From: Marsupella aquatica
Taxonomy: Eukaryota; Plantae; Marchantiophyta
Direction of reading: 5' to 3'
Assembly (NCBI GenBank): GCA_973895155.1
Contig: OZ316892.1
Location: forward strand, 21,019,619 to 21,083,618
Length of the DNA: 64,000 bases
Shown here in pieces: positions 1-64,000 of this stretch; position 1 is the stretch's first letter; the number at the start of each line of letters is the position of its first letter. The notes under the pieces are model-generated. The model had not been told where the DNA came from. It did not search any database and was given only the letters and a program-made list of their open reading frames with translations. The translations under genes and the position numbers were made by a program.

Positions 1-1545
1 ATAAGGAAACGATCTGCCAACAATGAGAAGGCGGCCGCCCAAGCGCCCAAGAAGGCCAAAGGTGAAGGCGCTCAGTGGAAGTAAGCCCAAAACCACTGTG
101 AGAAATAGGAAGACTGAGCTGTCGATGAAGCCACGGAGATGAGAGCAAAGTACATGGCCCTAAAAGAGAGGCCAAAGTCTCACGAATGGAGACATCAAAC
201 GCTCGGAGGTGTAGATAAAGATCCTCGGTAGGGGGATGTGTCCGAGCCAAATAGGATGCACGAGGGTGGATGCATCTCAACAACAACCCAAATGCTGCCT
301 GAGAGTCTGCTAACTTAGGGAGCATAGGAGTAGGGGCTAAGGCAGCCTGGAGAGCGTCAGCAATGAAAGATGAGCAAAAGGAGGCGGTACCGATTGGGGA
401 GCCAAGGACCCGAAGACCGTCGGCTGGACGTAAGAACCCAGGGGGAAGCGCAAGATCAGAGGGTAACCCAGTTGGACTCCATGCACGACTCTTCACCGGC
501 TGAACCCGTAAACCGAGGCCCAACAAATGGGTGGGAAGGGTGGCGAGGGCAGAAGTAACAGCAACAGGTGGACCAATGATGTGGGTGTCATCTGAAAGGG
601 ATGGGAAGATACACTGGGGGTGGGCCGCGGAGGCTTCCCGTAAAGCAGTGAAATGAGCAATGGCAAAAAGAGGCCCATCCAAAGGGTCACCCTGACGTAT
701 ACCTTCTGTAGAAGAAAGAGTGGTATACACTGTCGTGCGCATACATATCGCTACACAACATACATCGCTTGTCACATACATCCAGACATAGTCACACTGC
801 CACATCACAAACACAAGAGAATGGAATACAAGTGGAACTCATGTCCACACATGTCCAAAACCCACAATAATCTCCACACAATTGGCACAACGATCCCGGT
901 CAACAATACTGCATCGATCCCGCACCGATTCAATCACACACGTATGTCAAGCCAACGCACCTTGCACTACTCAAGGAATCCACGTTACACAAGCGGAGCT
1001 CACAGCCACCATAGCCACTCAAGCTCCTCTCTCTCCAAGGCTCAACATTGAAAGATGACCTTTCAATGCCTCACAAGTGAGAAGTACCCTCTCACACAAA
1101 CCTGACAGAACCTTATCGGCTCATATAGCACACATACCAAACATACGGATCTAGATAGTACGATACACTCTAACACTACCTAGAATGGTGTGACAACACT
1201 CCTGTAGAGGTGTGATGACTATAGAAGAGGGGGGCCTCGAACCCATAAAAACAACGGACAAAGGGGATAAGGGACTGGATGTCTGGATCCGCTGCCCTCA
1301 AAGCACGAAAAATTGCTGCCCGAGAAACCATATTGAAAGCATTGGAGACATCAACCTGGAGGACAACCCAATCAGGGTGGAGGTCCACGGTAGTACGAAT
1401 ACCCGCAATAACTGTCTCACAACCGCCAGGAACGCCCACTGCAAACTGATGTGGAGAGAGATGATCCGATAGTGCAGAGCGATACTGCGATGAAAGTATG
1501 CGAGACACCAGACGAAGAAAAACCTCTCCAATAGCATTCAAGAGG
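1..1545 (-). mobile_element. Degenerate non-LTR retrotransposon RT region (CRE/NeSL-like), interrupted by a ~470 bp insert; runs off the window start
   Basis: ORF 1176-1541 has RT motifs AIGEVFLRLVSR, QFAVGVPGGCE and LQVDVSNAFN. Below the insert the minus strand reads GIRQGDPL (~680-703) and CIFPSLSDDTHIIG (YADD-equivalent, ~570-615). Stops and frameshifts are present. Confidence 0.75.
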
Positions 1546-4500
1546 GTGTAGAAGGGAACCTACATTGAATGCAAGAATAGAACTCCATGCAAGAGCTGCC
1601 ATTGGACTACAGGAGTATCTAGGGGAGTGAAGTGCCTTTGGCAATGTAAGTTGGTTGTAAGCATGAGGGGGTCCCCTTCTACAGCCCCACCCCCCCCCCC
1701 CCCACAACTCACCAAAACAAACACCACAAAATGAAATAAGAGTTGTCTCACATGTGGGCAACCATACCAAAATCAGGCCTAAAGAGGGTAGTTGTTCATT
1801 GCGTTGTTTATATAGGGGCTGGATTTCTCTGCCCTTCCTTGAAAGTCTAGCTATGGAGCCTACAAAAGCCAATTTAAAGTTTCTCCCTGATCGCTTAATG
1901 AAATATTTAAGCTTAGGATTCTTATAACAATGTTTGAATTTTCCCTCAAAGATGGGAAACCCCCAGAAAACACAAGAGATCCGTAGGGAGGACCGCCACC
2001 CAAAGATGCAGCCAAGGAAGAAAACACACTAATCAGGCCAAGAGACAAACAGCCACTTGAGAGTGGTCATCCAAGTGCCCCCCAGCACTCCTTTCTATCC
2101 TTCCTCTCCCTATTCATCCTATGATAGTAAGAGCTTCTCCTATGCTTACTGGGTTGCTCTAGTGTAACGCTATGTTGACCAACCCCAATAAAAGTTGAAC
2201 AAACGAGCTATTCACTTGTGGCCTTGTACATTACTGGGTTTTTTGGTTACTAGATCTGTACATGAGCTGTTGTATAGTGCATTGACTCAATAAAGGATTC
2301 ATTCTAGGGTTCTCCAAGATCTAATGATTAGTATCCAACGGTGCCTATGTCAGGAGATACTGAAAAACCCAGTAACTATTGGGCTTGGTTTTTTTATATA
2401 TATATCATCCTTGCTATATACAGAAAGCTAGAAAGGACAACTCTTTTTAACTCTTTTCAAAGTCACCTTTAAATTTAATTTTGAATTCTCCCTTCTACAA
2501 GATAAAATAACTCACCCTTCATGGATATTACTGTTAGCATCTAATTATTGTTAATGTTTCTAACTATAAGAGAGGAATAGGACTTATCTACACTAATTCA
2601 TGCACGCTAGGGCCAAGGATTTTCATATCAAATCTGGGGCAACCACCTTCTTTCCATTAGGCATAAGGGTTAAAACTGTTTAAAGTACATCCATCAGTGT
2701 AGCAGATATGTTTCTTCACCAAAATAATGTGAGTAACACTAATTGCAATTATGGGTTGAAGAGTGCAATTAAGAGCATCCCCAATAGTGTGCCATTTTGG
2801 CGCTAACCTCCATTGCCAGCCTATAGACACAAACATTTGGGCAAACATATGGAGGGTGACTGTGCAAATGGGAGTAGGAGGCTGCCAGATCTGGCTGGCT
2901 TAATGGTCACCCTGCAAATCTGCCATCAGTCCTTCCCCCTCACCCCATTGTGACCAATGAACACTTGACCAGCATGTATCTGTATCTTGGTGAGACACTG
3001 GTGACACGCAAAAATTAACAAGAGTCAGGACAGAAGAATGTGCCAGAACTCCCGCTTTCAAATCTCTAGTGTCATAACTGACAAAATTCTCATGGTGGAT
3101 CTTAGCGGATCTTAGCGGGAACGCTGGTGAATTTCCAGAGGGATGTAGACCAGGCTGTTTTTTGGGCCTAATGAAGGGGAAAAAATATGCTATTGTAGGT
3201 AGCAATTGAGGTTGTTATTCCATCACTCATCAGTCACCCATATTAGTGAAGCTCAAAAGCCTCTCAGAACTAGAACATTATGTTCGCAATCAGCTTTTTC
3301 CACCTGATGGCCTTGCCACTTCACTTCATGAATCACTTTTTTCTTTCAGCCAACCTTGCCATTCAAGTGAAGTGGATAAGCTTGTTGAGTCACTTTTTCA
3401 CTTGGCAGCCTCATGAGTATGAAAGTTTCACATGAAAATGACTGATGCAACTGCAATTGATAGCTAATACTAATGCCTGATAACCGACAGGTTTGGGACT
3501 CTGCAGCTGCTGGAAATTCTCCAAATTTGTTCCAACTGTTATCCATTTCCTGCAGGATATTCCTATTGTGACCCTGATCAAAACTCAAATTTTGGGCAAA
3601 GTTAACTTGGGGGTTTAGGTTGAGTTGGTCACAACACCTGCCCACTGGTTAACTGAACTTGCTCAAAATGTTGAATATGGTCAATATTTTTTAGGGTGTT
3701 GATGCATATTCTGTTAACAAATGACTCAAGTTCCCGACTTTGATTAGTTTGGTCTTACTAACGTTAGATAACCCTTGATTACATTAGGATAAGATCCGTT
3801 TAGTTTAGACCCACACATCTCAACCCCCCTCGGTGAATAGGTTAGAAGGCAAGCATTATATTTTTCATTCTTCACATGTAGTCTCATATGCTATGGATAC
3901 TTTAGGGATTTTTGCACTGACTCGTGGTGTCTTGTCTCTCTCATATGTTCCGCATTTGCTGTCTAGTCTGAGCCAACAGTGTCGGTCTTGTCTCTCTCAT
4001 ATGTTCCGCATATGTTTCGCATTTGCTGTCTAGTCTGAGCCAACAGTGTCCAACATATGCACGAACCAATTTTTGGTGCAGACACCGATGCACTGATCGA
4101 CCTTGGGAGTTAGCTATGGTTACATTTATCAGGAATTGCAAATTCTCAACCCGCAACACAGCCCGCAGTAGTTGGGTCACCTGGAGAGAACACCTGGTTA
4201 TTAGGCGTCTACTATATCCAAACTTGTGAAGCACGTGCAGATTAGCAGTTCCTCATGTTGTTTCAGGGGGGGCAAACCCCCTCTCACAGTCCACGTCTAC
4301 ACCATCATATTCTATTCTGAAGGATATCGACTCGACCGAGGGGCTCTTTCTCATGAGCTTTCTCTCATCGTAGGCAACCAGTTGTCTTCATCTCGCTCGA
4401 ATAGTGAGAAGCAACCGGAAATGCCACGACCCACAACGTTTAGTATTTCCACGGGTGTTGAGGAGAGGAGAAGGTAGGGAGGCTTTGAGCAATACGGCCG

Positions 4501-6465
4501 CTGGACAATCCTAGACTGCATCTTTACTAAGCATGCATCTTTATTGAGAATGCAGTGTCGATTGCTGTGAAGGCTGAGTTTGAGGTCTCTTTATCAGACA
4601 CTTCCATTCTTTTGGGAGAATTTGTTGGGCCTCACGCCTGATCTTGCTCAGTATTCTATCGTTGTTTCCATTTGTGATGATGATTTTGGTCCACGTCCCT
4701 TCTGCCATGCTTCCATCATTCATATCCAGTTTCAATCCGTTCCAGAGAAAAGTTCGAGAGAAGCCCTGCCTGCAAGAGAATCCTTCTTTGGTCGGTGGAC
4801 AGAATTGAACTCTGAAGTAAGAAGAATCTTAAAACACTGCCAGGTACCTCTAGCTACCGTATCTCAGCACTGTAGCAGGTGTGGCATGTAAACCTCAAAA
4901 GTTCGTTAAAAATAACAGAGAGTGACTCACTCTAATCATCATCAATCCTCTGCCAATTTGTATAGACCTGTCGGTGGAAATCTGCCTACAGCAGCTTTGG
5001 GGTGAGGACCAGAAATCAATTATTCTTCAACGAGGGAATCTCACTCTGCTTCTGGGAGGCAATTGCGTCTCACAGGATGGGCTGAAGACTAAGAAATCAA
5101 TTCTTCAAACGAGGGAATCTGACTCTGATGGTGTAATTTTCTGTCTCCTCGCGCTCTCCTCTTCTGAAACTCTTAATTTAATGAAATTTACTGTTTCAAA
5201 GCAAAAAGGAATGCTTTGTTCGAAGAAAGGCATTCCGCCTGCATGGTGTGTGCAGGTGTCACCATTGTAAATTTGGGGTTGCTTCACTTTAGGACGAAAA
5301 AACTCGATGGAGATTCCTGTACTGCAAATGTGAGCTCGAGCAAATTATTCGGTATTTGACGGAAAGCAATCAAGTCAGCAGTCAAATCAATGATCGAAAA
5401 TCCATCACAAATCCACATGAGACACATACAAGGAACCAAAAGAGGGGTCTGTCAACAGCGCAGTCAACGGAGAACCCTACCCAACATCTGTATTTTCATG
5501 CAATAATCTGGAATTTGGGGAATATCAAATCGGGTCCTTTACTGGGTCCTTTACTGCGTGAAGCCCGGATAGACCTCTAGGTTTGTCAAAATGATACCAT
5601 GGATTTTTTGCAATTCCGATGGACCACATTTTATATACAATGTGATAGCGAATATTCCCAATTAGTCCATCCCAAGTGTATGGTTTCTGTCTAAGGTCCA
5701 TGCATCGTTTTCTAAGTTGCTTCTCTACCATCAGCAGTGCTGGTTCTAAGTCTTTTAAATTCTAATGCGAATCTGTCTCTTTGCCTTCAGTTCGGTTGTG
5801 GAGCTTCCCGATTCGCAAGGTATGGTATCTCTGGTGTTTCCTCAACATTGAGGGTGCCATTTCTTTGCCTTGACCTTGGCATAAACATCTCCTTGACCTT
5901 GGCATAAACATCTCCTTGACCTTGGTAGGGACATTAGGGTGTCTCCAAATGTTACTTGGCTGTCCCTTATACCCTCTCCAAGACCCCAGTCAAAATAGTG
6001 ACAATTACAAGGTCTTCCTGGCCCTGACAGTATTCACAATCTAAATCTTAGGATTTAGGTAATAGATGAGTGGTGGGCACTTGGCTGAATGGCTTTGGGG
6101 TACCTTTCCCCTTGAGGAAGTGCTGGTTGGAAAGGTAGTGGATGGCGGCAAGGCTACTTGTGCCCTACCATATCTGGCCGCATGCCTGTAGAGTACCTGT
6201 TCCCTTGAGGAAGTGCTAGTTGGAAACTGCTGGTAGTGACGGGGTTTTTTGGCTGGCAACATTGATGCTCGTGAGTTAGTCTATTGTATTTCTCTTTCTG
6301 GTTGACTATAAACATATATGTCATCTAAAAACAAGTACAATGATTAACGCAGGCATGTCTGAGTATTAGCTCACTTGACTAGGGACTAACTAGGGACTCT
6401 TAGATCTGGGTGAGCTACCTTGACTAGGGACTCTTAGATTTTGGGTTCAAATGTTGTAACTGGTT

Positions 6466-6602
6466 TTTGTTGCCTCCCTTGCCATGGGGTTCACTGATTT
6501 CCCCTTTAAAAAAATTCATTTTAAATTTTCAATTTGTTGCCTCCCTTGCCATGGGGTTCACTGATTTCCCCTTTAAAAAAATTCAGTTTAAATTTTCAAT
6601 TT
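6466..6602. repeat. 67-bp near-perfect tandem duplication (2 copies)
   Basis: ttgttgcctcccttgccatggggttcactgatttcccctttaaaaaaattca(t/g)tttaaattttcaat occurs twice in tandem. Confidence 0.9.
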
Positions 6603-8776
6603 ATAAAAAAACAAAACCAAGTACAATGAGCAATCAACAATTTTTTATGTTAACTAGGCTTCCCTGCTACATCTAGGCAACCACCTCCTTGCCCACGGGG
6701 ACTAAGAATAATCAGCATCACTCCATGTTTGGAGTTGGGATCAATGCAGAGGGAAACAATAATTTGTTCCAGGAAGTTCTAAATGAAATTTCAAATCAAA
6801 CATTATGGCCCAAATTTTCAGATGCTGTGAAATGTCACTGGGGCTCCTGGGAGTAGTATGCCTGAAGTGTAGTCTTGAATCATATGATAGGGAGATGCTA
6901 TGGCTTGGGGTTGGACGAAATAGTGGCACAAGTTTTTTGAGAGTTCAACATGTAGGTTGGGCAAGTGTAGCAGAAAGAGCTTTCTATGTTCATCTACACA
7001 AAACTTTCTCAAGGCAAAAATAGTGTACCAAAGATCTGCTTTTCATCAAAGCCGAGGTCTCGTAGACTTTGCATGGTCAGGAGTGCAAAGTAGACACGCG
7101 GGCGCTCAGGCTGCACTCATGGGGTTTGAAAGACAGCACTCAACATATCCCCCCCTCCCCCCGCCCCCCCTTGTCTTACGTCCTCCACTTTGCTGCACGG
7201 AAAGGGACGCTCTGATGGACAACAATATGCGCTACTCGAAGGGCCACGTAGCCTAATAGAGATTTTACTTATGACCGCAACATGGATACAATACACACCT
7301 TTTTCAAACTAGAAGAACGAATTAATATACGAGGAATTGCCAGCTTAGCTGAATATCGCGTACTCTAGGGGAAGACTGTTGGACCATCCTCCTTGCTGTT
7401 CATCAGGTTTCTCATTACTTCCACAAGGGACAAGTTCGGGGAATCAGTACAAAGGTCAGGTCCTGAGATAATAGTAATGTTTGGACTCATTCATTTGGAC
7501 GACAGCACAAACTAAGACAGGAAATACCATCGGTTGCAATGGGCTGAGAACAGAAAAAGAACACATGGAGCCGACAACTGAATCAATCTAAAATCAATGT
7601 GAGCGAGAACATCCTCGAAGAACAGAACAAAATTCGGTACAACCGTTGCATTCAGTTGCTGGAGACGAAATTCATATCGGTAAAAAGAATAAATAGCTTT
7701 CTCAGGGAAAAACAAGCAATCTACCATTAAAATTGCTTAGAACCGAAAGTAAACAGTCGACGTAAAAACGCAAGAGCCGTAAACTTTTACTGGCTGCGAC
7801 TCTTTATTCAAAAAATCGACCAGCCATGGAAAATTTCAGGGTCTACCTTGAGGTAATACTCTGAACATTGGCTGTCTTGAATGTATGAATCTGAACAAAA
7901 AATGTCCTAATTGAATTCTGTGGCCTTTGAGGCTGTTCCTTAACATTTCGTAAATTGGGTCTAACTGAGGACCGTTACATGCAGCACTTTGATACATTTC
8001 AGGTCCTAATCTCCTAAAACCATCCAATGGTTGGTAAAAAGACGGAAAACATGATCTCCCTATAGAAACTTTTCGAGGAGCTGCATATCCACAATGCGTG
8101 GAAAGTATGACCGTCTAAAAAGGGAACACCTACTGAAAAAAATTGGAGTTGGTAAAGGCCACAAAGAGCTTCAATCATATCACAGGAGAGTATGGGGAAG
8201 CTCAACCCATGTAAGGTTCCTGTTCTACTTGGGGACAGGATTTACAAAAAGTGACAAAAAGTGACAAAAAGGAAAGAAGAACTACCGATCACACAGTTTG
8301 GGCTTATGTCAACTAACAGTTTTTCCAGGTCACTCTTGTAGTGCGGATGTTTTGGTGATTGAGGGTATCAACAGGTGTTTCTCAAAGGAACTTGTGGATA
8401 TGATTTACCTTGGGAGTATGTCTCGATTTCTATGCTCCAGGTCTTGAATTGAATGGCATCGAGATCCTCTCTACATACAACCACATTCAGGTACTGTCAG
8501 ATCAATCCGTGCTGCCCTCTCGACATGATTCGATACAAAACTTGAAGATAAGATAATTTCAACACACTGACCTTTTGCTGAGCAGAGAATATGGGCAACT
8601 GGGAGAATCCTACATCCCATCTGGAACTCCCAGTCACTTTGGACCCCTTTTCATGTACCTTGATGAACATAGCTCTGAAAATGTGTAGCACAGAAGAAAT
8701 CCTCTTGAAAGAACCCATCAACAGAGGCAGCACCCTTTCACAGCTGCTCTCCAATTCCCACTGAGTCACGTTGTGC

Positions 8777-10981
8777 TCATGACGGCCAGTACTCCTCGTC
8801 CTCATCGTCATCCTCATCTTCAGAACTCATGTCAAGATCATCATATTGCTCGTCATGCCCTCCTTTGGATTTCGACTGGACATTGCTGCGAACAGCAGCT
8901 CGTCTAGTGGCGATGAAGGACCTTTTACGCTTGGCAGACGCCGGAAGATGAACTTTGCCAACAGAACCACCATCACAAAATCCCCCAGCTTCATCACCCC
9001 ACTCCGATTCCGAATCATCCAAGCTTCCATCATAGCACAAACTAGGAGCTGACCCTCTTATGAGCTCCCTGTGCTTCTTTGGAAGAACTGAGCCTGTGCA
9101 AGAGGACAATAATGGTCGCCCACCCTGGTACGCAACAGCCAGCGGTCCCTGAGGTGATTCCGATCCTGCTTTAGGTACCATCGCAGCTCTTTTATCACCA
9201 ATGTAGGGAATCGATCCCATGGCTGGAGCGGAAACAGATGATATCTTTGCTGGCACCAAGCGACCCAAGGAAACGTAACCCTTGTAATCTTCATTGTTGA
9301 GCATGTTCTCCTCAGTTAAAATACCCTTGACATTTGTGGCAACTTCCACTGCTGGCTGGTTGTGAGCTTCTCTCCTGACTGCATCCTCTTCCTCAAACCT
9401 AAGAACTATCTGCTCCAAGTCCTGCAGTCCCTCTCTTACAACAACCGATCGACCTGCCCCACAATTGCATTCGCGTATTTCCTTGGCATGATTGAGACAC
9501 ATGGGTGTCGCGGAACAGCGGCAATTCACAAATGCAAGATAGCACATATGTTTGCACAGGACACACATTACACTGCCATCAAAGCCAGGTGATCTGCAAA
9601 TTATCTGTGCTCCTCGACGTTGAAGAAGCCACCTGACCTGGTGTTGGAACTTCACTAAACGCACGAATGCGACTTTTACGCTGTGTTGACGTCTCCTAGC
9701 GTTATCACTGATATTTGTTGCCTCCTGTCTCCCTTTGGAGGAGACCGATGCAGAGGATGCACCAACACTAATTGCTTCCTTACAAAGTAGCTCCTCATGA
9801 GGTAGGAGAGGAATCCGCTTCAGCAGCTCATAGCGAGCACAAGCAGCAGCTCCAAATGGAAACCAGTCCCCCATGGTGAAGTTAACAGCCTCGCTACAAT
9901 TGAAACCATGACTGAATCCTGCGTGATAGGCGCGAGGAAAGGTTATGATGAATTCACCAGGCGATTGAATAGCCCGATAGCTAGGAACCCCGTGCTCAAT
10001 TAAAAGCTCGGGAGAAAACATGGTTGTCTTGCCAATTAGCAGATCGTAGGCCAGACCTTCGTGTCCAGCAGTCAAGAGCTCTTTATCATATACATAGTCC
10101 TGGACGACTTGCTCAAAATGGGGAGCTGATTGCCCAGGAACTCCATACCATGTCTTCGGAGCACCACTGTGATGATAGTTGATACTAAATAGGTAATGAT
10201 CTTCAACATGCCAAGCAAACATAGCAAATGCCATTCCTATATATAACATGGGTTCCGTGACTCCCGGGATTGCAGTTTCTAAAAGCCGCAACGTGGAATC
10301 GGCAAGATGTGAGAAGTTATTCAGGTTCCATTTGCTCATCCCTAGGATGTCAGTGGGGGATGACGAGAATGCACTCCCTTCGATGTCAGAACCATACTCA
10401 ACATTGATCTTCCCATTATTGAGTTCCTTCCAGAATTCTGCTTCCATAAACTTTGGTGGAAGACATGCTGTGCTGCCGAATCTGCGAGAATAGAACTTGT
10501 TTGCCATCTTCTCATATTCATGAAAGGTATACTGCTGTCCACTTATCAAAAACTTGTGCATATCTGAAGAATCCCAATTGGAAAGCCGCATAGGCTGTAC
10601 TCGAGGTGTGAACCTGAAACCTGATTTCTCTCTAGTAAGGACACATCCAGCAGGGACGGAAGCAACGGAAGGCGAGACAACCTTACAGATACCATACTTT
10701 GAAGCCTCAGGCGATATTTTTTGAATATAGTCTATTGGGTCCTCGAATTCCTTTCTCGTGGGATAATAAACCGGACATGCAGGAAGCTTGTCAGCCCAGC
10801 TCATATCGATGACATTGTGCACTGCCTCCACCTGTGCTTGAACATTTGATCTTTCTGCCTGCATTCGCCTTCGTTGCATTACTAGCTTCACCCTTAAGTT
10901 GTCTGCCTTTAATTGAGATTCTGGAGAAGCACCTTGTCGTAACGCCCAGTATGTCAAACCGTCTCCTCCACTTCTCGCCAT
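8777..10981 (-). CDS. JmjN-JmjC-C5HC2 zinc-finger histone lysine demethylase (plant KDM4/JHDM3 group, JMJ706/JMJ13-like); single coding exon
   Basis: Uninterrupted ORF; first ATG at 10981 (the track starts at an upstream GTG, 11020). JmjN: CPVYYPTRKEFEDPIDYIQKI..GICKVV. JmjC Fe-binding residues: WHVEDH...AYHAGF. C5HC2 finger: CVLCKHMCYLAFVNCRC...CLNH...CNC. Acidic C-terminal tail. Confidence 0.93.
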   Translation of the reverse strand: MARSGGDGLTYWALRQGASPESQLKADNLRVKLVMQRRRMQAERSNVQAQVEAVHNVIDMSWADKLPACPVYYPTRKEFEDPIDYIQKISPEASKYGICKVVSPSVASVPAGCVLTREKSGFRFTPRVQPMRLSNWDSSDMHKFLISGQQYTFHEYEKMANKFYSRRFGSTACLPPKFMEAEFWKELNNGKINVEYGSDIEGSAFSSSPTDILGMSKWNLNNFSHLADSTLRLLETAIPGVTEPMLYIGMAFAMFAWHVEDHYLFSINYHHSGAPKTWYGVPGQSAPHFEQVVQDYVYDKELLTAGHEGLAYDLLIGKTTMFSPELLIEHGVPSYRAIQSPGEFIITFPRAYHAGFSHGFNCSEAVNFTMGDWFPFGAAACARYELLKRIPLLPHEELLCKEAISVGASSASVSSKGRQEATNISDNARRRQHSVKVAFVRLVKFQHQVRWLLQRRGAQIICRSPGFDGSVMCVLCKHMCYLAFVNCRCSATPMCLNHAKEIRECNCGAGRSVVVREGLQDLEQIVLRFEEEDAVRREAHNQPAVEVATNVKGILTEENMLNNEDYKGYVSLGRLVPAKISSVSAPAMGSIPYIGDKRAAMVPKAGSESPQGPLAVAYQGGRPLLSSCTGSVLPKKHRELIRGSAPSLCYDGSLDDSESEWGDEAGGFCDGGSVGKVHLPASAKRKRSFIATRRAAVRSNVQSKSKGGHDEQYDDLDMSSEDEDDDEDEEYWPS

Positions 10982-11300
10982 TTTTCCTCCTTGAGATTCG
11001 TGTGCACCAAGTAAAGGCACGCCTCGGAGCTGAACTCCAGTCAGACCACCCCAACACCCTCTAAAGAGTTTAAATGATCATGTGATGTCTTGTCTTCGTG
11101 CCCTCCAAAACAAAATGGTCAAGATTCGACTCTTCCTTTTAACGGTAATAACATCGGATATAATTCACTGATCTGAAACTGAAAGAACAGTTTATTCGAA
11201 CCAACTACTTGCACACTAGATCATCGACATTGCAGATGATAAATGTGCTGTATTCCAACTCGATCAAACACCCAAATCATCACTTTACCAAGATGAGCCC

Positions 11301-12058
11301 CTGCAAAGACGAAATAGACAAGTTATCAAGTGATGGTCGGACGTAATGTTCTCGCAACAAAGCTCTTACGAAACTCATGTCTCACAAATTATCTTTTCTC
11401 AGCTGGACTCATTCTTCCTTCAAATATTCTACAGTGGTTGCCTCACCAGAAGATTAAATGTAGGAACCCAGTATTACAACTATAGGTTTGACAAAGGGAA
11501 GGACTGAGTTGAGCTATCTACAATTGGCTGGCCAGATATCAAACAGTAGATAGCAGCAAAGGTTCTTCTTAACCGAAATAAGATCGGCGTAAATTTTTTT
11601 CCTAAACAACGATAGATCCAGAGTATTACTCAGCATAATTTTAGAAGGGTTTAATAATCGTGTCTATTTGATACTCCGCTGTGAGCTGGACATGAGTCGC
11701 GTACAGGTCCGTGAAATATTGGAGACACTCAAGTCCGCTGGACTCAATCAAGGTGTCAACTTTATGGCCTTGAAAAGTTATGACATGTGGTCTAGGATAC
11801 TCCTGGATAAGTAAGCACACCAGAGGGAGCGCGTTCGTGCGAACACGGAATGGGAAAGCTACACGTCGCCTGTTCAGTCCAGTCTGCACCTGTCGGCGTG
11901 TATGACTGAGTCGATGTGAATGCTATCAGCGGGACGAAAGAGGAAGTGAACGTAACGAAGGGAAGGGAAGACGAACGGATGGAAAGAGAAACAGGAGAAC
12001 GGGAAGAGAAAACAGAGGAAGGAAGAGGAAGAGCAAGGACGTTTACGACGTGACATAC
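11301..12058 (-). other. Probable 5'-UTR intron of the JmjC gene
   Basis: Minus-strand donor CAG|GTATGT at 12058 followed by a CT-rich tract; acceptor TTTGCAG| at 11301. No coding potential seen. Not confirmed by transcript data. Confidence 0.4.
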
Positions 12059-14442
12059 CTGTGGCGGATATGCTTCTTAGACGCCTTGGTACGTCAGTGT
12101 CGCTTCCGCCGTGGTGAAAATCCAGCTCTACCGTCCACGTTCTTCCTCTGCACCTTCGCTCTTATCATACGAATCGACGGGAAATCACTCGGTGTGAGCA
12201 TATCGTAGCATTCTTTTTAATCAAACTTTGGCGTCTTCCTGCTGTCACGCGATTGTCGGGGATGCAATAAAATACGACATCGATGGTGCTCTCATATCCT
12301 CCTCCTGGTTCTTTCTTCTTCCGACTGTCGTAACAGCCCTCGCGCTGAGTCTCCTTGTCGTACATGAATCATGTTTTTCTTTCTTACCCCTGGCTGACAC
12401 GAAATCGACGAGAATTAGCACTGAAATTCGTGAAAGTCTCCCACACGCGTCTCCATCTAATCCAATTATCAAAAATCTCTTCTAGTGGTTAGCAATTGAG
12501 GAAGAACATGGCATAAGGTGCTCCACTAAAACTCTGGTAAACTCCTGCTTCCTTCCTCTTCGTTCCTCTACCTTCCTTTCCCCTCAATCCCTGATACCGT
12601 ACTCTTGTTCACCTGTAAGGCTAAGGGTGTCCTCATGCTTGAGTCTTATTCCCTCTGATTAGGATTGAACCCGGACAAGCGTAAGCTCTTGTAAATGCAT
12701 GCAGCGCGCTTGTTCTCATCACGCACTCTCCCCAAGATTAGTCGTATGTCCAGTCAATCGAGTCCATAAGTTTCATCCGTCTATCTGTCAGTATTCGACT
12801 TTGACAAGCGCATGTACGATATCGTTAATGTGCTTCGGAAAATGGACCGGCCTTGCCACGAGGCTCTCTACAACATCGCCTGCGCTCAGCCAATTTCAAG
12901 TCCTGAAAAGCTACGGAATGGATTTGATCAACCTGGCGAACTTTGCCGGTGACAAGAAGTTCTGTGTAGGAAATCCACTTTAGCGCTTCACTAAAATCAG
13001 GGCGGACGGGTACACTACAGAACAAAATGTATGGTAGAAAAGACAGCGGAAGAAACGTCAGAAAACTTAGATCCTTCAATCGACAACAAGCTTGGAAAAA
13101 GTAACCAAACCTGGTTCAGGCAAGAAAGCACCAACTCGCCGCTCAACGCTCAACGCTCCCTATAGCACATCCTCTTCACTAGCTCGATAATCTTTTCGAT
13201 CTCGTTCTGACCTCGGAAAACGACTACTAATCGATATGTCGCATAATCACCATGGAAGCTGGCATCGTACATTCCTAACCTGTTGAATTTTCTCGGAGAC
13301 GAAGAGATTTAGGGTGGCATATCGTTTTTGCTAACGAGCAGAAATCATGGAATACAGTGGTAGGAAAAGTGGCTGCCGACTTGAAAGATGCAAGCTGCCG
13401 AGAAGGGAATGCACGGAGTAGAGACAAATCACGTCCGCAGGGATCTGGCCGACATCACAGCCACAGTAGACCACATTGCCCCGCCCTCCCCTGTGTCAAG
13501 AGGCTCTCATCTAATCTAATCTAACTAAAAATAACAGGCCAACTGGAGATTGTGGCAGCCACAATTGGAGACAAGAAAAAGGAAGGATTGAACGCCAATA
13601 AAGTTTTCACCAGACAAAAGGCTGCCGACCTCTCCTCCCTCTCTCTCGCTCCCCGGCTGGATCAGGACAAACCATCGCAACCGCTACTACTCGACGACCA
13701 TTAACCGCTGCCAGGAGGGCGGGCGGACGGACGGATGGTTATTAGTTGAACGAGCAGAAACCATTTTTGGAGAATCGTGCGTCTGGTCCCATCCCATCAC
13801 CTCTCCCAAGCCGGCCCCCTTTTCTTGTCGCAGTGCTTCTTGTCCATTCTCTATACGGTTCTCGTCGATGCAAACAAAGGAGTTGCAAGACCCTCCTCCT
13901 AGAATTCATTCAACCCGCGGATTATCAGGGCCGACATTATTATTCCGACAACGTCCCTCTCTGCATCCATTATTCCTCCTCCGTGCATCCGGTTCTCATT
14001 TACTCCTTCCATCCTTCCATTTCTTCCTTTCCTTCTTTCTCCCTCGTCTCGTCTCGTACTCTCTCGACTCGACGCGACTCTCGAGCTCTCTCTCTAGCTC
14101 GCCAAGCCCAAGCCCAAGCTCGCTCGCTCGCTCGCTCGTCGCGAGGCAACGCGTTGAAGGCGCGTTCTCGAGAGCATGGAAGGAAGCAAAAGAGGACGGG
14201 CGAGCTGGCACCGGGCGCATTTCTTGGTCCACGTTCATCACCTCTCTCGTGTGCAGTCAAAGCCATGCTTTCCATGCACCAGTAAAACAACTGCCACTGC
14301 TCCACTCCCTTCGTCCCTCTCTTCATTCCCTCCCCCTCTCCCAGGCTCCCAAGCCCCCACGAAAACGCCACCACACCCTCTGCCCTACTCGACCTCTCAC
14401 CCCCCCCTCTCGCGAAGCACATACGGCACCAGCCGCAGTCGC

Positions 14443-14740
14443 ACCGTGGTCAAGGTCCGAGGCTCCACGCCCTTCCCGGTTGGAGGCTCTTTCCTTTACC
14501 GCAGTCACTCACTTTGACCCTGGTCAAGGTCCGGGGCTCCACGCCCTTCCCGGTTCGGCGCTCTTTCCTTCACCGCTGTCACTCACTTTGACCGTGGTCA
14601 ATGTCTGGGGCACCACGCCCTTCCCGGTTCGGTGCTGTTTCCTTTACCGCAGTCACTCTCTTTGACCGTGGTCAAGGTCGGAGCTCGGTCCTTTACCGCA
14701 GTCACTCACTTTGACCATGCTTAAGCTACGGGGCTCCAGA
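14443..14740. repeat. 74-bp tandem repeat (3 full copies plus partial copies) carrying the palindrome TTGACC-nn-GGTCAA
   Basis: ggtcaa recurs at 14448, 14522, 14596 and 14670 (period 74). A degenerate copy lies near 14945-14980. Confidence 0.85.
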
Positions 14741-16329
14741 CCATTTAGTCGTGAAAAGTAGTTAGATTCCACCTTTCCAAGTCACTTTCTACTAAAATTA
14801 GCTAGTTACTCTCAGTCCCATTATCCAGAATTTAACGGTAATGCTTAAATTTAGGAGATCTAAAAGGAAAAAATTAGTTTCAGCATCTTTTATTCACAAG
14901 AAAAACCTTAAATATTACACTCCTCCAGACCCTTCCAGTTCCGGCCCTCTTCGCAGTCACACATTTGACCCTGCTCAAACTACTTTACCTCCAGGGGTAA
15001 TCTCTTATCCCGAGACCGACAGTAACAAGCGTCAGATGCTGTCAAAACATTATTATAAACTCTAGATATATTATTAGTTCAGTTTATTATTGTGACCAGA
15101 TAGTTTCGGTCGGTCATGATCTGGTATAATATAAGTATAGTATTTTCGTTGGGATTCTCGGAAAGCAAAAGGTACTGGTACACGGTAACTTTTACTGTCT
15201 GGTACACCGTTAATAACAGAAACCGAAACTACCAATATGGTATTTGGACAGCTTCATTGATGATCCTTGCTCTGGGTGCAGGGTATCGAACTGCCGTGGA
15301 GCACAGTACGACGTCCACGGTAAGCGTCCACCAAGCCCGCTCCAGAAAGTTTAATTATTTGTTTATTTGCCTTTTCATATTTACTTCCCTCGACAACTGC
15401 ATTTATGCTTTATACTAGAGTGTTCGGCTGGAAGCTAGAAGAGAACAGGATCTCCTGTTTTGTAAGAATCCAACTTTTCATATGATCTTCCAGAAATTCA
15501 TTTTTTTACTAGGATGGCAAGAATTCGTCTCCTTTAAATAAGAATTCAAATTTTCATAGGATCTTTCAGATACTCATTTTGACTAGAATGGCATCGATAA
15601 TACTCATAGTCGTACATAACGTAAGAGCGTGTTGCGATCCAGTGTTCTCTCTCTACCGGTGTGTATGGACTGTAGTTTCTTTGACTTTCTATTTGTCCAT
15701 GTTGTCCACTGTTTCATGTACGAGTTGGTGCCTTGGTATGTGGTTATTGTGTTGTTGTTTTCGTCTTCAATTGAGTTTTTGTGGCCCTCTTGATTTGGCC
15801 CAATACTACTGCTCGTATTTTTTTAAACTCATCCAAGTGTGTGGTCCAACTACACAGCCCTCTCACTCTGGCCTGGTTTTCCTTTTGTCGCAGAAGACAA
15901 AAATGTAAATAACTCATAAGTTGCTTGGTCGATTTGAACTCACTGAACCCATTGTAGAGCCAAAGATACCCTTCTCCACACCTCTACCAAAAGAAGCCAG
16001 TGACGACCAAAACAGGGGGATGAGATTGTCTCTTTATACACCAAACTGCACAGGTTGGAAACTGCCAGAAAAGGGTCAGCCCAAAGATGACTAGCAAGGC
16101 CCACACAAGGAGACGGAGCCAAAACCCAACGAGATAGCAAAAGTAACAAGGTATTGCATTTTGTGAGCATTAGCAGACCAAAAAGAAACACTTTGATTGC
16201 TTAATTAGAAAAAACAATATTCCTTTACCCAATATCTACAGTAGCACAAAGGTATACGCAAGTTGCAACCATCACGATCATCTGCACCTTTGCATGATAT
16301 TTCCTTAATTGTCACTCAATTAGTTCAGG

Positions 16330-16507
16330 TGTCGTGACATATAGTATCGTAGCCATAGTGTATCGAAAACATACAAGTCACCAGCAATGCATATGTGCAA
16401 GCTGCTAGCAACCAACATGCATGTAGAAAAAGTCCAATCACATTCACAAGTGCCAAGAAAAAGCAACTGAGGTGGTATGTACGTAGTGGAGGTGTAAACC
16501 TCTATAT
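16330..16507 (-). repeat. Split repeat A (178 bp), terminal copy
   Basis: Direct repeat of 16870-17047 (offset 540); about 5 mismatches, all transitions. Confidence 0.92.
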
Positions 16508-16867
16508 ATAAAAGGCGTAAGAGAAACAATTGTACTGAAATCGAATCAAAAACCGGTAGGATGCCAAGATCGGCCGGGGGCATCTAACGAATCACTGTGT
16601 GAATCCCGTGTACGGAACCGACGAGCACTGTCTGAGCTCTGTCAACAGCGATTCAAGAAGAACTGAAAAACCAACAAAGAGAAACACACCCTAAGTAGAT
16701 CAAGTCAAGGCGTCACACTAACAAGCACGTTTTGCTTCAAGACCGGCCTAGACTTGCTACAAGAACATGACACTAACTCAAGTAGTACACTAGCCCTAAC
16801 TACATACCTAGCGGGCATGCGAGGGACATGCCGATGTGCACAAGCGGCACTGTCCCTCGGCATGACA
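16508..16867 (-). repeat. Split repeat B (360 bp), internal copy
   Basis: Direct repeat of 25937-26296 with about 9 mismatches; ends in CATGACA. Confidence 0.93.
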
Positions 16868-16869
16868 GC

Positions 16870-17047
16870 TGTCGTGATATATAGTATCGTAGCCATAGTG
16901 TATCAAAAACATACAAGTCACCAACAATGCATATGTGCAAGCTGCTAGCAACCAACATGCATATAGAAAAAGTCCAATCACATTCACAAGTGCCAAGAAA
17001 AAGCAACTGAGGTGGTATGTACGTAGTGGAGGTGTAAACCTTTATAT
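16870..17047 (-). repeat. Split repeat A' (178 bp), internal copy abutting the PPT
   Basis: Starts TGTCGTGA two bases (gc) after the CATGACA end of B; matches 16330-16507. Confidence 0.92.
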
Positions 17048-17054
17048 CCCCCCC
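17048..17054 (-). other. Polypurine tract (plus-strand primer) candidate
   Basis: G7 run on the minus strand ~30 bp after the pol stop codon and immediately before A'. Confidence 0.7.
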
Positions 17055-17086
17055 AGACCACAGCCAAAAGGAGGGCTGAAGAAAAG

Positions 17087-17230
17087 TCAGGTAGCACAGG
17101 AAGGGCAAAACCATAACCCTTCTGGCACCTGGGTAAGTTCAGGCCGAAGGCAGAAATGATGGTACCCTCCATTGCAATTATCACACAGCAGCATCTGGTT
17201 AGCATCGTCAATTTGCAAACACACTTTGCA
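17087..17230 (-). CDS. C-terminal PHD finger (C4HC3) of the integrase
   Basis: CKVC-x8-LCDNC-x4-HHFC-x11-WFCPSC followed shortly by the stop codon. Confidence 0.9.
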   Translation of the reverse strand, partial: CKVCLQIDDANQMLLCDNCNGGYHHFCLRPELTQVPEGLWFCPSCAT

Positions 17231-17499
17231 AGGGTAGTCCACAGGTGGAATCCAGGTAGAAGTCACAATGGTGGGATCCAAGTTAGGCAGATGACAAGGA
17301 GCACAATTCTTGGCATTGTCAGCAATTGTGCGCCCATCTGCCCCTTGTAACTCTAGCACTCCAGACGGTCGAATAGCTTTAACCCTGAGAATAGTACAAC
17401 TGGTAGAGGTGTCCAGGGTGTCGTTAGCTTGCCGCTGCAAGTACACAAAATCTCCCACATCAAACTTCCTGACCTTGGGCTTAAAAGTGCCCCCTCGTG

Positions 17500-18420
17500 T
17501 GTGTGTGCATAACACAGTGTGTCCCTGTGTTGTGCAATGGCCAAATTCTCCATGGCCATGGGCATAACCCTCCTAAATAGGGCAGCCCTCTCAGAGATCA
17601 CATCAGACCAAGTCACAGCTGAATCCAAGTCCACCACCTGAAGCATGTGAGCAGCAATAGCAGAAGGTGGAACTGGGTGACGACCAAACAACAAGAAGTA
17701 GGGAGAAAAGTTAGACAGTGATGCATGTCTGGACATCCTATACCCCATGGCAATGTAGGGTAAGGCCAGGTCCCAATCCTCCTTGTTTTTGGTGAGGCAG
17801 ATCTTCCGGAGGCCCTTCTTGCATGTCTGAACCATGCGCTCTGCCAAGCCATCTGCCTGTGGGTGATCTCGTGATGTCCGGCGATGATCAATGAGGGCCT
17901 GATCAAGCAGCTCCTGGAACTCTCCTCTGAATTCTGATCCCTGGTCAGTGAGACATTCTGCACAAGCTCCAAAGCGGTTGAGAACTTGTTGAAGGAATGC
18001 CTGGCTGGTGCTACGGGAGGTCTTATCTGGCAATATCACAAGTTCTATCCACTTGGAGAAATGCTCTATCATGATCATGATGTAGAGATTACCCCGAGAT
18101 GTGAGGGGTAATTCTCCAGCCAAATCACATGACCAACGATAAAACATGCCCTGAATAGGGAGTGGATGAAGTGTGGGTTGCCGAGATATGAAAGAAGTCC
18201 TTACCCTATCACACTGTTCACACCGGGCAATAACATCTTGAACCTGGCCATGCATGCCTCTCCAATGATAATGAGGGACCAAGAGGCTGTAAGTCCTCTT
18301 AACGCCAAAATGACCAAGCTCATAATGTACCTTACAGATAAGGCCAACCCTCTCATGAATGGGTGGAACCACCACTTCCCTGTCTGGCAAGCAGTGCACG
18401 AGATGATCTCCCTTCCACAA
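17500..18420 (-). CDS. Integrase (H2C2 zinc finger + DDE core) portion of pol
   Basis: HYELGH...CEQC; catalytic DLAG / TDQGSEF / AERMVQT; SPYFLLFGRHP. Confidence 0.93.
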
Positions 18421-18438
18421 GTAACGCTTGGACCTTTG

Positions 18439-20145
18439 CTAAATTCGGTCTCTCTGGGTTGCAATAACATGTACGGGGTACTCCCCATGCTGCAAAAATC
18501 TCAGAGTGTCATTGTCCTCCCATATGTCCACCACAGGTTGGTCAACAACGTAGCATGGCAGCAAAGCAAGATAGGTAGATGCATGAAATGTGGGCAGGAT
18601 GGAAACCTGGTCAAAATCCTGCCATGCATCTAAGGAATCATCAGAGGCAATCAAAGGGCTACGGGACATAGTGTCAGCATTTTGATGTGTCACACCAGGC
18701 CTATGAATTACCTCAAAATCATACTCCTGGAATATGAGCGCCCAACGAGCAAGCTTGCCAGTAAGGTTGTCGTTGGTCATCAACCACTTCAAGGGTTGGT
18801 GGTCGATGTAGAGAACAAACCTGGTCCCATAGAGGTAGGGCCTGTAATGTATGACAACCCACACAACAGCAAGGCATTCACCCTCATACGAAGAATAATG
18901 ACTCTCTACCTGATTGTTGCTCCTGGATGCATAGGCAATGACGTACTCTTTACCTTCCTCATCATGCTGGCCTAGAATGGCACCAATCCCAAGGGCACTC
19001 CAATCTGTGTGTAGCACAAAGACCTTGCTGAAATCAGGTCTTCTCAACACCGGGTATTCTGAGAGCTTCTCCTTCAAAGTGGCAAATGTTGCCTCAGCAT
19101 CTGTACTCCATGTCCAAGTCACATTCTTTTTCAACAAAGCATACAATGGGTGTGCAATGGTGCTGAAATCTTTGATGTAAATCCGGTAGTAATTGCACAA
19201 CCCAATAAAACTCCTCAAAGTGTGAACATCGGTAGGAGTGGGCATTTCCAAGATGGATACCACCTTGGCCCAGTGAGCCATGGTTCCATTTGGAAGAATG
19301 CAGTGCCCAAGGTATACTACTGATCTGACAACAAATTCACACTTCTTGGGGTGTATCTTTAGGTTCACCTTCTTAAGCCTCATGAATAGCTCCTCGAGGT
19401 CAAGTAGATGCTGGTCAAATCCTTTGTTGTGGACCAACACATCATCAATGTAGCATTTCAGAAACTCAGCACCTTGAAGAACCTGGTCCATGACTCTTTG
19501 AAAGAATATGGGCGCATTCTTCAAGCCAAATGGCATCACCAACCACTCCCATAGTTGGTTACTACCATGGAAAGTTGTTTTCTTGCGGTCCTTTGCAAGC
19601 AACAAAATCTGGTTAAAGCCTTGCCTTAGATCCACATGAGTGAAGATGTCTGAGTCTCCAATGCTGTCAAATAGCTCCTCTGGCTGTGGCATGGGGTACC
19701 TATCCTGGGGTGTGACCAGGTTCAATGGCCTGTAGTCCCCACACATGCGCTTCTCTGTCCACAATCCACTGGAATCCTTCTTTGCTGGCATCACTGTAGC
19801 TGCTGCAAAATCTGATGTAGATGGCTGAATAAGACCAGCTTCATATAACTCTTGGCACCTCTCATCCACCAGCTGCCACTCATGCTTACTCAAACGATGT
19901 CTCCGCCTGAAGATAGGTGTTTCCTCAGCCAACTCAATGGAGAACTGCATGGTCTTGCACTTACCCAAGTCCTTCATAGAGAAAGCAAACACGTTCTCAT
20001 GCTTGAGGAGCAAATTCAGCAGCTGGTCCTTCTGTCTTTTACTCAGGTGGTTGCCCATGATGAACATGTAGTTGGCAACACTAGGAATAGGACCTGATGT
20101 ACTCGTGCTTGAAGAGCCAGAAGTGCTAGCCTCCCCACTGTCCAA
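18439..20145 (-). CDS. Reverse transcriptase + RNase H portion of pol
   Basis: RT: CGDYRPLN, DLRQGFNQI, MPFGLKNAP, YIDD, KKCEF, YLGH. RNase H: TDWS, SSYEGECLA, DHQPL, NADTMSR. Confidence 0.95.
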   Translation of the reverse strand: MDSGEASTSGSSSTSTSGPIPSVANYMFIMGNHLSKRQKDQLLNLLLKHENVFAFSMKDLGKCKTMQFSIELAEETPIFRRRHRLSKHEWQLVDERCQELYEAGLIQPSTSDFAAATVMPAKKDSSGLWTEKRMCGDYRPLNLVTPQDRYPMPQPEELFDSIGDSDIFTHVDLRQGFNQILLLAKDRKKTTFHGSNQLWEWLVMPFGLKNAPIFFQRVMDQVLQGAEFLKCYIDDVLVHNKGFDQHLLDLEELFMRLKKVNLKIHPKKCEFVVRSVVYLGHCILPNGTMAHWAKVVSILEMPTPTDVHTLRSFIGLCNYYRIYIKDFSTIAHPLYALLKKNVTWTWSTDAEATFATLKEKLSEYPVLRRPDFSKVFVLHTDWSALGIGAILGQHDEEGKEYVIAYASRSNNQVESHYSSYEGECLAVVWVVIHYRPYLYGTRFVLYIDHQPLKWLMTNDNLTGKLARWALIFQEYDFEVIHRPGVTHQNADTMSRSPLIASDDSLDAWQDFDQVSILPTFHASTYLALLPCYVVDQPVVDIWEDNDTLRFLQHGEYPVHVIATQRDRI

Positions 20146-20399
20146 GTTGCTAGCATGCTACTGATAAGGTGATGAGGCCTCTCCAAGGCCTGTTGTATCT
20201 GTTGCTCTGGTCTGATCCACACCATGAAACTCAGAAATAATATCAGCCACGTTACAAGGGACCTCCTCCCCCCCAACACTTGGACTGAAGCGGTGAGTGT
20301 TGAATAGAGGTAAGTGCACTTGGTCTGGATGCCATGGAGCAGCACCATGGAGTGGTAGGGCTGGAACTCCTGATGCTGGATGAATGTACATCTAAAAAA

Positions 20400-21355
20400 G
20401 GATGCAGGTGACCAGAAGCCAAGTGAGAGCATTAAGATCCATTACCCTGCCAAGTAAAGCATTCCTGGCCAACTTGGTGATTTTGGTGTGGCATGTAGTA
20501 CCGGGTTGGAAGCCCATAGCCCGTTCTCTCTCCTCAGGAATAGGTTCATCCCATGTACCGGTAGAATGTCGGTAAACCAGGCCAGGACCATCACCCTGAA
20601 AAGCATGTGCACCTGGAAAGGACACAAATGTAGGCCAAGCAGCACGGGGCTGTCCAATGGTATTGGCTGGATACCAAGGTGCTGGCTCTTGCCGTGTAGC
20701 TAGTTGGCAAGAACTGTCAGGATCCAAAATCTGGTCCACTGTGAGGTTAGTGTCCCTGGATGTGTGGTGAAGAGCTAACTCCAACAAGGAAGGTGGTGCA
20801 AGGTTAGTCCAAAAGTTACGAAGACAATGTGCATAAGAACCACAGTGCACTGCATCAATGAGAAGGGGTGGTCCCAAGTAGTGCTGGACCACACTAAAAT
20901 CCTCTTTGACCTGTGGTCGCTGGTCAAACTGAGATGGAGTATTCTCAATGATATAACCAACAGCAGGATAATGGGATTGAGCCCAGGTGAGAATCTGAAC
21001 CAATGTTGTGAAAAGGCCAGAACGAGAATCATGCAGTCCAGCACCAGGACCAGCAGCTAAAAACCCTTTGGCATTCCCAACCAGCTATGATCAAATCAAG
21101 GGAGCCAAGAAGGGTTAAGTGCCGGTGCTGGACAAGCTGGATATCTGGAGGAAAGAAAGAAAATGTAGACTTCCATGCACTGTGTGGAAACTGCTGAGGA
21201 AATCGCTCTGAAAATTCCAGCAGACGGGATTCAGCCACTTGCCTTGCACCTGGATCAATATCCACATAGATGTACTACTTCACCACCATGCCAGATTGTA
21301 GGAGAGCTTCCAGACCTGTAGAAATGCCACCAAAAAGCTCAAGCAATGTAAGGCC
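20400..21355 (-). CDS. C5 cytosine DNA methyltransferase domain, DNMT3-like (one stop, one frameshift)
   Basis: Motifs in canonical order: I LLELFGGI; II YVDID; IV LDLIIAGWECQ(GF); VI GYIIENT; VIII YAHCLRNFWTNL; IX ERERAMGF; X RNALLG. Confidence 0.88.
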
Positions 21356-21689
21356 ATCCGGAGCAGGAGTCCATGTAACTGGTGCGCTCAAGATTGGGGC
21401 TATTGGCTGTCCATTGTGCTGCCCAAGGTCTTCAAACTTGCGCAATGCAGCCACCAAAGGTCCATGGGCTGCTTGGAGCCGTTGTACCACCTCTGGTTGA
21501 TGATCCATGTTGCTGGAAAGTGTTGCTATACGTGCAGCAGCATGTGCAGCAGCCACCTCATCGTCATCCTCCTCAATCCAATCTTGCAATGGGTGGTTGA
21601 CATAGGTAGCTGTGTGCACTGCTTTCAACACACAGTGGTGAGCCATAGGTGTATGGGCACCATGCAAATCAAGTGGAATGTAGCCCAAG

Positions 21690-22060
21690 TGTGAGCCATC
21701 AGTATGCCAATCAACTCTGTAGTATGCATGCTCATGCCAGTTGTCAATGGTAAAACCTGGTGGGAACAAAGCCTCCTGGCCAATGAGCACATCATACGTA
21801 GTGGCATTGGTAACCAAACATCTGACTGGGAAATGTAGTTCCTGATCTATACCGCCATTAAAAGTGAGAGTGAGTAAAGTAGAACTCTCACCCAGCACAT
21901 CCTCCACAGTGCCACTAGCAGTCCGAATGTGCCACTTGGATTGCTGTAAATGATCAGTCAACAGTCCCATCTTCTTGGCAAACCGAATGCCCAATATCAC
22001 TGGTTGAGCACCTGTGTCTAGCATGACCACCTGAGGAGTGTGACCCTCCAACTTGACCAC
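21690..22060 (-). CDS. Retropepsin-like aspartic protease domain (boundaries approximate)
   Basis: VMLDTGAQPV active site and downstream YDVLIG motif. Confidence 0.85.
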
Positions 22061-23158
22061 TGAATTCCTGTTGTCAACAATGGCAATGGTGGTGGAAACT
22101 GAAGTCCTGTCACTAGGCACCACTCTTGGCAAATGATGAGGTACCTTGTGAAGGGAGTTAGTGTCCACGGTCTTTCCACTCAACAACATAGCCAGGAAAG
22201 ATGGAGCAGCATGACCAGAATCAAGTGTAGCTCTGGTCACACAATCAGTAGCAATCGGTACTGGGGCAGCCAAACCAGTGCAAACATGTAAAGGAGAAGA
22301 AGAAGGTCCAGTATGTACATGAGATTGGACCTCCAAAACCGGTGTCACATGGGCTGATGAAGAATGTAGTGAACCCTCTAGCGCCCTGAGGACAGCTCTA
22401 GCATCTAGCTGTAAATCATGGCAACTGAAAAGTGGAGTTGTAAGAATCTTTTGTGCCATACCGGAGGTGAAATGCTCAAGCAGCTCAGGAGAAACAACTC
22501 CCTGTGAAATGTCAGCAGCACCTGGTGGTGGAATGGATGTAGTTGCAGCTCCCTCCCCCCTCGCCAACAAGGTGCGCTCTTCAGCAAGTGTGAGGGGCTG
22601 AAAAGATTGGGGCAAGACAGCCCGAGCTTCCTTGGCTCTAGTCATAGGACCAGCAGCAAGACCATCAGCCTGTACAATGCGGCGCATGGGAGCAATACGG
22701 GAGGCAGCACTGGCCTGCTGGTAAGAAAAATAGGAAGGGCATAATGAATCTGAAAGTTCTGCTGTAAGGCCAGACTATGGAGCAGAGGATAGCACACACT
22801 CACCCATATGAGCATCAAATGGTAAGCCATAGAAAGAGCAGGGTAGAGGTGCTGAACTGTCAGTGGTGCCTGGGCCAGGGATGGGTTGCACATGACCAGC
22901 CGGTTGAGAAGGACCAGCAAAGGCAGTTGACTTGCCTTTGATGTTGGCAAGTTGGGCACGTAGGGACTCAACCTCATTAGTTAGAGATTGGAGTTGAGTT
23001 GCCTGTGCGTTGTGAGCCTCCTTCTGAGCTGGTTGCTTCTGATGCTGCTTGGGCGGTTTGTTGGCACTGGATGCTTTGCCACTGGAAGGAGGAGCAGTTG
23101 ATGCAGTAGGAGCCCTCCTAGCTAGTGGGGGAGTGGAAGCAAGAGCAGGAGGAGGGGC

Positions 23159-24364
23159 CTACTGTCGTAGCTGCTTCCTCTCTAGGAATTTGGCAAAAGA
23201 AACTGCCTCCAAGTAACCCACTTTCCCGCAAAAATCACAAGACAGGTCCTCAACAACAATATCACACTCATTAGCCTTGTGATTGGGGTTACCACAGTAG
23301 TTGCAAGATGGCAGCATGAAAGCAGCATGTGCTGGCTTGGTCTTGGAACCATACTGTGGCACACGAGAAGGAGTGGCCAGTGTAGGGGCAGCAGCCTGGT
23401 ACCTGGATCGCGGTGGACGTGCAATACTGGCCTCATAATGTGCATGGGCCAACTCAAGTTTCTCAGCAGTGTCATAGACATTGAGCAATGTGTAGCTGTC
23501 TCCAAACTTTGAGAATACTTGCTGCAACACTTGCGAATGGAGAGCTGGTGTGCCCTCCAATGCACGAAGATAGCGATGAGCAGCCTCCAAGTCAGTGATG
23601 CTCTGGGTATCCTTGTTCAACTTGAGAAGCCGGCGATACATCATCTTCAAGGTTTCATCGCGCTGCCTCACAAAGGTGGCCAACTGCATGATTTTCTCAG
23701 CACTCTTGATTGAGAATTCCAATTCAAGAACCTGGAAAAACTCAGCCACTGGATCAGCAAAGGCAGGAGAATCAATGGTGGGAGAAATGCCTGATGTAGC
23801 CTCTGCCAAGACAGTGGGAGTAACTGGCGCAGTGGTAGGAACTGGAGTAGGAGGGGAAGTGGCAGGAGCAGCAGCATGGGCTGCAATGGCATTCTGTAAG
23901 GCCAATTGTGAGGCTGCCGCAATTGCACTGGCATAGGTAGGGTTAGGCAACTGTGTGACAGCAAGCAGCCATTGAGAATGTTTCTCATACACATCCAAAG
24001 CCTCATGGTGCACATACCTGGCTAGCTGCTTAAATGCAAAAGCATTTATGAAATTGCTGCCATACTTAAACTCCAATTCGTATACGATAGTGTAGAAAGT
24101 GGATTTGAACTCACGCAAAGAAACAGTGCCTGGCCACCCGCTGAAGCGCTCAATGCGGCCAGATGAGTGGCTGGCATCCATGCTGTATGTCGGTGAAGCT
24201 GGAACAACCACTGATGCAGAAGGGGTAAATGGCAATGAAGTGATAGCAGGCTTCGGAGTAGTGGTAAAGCGACCGCCAAATTGAGCAGGATTGCGTGGTG
24301 TGGGTGCTGCTGCTGTCTGTGGCCGTCTTTGAAATTGCCAAGACTCCAATGAAATTGGTACCAA
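23159..24364 (-). CDS. Gag portion with CCHC zinc knuckle(s)
   Basis: CNYCGNPNHKANEC fits CX2CX4HX4C; degenerate second knuckle CDFCGKVGY. Position is 5' of the protease. Confidence 0.8.
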   Translation of the reverse strand: MVPISLESWQFQRRPQTAAAPTPRNPAQFGGRFTTTPKPAITSLPFTPSASVVVPASPTYSMDASHSSGRIERFSGWPGTVSLREFKSTFYTIVYELEFKYGSNFINAFAFKQLARYVHHEALDVYEKHSQWLLAVTQLPNPTYASAIAAASQLALQNAIAAHAAAPATSPPTPVPTTAPVTPTVLAEATSGISPTIDSPAFADPVAEFFQVLELEFSIKSAEKIMQLATFVRQRDETLKMMYRRLLKLNKDTQSITDLEAAHRYLRALEGTPALHSQVLQQVFSKFGDSYTLLNVYDTAEKLELAHAHYEASIARPPRSRYQAAAPTLATPSRVPQYGSKTKPAHAAFMLPSCNYCGNPNHKANECDIVVEDLSCDFCGKVGYLEAVSFAKFLERKQLRQ

Positions 24365-25766
24365 TGGTCGTGGATCACTCCGTAAATGGTACCTGGGTGT
24401 TGGTGGCGATGAGTTGCTACCTCCTGGCTTGTCGGCTGAGATGCTGCATGCTCACCCGGGGTGCCAATGGGAAAGAAATTGACAAGAAAAAGGAGTGGCA
24501 GCCCCAAGGCTAGGAAATGAAACCCACGAAGGAGGCAAACGGTGCAAGGCAGCAAGGCAGCAATGTGTCGAATGTGTAAACGCACAGAAAAGCCCCTTAA
24601 AAACTCCGGAAAGGCCTACTGCTGGCGGCAATAAAGAAATCCGGGAAAAGAAAATAGAAGTGGCCCCCCTTTAAGTGTATACATTGGGCCCCTCTGTGGA
24701 CCCAAAAACTGGCAGGAAAAGGGAAACCAAGAGGCGCGCGTCAGCGGGAAAAGAAAACCGGGCCAAGTGGGACACAGTATCGGGGCACGGTGCTCTATGG
24801 AGGTCGTCGATGGCAAGGTAAGAGCAAACGGAAAGAAACGGGCCCTACAAAATGTGAAAGGGGCCCCCTAAAGTGTATACACATCAGCCCGATGTGGTCC
24901 TGAGAGATGGAAACAGGTCGATCGTCGCGCGGCAAAAAAGCGAGACAAGCCAAAAAAGGCGAAAAGAAAACGGGAAGAGTGAGGCGAAGAAAAGGAAATG
25001 AGCCCTGCATAGGGCTTCGCACCCCCTCCCCCCCTCCTTATGAGCTCCCGAAGCCTCCTTGGGGCTTCGTGCCCTGGCAGGCCTAAGTACTCCCGTGTGA
25101 GGGAGTTCGAATTGAACTCCCCTCTCCTCCTTTAATGCAGCTTGGGCCTTGTGCCCTCTCCTGGCACTCTCGCTCCCCCTCCCGGCCTCCTTTTATTGCA
25201 GCATAGGGCCTCGTGCCCACTCCTTGCACTCCTGCTCCCCTCCTCTTGGCTTTAATGCTGCTGAAGGGCTTCGTGCCCTGCAAGAGGACTCCCGAAAGGA
25301 GTCTATGTTTACTCCCCCCCTCTTCAATGCTGACAGCGGGCTCCGTGCCCTGTAGAAGGACTCCCGAAGGGGGTCGACGTTAACTCCCCCTCCTCGCGCT
25401 TAATTAAATGCTGGCAACGGGCGCGGGAGGAAGAAAAACGCCGAAGGGAGGGTGTGCGGCCCTATGCGCGACCCAGGGGCAATGATGAGCCCCGCATGTG
25501 TATACACAGGCAGGACTGGGAGGCACCTCACGACGGTAGCTGCGAGGGGAGGCAAAATGAAACAACGGCCGGTGAGAGAAAAGAAAGAACGGGACCCCAA
25601 AGGGTCGTGAAAACATAAGGCGAAGGGAAGGTGGTCGCACTGTGACCGGAAAACACCGAATATGGCCCGAAAAAGGTCGTGGCAGTCAGCAACCGGCAGC
25701 CATAGTCGAAAGCAGCAAAGGGTCCCCAGATGCAACCGGAAAGCAAAAGTCGGGCTCCAACGGGAG

Positions 25767-25803
25767 TGTTATGTGTATACTTATGTTAAGTATACACATA
25801 ACA
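25767..25803. other. Perfect 17-bp-arm hairpin in the retroelement 5' leader
   Basis: tgttatgtgtatactta-tgt-taagtatacacataaca. Confidence 0.9.
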
Positions 25804-25923
25804 TCATATTGAACCCATAATTTCAACTCGTCCCTCCGATGTCCGTCGAATAAATTGCAATGGCTTCACCAGAAATTGTCATAATTGTCACGAACAATCT
25901 TCTTCCCCTCACCACTATCTCAG

Positions 25924-25938
25924 CAGTTCTTCTTGAAT
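25924..25938 (-). other. Self-priming primer-binding site candidate
   Basis: cagttcttcttgaat abuts B' and is the exact reverse complement of 26080-26094 (attcaagaagaactg) inside B'. No TGG-initiated tRNA-type PBS is present at this position. Confidence 0.7.
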
Positions 25939-26296
25939 AAAAGGCGTAAGAGTAACAATTGTACTGAAATCGAATCGAAAACCGGCAGAATGCCAAGATC
26001 GGCCGGGAGCATCTAACGAATCACTGTGTGAATCCCGTGTACGGAACCAACGAGCACTGTCTGAGCTCTGTCAACAGCGATTCAAGAAGAACTGAAAAAC
26101 CAACAAAGAGAAACACACCCTAAGTAGATCAAGTCAAGGCGTCACACTAACAAGCACATTTTGCTTCAAGACTGGCCCAGACTTGCTACAAGAACATGAC
26201 ACTAACTCAAGTAGTACACTAGCCCTAACTACATACCTAGCGGGCATGCGAGGGACATGCCGATGTGCACAAGCGGCACTGTCCCTCGGCATGACA
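25937..26296 (-). repeat. Split repeat B' (360 bp), 5'-terminal copy
   Basis: Matches 16508-16867; begins TGTCATGCC on the minus strand; followed on the + strand by the TSD CAGG. Confidence 0.93.
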
Positions 26297-29200
26297 CAGG
26301 GAGTAACTTTGTGGTCCGAATGTGGTTTACCATTGGGATAGGATTTTGGTCTGTCTTGGGCCTTGGGTTTATAGTATTTGAGCTTGTGTATATCTTGGCA
26401 TGACTCCTTTTATGCTTAAAAGTATTTTATATAGAATGGATTTCTGTTTGAATTATTTTCTTTGGGATCCTGTCTCCCAGTATGGCACCCTTTAATATTC
26501 TTTATAATCTTATATATTTTCGATGGAAGTACAGTGTGGCACCCTTTATTCTTTACAATCTTTCATATATTCGATGGATTCCGGAGTCAAACTTTGACTA
26601 CTTGGTAGCTAGAGATCTCCTTCGTATGCTGTAGTTACGAACTAGGCTATCTCCACCTAAACATCTCCTCGGTACGGGTCACCTTTTCCAATCCAAAACA
26701 AATATAAAAAGGTACAAAATCACCATCCTACTATCCTGATAGGATCCCAAGATAGAAAAATTTTGTCCTCTAGTGTTCCCCACTCAAACAGATTCTCTGT
26801 TTGGATGAATCTAGTTTATACTCATATGTGATATGTAGTGTAAGGTAAGATTGATTGGGGCAGGTAAGGTAAGGTGAGCTAAGCTAGGATTGTAATGCTG
26901 CAAGTGTTCCTGCTCCAATGAGATTTTATTTGGTGAGTTCTTATCATAGGATTAAAAATGAGAAGATCCTGTGACGGACTTGTGTGCAAAGGTTGAGGCG
27001 AATGCAATGTGGGATAGGATGAAAATGATGAACATGCTGAATATGCATTGGCCATAAGTTGATGGACACAGGCAATTTTGTGGTGTGCATAATTATGAAA
27101 CCTAGTTTTGTTGACAAAATTGCAAATTCCTTATGTATTTTCCTGGGTACAGGGGCTAAAACCATCTCTGGAAAATATGAACCTAAGTGTAGATGCAACC
27201 ATGAAGATAAGGAGGTGCTAGAATTATTTGCATTTCATATTCTTCTCCTTGAGATGGCTCGTAGTAGCTTGCAAATAAGTGTTAGTCAATAACCAAACAA
27301 GACAAAGTAACTTGAGTAGTCTACCCAACAAGGGAATGTAGAGACAAAGATGAGAGGAGCTTGTACTAGTAACAGTTTTGGGTAGTGCTTGAGGCATTCA
27401 TACGCTTGGCCTTTGTTCACAGTCAATGACTGCATAGGACAAAGAAAAGGGACGAAGCTGAGGGCAAATCGAATTATGAAGGCAATATTTGATTGTGAGT
27501 CTGGATGCCAACCAAAAGAAATACATGGACAAAGAGTGAGCTTGTGATCTATGATGCATCACAAGTCATACGGGGAATGGCTTTGCTTATGGGTTGTTGT
27601 CCTCATTATTGTTCAAGGAAGTGACGTATTGGTCCTGGGCCCAATAAACTGATAAACTCGATCCGGTAGCTCCAGGGGTAATCGGGAATAATCTTTATAA
27701 TATTTTGCATATCCGAAATGATTGTTATAATATTTTGCATATACTGAGCAAGAATTTAGATCAATCTTCTTGGTCTCGTGACCAAATAGATCTTTGGTCA
27801 TGGAACGGAATTTAGGGTACATACATCTATACATGGCAGTTGCCGGATTTGCCACATCATAGCGCATTATTCCTTATCGGTAAAAGTAGGTGCCAGCAAA
27901 ACGCAAAGCTTTCCTTATTTGTAGTAGATAAGTTTGGATTTGTAGCTCGTCGGCTCTACAGAAAATGAAGATGCTCTGACTTTGTACGCCAACCGGGCCG
28001 GGTCAGACCTGTAACTACAGTCAATAAACATTTCGACCATGATTGTCCAGACTGTGACCAGGGTTATCTGCTTGTCGGTGTTTATATGGCAACACGACAG
28101 AGGAGAGATCCTCGGCTTCGCTGGTCAAACGCAAGGAGGTTCCATTTCCAAATGGGGCCCACCATGAGTGGGTGCACGTCATCGTTTACCCGCAGGAGAT
28201 CCTGATCGACGTTCAGTTGTCCCCCTCAGGGGCGCCAGATCTACTGGGGCCGTTCGATTTCAAGCCCTAGCGTACAAGCGACAGAGGATAATGTAAGGTG
28301 AGGTGAGGTGAGTCTACCAGCCACCTGACCGTCACTCCTTGATCGTGGTTCCTGGCTGAACTTACGGCGTACTCTGTCTAGTACCGGTACAGTGATTGAA
28401 TGCTTTTGAATGGAATAGTATTAAATACTAATATCACGAATTGGAACAACATGTATATGTAAATAATTTTTTAGACGAGAGTGCTTTCTACTGTACCTGT
28501 CACCATCCAGATAAGCAACAGGACGTATTGTGTGTGCCAATTGTCATTTAGCTAAAAAATCTGTGGACAAATATAGAGTATCTAAAGCTCTTTATTGCAC
28601 ATGCTTACACTATTTAGGCAATGATCGACATACTTACACTATTTGGGCAATGATCGAACCGGTAACAAGTTTTGATTATGCTATACTATGAATACACATT
28701 TCAGATTTTGTATCACTAGCAATATTACCAGTTCGTTCCTTGAAGGTAAAGAGAAATGAAGAAAAATAATCTTGCATAATAAAACTTAGATGCTAAAAGT
28801 TACTCTTTGCCCATACTTTTTTTGTCCACCTTCATGTCAGTTTTGTCTTTATTTGAAATCAATATCATTTTTGCCCATCCTCATTTAAAGTTTTTTATTG
28901 AGACTCATGATTACTTTTGTTTGTATTGAGGGATATTAATATGCATTTTTATTTCAATGTGCCATAACAAAGTGTATGATTTGTAATATTTAGATTTTGA
29001 ATCAAGCTTGGGACCCTTTAAAAAAAATTATTGTCCTAGAGTATATTGTTCGCATCCCACTTAATTTAATCCTTGCCTTCCTAGAAGTCTACTTTCCTAC
29101 TAGTTTTAGATTCAATAGTTTGAATCTAATCTCTTTCGGTCACTTTCACTAGAAAGAACCTCGATCTGTCGTAGTGAGGGAGAGGAATAATTATGGCCAA

Positions 29201-31504
29201 TGTGGACACCTTGTGTGTGTTAAGTTCCCCTCGTGGACCCGTGAGAGAAATAATTATGAACAATGTGGACAACTCGTGTGTGTTAACCTCCCCTCATGGT
29301 TTTCTTTCCCCTTTTCTTTCCCAAGTTTAGAGTTCTAATTGAATTGGGTTTAGGGTTAAGGCAGAAAATTTTGTTAGAACATCAGGTTCAAACAGCTTTG
29401 GTTGCTTTGATGTTTCATGTTTAATTGGTACTTCAGAGGGGGATCATCCATTACAGCTGCTGTTACAATCTTGCATCCATGAACTATCTATTTGCAAATG
29501 GGGTATTGAGGCCTACCTTTCAATTTGCTCCTTTGTCTTGCATCAACATATACTTGTGTAGGCTCTATCTCTTCATCATTAGATAGCACAATTATGCCTG
29601 CATTCATCATCTTCTCCTTTCCATTCCTACGCCTTGCAGAATGCTCTGCAGCCAATAAATCAATAGTCCCCAAGTAATTATAGTTAGAAAATGAATGTTT
29701 GTTAGCTGTCAATGATACAAATTCACCCAAGGAATCAGCAAAAGTTACTTGTTTATCAGGAACCTGGTCTCTGTAGACACATCATCAAAATAAACAGATT
29801 TTGGTTCCACTTTTGGCCTCTTGAGAGAGCTCTTTGTTAGAGATCCCTCTATCACTATGCTAGGTTCAGGCACATCCTCATCTGCTGACTCATAGTAATA
29901 CTTGCCAGGCCAGGTCCAAGGTTTTTTAACAAATACTTCTTCAACATCAACTCTACTAACATTGATGGGATCAATAATACACTCCATAAACAAGTCATCC
30001 TCTTTACAATCCATTCCTTGCCCATTTCAAGGGATAATTCAACTTGCAGCAGACATGAAGATTCTAGATTTCACCATCTCTATTAATGTTGAAACAAATG
30101 TTGTATGAAATGGCCTATGTGATCTGTATTTGTGTCATACATACATTCAATTAGCTACATTGTTGTTTGTGAGTGTTATCCTTGACTTAAAATTTTCTCT
30201 ACCATAAATGGAATGCAACTATGTTCCTGCAATCATTTCTTTATTGGTAATATTAAACAATGTCTGCTCAACATGGCTAGCTCCTAAATCTTTAATACAA
30301 TAACTAATCATTCTCTTCCAAGACAATATGCAACTACCTATTAGTTAAACATTTACACATTAATTTACCAACTGGTTTCATATTTTTAATCCCATGCTAA
30401 CCCATATATTTTCTCACAAGAAACCTAAAGGATCTGACAAATTTTGTCCAAGCTCTTGCAACCATTTGGAAATGGAGATGATTCTCTAATTCTCCTCTCT
30501 TGGTCTCCCCTCTCAAGCTTAATAACTCTTGCCACACAATGATCAAGCTGAGAGTATGGAGTTTATGAATCTCATCTTTATGAACATAAACACCAAAGTA
30601 TCCAATTGTGATATTTAACTCAAACACATTGTCAACCAGAGAAGCTTCATCCTTCTCCTCTCGGGGGGGTCACTTCCACGGAAGTGGCACATCACGTGCG
30701 ACAAAGTATAGGCCCATTTAAATGGGTGTGGCGGAAGACTTCCAAAGTTTGGTGGAAGAACACATAGTGCATGTTTTATTGATTGGTCAACTTTAAAGAA
30801 CACATAGGCCTATTTAATTGCAAAAATACTTTCTTTCAAGTTTTTAGGGGTTTTTTAATAAAAAATGACAATATTTAAAGAAAGAAAGGGCTTTGCAAAA
30901 AAATAATTTTCACTTATAAGTTAGGGGGTCAAACCCTAAAACGTCGCACGCGATGTATGGCCCTCCATATAGTGACCCCCCCCAGCTTCTCCGGCACAAT
31001 AAGTCTCACTTTTTGCTTCAAAGAAGCCATGTTAGTTTTGCATGGAGTTCTCTAGACTCACGTAAATGTTTCTAGGAATATGAATTACATATACAAAACT
31101 CAATTCAAAAAGAAAAGTTGGGTAAATATCAATTTTTTTTACTATAAAAAAATTTCCTTTTGATTCTACCATAGTTTCATCTTGGCTTGTGTTCTCAGTT
31201 GCCTGCAAAATTCAAAATGGTCCAACAAGCAATTTCTCTTTGCCCAACGCACAAACAAAACCAAAACATTATTTGAAATCCCTATCAGAGTGTGGTGACT
31301 CCTTCTCTATGTTTTCAAGAATAACTTGGACCAAATACTCTTGTGTAAAGAATTATAGTATTGTCTATTGCTAGTACGTTGTGATTCAATAGAAATTAGT
31401 ACTACTACAAAAAAGCAAGGTAAATACAAGGGTTAATCAACGTTAGGGACCTTGAACTATTAGTACTTTCAATAGCAAGTAGCACACTATTAGATGAATC
31501 TCAA

Positions 31505-31985
31505 AGGTTGTTAGTAAATAATCTTGACACTCACAGGCTTTTAGTGAACAATCTTGACATACTCAAACTGTTGACAGGTTCAAACTCTTAGTAAATATTA
31601 ATCCCAACAAACTCATAGGCTATTAGCGAGCAACCTTGACAGACTCAAATTGTTGACAAGTTCAAACGATTAGTAAATATTTCTATAGACAAAGATTGCT
31701 GGTATGACTCAAACTATTGATGAACTATTGATATTTCTATTAGTAAGTAGACTCAAATTGCTAGTAAATAATCTTGATTGATTGTTAGTGACGCCCAAGG
31801 ACTGGTGGTAAATAACCTTGACAGACTGATATTAATAAGTAACCTTGATGGAGTGAAAATGTTCATAAATAACCTTGATAAACTGAAACTATTAGTAAAT
31901 AGTCTTGACTCACTGATTGTTAGAGACACCGGGAGAGACACGTACCCAAACACTATTAGTCAACTAGAGAATCCAAACATTGTTA
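31505..31985. repeat. Degenerate ~30-bp minisatellite
   Basis: More than 10 diverged copies of approximately ttagtaaataa(t/c)cttgacagactcaaact. Confidence 0.7.
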
Positions 31986-34900
31986 GAAAAAAGACCCTAT
32001 GCCTCCAATGTTAATAATAATGGGTTGGATATGCGAACGGATGGAAGGTGCGATAAATCCAATCTAAGATTAATTTTTTTATAATCAAGATTTTAAATAA
32101 CAACGAGCAATTTTATTGGTCAAACCCTTTATAAAGAAGTTAGGGTGATATAAATGGCAGCCATATTAAATTTGCTTGAAGGGGGGCCATAATACTATAT
32201 GAACACAACATGATTAGATTGGCACACATGTTAATTTTTTATTGGGCCAGGTTTACACAACATTATGAGATGTATGCATATTTAGGATTAGTAGATTTAA
32301 CAATATATGATGAATGTTGGGGGGGTTTAGAGATATTAAATGTGACTCTATCAGTGAATCCATCGAGTCCAAATGTGTTCCACTTGCATACTACTGATGC
32401 AAATTTGTTGGATTATTTTGCTAAATCTCGTAAATGATTTGTACAACAGAGAAATAGACTTTGATGTTGATGTATACCTAGTCATGGATCATGTACACTT
32501 CGGCAAACTTAATTTGAAGGCAATTATTTTTTCTGTTTGTTATTCTCTTGTTAGATTTAGATGAGTTTCTAGTGTTGCATAGTAGATTTTACTACGGTCC
32601 ACCTGTTCATCAATTGATTGTATTTTTGATAGAGAATTTTTGATTGTGTTCACTGTAGGAAGCCATTTAAGAACACAAAAGTAGCTTTTCTAACTTTAAA
32701 ACTCGAAATTTGAACCCTTTAAGGACAGAATTGGAATAGATTGAATAGTTTTATAACTTTGAGAGGTTTAGAGTCCCTTACTCTATACAACTCAAGTTTC
32801 CTTACAGGAAAAATAAATAAATCAACAAAACACAAACAAAGTAAACTTTTGAGTTATAGATGAAAGTAAGTCTAGATTGAGTCAGATTTATTATCAGTTT
32901 GATACTACCACTATTAAGGATTGCTCTTAGTCTTGTGACTCATAGGTTATGGTGTTTAGGCTAACCACAATTAGGGACTTAGCTAAGATTAGGTTAGTTG
33001 TGTATTGCATATACCAGGGCTAGTGTAAGTCGCTGGTATGTGGTGTTTGCTCATTGTAACGAAGCAACTTGAGGAAGAGAGAGAGAGAGCTTGTGTGTTC
33101 AACTACTCTGAAATAAAGTTGTTGTGTTTGTGTGGATGTAGCCTTGGAGAAGAGGTGAACCACGTATGGATTGTGTCGACTACGTGAGCATGGTATGAGT
33201 CATGATTGTATCGTCATGAAGGAAGACGTCTTACTTCAACAGCCACTCCTTCAGAAAGGATTATGGTCTTATCATATCCTTCCTCTAAATCCATAACAAT
33301 ACTGATTGAAAGAATCATGCTCACCAAACCCAAAGTAGGTTTCTAATTGCAAGTACTAAGATCTCAACTAAAATGTCGTCAACAAGGATTGACCTTCGGC
33401 GATGCGTAACTCCAATCAATCACTAGTGAATATGCCAAAGTACAAGAATGGTACTTACTATTGTGAAAATAGAATCTTACTTCTCACATTCAAGGATTAA
33501 TTCTTGAATTGGCTACCAAATCTCATCTGAGCAAGTCTAGCAGTGAATTCGATATGAACATCAAAAGTTTATGGTTAAACTCAGTTATCAAAGGAATCTT
33601 TTGAATTCAATCACAATTCAAGATAAAAGCTTTATTTCCATACAAGACATTGACTCTCAATATTTTGTTACAATGGAAGGAGGAAAACTAGTCGATAGTC
33701 TCCATTATTGAATAATGTTCCTTAAGGGAGCAATCCTAAAGGGTCTTATAGGTTTAAAGTCCTAACATAATGGTGGTATGAAAAGGTATACCCTTTGAGT
33801 TCAACTAAGCATGACATAAGTGTAGTAGAAGTATTTCAAGAGTAGAAAAAAACTAATGTAACAGTAGTCTATTTCAAAAATTAAATTTAAACGCCAAAAT
33901 GACTAAGTGTCATCAAACTTTTGTGGCAAAATATAACATTTGATTATCTCTGTCTATTTTTCATTTCTAATTTGGAATACCCAAAATGTTGATTTTCATA
34001 CAGTGCCTTCTCCTTTCTTTAATCTACGGGTTGGCAAAGTCTCACACTTTCTCAGATGTCTAGGTGCTTTAAATAAATCAGACAATTTAAGCATTGTCGG
34101 ATGAAAATATAGTCTGCCAGAAAATGTTCTAAGTGTCAGGGAAAAAGTGGACGTTTCCTGAAGCGTCGAGTAATCCCTTGGACGCTTTTCAAAGCATCGA
34201 GTAAATCTTATTTTCAGTGGCAGGTAGACTCTTCCAAAGGCGTCGTGTACTTAAGTGGACGCTTTTCAAAGCGTTGTCGAAGACAAAGTGGATGATTGGT
34301 AACTTTGAAAATTTATAACTTCCTAACCGCAACTCTAATGAAGCTGAAATCTTGCTAGGGTAATCCCCTAGGTCTATTCTACCTACCTACAGGATTTCAG
34401 ATATTTTTGAGATCTATAATATATTAAATAAAATAGTAGGGTATTCAACTTCTTAAATTGCATTTTACACTTAGAAATTATTCAGACATCTCCTCTACTT
34501 CATAAAAAGTTGCAAAAATTCCAGAATAAACTCCAAATGATGAAATCGGAGAAAAATTGTCTATCCACATTCACTAAGGTCCTTTGAAGATTAGACTTGA
34601 ACAAGATAGCAAATGGTTTGGGGGCCTTGAATGAGAAGGTGTTTCAATGTAGGAAATACTTTTGGACGTGCACAATGTGTATATGTGTGTACAATGTGGA
34701 AGTAATAGTAATCACAATTTTTAGTATTAAAACCATTGTGCTCATAGCCACGAGAGTGCATTTTAGGATTGAACCATTGTGCTTTTTCATGAGAGAAAGA
34801 CTTATTTTAGTTAGACTTTTCATTTTTTTTAGTCAAATGAATTACATATTGTAGCATACTAAACTTGTAATATTGTAAATTGTACATATTGTAGCATACT

Positions 34901-35417
34901 AACAGGAAAAATCCCCGGATGCTCCACACAAACTTTGCATGTACATATTTATCATTTTTCTATGGTATGAGTTCCTGAAATGATTGTGTTCACTGAACAT
35001 TTTATAAGTCCTTAAGGTATTCTTTAATTCCCCAAAAGTGGAAATTATAATGTATGGAAGGGGTAATATTGTTGGCAAAAAGTATATATTTTAGAATAAC
35101 AAGGGATTTTTTTTGTCTCAAAAAAATAATAAGGGGTACTAGGGAGGGGTGCATTTGCACGTATACCCCTATACTTTACAAACGCTCGGGGCCCAAGGAA
35201 AAAAGACTCAAATACAAGGATTCAAACACTTATAACAAACCACGAATCAAGACTTGGGAAAGATAAATGCAATGTTAGAGACCACCTTCACTGATCCAAA
35301 TACTGTTAGAGCATTGTTAGCAGACCAACCACTAAATGAGTTAAACCAAGACCAAGGACTGAAGAAAACTGGGCAAATTAAATGGTGTTAAACACTAGAA
35401 CAAGGACAAGATCAAGA

Positions 35418-35456
35418 GAGGCAAGGCAAGGCAAGGCAAAGCAAGGCAAGGCAAGG
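35418..35456. repeat. (AGGCA)n microsatellite
   Basis: About 7 pentamer units. Confidence 0.85.
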
Positions 35457-35699
35457 TGTATGCCTTATTGAAGACTAAAGAACTGATGCAATGGAGTCAG
35501 CTGAAGTAGGTGTGATCAGGTTTTGTCTCACCCCTAGATTAAATGTTGAGGTTTATGTTGCCACACACCTAAACATTTAGTCTGGAGGATAGAGAAACAA
35601 GATCACCTAAGTGAAACGCTAAGTGAATTATATTGTATTTGGATTAATCTCCAAAGTACTTAATTTAAAACCTCCAAGATACATGGAAATTGTCATCAA

Positions 35700-37600
35700 A
35701 CATACTATTAGATTTGCAATGCAGCTTCCAATATACAAGCACAAAAGGAGAGCACTCCAAAACTAGCCCAGGGAAAGCGAGCTGCTGAGCTAAGATTGAC
35801 ATCAAGAGAGAGCAACATTGACTCTGGATCGGGCTCTAGGTGGGTCCATAGATCACCATATATAGAGCATTGCATGAGAGGAGAGAGCAAAGCATCAACT
35901 ATCTGGGTCTATGGAGATGGGTATGTAGCATGCACAGAGAAGCGACCAGCCCAACTGTCAATGCTTAGAAAAATCTGCAAAATAAGTTATCATTGAGAGT
36001 GTGCAACTGAGGCAATACAAGCGAAGGGAGAGCAAACTAAGACAACATCGATTCCCCGATCGAGTCTGGGTCCATTGCAGCTTCCGGGTCAATGAAAATA
36101 AGACACCGTAAGACAGCCAGTCAAGTGCCCCTTCTTTGTATGTGACCCAAAATTGTCCCAATTCAGAGAATCTTGAACATTAACACACTAGGTCCCCATT
36201 CTCATTATGAAAGAGGAACTCAACATTGAGATACTAGTCCTTGTGATCATGGTCCCTCCCTCCCCACTCTGACCACATCAGCCAGAGTTGATTTGAGAGT
36301 GGTGGGCAAAGAATGTTTCATCCCTTGCTGCTGAGTAAGCAAGAGATATATCCTCTCCCAACACAATATATTTGGACCCAGTCCACCCATGGACAACAGA
36401 TGTGGACCAACCTTGAACAACACTTCTCTTAGCTGAGGTCAGTTGTTTTTCAATGAGGCAACAGTCCACTGCTTCCACAGTAGTTCTCTTGGGAGGAATC
36501 ACTTTGACAACAACCGACGGTAAACCACAACACAATTGACAATATTGCATATTTGATTAACCATCATTCCTCCTCTTGTCGTTGGAGTAGTTGCTCGCTG
36601 CTACATTATGCCAATTGATGCTCAAGCTCTACAACACCATATGCAGTGAGGGTCACTACAAGGTGGGTGGCACTATAGTTAGCTTGTGAAAGATCCAGTC
36701 CAAACACCACTCACTACTCCACCACAACCAAGGGCTCAACAAGCAAACCTTCTCTCGTCAGCCGATCATTGATCAACCACAAGCACCATAGAGGCACCAT
36801 AGAGGCAACAAAGAACACCCTAAGGAGCATAGCCGAGGACCGGAGCAGAGAGCACAACATACCACGATCCCGACCATGATAGGAGCACGAGAAGCTCAAC
36901 ACTAAGTTGGGAGCAAAAACATTGACTCAAAGCAAAGCAAATCAGATCTACAACATTGAGCACTGGAGAGCACATCATCAATCTACAACATCGGGCAGCA
37001 GCATGAGCGGAGAGGAGACAAGGCAGTAGCATGAGCAAATAGCATCAACAGGAGAGCATCAATAGAAGAGCCTCGACAAGAGAGCATCAACAGGAGAGCA
37101 TTGACACGAGAGCCTCAACAGGAGAGCATTGACAAGAGAGGCTTGACAGGAGAGCCTCGATAGGAGAGCATCAATAGGAGAGCATTGGGAGGAGAGCATC
37201 AACTACAACATTGGGCTGCAACAATAAGAGCGGAGAGCAACCAAGGAGTGAGAATAAAATAGGGAATGAAAGCAGATCATATCATATCACATTGAGCAAC
37301 AGCATGAGCAAAGAGCATCCAAGGAGCGAGAATGAAAACAGATTAGATCAATTCAGCTCAGTTCAATTCATTTGTGTCTACCATCGATCTACAACTTTGA
37401 GCAGCAGCATCAGCAAAGAGGACACAAAGGTAGTAGCATGAGCCAAGAGAATTGATTGCCACATCAAGCAACAACATGAGCAAAGAGCAGCCAAGGAGCA
37501 AATATGAGGACCAAAATGTGTGAGAGAGAAATGCGGACCAAAATGTGTGAGAGAGAGAATGAGCAGAGCTACAAAAAACTCAACGTAACTTGTGGATCCA
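35700..37600 (-). mobile_element. Highly decayed Ty1/Copia-like remnant
   Basis: Minus-strand IYGDLWTH (~35840-35865) resembles the Copia integrase HSDLWGP motif; the surrounding frames are fragmented. Boundaries are approximate. Confidence 0.35.
37041..37204. repeat. 14-bp minisatellite (about 11-12 copies)
   Basis: Variants of aggagagcatcaac repeated in tandem. Confidence 0.85.
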
Positions 37601-40600
37601 CTACCACCATTTGATCAATCTGTGGGTAACTTAGATCATATCACCCAAACTTCTTTGGATGCTCGCTATCCAGTTTTGACATTCACCTGATGTCAAACAC
37701 TTGTCAAAAGAGCTTAAGTGATTTTTCTCCTAAAAAATTACCTAATACCTGCCCCATGTCATACTAGGGTTACAAAAGATTGACAAAACTTCTGAAATAT
37801 GCTTGCAAATTCTAATCACACTATACATAAGTAGTTTCAGTTCTTCACTTCTAGAGAGGTAGTCACCTTGATTACTTTTGCACTCACACACTTCCTCCCT
37901 TTCTCTACTCCAACAAGGGGGATATCCACTCCAAGCTATCACCTTAGAGTAGATCCTCACAAAAATACCCAAGTACACAAAGTATCTTTCTGTTCAAGCT
38001 TGAGCTGCTCTCAAGACCCTCAAAGTAGTGTTACCCCTCAACCTTGCTTTTCTGGCCTTGGTTTGGGTCCACATATTTCCTTCGAGTTGTAGAGAAAACT
38101 CTTCTATCTAAGGACTCTTCCTCTAGTTCATACTTCTTCTTAACGCCACACACCAGGCAAGGTACACCCTCAAGCTACAACCCTCTCTAAGTCCCAAAGT
38201 AGTGCTCTACCTTATCCTTGCCTTCGTGGCTTTGGTTGTGTACCAGCACATCCCCTTCAAGATTAGACCAAATTGCACCCTAACATGTAATCTTCTCTTG
38301 CTCTCATACACTTCAAATTCACTCACATTTAATGGTCACAATGAAGACTGGAAGACTCATTTTATTGTATGCTCAATCCTTACACAAAAGATCACCACAA
38401 ACTCTTCACACTAAGCATGGACCTCCTCTCCCTCCTCAAACTTAGCCAACTTGGCAAGGTAGAGCTTACACGTAAGAAATGAGACTTCAAGTCTTTAACA
38501 AAGAAAAACTTCTACCTTTGTATACTAAATTTCTACCAAGCTCGACCTGGGTTCAACAAAACCTCCCCCCAAGTCCTCCTAACACACAAAGTCCAAATCT
38601 ATACTTAGTTCATATCTCACTCTCTGGCTCACTCTACAACCTACTGTTTTGACTCCTTCCAAGCCCTAGAATATGTCACATATGAGTTGCATAATTTGAT
38701 TTCCAAACATGCTTCCACTCAAGCTCCTCCTCAACAACTTCCCAACCTACTTAAAAGCTTGCAAAAAGAGTATTTGAGCCAAAAGTTATGTCATGTCAAA
38801 GTTGGCTCCTTATTTACTAGTCCTTATTTACTACCCTAAGTTAACCGCCATATCAACTTATTTTCCTTACCTTAATGGCCTTGCATCTTTGTCCAAAGTT
38901 AATTACCTTTTCCTAGAGCTAACTACAGTGATATGGGTGCCCTAAGTGTGTGACTTTGAATCTAACTTTCATTCTCCCTTGGCAGCTCCTGTTTGCAAGC
39001 TATCGGGACCCCTTCTTGGTCTCAGCTAAAAATATCACCTTTGGGTGTTATTTTCTTGGGTTTCCACCTTCACTGAGGGGTGCCTTACCTCCCCACGGAT
39101 CACCGAAAAGAATGTGGGCTCAAACGGATATCCCTAGCTCTAGTTATGTCATTTTTCCTTGTCTCAAGTCCTTATGGTGTAAAGGGGTGTAATTAGTTCT
39201 TGATTATAGTGTCATAGGTCCTGGTTTATACTTATGCGTATACCGCGTGTCAAGATGAGAGAAATCCTCACAAGGTCAGGTCTTTACAAAGGCTATAGAG
39301 CTTGGCTTCGTGCCTGATTTTGCACCTGATTCAATGACTAATTACTTGGTTGATTTAGCAACAACCTCTTCTCTGATTTATAGCTGAGTCCTGGCTAATT
39401 TGAAGTTGGTTTCATGGTTGATTTTCTCAGGGGTAGCCATAGTTCACAACTACTTTAATTTGCAGCATCTATTCAATCCTTAGCACATCGATTCTCTCAA
39501 TTGCCAACCAGCTCAACTTGAATCAACTCATTCAACTTAGCATGAGCTTACTTAGTAGCACATTGGTTCTCTCAATTGCCATCTAGCAGTCATAGCTTCA
39601 TTCAATCTTGCAGTTGGTCTATCAATTTCACAGCCAACTATTACTCTCTCAATTGGCAGTCCTCAAGCAACACATCGAATCAGCCAATAACACCTTGTTT
39701 CTCTTGGCAACCATTAGCACAACCTTTCCAATTTCAGGCAGCCAGCTCTATAGCCTACATTGTGTCTGCCCTTCCTCAATTTTCCAGCATCCGGACAGAG
39801 ATCTCATTTACCAGCCAGCCATAGCTTCAGTTTCACATTGCTTGAGCTTGAAGCTGGCTCGGAAGCTGGTCTCGCGCTGAAGGAGCAGTAGCGCACCATA
39901 GCTTCTTCACATTGTGATTGTCTGGTCTATTTGATCATCTCGTAGCCGCCCTTGTGCTTGACTCATTCCTGCCTCATGGTAGCCTCGTGGTAGCCATGTC
40001 AACGCGTTTTACACTTAGTCGGATTTTGTTATTTTGGAAAGAATATAATTCACTAGCCAATATTCTCCCCCCCCAAACTCACTTATATGGCCAAAAGGAC
40101 TTTGAGTATATCCCTAGAATCCCTCCTAAATTGATCCAACATGCTAAATATTTTATGATGACTTCTCTAAAATTACCTAAATTTGCCCGTATCTCTAACA
40201 TGCATCCATTTTCCCTAACTTTGAGAGGCTCCCCAAGAGTAAGAAAAGTTGACCAAGTACTTCTAAGATATTCCAGGGATATTAAGGGCTATACTAAAAT
40301 CAATTGTTAATTTGAATCCACAAAATTTACCCCTTAGCTATTTTCTCCAAGACCCGCAAGTTGGTTATTTTAAGCTATGCCAAAATACTCAGAACTCCTA
40401 GGTTGAAACCCCACTTGACATCAAACTTTTTAAGGGTGCCTTAGGGACCTCCTAGCACCCATGGGAAAAATCTCAACCAAAACTAAGACTTCAAATGTCG
40501 GGTCGTTTCTCCAGCTAGGAATAGTCACCTATTCTAAGGACGGAATATTTTTTGCCCCACTATAAAGACCTTTCTTATCCCTTGACACTTGCTTACACTC

Positions 40601-42399
40601 AGTAACCTTCAATTTCCCTACCTTACCTATTCTACTTACTTAAGTTCCTAAAACTTAGTTACTCCGATAGCACTTAAACCAACTTTCGTACTATTCCTTC
40701 TCTAAAACAAAAAAATGACTTATACTTTCACTTAAGGCACTATTGAACCATTCCACACCTGACCGCACAACGGCCATTTCCCGGTTCCTCAGCTCGTGTG
40801 GATCAATATTCTATTCAAATTAATCACTCAATACATTCACTTGTGATACTCTATTTTCACTATAAACTATGTTTTCAATAAGACAAAATAGGCATGCATT
40901 CAAATGAACATGCTATATATCATGGATGTGCTTCATAGTAAGGTAACTAGTTGAGTCTACAAAGTGAGGTTGTTCAGGTTCCTTTGACTTGGTATTTATA
41001 TTATAAGTGATGGGATCTTAAAGAAGATGCATTCTAGTCAAGTAGTCATTGATGTACTTCATAGTAAGGTAACTATTTAGTCTCACACACTCTCATCAGT
41101 GTGAGGTTATATTTGAGGTAAGTGACAATAATTAGGGTGTGTGACACTAATATGGTATGACACTATTTTGGTCGCAAGTCAAATAATAACACATACACTT
41201 AAGTTAAAAAAATAGAATGGACAATACTAGTCAAAATTTTCTTATAAAAAATTTAAAAATGTGCACTATATCTGATTACAGTTTACAAAATTTACTACTC
41301 AAACATTGAGAAAACTTCAGAAACTTATAACTCCTTCCATTTACTACACAAACATTGAGCAAACTTCAAAAATTTATAACTCCTTCTCACATAACACAAA
41401 TTGCAGTTGGGGTATTCAACAACACTCAATAAACAACATTTGTTTGATTCACTTCTATCAACTATGAATAACACACGCTATCTCACATAAGCTACAAACT
41501 AACATCCTTTTTACTCTCTTATAACCTGTCCCTTGTGTATCATCCTTGCAAGACGGCGTACAGCCCCAAGAGAAGTGGGTTGAGCTGGCTCTGATCACCA
41601 ACATCAGGAGTCACTTCAACAGTAGCATTAATGTCAAGGCCAACATGACTCCCTTCAAAATTCACTTGATACTTCACTATGCAATTCTGAAGCTCATGTG
41701 TAAGTTGATTTTCAGACTATATATACACCATTGACATTTAGAGACAAATAGATGTTTATCATTGAATTTTTTGCATAAGACATGTTATGTCTGTCAATAG
41801 AACTATTCCCCTTAGCTACAGAGTCCCTTGCCAATTTCAAAACCCAATGTTTGCGTGGATTTATCAATTTCCCAAATGTGCCCCGTGTCCTAGTCCCCAA
41901 ATTTTTTGGGTCTTCATTTTTCATTTTTTGAAGTGCAACAAGGATAAGCCAAAGGAGATGCAAATTAATTACCAGTGACATTTTGACATAGTCTTAGTTG
42001 ATTCTCTTTGAATTCCCTTGCTCTAGCAAATCCAGCCATGATGGCCAATCCATTCCCGCCATGTTACCAATCTGTCAACCTCCTCTCACAAAGACTGACA
42101 AGCTAAAACACAAAGAAGGTTTCTAAGAACGTACACACAAAAAGATGTCGTTGGTAGTCTGGATACCTTTGGAGTGGGTCCAGTTTAGGTTTATCACCAA
42201 TAACATAGTCACCTCTAATTATCAATATTTTTCAATATGTTAATTAATTTTTTTAAATTAGGGGTAAATAGTGTCACTTGGCTGAAAATCAAGGGCTACC
42301 CCTAATTAGTATGTGTGACACTAATTGTTTTGTGACACTAAATACTCTAAAGACTGTAGTTGAGTCAAAGCTGGCTTCATAGTAAGCTAACTAGTTGAG

Positions 42400-45300
42400 T
42401 CAAAAGCTTACTTACGCATAATAGGATAGTGGTTTAAAGGGACGATAATTGGACACAGATAGATGGGAGATATCAATCCATTTTTTCAGTGGTTTTGATG
42501 ATAAAGATATCTTCCAAACATCTACTTCAAGTGTTTGCAAAATACTGTAGCATTGTGAAAAGGTGCTTAACATGGGTTTGCAAAATGGCGGATGGATGTC
42601 ATAGCGATCCCAACTGATTTTATTGATTGGTGTAATATTTGGAAACCTTACGAGAGGAGAAGGCAATTTTTTTTCTAATATGGGAATTGGTACACCGCAT
42701 CAATGCTACTAAACATTTCACTTGCAGATGGTCTACTCCTCAAAATGAGGCTGGCATTATCAAATTTGTTTTTGGCTGGATCTTGTGTGGTGTCCCTGGG
42801 CCCTCACTCCAAGTAAAAGAAGTGATCCCCCTGTTGTGAAGATATTTTTGCATTGCCCCGAGTCCCAATGATCCATTGTTAGAGCTATTAGGCCTTTCCT
42901 ATTTTGCTTGGAGATGGAGTTATGGAGTCAGTGAGCTGAAAACATTTTGAGTGAGAACTTGGGAGACCGCACATGGGGAGTTCTATGCTTTCCTTATGTG
43001 CTGACAGAATGTTCCCCTTTTGCATTGAGGTAGCTCACAAAGACTTTGCTATGCAGATGCCTGGTGTGGGTCTGAGCATTGAATGAGTTAGCATTGACAA
43101 AAAAAGGAGGGATAGCTGTCGGGTTACGGTTCATCAATCGGGTTATTCGTCCTAATCCTTTGCTTGCAAGGTTGGAATTGAAGAGAGCTTTGGAGAGCTT
43201 CCAATCTGTTTTTGGGACTTTTGAAATGGAACTTGGGAACTAGATGGCAGCTGAACATGTTTAAATGATGGAATATTTGGATTTGGTACAGTTTATCCTC
43301 AATGGCTTTGGCGAGGTGGGGAGGCTATGAGCCAGACACAACAGGAAGAGATTTGGAGGTCAACTGAGCGCTTGGAAAAGAATGGGGGGGGGGGGAGCTT
43401 CAGTGCACTATGAGTGACCGGTAGTATCAATGATCTTTGGTTGTTGACCGAGAGTGTATGGATGCGACGCTTTTATTGTTGGACCGTGTTGGAGTAGCTT
43501 TGGCTCAGGGAGAGATTTTGGTCTGTAGACATTGTGCATGTTTGTGATGCTGCACAATGTTTTGTTTCTATTCAGAGTATTGGTTTGTGGAGAAGATGTT
43601 TAAGTGACTGAATTGGTAAAATCAAGTGCCTAAGTGCTAATGCTGTTTTTGGGCTTTGGAGTGACTCTCGATTGAAGGTCAATTGGCGGAGATGTGAAGC
43701 AAATGCATGGGCATTGCGGGGTAAGGCTGTTGGGGGCTGTTAGTGACGGGATTAGTGACTGGGAGGGAAGGTTACTGCGCCATTGCAGGACAGGGTTTTT
43801 TTGAGTTTGGCTTGCAGCTGGTTGAATTGGATGCACTGAGATAGAAGTTTACTAGAGAGAAGGGAGATGGTCTTGGGCTCAAAGTTGAGTGCTATCGGTG
43901 GCTTTCGTGTGACTGTTGGCCTACACGGTGGTAAAGGAGTCAAGGGGCTTTCAATTGTAGTCAAAATTGGTGGAACTGGTGTTGCACCCTCTGTTTTTGG
44001 GGCTCTGATCTGTGTAATTAACAACCTTTGGAAGGTTTTTGGCTGTTGGAGCTTCTGCTAGTGTGCTCATTGCTGTGATTGAGCGTGGATTGGAGATACA
44101 AAAGCCGACCCTCTTTCCTCCTGAGATTGGAGAATGGTCTTTGGAGAAGGGGTGCGCTTGTACGTGTGGCTCTGAATTGAAAAGCATTGTGTGGTAATCA
44201 CGGAGAAGAAGTGCAACTGAGGTTTTGAAGACAACAAATGAAACACTGGCCAGACAGTTAAGGAGGAGGAAGAGAGAGAGTCTGGTCTGTGCTAAGGTGT
44301 GCGCAAAGGAGGACCAAGTGAACTTACGGTGTGAAGGTTGCATCATGCTCATCTTCTTAGTTAGGGTTCAAGAGGTGTTGATCAGAGTGGACTATAGGAG
44401 ACTGCATTTTAGTGGTGGTTTACATTGGTTGGGGGTTTGGTTAGCAATGGTCTTTGTTTCTTAGGTTGGCGTGTGAGGGTCTGGTGGGAGTTGTCCTGGT
44501 ATGAGGAGTGCTGGATAGTTCTGGTCAGTAATAGAGGGGAAGAATTAAGTATCCTTCCTCGGCCTGGGGTTCTGTGCTCTCGTTCTGGGCCAACCTTTCT
44601 GGGTTTGCCCCGTGGGGCTTCTAGAGCTCCATTTATTCGTGGTCTTGTGTGACTTATTCCCTTCGTCTTCCAGGTTTTAGATAGAAAAAGTAAGATTTGT
44701 GGTTTCCCCTCTCCTTGGGGCTGACTTGCAAATGGCTTCCGAACATGCATTGCCCGGGACGGACCTTGGCTTTGATACTGGTAGTGGTTGTTGGTTTCGT
44801 TTGTGCTGGTCACTGGCTAGTTAGTTCTTGTATGGGTTGGTGGTGGCTGGGCTTGATCCGGTCCTCCTGCTTCTTCTGGTTTTCCCTATCCTTTGGCACC
44901 TTTGTGGACTTTGCCCTGGCCTTTTTGGTCCTCCCTTTCTGTTTAACGGATTTTAGTGTTAAAAAAAGAAGGACTCAATGGCCTTAGTTGTAAAGGGTTT
45001 GGTCTAAATCAACCCGTGTTCTTCTAGTGCAAGCAATTTGGAAACACAACAAAGTCTTGAAGGCCACAAAACACCCTTGCTGAAGTTCACTAGGCTGCCA
45101 TAAATTGGAATTAAATAGTTTATACAGGACCCATTACCATCATGGCCAAGTGCAGTTCCATTTCTTTCACCTCAAGTCACACTCATTTTGGGACATTAAT
45201 GTGCTACTTTCTGGACTGTGACTAGTTCATCTAAAGCCTGAATGCCCTTGGTTGTAAATTCAGGAGCACAATTGCCTCATCCCAAAGTAGAGCTTTGAGT

Positions 45301-45400
45301 GGAGGGTTGCCATCCTTCAAAGAGAATTAGTTGAAATTGGTATTTGGGCTTCTCCATTTACTACGGGTTCAATGAACTGAAAACCTAGTGTAACAGGTCT
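42400..45400 (-). mobile_element. Decayed L1-like LINE (ORF1 + APE endonuclease remnants)
   Basis: The minus strand gives LSVSNYRP (SDHxP-like end of the APE domain) near 42440 and a Pro/Lys/Gln-rich ORF1-like stretch at ~44400-45100; many stops. Confidence 0.4.
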
Positions 45401-46913
45401 TTGGCCACTTACAGGTCACTTTTGTGACCGAACTGTAAAATATACTATCTGAAGAACTTGGAGGTTTTCCAATGGTCCATCTGGGTCTCACTAGTCCATC
45501 CGAGCGTGAGAGACAACGTTGAGGTGTATCGAGGTTTTGCACCTAGATTGACATCTCTTAGACTAAATAAATGAGCGATTTGAAACCGACCACGTAACCT
45601 CCGTTTGCAATCGGTCCTGCCGCGCACGCTGCCGGAAACCCGCAGTGCCGTAAAACCAAAGCCAGCCGGACGTGTTACGTCAGGAGCGAGTGCATGACAC
45701 GGTACTTCCCGACAGTAGTAATTTATATGTTCTAGAGACTCGGGACTAGGGAGGGAGAGGGGGCCACGGGCGGCAAAGCAGAGAAGCGAACGGAGTTCCG
45801 GGCGAAGGCCAAGGCTGAGGGAAAGGAAGGACGAAGAGAACGGAGGCCCAAGAGACGGACGAAGGCCGAGGCGGAGAAGGAAAGGAAGGAGGGATCGAAC
45901 AGCGGCCAACGGGACGGAGAAGGAACGGACGGACGAGGGCCGCGGCGGAGAAGGGAAGGAAGGCTCTACAGAGAACGGAGGCCAACGAGACGGAGGAGGA
46001 ACGGACGGAGGAGTGCCAAGGCGGAGAAGGAGAGGGAAGGCTACAGAGAACGGAAGCCCAGGAGACGGAGAAGGAACAGAGAGAGGGAGGGAGCGAGGGA
46101 GGGAGTGAGCGAGGCCAAGACGGGGAAGGCCAAGGAGGGACGAAGAGCAAGGCGGAGAGAAGGACAATCGAACGGCAAAGCGGAGGCAGAGGAAGGCAGA
46201 GGAATGCAGAGCAGCGCAGACAGAGGACGAGGAGGAGCGAGACATTCTAGAGAAATCGAAAGAAAACAGAGGGAGGAGAAGGGGCGGGTTTTTTTGCTGA
46301 TGCGGCAACATTTTGACGAAGCGCAGGAGGAAAGACCTCTGTCTGGGCAGGAGGAGAATAATATAATACTACAGTAGATTCGTAGGTGAGAGAGGAGGCG
46401 GGCTTGGAGGGGGGCTACTCGATGCGCACTGAAGTCGGGGTGCGGCTGAGAGATGAAGCAAAGCACTTGTGAGGCAAGTTAACGCGAAGGAGAGCAAGGA
46501 AAGGAATGAAAACTGGCCGGCTGGTGCTGATGCGTGGTGACCAACTGAGCAGCAAGCACTGGCGTGGTTAGCAGGGATTTCCATTTCAGACCGTTTTGAC
46601 GCTCTACACTTGGGTTTAATGGAGTACCATTTTTGAGAGCCGATCCATCACCGCAGGCGCGGAGCGAGTTGCCATATTTTGGCGCATCATTTTTTGTCAG
46701 TGTCCGTTGTTTTGGGGCCTGCTGCGGCCTGCGTAGAGTACTGGACTACCGAGAGAGAGGGGAAGCGAAAGCGAGAGCGAGAGCGAGAGAGAGAGTTTTG
46801 GGAGACGAAGCGATTGCAACAGGGAAGGAAGGTCCGGCAGGCAGGAAGACCAGGCAGGGTGAAGAGATCTATGCGGGGGAATTGCGTTGCGAGGGGGTGA
46901 TTAGATTGGAAAA

Positions 46914-53354
<6,441 letters not shown>

Positions 53355-54157
53355 ATGGAAGGGATACTCAAAATTTGAGAGGGATTATGGTAGAGACGTG
53401 TTGAGAGTAAGAGAAACATATTCTTATAATGTTGAAGAATTATTCATGTGCAAAAGGCAGAGACCTTAATAAAATCGGGACCATTTCTCAAATCTCTAGT
53501 TTCTGCCGTTTAGCACGGCCAATGGGATTTATCTCCTTGAGGTTGCTTTGTTCAGTTTTTTATATGAGGAATGCCTCCTTTTACTATCTGGCACTTTTAT
53601 GTATGCTGGTCCCTCATTGTTCTTCCCCATACCAACACTCTTGGGTCCCTTGCGACAATTAATGCGGCTCCCCCGACTACACTTTAAATGATTGCAGAGG
53701 GCCTGTGAGCTAATCATCACCTCTGATAGAGAAGTGGTTTGTTTAGAGTTGTACGTGAGACGTCAGGACTGAGTTACATAATTTGTACGGACGATATCCT
53801 CTATTCCCTCTTCTAGGTTGCTTTGGGTTTGGCAGCCTGTTGCTCTGTATGAAGTGATGGAAGTCTTGATTGACCAATGTCTGCCTCATCTTGTTTGCAT
53901 GCTGCAGGTGCACGAAAGTTCAAGCTTGGAAGTGCCAATTAAAGGTCTAGAAGTAGTAAATGTATAGGTCTTTCCAGGTTTGAAATAGTCTGCAACGAGA
54001 TTGTAAATTCGAGACAGGTTCTGGTGTTCTTTGGTCGTAGAGGCTACGTGGCCTGCCATCGGTCTGGCAGGTTCTGGTTTACTTTGGTCGTAGAGGCTAC
54101 GTCGCCTGCCATCGGTCTGGCAGCTGGACTGCAAAAATAACCAACCTACAGTTGTAC

Positions 54158-55312
54158 TCACCATGGTCGTGCTCGTGTCCGTTTCCCCATTGTGTATGCA
54201 GGTCCCTTTGAGCCTTGCCAGGGTGAATATTGACCAGGCCCTGGGTTGCCATATCGGTTGTCGATTTCATGTCGGCCGGCAATTGTGTAAGCAACTGTTT
54301 TGTCGTTAGGGAGATTGTAGGATCCTGGGCCTGGTCCCTTCTCTCCAATAAGACCATGCACCTTGGCAGCCATCGTATACGAAGGCGCGCCAGATCGGCT
54401 CCTAGGATCATATGCTCCTGGGCCTGGTACCATTTCTCTACTTCTGTGTTTCACTCTTCCAGCTATGGTGAAAGCAGGACTTCTAAATTCTTCTGAATTG
54501 TATGCTCCAGGTCCAGGATTATTATCTCGACCACTATTACCTAGTCTTCCTGCAATCGAAAAAGCAGGACCACCGTCCCTTGAGTACGGAGAGTATTCTC
54601 CAGGTCCAGGGCTCCTGATTGCCCCACTTTCAGCTGCTCTTCTGGCCAATGTATAAGCAGGTTCCTTACGATGAAGAATGCGTGCGTCTCCCGAGTATGC
54701 TCCGGGCCCTGGCGTGTCTTCAGTTATCGTTCTAATGTTCCGCTTAGTGAGGGTGTACGCAGGGGCAGATGGTTGCATTTTAGGGTTATAGGTACCTGGT
54801 CCTGGTGATTTGTGTTGTAGACCATCTGAATATCGCCGAGCCATTGAGAATGCTGGTGATTGCGGTGAGGATCCTGCATCATAAGCTCCTGGTCCTGGGG
54901 TCTTTGCCCCTAAAGGATCTGGTTTCTTTCCTCCCATAGTGTAGGAGGGACCATCAGTTTTGGATCTGAAACTGTATGTACCTGGACCTGGACTTGGGTG
55001 ACGTTTACTCTCATGGTATCGGGTTGCCATCGAGTATGCAGGTGGTGATTGCTGCACATTAGGTGTGTAAGCCCCTGGACCAGGTCCAGGTAGTCCTCTA
55101 GGCTCACCAAATCGACCTGGGATTGTATATGCAGGACCGTGAGATCCAACTTGTGGAGAGTAAGTCCCCGGTCCAGGTTGATCCCCTTGTCCATCTGATC
55201 TGAATCGAAGAGCCATGGAGTAAGCAGGTGGTGATGTATTGACGACATTCTTGGATTTTGCGACGTCATATGTTCCTGGGCCTGGGGTTGGGTCGCCATA
55301 ATAAATGTCCAT
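54158..55312 (-). CDS. SHIPPO/ODF3-like sperm-tail PG-rich repeat protein (384 aa)
   Basis: About 12 repeats of PGPG(T/A)Y....P(A/S)(Y/F)(T/S)(M/I) with ~30-aa period. Confidence 0.85.
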   Translation of the reverse strand: MDIYYGDPTPGPGTYDVAKSKNVVNTSPPAYSMALRFRSDGQGDQPGPGTYSPQVGSHGPAYTIPGRFGEPRGLPGPGPGAYTPNVQQSPPAYSMATRYHESKRHPSPGPGTYSFRSKTDGPSYTMGGKKPDPLGAKTPGPGAYDAGSSPQSPAFSMARRYSDGLQHKSPGPGTYNPKMQPSAPAYTLTKRNIRTITEDTPGPGAYSGDARILHRKEPAYTLARRAAESGAIRSPGPGEYSPYSRDGGPAFSIAGRLGNSGRDNNPGPGAYNSEEFRSPAFTIAGRVKHRSREMVPGPGAYDPRSRSGAPSYTMAAKVHGLIGEKGPGPGSYNLPNDKTVAYTIAGRHEIDNRYGNPGPGQYSPWQGSKGPAYTMGKRTRARPW

Positions 55313-55950
55313 TATCGTTCTGTCTCAAGAACACATGACATTTCAAATTGTCAGGTTTTTCTTTGGTGGCGGCATGTGCAACTCAGCAGAGGGGTGGAGT
55401 GATGGAAGCGCTATTCGTGAGTCAGATGAGTTTGTAAGAGGTAAATTTAAGGTCAATGTTGCAGTCTTTGGTGGTCACAATCTGGACAGGGTTCCCTGTC
55501 CTAGGAGCAGGACAGACTACACTAAGAACTGTAGAATGGGGCTAGAATAAATTAAAACCAACGGGAATGTGGAGGATAGTGAGGCAAGCTTAGTCCATCT
55601 ACGAAGTAATTTTCTAATTTTCTAGTGCTTTGTTTATAATTAATCCTTCGGTCGTTTGATCACAGTCAAGATACATTGTGCCTATCTAAATTACACATCC
55701 AGCAGTTTCTGCTCCTCCAGGGGGAAGAACCTCCCTCCAAACCTCGGGGAACTAATAAATCGTTTCTTACGCATCTTCCCATCATTTCTATTTTGAGGCA
55801 AGTGAAGAGATGGAAGCAAACCTATTAATGATGCCGTCCGAGGAATCCATGATTGTTTCAAAGATTACAAACGAGTGTAATTGTCTATCTATTATAGATT
55901 CCTAGCTGTTTGTGGGTTCTTTCGTGACAATCACCTCCCAAGCAAGCAAT

Positions 55951-56572
55951 TCATTTGCTCTTTCTTCGTTCTTTCAGTTGCGGTCTGACCCTAGTACGCT
56001 TTCCCATTGTATATGCTGGACCTCTTGATCCCTCTGAAGGACTGTAAGTACCCGGTCCTGGCCCCGAAACTGGATCACTTGTTGAATGTCGACCAGCAAT
56101 TGTGAAAGCAGGTGCTGCTGTTCGTTTTGGAGTATTGTAAGTTCCAGGTCCTGGCCCTCTCTAGCCCTGAGCTAGATACCCTCCCTGCCATAGTGTATGA
56201 GGGACCATCTGGCGTGGATCTTGAGCTATATGACCCAGGACCTGGGCTGGTTTCACGACGATCTGAGCTATGCCGACCTGAGATTGAGAAAGCAGGTGAA
56301 GTCGATTGCTCAGGAAGTGTATACGCCCCCGGGCCAGGCCCATCTTGTCCGTGGGGCTGAGTTTGTCGACCATTAAATGTGTATGCAGGATTGCTTGGTC
56401 CAGAGTTAATATTGTAGGTCCCAGGACCAGGTTGATCGGCAGGATGTCCTGAGCTGTAGCGACCAGCTATGGTATATGCAGGTGCTGTGGCAAACGGGCT
56501 TGCTGCCCGTGAAGATCTCTGCACATTGTAAGTTCCTGGACCTGGTGTCTCTTCAGCAAAGTAGGGATCCAT
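55951..56572 (-). pseudogene. Second, shorter SHIPPO/ODF3-like paralogue with a frameshift at ~56160
   Basis: Starts MDPYFAEETPGPGTY. After an AG run the PGPG repeats continue in another frame to GPAYTMGKRTRVRP...TGA (55951), matching the neighbour's C-terminus GPAYTMGKRTRARP. Confidence 0.8.
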
Positions 56573-57424
56573 TTTTATCTCGAGTGATTTAAAGAATTCT
56601 TGGTAAAATGCCAACTCGGAGAGAGTCAGCTCAGCTGTGGCTAGAATGGTTAAATAGAAGGCCTTAACAATTTTTCACAGGATCTGGAATAGTTCGAGAA
56701 ACTTCAGTCTTGTACCCGGAGCTATTGTCAGTTACGTATCTTTTACTTCCCAATCTGAAGGTGTTTGTGGAGTGCTTGAGGCATACTACAAGTGCGTGTT
56801 GCACGGACACTGCAGAATTTTAGATGACTTTGGATCTTGCCTTTGACAGAGTATCTGTAGTTAGAGACTCAGTCAACGTAGAAAGCGACCTAAGGCCATT
56901 ATTACAAGGAAAAAAAGGAGCATGAGTTTTGGTTAATTGTTCTGATTTGTCTGATTACTCTTCTCCCCCCTTTACACCCTCTGGTTCCCTGCAGCGTAGC
57001 ACAGAGTAGCGATAATGATAACATTCACGCCTTGAGTTTACATCTCTTTAATTGGCAAAGCACCTGGACGCGAGAAAAGGTTAAAAATTAACCACACTCA
57101 TGCCATTCACAATGGCTCAGGTCTCGGCACTGCACATCAAAATATGACATATACTATGTATGGCACCCCTGTATACCGTGATAATCCTAGTTTTTTTCTT
57201 TGAATCAATGAATGCAACCACATTTTGATGTGTGATTACCAGCAGGGCAATGGCTCTTGGTCCTGGGAAGATCAGACCTCGAAGGCAACAAAGCTCACAG
57301 AATAAACCAGGTCTGTGACCAAAGAGCTGAGCTTTGTAGTCACTATAAAGACACCGACTCTTTAGTCACAAGAAGAAGACTCGAAGCCTTGTCTATCTGT
57401 GTCTATTTGGTTCACTATCAAGGC

Positions 57425-57610
57425 TTCACACTTGTATATTTAGGAATATGATCATATTATTTTGGACTCCTCTACTCTGGGATAACCTTTTTGTATATTT
57501 AGGAACATGGGCGTATTTTCCAGACTACTCTACCCTGGGGTACATGTACAATTCCTTACATATTTAAGAATCTGGGTGTATTATTCCAGACTACTGTACC
57601 CTGGGATACA
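57425..57610. repeat. Three diverged ~60-65 bp tandem units
   Basis: tatttaggaa...actactctaccctggg recurs three times. Confidence 0.6.
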
Positions 57611-57699
57611 CGAACGAGTATTGGGATTCGACCAGTAGTACGTCACTTTGTTCAATCAATTATGGGCAATTTAATGAGAGGCTCACATGTTTGCTGGGC

Positions 57700-59100
57700 A
57701 TCAAGGAACTAATAAATGGGCGAAGTATCTTCCTAGGTGTCACCCTAAAAGCTACAAGTGAGCTCTTTCCATGAAGTTTCTCACGACCAATGCTATAGCC
57801 CATGGCATTTTCACCCTTGCTTAGGACCATGAGGGAATTGTTAACCATGGACGGTTAGATAAGTGAGTTGGTTTCACGGTAACAAGTGTGAACAATCATT
57901 CGGCATCACTGTAAAGTTTCCAATAGGAAAATTTGGAAGAGTGTCTCTCCTTCGGCTTCAAATGATTCTTTCACAAGATGTTCATTTCCATCTCGACGGA
58001 AGCTATAAGTGGTGCGGCAACTTACCACATATTGCCTGTATGGATCTACTTGACACAACTATTCCAGTCTCCAAAGATTAAGTCTATGCGGAAACGTCAC
58101 TATGGTAGTCTGGTTATTGGATTGGTGTTGATGCAAGTTCAATATTCAAATCTGATATGGAATGATCTGATTCTGGTCATTGATAATCTAAGGGTCCCTA
58201 GTTGATGGCTTTTTCAACACCTATAGGTCCAACTATTATGAATGCTCCTGGCAGTGGATTCTATGTTAGCGTGCAACGCAAATTGTAGCTTTGGTGTCAA
58301 ACCATTTACCAATTGGCTTCATAATTGGTTTTGCCACTGACATTGTTCTGGGCTTTCATGAAGCCAATCTTGATAGCACAATACTACTCTACCATCGTGA
58401 ACCTACAGATTTTTGCAAGGGATGACTAAACTCATTATCGTAGAAGGTGTATTTACTGAGTGATGATCATGAACGTACAGACCATTGGTTCAATCATACT
58501 CACCTGAGTCAGTGAGGTTGAATTTGCTTTGCACTATTGACAAAGGCTTGCGGAAACTAGCCAATTTGTTCTCGCTGAGTCCTATAAGACCATTAATTTG
58601 TTGAGGTTGAGCTACAATACTCCTGAAGAAGGAAATATCCGTCTTATAGGACTCAGCGAGAAGCACATTGAGGACAATCCACCCACCAGCTTCCATTCAT
58701 GCTGGGAAACGTTGATTCAAAATGCCAAGTTTGTTTTCTAACGTAGTGTTGAACTTAATATCTGTAGTACCGTAAGATTTCACTGTTAGTGTATGTTTCA
58801 GATACCTTTCAAATTTTCCAGAAACTCAGAGCATTAGATATAATTTTCCACGCTCGGTAATGGGTTTGCTCCACAATTCAAAATTGTAACTATGGACGCT
58901 TATCCATTTAGGCCTTGATGACCTAGTTCAATCTAACTGATGAAAGGACTAGCATTGAAAACTTTGAAATTATAATGTCTGGATAATGGACAAATCCATA
59001 GTTGGGGTCTGCCATCTTCAAAGACCCTAAATTCTAAATTACAATTCCAAGAGTTGTGATTGGGTACTACGAAGAGGTGTTTATATACAAGTGGACAATA
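57700..59100 (-). mobile_element. Decayed LINE RT remnant
   Basis: The minus strand near 58330-58375 reads IGFMKAQNNVS (LDFxKAxDxV-like); no intact ORF. Confidence 0.3.
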
Positions 59101-59780
59101 TGAAAAGGTGTTTGACTGTTTAAAACCTTTTTCCTTGGAAATTACCTTAGGTATTGTACTGTTTCCGTCATGCATGCAAGTTTCATGCATGGAGTATCTA
59201 ATGTGGTATAGATTATTTGGACCAAGTACTGGATCTTGATTCAATTAGGGCCAAATTGCTAATTATCTGTACGTGTTCTATATCTAAGTATTTGAGTCAT
59301 ACTTCCCATAAGTCTTGCAAAGAAGGTTATATATCCTATCCACTATCTAACATTCTCTATGGGTTTACTTCTAGCTAAGCAGTTAAAATTTCCTCAGGAA
59401 CCTGTCACATATTTATCAAGTTGACATGATTCAAACTTCAAGAAATCCAAGATTGTGCAATCATGATGTCCTTTACAAAATTGTAGTTAATAAATTCAAT
59501 GACCTCTTGATTTGGAAAGCCCGTTATTAAGTGATATCCCCCTCCGTGCCAGTCCCCCAACATCAACCCAAGATTCTGTCATTCTTGCTGGAAAAAGATT
59601 GTTGGCATGAAAGGCCCATGTACATTTTTTTCTCAATACTCGATTCCAACGGATATGCCAGTTGAGACCATTGAGGCTCTGGATGCAGTTAAACTGTGTG
59701 AAGAGGCTCTTACCACCATTCAATATTGAAAATCTGTAGTTGAAGGGTCTATTTTCGATTTTATTTTGGAAGAAAAAGCA

Positions 59781-61133
59781 ATGGATGAGGCAAGTTCTAG
59801 TAGCCTTGCACGCCAACAAGAGGCAAGCTCCTCTTTGCCCATAGCAGTGTTGGAGGTGGACGACCTTGACCTCCCACCCTTGGCAAAGAGGAGGAAGCTT
59901 GATCATCATTCGAGAAGTGAAAAGATGGATCCCCAAGTATGGGGTAGATTACCAGATGATGCCATTGAACGAATCCTCTCATGGCTACCCATTCGCAATC
60001 TCTTCAAGTTTCGTTGCGTTTGCAAGAAATGGAAGAACATTGTTAGCAATCCTAGCTTCTTACAACTTTGCTCGCAGGCCCCGGGCCAAGGGCCATGGTT
60101 CGTTTTCTTTCTGGGAGATGACTACAACACAGGGTCATCATTTGATCCCACATCAAACAAATGGTACCCATTAACATTTCCGGCTTATCCAGGAATATCT
60201 CAAGGGCCAGTTGCCTCACATGGAGGTCTGATGTGCTCCTTGGTGGAGGCAACTAATGAAGAAAACAGGGGCCTTTTCTACATGTGTAATCCCCTGACCA
60301 AAGATTGGATTGAACTCCCTAGAATTCTCACAGACTTTGACAAGGTCCTAATTGAGTTGCCCTGCATGATCACGGACTTTGATACCATTGTGATGGGGAT
60401 AGAGGTTAATCCCACTACCAAATCTTACAAGGTTGTAGTGGCAGGATCTAACCCTCTGCCTGAATTGCTCAGTGATCAAGAAGTCCATATTGAGGATGCA
60501 GATGGGTGTGTAGTCAAAGCATTTTTGTATGACTCATCCATTCCTTGGGGTTGGAAGATTTCCAGCACCTTGGTCATTGAAGGGCAATTTACTAGCAAGA
60601 GTGTCATGTGTAATGGCTTGTTGTATTGCGTCAGAAGCCGACCTTTTGGATTGATTGCCTTTGATGTGGCCAGAGAGATTTGGATCGAGTTGGAAGTGGT
60701 CATGCCTAGACTACTCACTTGTTGCTTCCTGATTGAGAGTCAAGGGGTTTTGATGATGGTGGGAGGCTTGGGAAGGTTTGGAGTTACAACAAGTATCCAC
60801 ATTTGGCGGCTTTCATCCACTTTGCAATGGATGAAGCTGGAGAAGATGCCAAGGAGGCTTTTCAAAGAATTTTTCAAGTCATCCCCTTCCAAGTCCTTCA
60901 ATTGTATTGGGAATGGGGATTTGCTATATTTCAACTGCCACAAGAAGTCTCAAGGAGTTTTGTACGACTGTGATAGACACTCTTGGCATGCTGTACCACC
61001 TTGCCCCTTGCTAGCCACTAATCCTCTAACTGTGGTCAGAGGATTTTGCTTTACCCCTCGATTGGATGGAGCTGTTGATGGTCATTGCTTTCCTCTCGAA
61101 GGGGCTGGGCTTGGATTGGATTCTATAAACTAG
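59781..61133 (+). CDS. F-box protein with C-terminal kelch/FBA-like beta-propeller region; single exon
   Basis: F-box: WGRLPDDAIERILSWLPIRNLFKFRCVCKKWKNIV. Also ASHGGLMC, MCNPLTKDWIELP, YKVVVAG. First ATG at 59781 (the track starts at TTG 59766). Confidence 0.92.
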   Translation: MDEASSSSLARQQEASSSLPIAVLEVDDLDLPPLAKRRKLDHHSRSEKMDPQVWGRLPDDAIERILSWLPIRNLFKFRCVCKKWKNIVSNPSFLQLCSQAPGQGPWFVFFLGDDYNTGSSFDPTSNKWYPLTFPAYPGISQGPVASHGGLMCSLVEATNEENRGLFYMCNPLTKDWIELPRILTDFDKVLIELPCMITDFDTIVMGIEVNPTTKSYKVVVAGSNPLPELLSDQEVHIEDADGCVVKAFLYDSSIPWGWKISSTLVIEGQFTSKSVMCNGLLYCVRSRPFGLIAFDVAREIWIELEVVMPRLLTCCFLIESQGVLMMVGGLGRFGVTTSIHIWRLSSTLQWMKLEKMPRRLFKEFFKSSPSKSFNCIGNGDLLYFNCHKKSQGVLYDCDRHSWHAVPPCPLLATNPLTVVRGFCFTPRLDGAVDGHCFPLEGAGLGLDSIN

Positions 61134-62899
61134 ACTGACCCTTGATGCCCACCATTTGATGGCTGAAATATTAAACTATTTCATTGCCAAGTTATGAATT
61201 CAATCATGCCATGTTCTCGGCTCAGTTACATAGATATATTTTACTGCCTAGTTTGAGAGTAGATATCAAATTCACTTTTTAATACACAAAATGAATATTG
61301 GGATCCAGCGTATTTTTAGAATGATGCAATTTTTTTCAGTCAGATTCCACCTTCTCAAAAAAATTTCCCATTAACCAGTTTCCCACCTAGTCATAGACCC
61401 CATTTACCCCCTCCTTTAATTTACCAGGATCTAAGGGTGATCTAACGGTCAGGAGACAATTCAGGAAAAACAGATACTAAGGAACATTTGTAGCTGCATC
61501 TTCTCCTTCACAGATGCTGACATTCCCCCCACTAGCTAAAAAAGAGAACGTTAAAAAAGTACGCTATTGGGATCCCATTGAGCTAAAAGGCTTGGATCAA
61601 TATCCCATCCCCACTCATGACTCCATGATTTAACCAAGATAGAATTTATGGTCTCTTTCTAGATTTCTGGACTCATCATTTACAGAACCTTGAGTTCGAT
61701 TTGGGGTCCAACCTAAGTGTCAGAATGATCAACTCCCAGTGAACTTAGATTTGGGTTTTGGTAAAAACAGCCATATTCCAAACATTAGATTAGTTTCCAC
61801 AAATATGGGCTTCTGGCTGGTTAAGGTCAATGACATCCACTGAGGATCAAAATTAATCATGTCAGGCTCTCATAACAATATTTGCTTGGGGTCATAAAGA
61901 CCATACTAGAAATCATGTCTGGCAAGACTTGCTACAGAACATGAAGAGACCTTGTGGATTCAATAATTCTGTCTAAAAACAAATTATTTAACAATATTTC
62001 AGTTCAAGATTCAAGCCCAGGAATAGACAGTGCAAATCTTCTGGGGCTGCTTTCTAATGGCCTCTGGGTAGAAACTCTAGTTAATTTGCATGTAGTTGAT
62101 GCTGGGATGGACCATAAGGGGTTGACCTCAAGATTCCGGTAGACCAAGCACTTTTAATCTGGCACCGGAAAGGCAAGCATTTAGTATACAAATGAAAGGT
62201 GTTCTCTGCGTAATAAACATTGTTCCAGAGTGGTCCATGTGGGTTGCAAGATTCCATTGAAGCACCTTGTCAAACAATGTAATCTATGGGAGTTTAAGTT
62301 GCTCAATTTGCATTGGACATAGTTATGAACCCTGGGCTGACAGTGCAGAACTCTCAAACTTGTGAATATATAAAAGGACATCCATCATGAATGATTGTGG
62401 ATCAACAGGGTAACCACCCTAAGTCAGCAAAATCACAGATACCAGTTCACAAATGCAATTAATCACAACTCTTCCAAAATATGGGTCTGAACCAAAATTA
62501 ATCACACCTCTTCCAAGATAGGGGTCTGGACAAATCATATCTTAATGACACCTATCTCTCCCCCCCTCCCACTTTGTGACTTACTTCCCTAGACTCAACT
62601 CTAGTTTGCAGTGATGCCCCAGGACCATTTTGTCGACCAAATGAGTACTTGCATATGTACAAGACCATCTCCGATTTAAGGATGCCTGTGGATAGTTGTC
62701 CAGATCGACCAGACATCATGGATCGCTGATGCGTTTGATATCATGGCTTTTCAAGTAGCCCTCCTAGCTCCTTGCACCTTCATTAGTGACGAGCTTCGAT
62801 GCTGGTGGAAGATTGATAGCAAACACCATGACTTGCAGTAGATCCTGTGCTAATCGTGTCCATCAAGACAGCAATTGATTTGGTCTCGATCTTTGTCTG

Positions 62900-64000
62900 C
62901 GAATTCCCGTAGCGAGCAGCGGAGGTGCGGCGAGCAGCGGAGGTGGGGCGAGGTGCGGCAAAGCGGAGGTGCGTTTCAGGAGGCGTGGGGGTAATAATGA
63001 GGGTCCCCCGGCCCCCTGGAGCGGAGGTCGTCAGCCTGCGCTGACGCTCCCGGCTCAGCCCTGCGCCCGGGAAGGGTGGCCCTGGGCCCGGGACGAGTGG
63101 CCCTGCGCCCGGGTTTGACGGCCCTGGACCTGGGAAGGTTGCCCCCCCCCGGGTTGGGTTTTGGTTTCTTGGCGGCCCCAGTTGGGTTGGGTTTCTTGGC
63201 GGCCCGGTTTTCCTTGGCGGATTTGTGCTTGGCGGCCCCGGACCTGGTTTGGTTGGTGGGGCTGGGCCCCCACCATAGGCGGTACCCGTTCGCACTCTGG
63301 CTCCGTGCTTGCGGGGTTTTTTCATTCGGTCATTGGAGGCGTTCCTTCGGGTTACCAGGTTTTTGTGTTCGGCGCGACTTGCCACTACCGGGTTGAGGTT
63401 CTTTGCCTTGGACATCCATCCCTTGTTCCTTCATTTATGTTTTTGTTTTGCTCGAGCTTTCCGGTGTTGTTCTTGTACTCTTTTCTCATTGTTCCGTTCA
63501 TTTATTTTCGTTTCCTTTGCCCCACCCTTTATCCCAGCTTTTTCCCAGCATTTCCCCATGGAACCCCTCTCCTATCCTAGTTCACCACCTACCACTCTTG
63601 TCCCTATGGCTTCCCCATCTTCCACCCCTCGTTCAGCTCGCCGGATCCGCCCCTCTTCCCCCCCCCACTTCTCCTTCTGATTCCCGTGTCCAGTGTGATG
63701 CTTGTCATAGTTGGTACCAACCATCTGGTCTGACTCGCCATCGTCGCTCATGTCCTGCTCTTCGTGCTTCCTCCTCCTCTGTGCTTCCCCCTGCCCCCCT
63801 TCCCCCTCCCCCGTCTGGCCCCCCCTTCTTCCTGGGATTGGCTGGCCCACCTAGATGTCCTTGCGGCTCTTTACCCCGATTTCCGGCATCCTCGATTGTA
63901 TACCCGGATTCCTGTGCCCTTGCGGCCCCTGCTTCGACAGGCCTTTCGTCTTCCTTTTGACCGGCTGGCGCGTGACCCCACTGATGTTGGTGCCTGGTCC
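62900..64000 (+). mobile_element. Putative 5' end of a CRE/NeSL-like non-LTR retrotransposon (GC-rich leader + N-terminal zinc finger); runs off the window end
   Basis: Pro/Ser-rich start at ~63558, zinc finger QCDACHSWYQPSGLTRHRRSC (~63690-63753), then RIPVPLRPLLRQAFRLPFDRLARDP. Frameshifted. The RT is not within the window. Confidence 0.5.

Follow-up and report, generated by a model that had tools for sequence, protein, structure and literature searches.

A Ty3/Gypsy-type retroelement with permuted repeats in Marsupella aquatica may integrate from end-joined cDNA cut at an internal palindrome

We describe a retroelement of Marsupella aquatica that belongs to a high-copy, widespread group in which the ends used by the integrase and the predicted repeat of reverse transcription are out of register. 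New copies of this plant-type Ty3/Gypsy family probably arise through linkage of the two outer cDNA ends, B end to A start, and a cut at the internal palindrome of the primer-side repeat, a reading that is drawn from sequence comparisons and to which we assign a probability of roughly 0.55. The element lies in a window of 64,000 nt, by which we mean the whole stretch of DNA analysed (assembly GCA_973895155.1, OZ316892.1:21,019,619-21,083,618, forward strand). It was compared with a census of 80 related metagenome loci from genomes other than that of the window, which share 65-84% amino acid identity in the integrase (IN); the closest relative by IN DNA is 76% identical.

In minus-strand orientation, its order is B'(360)-internal-PPT-A'(178)-gc-B(360)-A(178) between TG...CA ends, where PPT denotes the polypurine tract. 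The 5' copy of the 360-nt repeat, B' (25937..26296), begins with TG at 26296, and its 3' copy, B (16508..16867), begins with TGTCATGCC; the two are 97.5% identical over 360 nt (16508-16867 vs 25937-26296). The 178-nt repeat is present as an internal copy, A' (16870..17047), and as a terminal copy, A (16330..16507), which ends in GTCACGACA with an integrase-type CA end, and here the identity is 96.7% over 182 nt (16326-16507 vs 16866-17047). The 5' part of the element reads cctg, TGTCATGCC..B'..CCTTTTAT, then TCAAGAAGAACTG and the internal region, and the 3' part reads GGTCTGGGGGGG, ATATAAAGG..A'..CACGACA-gc-TGTCATGCC..B..CCTTTTAT, ATATAGAGG..A..CACGACA, cctg. The terminal B-A unit, with its B/A joint at 16508/16507, is partitioned exactly by B' and A', with an overlap of 0 and a gap of 0, and no further A or B copies occur elsewhere within the 64-kb window. 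On the minus strand, these coordinates confirm the repeat order and positions given in a preliminary description of the locus. A TATA-like motif at the start of A (ATATAAAGG / ATATAGAGG) was considered as a promoter cue and rejected, because relatives carry ATACATGAG at this place.

The coding domains, all on the minus strand, follow the pol order of Ty3/Gypsy elements in Pfam searches: PR, RT-RNaseH, H2C2 + rve integrase and a PHD finger. A gag-like ORF with a CCHC knuckle (23159..24451) was recognized in translation and has no Pfam match. Pfam assigned the aspartic protease ORF (21275..22774), the reverse transcriptase and RNase H (18439..20157) and the integrase (17353..18438), which comprises the H2C2 zinc domain and the rve core with a D,D-35-E readable in the translation. 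The PHD finger (17096..17230; PF00628, E 5.4e-12) lies in the ORF 17087-17572, 3' of the integrase, and is found instead of a chromodomain, for which Pfam gave no match at the integrase C-terminus. A tyrosine recombinase (Phage_integrase) was not matched by Pfam in 20 of the 21 window ORFs of at least 100 aa. Between PR and RT lies a C5-DNA-methyltransferase-like domain (20392..21379) that is interrupted by one stop and one frameshift. In the window copy this region has no Pfam match, and a PDB sequence search returned only a weak match to DNMT3A (E 1.8); in the Atlas, 29 of its 30 matches are PF00145 clusters (best 0.95), and PF00145 is present in at least 24 of the 120 long relatives listed. 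An intact ORF set was found in none of 19 related copies.

Among the relatives, the integrase is followed by A'-nn-B-A in 34 of the 80 loci (type 1), while 35 of the 80 end at A' and consist of B'-internal-A' without a terminal repeat (type 2); the remaining 11 loci are cut or unclassifiable. The preliminary description had suggested a comparison of copies and had named conventional LTRs in other copies as the refuting case. Conventional two-LTR copies number 0 among the 21 loci covering both ends, and the same loci hold 11 type-1 copies and no copy of the mirror layout, B/A-gc-B'-internal-A'. This follows from the absence of A-nn in front of B' in all 21 loci, which cover B' plus the upstream flank. 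These comparisons support the view that the permuted layout is a design of the family, rather than a rearrangement or a misassembly.

In the window, the 4-bp target-site duplication CAGG is exact on both sides of the element (plus strand), beside its 3' end (16326..16329) and beside its 5' end (26297..26300), which bears out the earlier claim of TG...CA outer ends with a clean duplication. The search for an empty site, likewise suggested beforehand, yielded a contig in which 16325 is joined straight to 26297 with a single CAGG; thus, the whole unit is one insertion. The ends TGTCATGCC...GTCACGACA are conserved among relatives. Besides the window copy, an exact 4-bp duplication flanks 6 of 10 evaluated type-1 copies, 4 of 9 type-2 copies and 1 of the 2 solo B-A units (L036 and L077), and in several of the remaining evaluated copies the duplication matches at 3 of 4 bases. 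TG...CA ends combined with a 4-5-bp target duplication, a feature of Ty3/Gypsy elements, are found in the window and in 10 related copies. Judged by these flanks, the TG/CA ends are the integration ends.

It is very improbable that the structure arose once at this locus, as a misassembly, the remnant of a tandem insertion or a rearranged two-LTR element. Short-read contigs cover both flank/element joints with 0 differences but reach only about 31 nt into the element, and independent read support is thus confined to these two joints and does not extend to the internal A-B-A' joints. Against this stand the identical layout and boundaries in the 34 related loci, which come from independent assemblies and of which many have their own duplication, as well as the lack of conventional copies in the 21 loci and the empty site that marks a single insertion.

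The predicted limits of the reverse-transcription repeat differ from the integration ends. A polypurine-tract-like GGTCTGGGGGGG (17048..17059, minus strand) adjoins A', and GGGGGGG(G) is found in this position in 33 of 33 complete type-1 related rows. Directly 3' of B' lies the predicted self-primer binding site TCAAGAAGAACTG (25924..25936, minus strand): the 13 nt past B' are the perfect reverse complement of B positions 203-215, a stretch located at 16653..16665 (minus strand) in the 3' B copy, where the predicted R start would lie, and by sequence complementarity at 26082-26094 in B'. Among 11 metagenome copies, 8 have a stretch of 10-13 nt that can pair with a site 119-146 nt short of the B end, and in these 8 copies both pairing partners differ from those of the window (TCAAGAAGAACTG vs TCTAGAAAAACT), which points to compensatory change between subfamilies; in the other 3 of the 11, a primer-site complement of at least 10 nt is missing. 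We predict that this site serves self-priming (Tf1-type) rather than priming by a tRNA, and complementarity alone would place the R start at the complementary site in B. Because the PPT adjoins A' and the primer site adjoins B', the predicted reverse-transcription repeat is A-gc-B. The PPT, the primer site and the 4-bp duplications support this delimitation, including the earlier proposal that the TG/CA ends lie inside the LTR defined by reverse transcription.

A different delimitation is suggested by the TG...CA ends with their short inverted repeats and by the solo B-A units with duplications. The true LTR might be B-A (TG...CA, 540 bp), and all copies would then be deletion derivatives that have lost the 5' A plus primer site and the 3' PPT-B part. 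This is hardly credible, since two deletions with breakpoints on the same LTR base would be required in every copy. Moreover, A' is in every copy immediately preceded by the G-run, and B' immediately followed by the predicted self-complementary primer site; none of the relatives shows A leading into internal sequence or the PPT leading into B.

Within the predicted A-gc-B repeat lies the internal junction GACA-gc-TGTC (16864..16873), in which the spacer (16868-16869) is flanked by the CA with which A' ends and the TG with which B starts. It is a perfect 10-bp palindrome and the predicted cleavage site of the integrase. The preliminary description had recognized this junction at 16861-16877, and it is as described there, with the palindromic part at its core. 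The A-nn-B spacer is 2 nt long in 34 of 34 related copies and has a purine-pyrimidine sequence in 28 of 30 unique copies (AC 11, GC 7, AT 6, GT 4, AA 1, TC 1), as would be expected for transitions away from GC, and we infer that these transitions reflect CHG methylation. Formation of the spacer anew at each insertion was considered and rejected, because its length is constant and, within CAGCTG, its variants represent transitions from GC. The spacer showed no relation to the target duplication.

The B/A joint is exact in 11 of 29 unique copies; inexact joints show -2 in 5 copies, -1 in 3, +1 to +6 in 6, and 4 others deviate in different ways. Among these 4, the joint of one locus (L055) contains +135 nt of the internal 3' end, PPT included, and in another (L035) B is cut at position 77. 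Such indels are missing from the control joints, i.e., B'/primer site (20 loci) and PPT/A' (33 rows). The B/A joint thus has the appearance of a scar that end joining leaves behind with every insertion, and part of its variation could stem from mutations acquired later in AT-rich surroundings. The earlier interpretation of 16507/16508 as a circle-type junction gains from this result, in so far as the joint behaves as if it were made anew per insertion.

The state of the B/A joint also bears on a templated, DIRS-like regeneration, in which RNA would run from B' to the terminal A, template switching would rebuild the ends and the integrase would trim them, without any end joining. The layout matches that of known split-direct-repeat retroelements (PMC5890265), and template switching by RT with microhomology and extra bases could mimic a scar. 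However, given the places of the primer site and the PPT, the terminal A lies outside what is copied in the standard two-jump scheme. An inherited B/A joint should furthermore be as uniform as its neighbours in a star-like burst, yet no more than 11 of 29 copies have an exact one and the controls are clean, and the 135-nt insert with PPT in L055 is better explained by a misprimed cDNA end. We therefore regard templated regeneration as quite unlikely.

In the route that we favor, RNA would run from the complementary site in B' to inside the 3' B, and self-primed reverse transcription would yield [A-gc-B]-internal-[A-gc-B]. The integrase would assemble on the palindrome of the primer-side LTR, where both strands would be nicked after CA; it would cleave a duplex carrying GACAGCTGTC rather than process the A-start/B-end termini. 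The two ends then held by the integrase would be inserted, and host end joining would link the B end to the A start, either beforehand, in a 2-LTR circle, or as break repair. The preference for the primer-side palindrome is assumed, to account for the 0 mirror copies in 21 loci. The type-2 structure, B'-internal-A', could result from a 1-LTR circle, from A-A annealing during repair or from later A'/A recombination. In retroviruses, integrases have been described to cut palindromic LTR-LTR junctions, and 2-LTR circles arise by NHEJ, with about 40% of HIV junctions carrying the exact palindrome (PMC5314604, PMC1905944, PMC1180852).

The preliminary description had explained the layout by a 2-LTR circle that is opened by the integrase. 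In its broader form, covalent 2-LTR (and 1-LTR) circles would be formed first and then opened at any CA-gc-TG site, so that 2-LTR circles would give rise to type 1 and 1-LTR circles to type 2. The layout, the scar-like B/A joint and the fixed spacer agree with this model, and retroviral 1-LTR circles are described to outnumber 2-LTR circles, whose junction palindrome the integrase can cut (PMC5314604). What it does not explain is the lack of mirror copies, which it predicts to be equally frequent: 0 were seen in 21 loci against 11 type-1 copies, an outcome with a probability of about 0.5^11 if the choice were equal. As both sites share identical flanks of 180 nt and 300 nt, there is also no obvious cue for a choice between them. 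Opening at any site is for these reasons unlikely.

The IN tree is star-like and type-1 and type-2 copies are interleaved on it (22 changes vs a shuffled mean of 23.8), which indicates that the layout is determined by the single insertion rather than by the lineage. Within a copy, the A'/A and B'/B identities correlate (rho 0.61, n=11), which fits pairs that both started out identical when the copy was inserted. The metagenome copies are without exception old and degraded, and the root-to-tip distance is slightly greater in type 2 (p = 0.098). Type 2 could be wholly post-insertion in origin, and its count could be inflated by metagenome assemblers that collapse A'-nn-B-A to a single A.

In LTR retrotransposons and retroviruses, the integrase acts on the ends of LTRs that are built by reverse transcription. 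For a Gypsy-DNMT-PHD clade of green plants and algae, we tentatively propose, at slightly below even odds, that integration of end-joined cDNA is obligatory, with a double-strand cut at an intra-LTR palindrome and host repair completing every copy. If true, this would represent a third route, intermediate between the integration of linear ends in retroviruses and that of circles by tyrosine recombinases; the DIRS-like repeats would be a case of convergence and half of the insertions would be born without terminal repeats. Should the route favored for this family hold, circular or end-joined cDNA would be an obligatory intermediate here instead of a dead end, the transposition cycle would include host repair by end joining or annealing, and split direct repeats would no longer be diagnostic of tyrosine-recombinase elements. 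LTR finders that expect two identical terminal repeats will miss or mis-annotate the family, above all its repeat-less half, and dating by LTR divergence needs the A'/A and B'/B pairs here. The cutting of retroviral 2-LTR circle junctions by integrase in vivo is still debated, and the family provides a natural system for testing the cutting of junction palindromes in vivo.

The repeat order is shared with elements of the DIRS order (PAT, Ngaro, VIPER-type; A1-internal-B1-A2-B2), whose split repeats are usually explained by an intermediate that is circular or end-joined. These elements carry a tyrosine recombinase and are not known to make target duplications, whereas the window element has an H2C2 + rve DDE integrase and 4-bp target duplications. 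The preliminary description had regarded the inferred integration route as non-canonical for a DDE integrase. The two complete LTRs usual in Gypsy elements are missing from the window copy, but the layout has a precedent in KnitGypsy-Dnmt3 of Klebsormidium nitens, which combines a DIRS repeat structure with Gypsy domains (de Mendoza et al. 2018, PMC5890265, Fig. 4c legend). Both elements have a Gypsy-type pol, which includes a cytosine methyltransferase domain in KnitGypsy-Dnmt3 and a candidate, methyltransferase-like one in the window element, and a K. nitens protein (P0097; PF00145 + RVT_1 + rve) is 40% identical to the window RT-RH ORF over 96% of the query. The window element differs in its host, in the PHD finger after IN and in its broken methyltransferase-like domain without a Pfam match. 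The main-text parts of PMC5890265 that bear on KnitGypsy-Dnmt3 do not discuss target duplications, the primer site, the PPT, junction palindromes or a mechanism. Literature searches on KnitGypsy retrieved only the 2018 paper, with no mechanism described, those on split-LTR Gypsy elements retrieved nothing, and those on split direct repeats with integrase gave no DDE element by title or beginning of the abstract among the papers listed; a published mechanism for this layout was thus not found in the literature searched.

The predicted self-complementary primer site resembles that of the Tf1/sushi group, including the plant Tcn1 clade, but members of this group are described as having two conventional LTRs and mostly a chromodomain, in contrast to the permuted repeats and the PHD finger after IN seen here (Neumann et al. 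2019, PMC6317226). A palindrome of the CA-nn-TG type is also known from the retroviral 2-LTR junction (PFV, HIV-1), where a double-strand cut yields two processed ends (PMC1180852, PMC1905944, PMC5314604). The retroviral palindrome is made by the joining of LTR ends and belongs to a side route, while that of the window element lies inside the predicted reverse-transcription repeat and its use would be obligatory. Unlike in the retroviral junction, the joined cDNA ends of the window element (B/A) would not be the cleavage site.

Self-comparison of the window bore out the repeat order given in the preliminary description for the minus-strand element at 16330-26296. The terminal copy A (16326-16507) and the internal copy A' (16866-17047) of the 178-nt repeat align over 182 nt with 96.7% identity, the 3' copy B (16508-16867) and the 5' copy B' (25937-26296) of the 360-nt repeat share 97.5% identity over 360 nt, and there are no further A or B copies in the 64 kb. 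On the minus strand the sequence runs cctg, TG-B', a 13-nt site, the internal region, a G-run, A'-CA, gc, TG-B, A-CA and again cctg, and CAGG (plus strand) flanks the element as an exact duplicate. On the contiguous B-A unit, B' ends exactly where A' starts, with neither gap nor overlap. The A'-B joint (...GACA-gc-TGTC...) is a perfect 10-bp palindrome at 16864-16873. A 72-nt tandem duplication at 25250-25390 and a 37-nt palindrome at 25767-25803 lie in the leader between B' and gag.

The Pfam domains on the minus strand follow the order aspartic protease, reverse transcriptase (RT) with RNase H, H2C2 with rve integrase (IN), and PHD finger; the D,D-35-E residues can be made out within the integrase ORF. 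A scan that took in 20 of the 21 window ORFs of at least 100 amino acids revealed neither a tyrosine recombinase nor any other family in the rest of the ORFs. Between protease and RT, at 20392-21379 on the minus strand, lie cytosine-C5-methyltransferase-like motifs with one stop and one frameshift. This region of the window copy has no Pfam match, and against PDB sequences it yields a weak DNMT3A match (E 1.8). In the ESM Atlas, 29 of its 30 matches fall in DNA_methylase clusters (best 0.95), and PF00145 occurs with RVT_1, rve and PHD in 24 of the 120 listed long relatives of the RT-RNase H ORF. The PF00145-carrying relatives among the matches listed include Klebsormidium nitens, Marchantia polymorpha and Closterium proteins. 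The Atlas matches and the Pfam-annotated relatives combining PF00145, RVT_1 and rve support its designation as a putative cytosine-methyltransferase-like domain. The PHD finger (17096-17230, minus strand) follows the integrase, where chromoviruses have a chromodomain; its frame differs from that of the integrase ORF in the window copy, and PF00628 and rve lie within one protein in many relatives among the matches listed.

Four coded runs supplied Logan contigs, which were aligned to window positions 15800-26800. Both joints between flank and element are spanned by contigs with 0 differences (X1 record 1; X3 records 16 and 23; X4 records 24 and 30); these contigs reach about 31 nt into the element, and independent confirmation for this copy is thereby confined to its two outer joints. 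An 811-nt contig (X4 record 25) represents the empty site, with 16325 joined directly to 26297 and a single CAGG. It covers 15942-16325 and 26297-26742, differs from the window by about 5% and equals the filled-site contigs in depth; it could stem from another haplotype, from a homeologous locus or from a sample that was mixed. Summed contig depth is several hundred-fold higher in the element than in the flanks, which is not a copy number but indicates that the element sequence is highly repeated. In all four runs, summed depth over the leader between B' and gag (24608-25708) is about 50-fold below that of the rest of the element, and this leader seems to be an insert particular to a minor subfamily.

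Because the searched set contained no genome of the window's organism, relatives were taken from metagenome contigs, many of them long. The best 80 of 595 integrase-related loci (65-84% amino acid identity) were classified by self-comparison and by A and B profiles run over all 80, and the window's repeat order recurs many times among them. In locus L027, for example, B' (2709-2999) and the integrase (10001-10945) are followed by A' (11406-11584), B (11587-11879) and A (11880-12058). Such a type 1 layout, in which A', a 2-nt spacer, B and A follow the integrase, is present in 34 of the 80 loci, and a type 2 layout (B'-internal-A', then unrelated sequence) in 35; in the other 11 the contig was too short or the repeat was not found. 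The type 2 loci include a complex copy (L040, 11405-13151), in which there are three A segments and some 600 nt of internal sequence are duplicated. Seven near-identical pairs, probably one locus seen twice, were reduced to one member each, which left 30 type 1 and 32 type 2 rows. The permuted layout is the design of the family; its recurrence across related loci excludes a one-off rearrangement or a misassembly. An LTR of B-A order altered by deletions was likewise rejected, as all copies would then have to share the same pair of breakpoints.

The ends at which the integrase would have acted, TGTCATGCC... and ...GTCACGACA, are kept between the window and its relatives, while the remaining repeat sequence has diverged. 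Target duplications could be evaluated in 10 type 1 loci, besides the window with its exact duplication: six are exact at 4/4 (L024, L027, L037, L054, L055, L065), two match at 3/4 and two are poor. The nine type 2 loci evaluated comprise four exact duplications (L022, L046, L049, L072), four at 3/4 and one poor. As the copies' own repeats are 6-19% diverged from each other by self-comparison, some decay of 4-bp duplications is expected. Two solo B-A units, L036 (6131-6611, exact CAAT) and L077 (6060-6526, minus strand, 3/4), are the family's putative solo-LTR equivalents; alternatively, they may be direct insertions of a small fragment freed by cutting both palindromes.

The predicted boundaries of reverse transcription lie elsewhere. 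The G-run that abuts A' counts 7-10 G, both in the window and in 33 of 33 complete type 1 rows. Directly after B', the 13-nt site TCAAGAAGAACTG is perfectly complementary, in reverse, to B positions 203-215, a segment that lies 158 nt ahead of the end of B; by our arithmetic, such a match within a 360-nt repeat is expected by chance about 5 times in a million. The relatives carry TCTAGAAAAACT(A) after B', and 8 of 11 of them could pair there over 10-13 nt with a B segment that lies 119-146 nt ahead of the end of B; the complement is just 8 nt long in L024 and L041, and there is none in L057. Both complementary partners differ between the window and its relatives, a compensatory change. This pairing is a signature of self-priming of the Tf1 type, predicted for the plant Tcn1 clade by Neumann et al. 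(PMC6317226). Given this signature, R would start inside B, and A-gc-B would be the repeat expected under the standard two-jump scheme, with U3 predicted to comprise A, gc and the first ~200 nt of B, and R-U5 the remainder of B.

The two joints of the 3' cluster behave differently. The A-nn-B spacer measures 2 nt in 34 of 34 rows. Its readings in 30 unique copies are AC (11), GC (7, the window's reading), AT (6), GT (4), AA (1) and TC (1). Purine followed by pyrimidine accounts for 28 of the 30, the outcome to be expected of transitions that start from GC in a CAGCTG context. We read this joint as probably templated and inherited, and infer CHG methylation behind the spacer transitions. The TG of B has become TA in 8 copies, and changes at spacer and TG are nearly all transitions at C or G of CAG/CTG (L001-L075), which suggests methylation-driven decay of the copies.

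The B|A joint, where the end of B meets the terminal A, is variable. Among 29 unique complete copies, it is exact in just 11, 2 nt short in five (fitting the AT common to B end and A start), 1 nt short in three, and 1-6 nt longer in six, with added bases that often seem to resemble the first primer-site bases. Four copies are aberrant: L032 (-8/+1), L018 (altered), L035 (B broken off at position 77) and L055 (+135 nt). The L055 insert (11897-12031; twin L059) is made up of 135 nt from the 3' end of the internal region, G-run included, as would result had plus-strand synthesis of its source cDNA begun upstream of the normal PPT. At the control joints of the same copies there are no indels, neither between B' and the primer site (20 loci) nor between PPT and A'; near the former, a 17-nt subfamily duplication lies upstream in two loci and a deletion downstream in one. 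Since the integrase tree is star-like, inherited joints should be uniform, and the B|A joint looks as though it were made anew at each insertion. Retroviral 2-LTR circle junctions, which it resembles, are formed by host end joining, and HIV junctions carry the exact palindrome in only ~40% (PMC5314604). In a rival DIRS-like templated scheme, the terminal A would not be copied with this primer site and PPT, and a uniform B|A joint is predicted. In type 1 copies, A'/A and B'/B identities are correlated (rho 0.61, p = 0.047, n = 11), as they should be if neither pair had yet diverged at insertion.

Secure from these sequences are the permuted register of integrase ends against PPT and primer-site boundaries, the fixed palindromic A-gc-B, the scar-like B|A, the target duplications and the recurrence across diverged copies. 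The integration route as a whole we place at a probability of roughly 55%. Reverse transcription would yield [A-gc-B]-internal-[A-gc-B], whose outer termini would not be integrase substrates. The substrate would instead be the palindrome GACAGCTGTC, both strands of which the integrase would nick after CA, 2 bp apart, leaving already processed TG-B and A-CA ends. These would be inserted with a 4-bp duplication, and the host would join the end of B to the start of A. Formally, type 1 would correspond to a 2-LTR circle that is opened in its primer-side LTR, at the palindrome there, and type 2 to a 1-LTR circle opened at its sole palindrome.

The preliminary description had proposed a 2-LTR circle opened by the integrase at the internal CA-gc-TG. 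This formally fits type 1, but if a closed circle could be opened at both sites alike, the mirror layout (B|A-gc-B'-internal-A') should be as frequent as type 1. Among 21 loci covering B' and its upstream flank (11 type 1, 9 type 2, 1 cut), A-nn never precedes B', so that both the mirror layout and copies with two complete repeats are absent there; 0 against 11 favours the primer-side site. That earlier interpretation is largely upheld and now covers a whole family, with its directionality corrected, type 2 added and one precedent found. The primer-side choice might, speculatively, reflect that LTR turning double-stranded first after plus-strand transfer; equally speculatively, the remaining break might be repaired by end joining to give type 1 or by annealing of the two A copies to give type 2.

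The integrase tree has the two types interleaved (22 changes against a shuffled mean of 23.8), and the median root-to-tip distance is slightly longer for type 2 (0.96) than for type 1 (0.92; p = 0.098), which indicates that the layout is decided per insertion. Type 2 may arise at integration or later, when A' recombines with A. Some type 2 loci may also be A'-nn-B-A copies that collapsed in assembly, although four copies of this type have exact duplications. Only type 1 retains the 3'-side R region, and only type 1 should therefore found new copies.

Within the literature searched (PMC less about 1.7 million of its papers, and a minority of subscription journals), no other description of such elements was found. 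Retroviral integrases are documented to cut junction palindromes (PMC1905944, PMC1180852 and PMC5314604). In the K. nitens precedent (de Mendoza et al. 2018, PMC5890265), section 9 and the Fig. 4c legend mention neither duplications nor a primer site, and offer neither an analysis of junctions nor a mechanism. As that legend describes them, these DNMT-bearing Gypsy elements combine the repeat structure of DIRS elements with Gypsy domains, and share the oddity of the window element within the same clade.

Follow-up and report, generated by a model that had tools for sequence, protein, structure and literature searches.

The locus raises the question of why a retrotransposon that carries its own DNA methyltransferase should end its integrase with a PHD finger. 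The element lies on the minus strand of the window (the whole 64,000 nt stretch of DNA that was analysed), and all of its features described below are on that strand. In the reading that we prefer, to which we give a probability of about 0.6, a C4HC3 PHD finger terminates the integrase of a DNMT3-carrying element of Ty3/gypsy type, and its predicted binding of histone H3 unmethylated at K4 (H3K4me0) would likely act as a tether for integration.

The whole element occupies positions 16330-26296, as delimited by its Pfam domains and repeats. Starting at the 5′ end, repeat B2 (25937..26296) is followed by a gag-like ORF (23162..24451) whose translation has a CCHC knuckle (C-x2-C-x4-H-x4-C) near its end, and which matched no Pfam family. 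An aspartic protease (21767..22057; Pfam gag-asp_proteas, E 7.4e-07, residues 240-336 of P0004) comes next, and then, between the protease and the reverse transcriptase (RT), the DNMT3-like cytosine-5 methyltransferase domain (20404..21364), located by tblastn, three-frame translation and a family HMM. Reverse transcriptase and RNase H (18721..19758; RVT_1, E 3.2e-27, and RT_RNaseH, E 9e-36, on P0003) are separated by an in-frame TAG (18439..18441) from the integrase, whose H2C2 zinc-binding domain and rve catalytic core lie at 17860..18363 (PF17921, E 3.1e-13, and PF00665, E 2.6e-13, on P0002). After the finger the element closes with a 3′ repeat block (16330..17047) comprising A1 (16330-16507), B1 (16508-16867), 2 nt and A2 (16870-17047).

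The two A repeats are identical at 96.7% over 182 nt, and B1 and B2 at 97.5% over 360 nt. Read in the orientation of the element, the order is B2-internal-A2-B1-A1, an arrangement of split direct repeats that is DIRS-like. The ends are TG...CA (TG at 16330, CA at 26296), with CAGG on both flanks (16326-16329 and 26297-26300), and this single instance fits a DDE integrase. In many contigs from other copies the similarity to the window breaks off before 16870, which is the equivalent TG end. The RT-RNaseH-IN order, the DDE integrase, the TG...CA ends and the short target-site duplication (one instance) are those of a Ty3/gypsy LTR element; a DNMT3-related domain within pol, together with PR, RT, RNase H, IN and split direct repeats, is the composition of Gypsy-DNMT3.

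The finger is encoded at the 3′ end of pol. The frame 17572-17087 is open without a stop and its translation ends ...YPCKVCLQIDDANQMLLCDNCNGGYHHFCLRPELTQVPEGLWFCPSCAT, the stop codon (17089-17087) falling two codons past the last cysteine of the finger. The C4HC3 finger itself (17230-17096) comprises residues 115-159 of this frame and matches PF00628 over the whole model (positions 1-47 of 47), with E 5.4e-12 and 46 bits against a cut-off of 24 bits in a Pfam scan; a second match at E <= 0.01 is to PF23004, an NSD-variant PHD model. All eight zinc ligands (C115, C118, C130, C133, H138, C141, C156 and C159) are present with canonical spacing, as is a tryptophan two residues ahead of Cys-6. An AlphaFold2 model built with a 19-sequence alignment of relatives has pLDDT 72-84 over the finger (residues 110-161), and a cross-braced two-zinc PHD fold is supported by Foldseek, with rmsd of 1.0-1.8 Å to the solved fingers of BHC80, ATXR5, BAZ2A and UHRF1.

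Ahead of the finger the same frame encodes the integrase C-terminal SH3-like β-barrel (17279..17470; residues 35-98, from AlphaFold2 and the relatives). The strands of the barrel are at residues 42-92, with pLDDT 63-86 for the block, and a linker (residues 99-108) with pLDDT below 50 connects it to the finger. The '...APCHLP..D' end of the C-terminal domain is kept in 30/30 aligned relatives. This layout of barrel, floppy linker and finger places the finger at exactly the site of the chromodomain in chromoviruses, and Pfam matched no chromodomain family in the PHD frame, the integrase frame or the long relatives. A separate candidate, that the finger is an exon of the neighbouring JmjN/JmjC gene (8780-11077), was rejected because here and in all relatives the finger and the integrase C-terminal domain share one contiguous frame.

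In the window the integrase frame (18438-17353) and the PHD frame are 2 nt apart. The break lies at a dinucleotide run (17497..17507), read as GT on the plus strand and as CA on the strand of the element (...TAT GCA CAC ACA CAC GAG GGG...); relatives have one CA fewer, and the extra CA shifts the frame between the integrase core and the C-terminal domain with its PHD finger. The best 80 of 466 related metagenome loci were compared, 78 of which span the run: 71 lack 2 nt relative to the window, 3 have the same length, 3 lack 3 nt and 1 lacks 5 nt. In the relative P0007 (929 aa, 81% identical) RT-RNaseH-IN-PHD form a single frame, and tblastn with this protein puts the frame switch of the window at about 17488-17518. 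The finger is thus in frame at the run in 71/78 of the loci, rather than being out of frame in copies at large. In four related public runs the two bases are absent at 17497 in 4, 2, 1 and 1 contigs; in three of the four most contig depth keeps the frameshifted length of the window, so this form is not unique to the window's copy. A programmed −1 frameshift at the CA run is unlikely, since the shift precedes the integrase C-terminal domain, which an unshifted product would lose, and the great majority of the wider family is simply in frame. By eye, no X XXY YYZ heptamer was seen in the frame overlap.

The copy in the window is dead, with two frameshifts, five in-frame TAG codons and CpG decay, and it cannot make the integrase-PHD fusion. 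The second frameshift is near 21060, directly after the catalytic 'GWECQ' motif of the DNMT domain, and that domain is broken by the TAG at 21277-21275 as well. The TAG codons are at 23159, 22775, 21275, 20158 and 18439. The last of these is private to this copy, since every covering contig of the four related runs (37, 15, 7 and 2 contigs) reads G at 18441, where the window has A. The observed/expected ratio of CpG is 0.39 in the element versus 0.53 in the rest of the window, and that of TG is 1.56 versus 1.16. Relative to run X1 the window has A/T where the contigs have G/C at 38 places, and the reverse at 19, an excess such as decay of methylated cytosines would give. The sequence-only reading had correctly located the C4HC3 finger, its place on the integrase in lieu of a chromodomain and the 2-bp slip near 17500, but left the death of the copy as a whole unmentioned.

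Beyond this copy the finger is widely conserved. Thirty longer homologues were retrieved with the PHD frame (the last frame) as query; 27 of them have a PF00628 match, and for 21 both rve and PHD are listed on the same protein. A perfect C4HC3 pattern is found in 22/30, the remainder having a Cys-to-Tyr or Cys-to-Arg change or being cut short, and all eight zinc ligands are invariant in the 19-sequence alignment (35-77% identity). Among the metagenome copies 38/77 keep all eight ligands, 21 of those 38 being without a stop in the finger. The median pairwise dN/dS (Nei-Gojobori) among 69 ungapped copies is 0.23 for the PHD finger (2257 pairs) and 0.25 for the integrase C-terminal domain, where the pairs are not independent and the window-versus-locus dS is saturated. 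Purifying selection has acted on the PHD finger, as it has on the integrase C-terminal domain.

A phmmer search with the 161-residue frame against 1.84 billion representatives gave 6417 matches at E <= 1e-3, 867 at 1e-10 and 90 at 1e-30, and nearly all of the best 150 span the integrase C-terminal domain and the finger in one stretch (residues ~19-160). Where the host is named, it is a bryophyte or a green alga (Calypogeia fissa, Sphagnum magellanicum, Hariotina reticulata, Scenedesmus sp., Haematococcus lacustris, Monoraphidium neglectum, Chlamydomonas eustigma and Pseudoscourfieldia marina); homologue searches limited by length and word returned no protein named Klebsormidium. Bryophyte-type elements end 2-10 residues past the finger, and a conserved tail of 150 aa or more follows it in 137/231 relatives. 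A DAM-type methyltransferase in the tail of P0021 was rejected on sequence, as there was no Pfam match at E <= 10 and only chance antibody matches in the PDB. For another relative, comparison by fold gave only weak methyltransferase matches.

The methyltransferase domain of the window is 37-45% identical to the DNMT of P0033, P0021 and P0028 (tblastn). When the DNMT part of P0033 was compared with the PDB by phmmer, 31/31 matches were to DNMT3A/3B/3C or plant DRM (best E 4.4e-4), and the similarity takes in the DNMT3-type AHR.R.FW.NL motif. Within the family, motifs I, IV (which holds the catalytic Cys), VI and VIII are retained. A family HMM built from four members matches P0006 of the window at E 1.1e-62, and the earlier assignment of a DNMT3-like domain to the element is borne out. 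The same HMM finds DNMT in 21/22 representatives over 1400 aa, versus 8/22 for Pfam PF00145, which alone under-detects this DNMT. The domain occurs at two positions, in the protease-RT gap in the window, P0048, P0227, P0247 and P0249, and in the RNase H-integrase gap in most others. P0048 (1471 aa, from the 90% cluster of P0007) has DNMT-RT-RNaseH-IN-PHD in one ORF.

Throughout this large green-lineage family the finger and the DNMT3-like domain are passed on as a pair. Among the 111 retrieved proteins at least 1400 aa long are 95 with the order RT-DNMT-IN-PHD, 4 with DNMT-IN-PHD, 1 with DNMT-RT-IN-PHD and 1 with IN-IN-PHD. Those lacking a finger are 2 with DNMT-RT-IN, 2 with RT-DNMT-IN, 1 with IN-RT-DNMT-IN, 2 RT-IN outgroups and 1 with DNMT only, and 2 host PHD proteins are also present. 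DNMT is therefore found in 100/101 of the long proteins that have both integrase and PHD, a count to which the 4 proteins used as HMM seeds and 17 found through a DNMT query contribute, the rest having been retrieved with the finger frame alone.

Such tight linkage keeps a second role in play, in which the finger would mainly serve the DNMT, placing or licensing the enzyme on H3K4-unmethylated nucleosomes so that new copies or their surroundings become methylated. In the 95 proteins of order RT-DNMT-IN-PHD the methyltransferase, integrase and finger are contiguous, ATXR5 is a precedent for a PHD finger that gates a writer (PMC5499861), and self-methylation of retrotranscribed DNA has been proposed (PMC5890265). 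However, wherever the DNMT sits, the finger is always joined to the integrase C-terminal domain by a short linker; in elements of the window type the DNMT is upstream of RT, more than 1000 residues from the finger; and the finger is a canonical PHD, not an ADD. As the main function of the finger we consider the service of the DNMT unlikely, and the two roles, targeting integration and placing the writer, are not mutually exclusive.

The arrangement had also been likened to the pairing of ADD with DNMT3. The ADD of DNMT3A, 3B and 3L reads H3K4me0 and consists of a GATA-like finger and an atypical PHD, located directly N-terminal to the methyltransferase. The likeness lies in H3K4me0 reading, which is predicted for the finger of the window, coupled to a methyltransferase of DNMT3 type. 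In contrast, the window has a single canonical PHD at the far C-terminus behind the integrase, with the DNMT at 21364-20404, and no ADD family matched the PHD frame at E <= 0.01. With RT, RNase H and integrase in between, and a finger that is not an ADD, the reader-writer pairing is a functional analogy at most.

The finger is predicted, with moderate confidence, to be an H3K4me0-type reader, on the basis of the nearest solved fingers, the residues that contact H3 in ATXR5 and an absent tryptophan. The best PDB sequence matches are KDM5/Lid PHD1, CHD4, WSTF, ATXR5, KDM5D, BAZ2B, KMT2C/D, KDM5A/B PHD1 and BAZ2A; UHRF1/2, ORC1b, PHF21A, the DPF and MOZ fingers and AIRE are also among the matches listed. 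KDM5/Lid, CHD4, WSTF and ATXR5 score alike, so that no donor gene can be named for the finger by sequence comparison. The closest structures by Foldseek include ATXR5 with H3 (53% identity, rmsd 1.6 Å), BHC80 (rmsd 1.0 Å) and BAZ2A with an unmodified H3K4 peptide (47% identity), as well as UHRF1, DPF2/3, CHD4/5 and ORC1b with unmodified H3, and no H3K4me3 reader was recognised among the best 50. Judging from structure titles, PHD fingers of the same sequence class read other marks, such as H3K14 acylation (DPF/MOZ) and H3R2 (UHRF1).

In ATXR5, Asp41 and Asp44 hold R2 of H3, the carbonyls of Pro60 and Gly62 hold the amine of A1, and a narrow pocket lined by the main-chain carbonyls of Val23, Gly31 and Leu37 selects unmethylated K4 (PMC5499861). 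Mapped by sequence alignment, Asp41, Pro60 and Gly62 correspond to D131, P150 and G152 of the window's finger, whereas the second R2-contacting residue, Asp44, is replaced by Asn134. The pocket residues Val23, Gly31 and Leu37 correspond to Y113, I121 and M127, and the loop lengths, including that of the C2-C3 loop, are the same. The finger thus shares with that of ATXR5 (PDB 5VAB) its zinc-ligand spacing, the Asp after Cys-3, P-x-G and a coupling to a writer, but the ATXR5 finger is part of a host SET-domain histone methyltransferase. D131 is kept in 77/77 loci, an Asp or Glu follows Cys-3 in 222/230 family fingers, and P-x-G is present in 185/230.

This conservation of the residues that hold A1 and R2 of H3 speaks against a different proposal, that the finger binds a non-histone target (nucleic acid, a protein of the host or another region of the polyprotein) or is a structural zinc module of the integrase. 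The tail of at least 150 aa in 137/231 relatives could make the finger a linker module within a larger C-terminal assembly, but in the bryophyte-type elements, which end so soon after it, the finger is a terminal module. A non-histone or purely structural role is accordingly improbable.

H3K4me3 readers such as BPTF, ING2 and TAF3 have a tryptophan two residues before the zinc histidine. The corresponding residue is Gly136 in the window, and is Gly in 212/230 and Trp in 0/230 of the family fingers. The window's finger is consequently like the unmodified-H3K4 readers in its acidic residue, its P-x-G and, with this tryptophan rule taken as background, its lack of an aromatic-cage Trp. That the finger reads H3K4me3 or me2 and sends insertions to active promoters, a role proposed for the PHD-bearing integrases of elements in animals, is very improbable: many PHD fingers as a class are H3K4me3 readers, TAF3 is among the PDB matches (E about 1e-5, near the bottom of the best 60), and Tyr113, just before Cys-1 and kept in 77/77 loci, could give one aromatic wall, but the cage-position Trp is missing from all 230 family fingers, the best matches by Foldseek (50) and by PDB sequence read unmodified H3, and the loop lengths and contact residues match ATXR5, with its narrow pocket for unmethylated K4.

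In the preferred reading, that of an integration tether, the finger on the intasome would dock on nucleosomes whose H3 tails are unmethylated at K4. Docking of this kind would keep insertions off active, H3K4me3-marked promoters, and the element's own methyltransferase might possibly be tethered to the same K4-unmethylated chromatin. The finger would then be the PHD counterpart of chromodomain targeting, and a targeting role is likely by analogy with the chromodomains that are found at the same place in chromovirus integrases. Chromoviruses (e.g. MAGGY) are Ty3/gypsy elements with a chromodomain at the C-terminus of the integrase (Gao et al. 2008, as cited in PMC6673714 and bioRxiv 10.1101/2021.11.30.470311). 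Both kinds of element have a histone-mark reader after the integrase C-terminal domain, with a proposed tether to chromatin state. They differ in that the chromovirus reader is a chromodomain with H3K9me as its ligand, while the window element has a PHD finger that is predicted to bind unmethylated H3K4.

The novelty of the locus had been overrated in the sequence-only reading, as Gypsy-DNMT3 elements (PMC5890265) and retrotransposon PHD fingers are both already published, the latter being described as common (PMC6673714, PMC8557442, PMC9940879 and bioRxiv 10.1101/2021.11.30.470311). KnitGypsy-Dnmt3 of Klebsormidium nitens has an intronless DNMT3-related methyltransferase in its Gypsy pol ORF (de Mendoza 2018, PMC5890265); the captured domain is under purifying selection, its acquisition is placed in the K. 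nitens lineage, and DIRS-like split direct repeats are described in the legend of Fig. 4c and the peer-review file of that paper. Compared by description only, it resembles the window element in the DNMT3-related domain within pol, the Gypsy domain set and the DIRS-like repeats. The hosts differ, that of the window being a land plant with bryophytes as its nearest named homologues. In contrast to an acquisition in the K. nitens lineage, the family of the window spans bryophytes and chlorophytes, which suggests a DNMT3 capture that predates the Klebsormidium lineage or has spread beyond it. The term 'PHD' has no occurrence in the running text of PMC5890265 or of three of its supplements. A 2026 preprint (bioRxiv 10.64898/2026.05.21.726589) treats 'Gypsy-DNMT3' of streptophytes as known, and in full-text literature family names of Gypsy-DNMT3 type were found only in these two sources.

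The same preprint describes EpiLTRs, LTR retrotransposons that join a chromodomain to two methyltransferases, one an adenine methyltransferase of DAM type and the other DNMT4-related. Like the window element they combine DNA methyltransferase domains with a chromatin reader in an LTR retrotransposon, but the reader is a chromodomain, not a PHD, and the text of the preprint has no mention of a PHD finger. PHD-bearing retrotransposons of Chlamydomonas include Gypsy-7a_cRei (PMC9940879, legend of Fig. 6) and REM1 (cited in PMC8557442). These have in common with the window element a PHD finger as an accessory domain of a Gypsy pol; they differ in that the passages describing them report no DNMT, and the Gypsy-7a_cRei legend lists PHD ahead of INT. 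No description of a PHD-DNMT3 pairing in Gypsy integrase elements or in bryophytes was found in the literature, and three features were not found in print: the near-obligate linkage of PHD and DNMT, the signature of K4me0 type and the occurrence of the DNMT at two positions.

In the window itself the element is only a dead copy, and the wider interest lies with its family. A broader proposal, which we put forward tentatively and regard as possible rather than probable, is that a clade of integrase-bearing retroelements extending across the green lineage inherits, as an obligate pair, an H3K4me0-type reader and a DNMT3-like 5mC writer, the two working as a mobile equivalent of ADD-DNMT3. An element so equipped would dock on K4-unmethylated nucleosomes and methylate its own new copy or landing site, a form of stealth by self-silencing. 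In many algal members a Tudor-like barrel and an amino-methyltransferase-like domain would follow the finger. If this were true, the age and spread of the reader-writer pair would far exceed those of the one charophyte case published so far.

How the silencing chemistry of the host is put to use by a mobile element is a question posed by retrotransposons that encode a DNA methyltransferase of their own. What is added here is that in this family of Gypsy-DNMT3 type a methyltransferase is nearly always accompanied by a histone reader on the integrase, that the reader resembles the class that binds unmethylated H3K4, and that the pair is present from chlorophytes to bryophytes. Together these provide a concrete, testable model in which site choice would be coupled with methylation.

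The window copy of the element, on the minus strand (16330–26296), has split direct repeats (within 16326–17047 and 25937–26300), arranged as B-internal-A-B-A in the orientation of the element, and it has TG...CA ends. The sequence CAGG is a possible 4-bp target duplication. The junction between B1 and A2 reads CA-GC-TG, resembling the ends of an element joined together.

CpG is strongly depleted within the element, with an observed/expected ratio of 0.39 compared with 0.53 outside, and TG is in excess (1.56 compared with 1.16 outside). All five of its in-frame stop codons are TAG, and where this copy differs from related contigs, the change on the window's side is in most cases G-to-A or C-to-T. 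Taken together this is the pattern expected of deamination of methylated cytosine. At the CA run at 17497, where two extra bases separate the integrase frame from that of the PHD finger, contigs with the frameshifted length make up roughly half to two thirds of the depth in three related public sequencing runs (X1–X3). A frameshifted sublineage may thus have expanded, or slippage at the CA run may be recurrent.

The copy lies about 5 kb from a host ORF on the same strand (minus, 8780–11077) that encodes a KDM5/JMJ-type histone demethylase with JmjN, JmjC and C5HC2 domains. The PHD finger of the element is unrelated to this ORF, although it resembles PHD1 of KDM5. A tandem repeat of three copies of an 89-nt unit (14443–14679; spacing 74 nt, 89–90% alike) is located within a 357-aa ORF that has no match in Pfam. 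Pieces of host genes for a UCH hydrolase, SHIPPO sperm-tail PG-rich repeats and an F-box/KIB1-4 beta-propeller (49656–50222, 54161–55324, 56078–56674 and 59730–61130) show that the copy is set among genes, in the DNA of a land plant that has genes for flagellate sperm.

Elements of the window type end 2–10 residues beyond the PHD finger; at least 150 aa follow the finger in 137 of 231 family proteins. The model of one family protein (P0163, residues 160–500, alignment A3) includes a confident small beta-barrel (residues 199–241) and an alpha/beta domain (about residues 280–480), which Foldseek matches weakly (E 3e-3 to 1e-2) with N6AMT1/HemK2, KsgA, METTL5 and M.TaqI; an SPPF/SPWF motif is present in some members.

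Within the polyprotein the same DNMT3-like domain occupies two positions. In the window (20404–21364) and in the family proteins P0048, P0227, P0247 and P0249 it is flanked by protease and RT; in 95 of the 111 relatives of 1400 aa or more it is placed after RNase H and before integrase, P0021, P0028 and P0033 being examples of this second position. In some algal members (P0021, P0051, P0201, P0283 and P0297) a G-patch domain (PF01585) is placed between DNMT and integrase. Given its two positions, the DNMT3-like domain was either relocated within pol or acquired twice.

Follow-up and report, generated by a model that had tools for sequence, protein, structure and literature searches.

What a retrotransposon gains from a cytosine methyltransferase of its own has been an open question since 2018; the known examples all come from algae that are hard to manipulate. 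Among these, the enzyme of the dinoflagellate element SymbioDIRS-Dnmt3 carries out de novo CG methylation in yeast, and the idea that such an element methylates its own cDNA is already present in the same paper (PMC5890265). A Gypsy-Dnmt3 domain has been put to a published test just once, with that of KnitGypsy-Dnmt3; no methylation was seen in yeast, a result that the authors call inconclusive (PMC5890265). A preprint treats 'streptophytes (Gypsy-DNMT3)' as a separate acquisition, land plants not being named in the text available (bioRxiv 10.64898/2026.05.21.726589), and a later paper from the group that described KnitGypsy-Dnmt3 also speaks of 'streptophytes' (PMC12344493).

The fusion of a methyltransferase (MTase) to a Gypsy element is a known kind of arrangement, which is extended here to land plants and chlorophytes. 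In a literature consisting mostly of papers outside the subscription journals, no land-plant MTase-Gypsy report was found, and the supplement of PMC5890265 may name other hosts; within the same limits, neither a PHD finger nor the anatomy of the ends was found described for MTase-bearing Gypsy elements. It is the reading of the ends that is the new part.

The element, its methyltransferase and its relatives

The window, which is the whole stretch of 64,000 nucleotides that was analysed, contains a whole Ty3/Gypsy retrotransposon on the minus strand at 16330..26296, with ends TGTC...GACA, delimited by self-alignment and by an empty-allele contig. Pfam searches on the flanking frames give the domain order gag-PR-MTase-RT-RH-IN-PHD along this strand. 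A long 5' leader (24182..25923), made up of degenerate ~70-bp repeats, varies between copies and has low contig depth. It is followed by gag (23162..24181), in which the CCHC knuckle is below the Pfam zf-CCHC cut-off (E=0.014) and residues C293, C296, and H301 are invariant across 19 rows; a fold search with gag returned PNMA2 and other capsids, the best at E=0.12, with no significant match. Next come an aspartyl protease (approximately 21700..22060; gag-asp_proteas E=7.4e-7), the DNMT3-like C5 cytosine MTase domain (20395..21352), a reverse transcriptase with YIDD and an RNase H (together approximately 18600..20060; RVT_1 E=3.2e-27, RT_RNaseH E=9e-36), and an integrase with an H2C2 zinc finger and DDE core (17500..18438; rve E=2.6e-13, Integrase_H2C2 E=3.1e-13). 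At the C-terminal end of pol is a PHD finger (17090..17260; Pfam PHD E=5.4e-12), which had been overlooked in the initial annotation. The best match of the family profile is Ty3 Gag-Pol (E=1.3e-64). A viral origin was considered and rejected, a scan of viral contigs yielding 15 loci, all at 24-33% identity and none belonging to the element's family by score. There were no Rfam matches over window positions 16000-27000 and no tRNA genes were found in the 64-kb window.

This copy of the element is dead. The initial annotation had counted one stop and one 1-bp shift, which holds for the MTase domain alone (stop at 21275-21277, frameshift at ~21070) and not for the length from gag to PHD, where there are six in-frame stops (23161, 22777, 21277, 20394, 20160, and 18441) and two frameshifts, at about 21070 and about 17500, and the first arginine of motif VIII has been lost. 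Nearly all of the sequence of other copies in four public runs lacks the stops at 18441, 20394, and 23161, and the depth over the MTase is similar to that over RT and several hundred times that of the flanks. In run X1 the figures are 0.7-1.1e5 for the MTase, 0.9-1.9e5 for RT, and 115-260 for the flanks, these being summed contig depths and not copy numbers. In run X4, a contig joins 16325 to 26297, and over window 15942-26742 the filled and empty alleles are both present at similar depth, about 32-35, and that sample is therefore polymorphic for the insertion. The element is one of many copies and is insertion-polymorphic in the runs that contain it.

Elsewhere in the window are a 766-aa uninterrupted frame with JmjN, JmjC, and C5HC2 domains (8780-11077), an F-box protein with a KIB1-4-type beta-propeller (59730-61130), a decayed LINE-like RT fragment (2-1559; RVT_1 E=0.002, below cut-off), and tandem arrays of ~74 bp (14412-14745) and ~14 bp (36999-37231). 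A sperm-tail PG-rich (SHIPPO) repeat gene at 54161-56674 on the minus strand is in keeping with a plant that has flagellated sperm.

C5-MTase motifs had been reported in order between the protease and RT, and they are present there, at ~21352-20395 on the minus strand: ELFGGISTG (I), YVDID (II), GWECQ (IV), IIENT (VI), AHxLRNFWTNL (VIII), ERERAMGF (IX), and ARNALLGR (X). Their order from I to X is canonical and non-permuted. With X placed at both breaks, the 334-aa domain matches human DNMT3A at E=2.9e-6, the alignment spanning motif I to VIII and then again IX-X, and matches M.HhaI at E about 0.5. When the family profile is compared with solved structures, DNMT3A is the best by sequence (1.7e-22). 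A model of a relative that is 64% identical (P0020; pLDDT 82.6) has DNMT3A/3B as its best Foldseek match (E=4.6e-15, TM 0.78 by target), with TM of 0.74-0.80 by target against DNMT3A/3B (PDB 6brr, 5yx2, 6u91). These comparisons agree with the likeness to DNMT3 first noted from the motifs and make DNMT3 the nearest solved relative in both sequence and fold. As for Pfam DNA_methylase, the scan of the repaired frame that had been suggested fails for the window copy, at 15.6 bits (E=0.011) against a cut-off of 22, but succeeds for 13 of the 22 relatives scanned. Across the 145 family representatives, the catalytic cysteine is found in 140 of the 141 that cover it, the motif VI glutamate in 144 of 145, and both motif VIII arginines in 142 of 144; motif IV, however, has EC in place of PC in 82 and PC in 48, which counts against the role in cDNA marking that is proposed below.

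The profile search, cut at E<=1e-30, returned 431 clusters formed at 50% identity. Named relatives are from Calypogeia fissa, Sphagnum compactum, S. magellanicum, S. fallax, Marchantia polymorpha (many gene models, including Mp4g09160, Mp8g17980, Mp6g11220, and Mp2g26090), Closterium, Mesostigma, Chromochloris, and Haematococcus; one was also found in Scenedesmus, and that in Tetraselmis is weak. No record from Klebsormidium nitens was among the relatives returned. The named relatives in Calypogeia, Marchantia, and Sphagnum support a range that includes land plants, as the initial annotation had supposed, and the presence of this family in the model liverwort M. polymorpha, in Sphagnum, and in Calypogeia, together with its many copies and polymorphic insertions in the runs that contain the window's element, makes the question of what the enzyme is for testable in a land plant.

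Intact frames were looked for in these relatives, and the MTase was found in unbroken ones from Calypogeia, Marchantia, and others. The C. fissa protein CAM6101866.1 (P0170; 1549 aa), which is 79% identical to the window domain over the domain's second half, runs gag-PR-MTase-RT without a break, and P0146 (2240 aa) runs MTase-RT-IN-PHD without a break. These frames show that the MTase is fused into the polyprotein and is an integral part of it throughout the family. In a subfamily with records of 1252-1376 aa (P0193-P0200), gag-PR-MTase breaks off about 100 residues past the MTase, which hints that a natural frame boundary may lead to expression of the MTase at the Gag level.

There are two domain orders. 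The MTase lies between PR and RT in the window copy and in 7 of the 145 representatives, and 65 have the commoner order RT-RH-MTase-IN-PHD (proteins P0008-P0016, P0210-P0235, and P0246-P0387, including those of Chromochloris, Haematococcus, and Scenedesmus); RT is missing in 73 records. The two orders separate in an RT tree (98 SH-aLRT; 39 chosen element rows) and in an MTase tree (99 SH-aLRT; 85 element rows with long branches, near-duplicates and rows of <230 covered residues dropped), both being quick searches with no outgroup. The MTase tree places the window copy and the Calypogeia rows as sisters (96 SH-aLRT). This placement and the plant-type neighbours in the window, among them the SHIPPO gene, make a liverwort or moss the probable host.

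For nucleotide comparisons, the best 80 of 403 confirmed relative loci were used, of which 67 are distinct and which represent one close subfamily. Among the 67, median pairwise dN/dS is 0.36 for the MTase, 0.36 for RT, 0.37 for RH, 0.42 for IN, 0.42 for gag, and 0.54 for PR, in a set that includes decayed copies, so that post-insertion decay inflates all values. Between the window copy and these loci pS is 0.74, with synonymous sites near saturation, and pN is 0.21. The MTase ratio is well away from the value near 1 that had been named as a refutation, and it supports purifying selection on the MTase equal to that on RT.

The window copy, which is broken and, taken alone, below the Pfam cut-off, might suggest that the MTase entered by nested insertion, was captured as a passenger, or results from a chimeric assembly. 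Against this are the unbroken polyproteins in several genomes, the identical spacing of the MTase in the 80 relative loci, the equality of its dN/dS with that of RT, the separation of both trees by domain order, and the size of the family, and we regard such an origin as refuted, its probability being negligible. The statement that the domain belongs to the polyprotein is upheld.

Terminal repeats and a possible route of integration

Two complete direct LTRs are absent from the ends of the element, which has instead the anatomy A-PBS-gag/pol-PPT-B-GC-A-B, all on the minus strand. The initial annotation had passed over this splitting of the repeats. Repeat A1 (25937..26296; 360 bp) is the left integration end and is likely to contain the promoter and transcript start. 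It differs at 9 of 360 positions from A2 (16508..16867), identified by self-alignment. Repeat B1 (16870..17047; 178 bp) differs at 5 of 178 positions from B2 (16330..16507), which is the right integration end. From the sequence, a primer-binding site (25924..25938) comes directly after A1 and a polypurine tract, G7 (17048..17054), directly before B1. The internal B|A junction is the palindrome ACA-GC-TGT (16865..16872), which is the predicted integrase attachment site, and the circle junction is predicted to be at 16508/16507, where A2 and B2 meet. The target-site duplication is 4 bp, CAGG on the plus strand, at 26297..26300 by the element's 5' end and 16326..16329 by its 3' end, and is in single copy in the empty allele. 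The TG...CA ends, the 4-bp duplication, the PBS after the 5' repeat, and the PPT before the 3' repeat are those of a Ty3/Gypsy element; overall, this is a Gypsy element by its proteins and not by its end structure.

A 15-nt perfect complement of the PBS lies at the predicted transcript 5' end (26080..26094, minus strand) and could act as a self-primer; the longest complement in 2000 shuffles was 12 nt. A complement of at least 12 of 15 nt is present in 19 of 25 relative records, and of the six below this, three reflect a register error from a 5-nt duplication and three are poor. The PBS and primer of the relatives, the latter 31-32 nt past a TATA box, differ in sequence from those of the window copy, which means that both halves have changed together. 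The pattern is the self-priming signature of the Tf1 type (PMC4600332, PMC6317226).

Counts of end structures come from the 80 relative loci, and thus from one close subfamily outside the branch with the MTase after RNase H. Of 14 rows, 13 have a G-rich tract ahead of B1, the exception (L086) being another repeat, and when the B|A junction was counted, its spacer was 2 nt in 17 of 17 records examined. The target duplication of relatives in the full form is an exact 4 bp in 5 of 8, matches at three of four positions in 2, and is absent in 1. Following the PHD finger, the 28 records with room have B-A-B (15), B-A (2), or B alone (11); B alone is found in 10 of 23 distinct records. L023, with the full A-B-A-B, and L045, with B only, have identical flanks, a pair that would seem to be the result of recombination between B copies or of assembly collapse, as would some of the B-only records; linear cDNA may have given rise to others, as dead-end insertions.

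The following route would account for these ends. Transcription would begin inside A1, and the first ~13-15 nt of the RNA would pair with the PBS after A1 and act as primer, as in Tf1. From the positions of the PBS and PPT, the LTR copied by RT should be B-GC-A, and the linear cDNA would have it at both ends; the integrated ends are nonetheless at the GC within B-GC-A. The two blunt cDNA ends would then be joined at an A|B junction, which is the weakest step, and integrase would cleave each strand of the left ACA-GC-TGT just past its CA, leaving two CA-3'OH ends that bear 2-nt 5' overhangs, such as are known from processed retroviral ends (PMC11054761). Insertion would follow, with the 4-bp duplication that is observed. 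The inserted form corresponds exactly to a two-LTR circle with an A|B junction, opened at the left ACA-GC-TGT, and the observed form, A-internal-B-GC-A-B, would leave one attachment site intact for a further round. In the particle, protease would free the MTase, which would methylate cDNA cytosines and so mark the new copy before it arrives, and the PHD finger is likely to steer the integrase to nucleosomes with unmethylated H3K4. Taken jointly, self-priming by the RNA 5' end, a two-LTR circle cut at the internal palindrome, and marking of the new cDNA by the MTase form an account that we consider fairly probable. If the end anatomy has been read rightly, a DDE integrase acts here on the internal palindrome of circular or end-joined cDNA, and we know of no LTR element in which this occurs.

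Integration through a circle junction has been disproved for retroviruses (PMC11054761). In addition, a symmetric two-LTR circle should also give A-B-A-internal-B, and the absence of this mirror form, with B directly before A1 in 0 of 36 relative records (31 distinct), counts against the circle, as do the many copies that have B alone at their end. For split-repeat tyrosine-recombinase elements, it has been proposed that the junction is templated by a read-through transcript. The A|B junction of the same element could similarly be copied from a transcript reading into B2, with no blunt end-joining and with an extra RT template switch rebuilding the second B. The missing mirror form would fit this, as would a repeat order that is the same as the A-coding-B-A-B of DIRS (PMC5890265) and the 2-nt loss at the A|B join that is shared by L029 and L091. 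In most copies the A|B join is precise, and a templated junction accounts for this equally well. A templated junction is, however, at odds with the ordinary LTR-type B-GC-A unit defined by the PBS and PPT, and minus-strand DNA primed from the PBS would arrive at A2 and leave B2 uncopied. In L048 most of B2 is gone, the loss being on the side of the junction, which also tells against a templated one; this deletion and those of L029 and L091 at the A|B join fit end-joining. We consider the templated junction the less likely of the two, but a real rival.

Possible roles of the methyltransferase and PHD finger

Under the route through a circle, the MTase most likely methylates the element's cDNA, a proposal taken from PMC5890265 and applied here by analogy. 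CpG depletion was considered as a mark of self-methylation and rejected, being no stronger in the element than in its flanks or in a host gene: CpG is 0.24 in the element's coding region and 0.27 in the host F-box gene, and in six relatives it is 0.15-0.36 in the flanks and 0.34-0.40 in the coding regions. Alternatively, the MTase might act at or after integration, with the insertion site or the promoter of the element as its target, or might serve as a module that binds DNA or marks attachment sites, and not act on free cDNA. The negative yeast test of KnitGypsy-Dnmt3 (PMC5890265) would be in agreement with this, as would the PHD finger on the same polyprotein, which is a chromatin reader, and the position of the MTase next to the integrase in 65 of the 72 representatives with RT. 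In the branch to which the window copy belongs, though, the MTase is far from the integrase, and its near-invariant catalytic residues argue against a purely binding function. The alternative as a whole appears less likely than marking of the cDNA.

The family profile matches the PHD fingers of Lid/KDM5, KMT2D, BAZ2B, ATXR5, and UHRF1. PHD fingers of the KDM5, BAZ2B, ATXR5, and UHRF1 type read unmodified H3 tails, and that of the element presumably has no aromatic cage for H3K4me3. To judge from this likeness, its ligand is likely to be unmodified H3K4.

A broader and more tentative suggestion, which we rate at somewhat less than an even chance, is that a Gypsy lineage found across the green plants, from chlorophytes to liverworts and mosses, has had its attachment site moved to the middle of the LTR, with a two-LTR circle opened at the palindrome, and that the DNMT3-like domain has been kept because it marks or protects the circular intermediate and possibly chooses which attachment site is cut. 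Such a choice by the MTase, if it is made, would account for the missing mirror form as well as for the recurrence of MTases in split-repeat retroelements.

Comparison with known systems

Plant DRM has permuted motifs, VI-X before I-V, and was rejected as a counterpart since the motif order of the element is I to X. The catalytic domain of host DNMT3A/3B has the same motif order, motifs VIII-X, and fold, but identity is about 20%, GW(E/P)CQ is found for GSPCN, and the element's domain is embedded in a polyprotein, in which no ADD or PWWP was found.

The A-coding-B-A-B repeats and an MTase in Pol are shared with SymbioDIRS-Dnmt3 and other DIRS/Ngaro elements (PMC5890265). Those elements integrate by a tyrosine recombinase, whereas this one has a DDE integrase, TG...CA ends, and a 4-bp duplication; membership of DIRS/Ngaro was rejected on the presence of the rve integrase and the lack of a recombinase in the nine element frames scanned. 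Troyka, with CG...CG ends, a 3-bp duplication, and a distribution given as animals only (PMC12440569), was rejected for its different ends, duplication, and host range.

With Tf1/Sushi and the plant Tcn1 chromoviruses, the element shares self-priming by the RNA 5' end, as a signature in its sequence, a chromatin reader ending the integrase, and presence in non-seed plants (PMC6317226, PMC4600332). It differs in its PHD finger in place of a chromodomain, its extra MTase, and its attachment site inside the LTR, and was not placed among the chromoviruses or Tcn1 because it is a PHD finger, not a chromodomain, that follows the integrase. An LTR finder that relies on paired LTRs, such as that of the REXdb survey, would miss elements with split ends, and this may account for the apparent absence of the lineage from that survey (PMC6317226). 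EpiLTRs/DAM-LTRs are likewise LTR elements with an MTase and a chromatin reader, but according to the preprint text their DNMT is sister to DNMT4 and their reader is a chromodomain (bioRxiv 10.64898/2026.05.21.726589).

The closest described element is KnitGypsy-Dnmt3 of Klebsormidium nitens (de Mendoza et al. 2018, PMC5890265). The text available gives neither a PHD finger, nor a PBS or PPT, nor a target duplication, and it describes no internal attachment site and no mechanism. It reports a non-permuted Dnmt3-like domain in a Gypsy Pol, purifying selection on this domain, and, already in a figure legend, a DIRS-like repeat order on Gypsy domains, all of which are shared with the element in the window. 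KnitGypsy-Dnmt3 is described from one alga, as acquired 'in the K. nitens lineage', whereas the present family is found in liverworts, peat mosses, Closterium, Mesostigma, and chlorophytes. Judged by the published description, the element resembles KnitGypsy-Dnmt3 in how it works and probably belongs with it.
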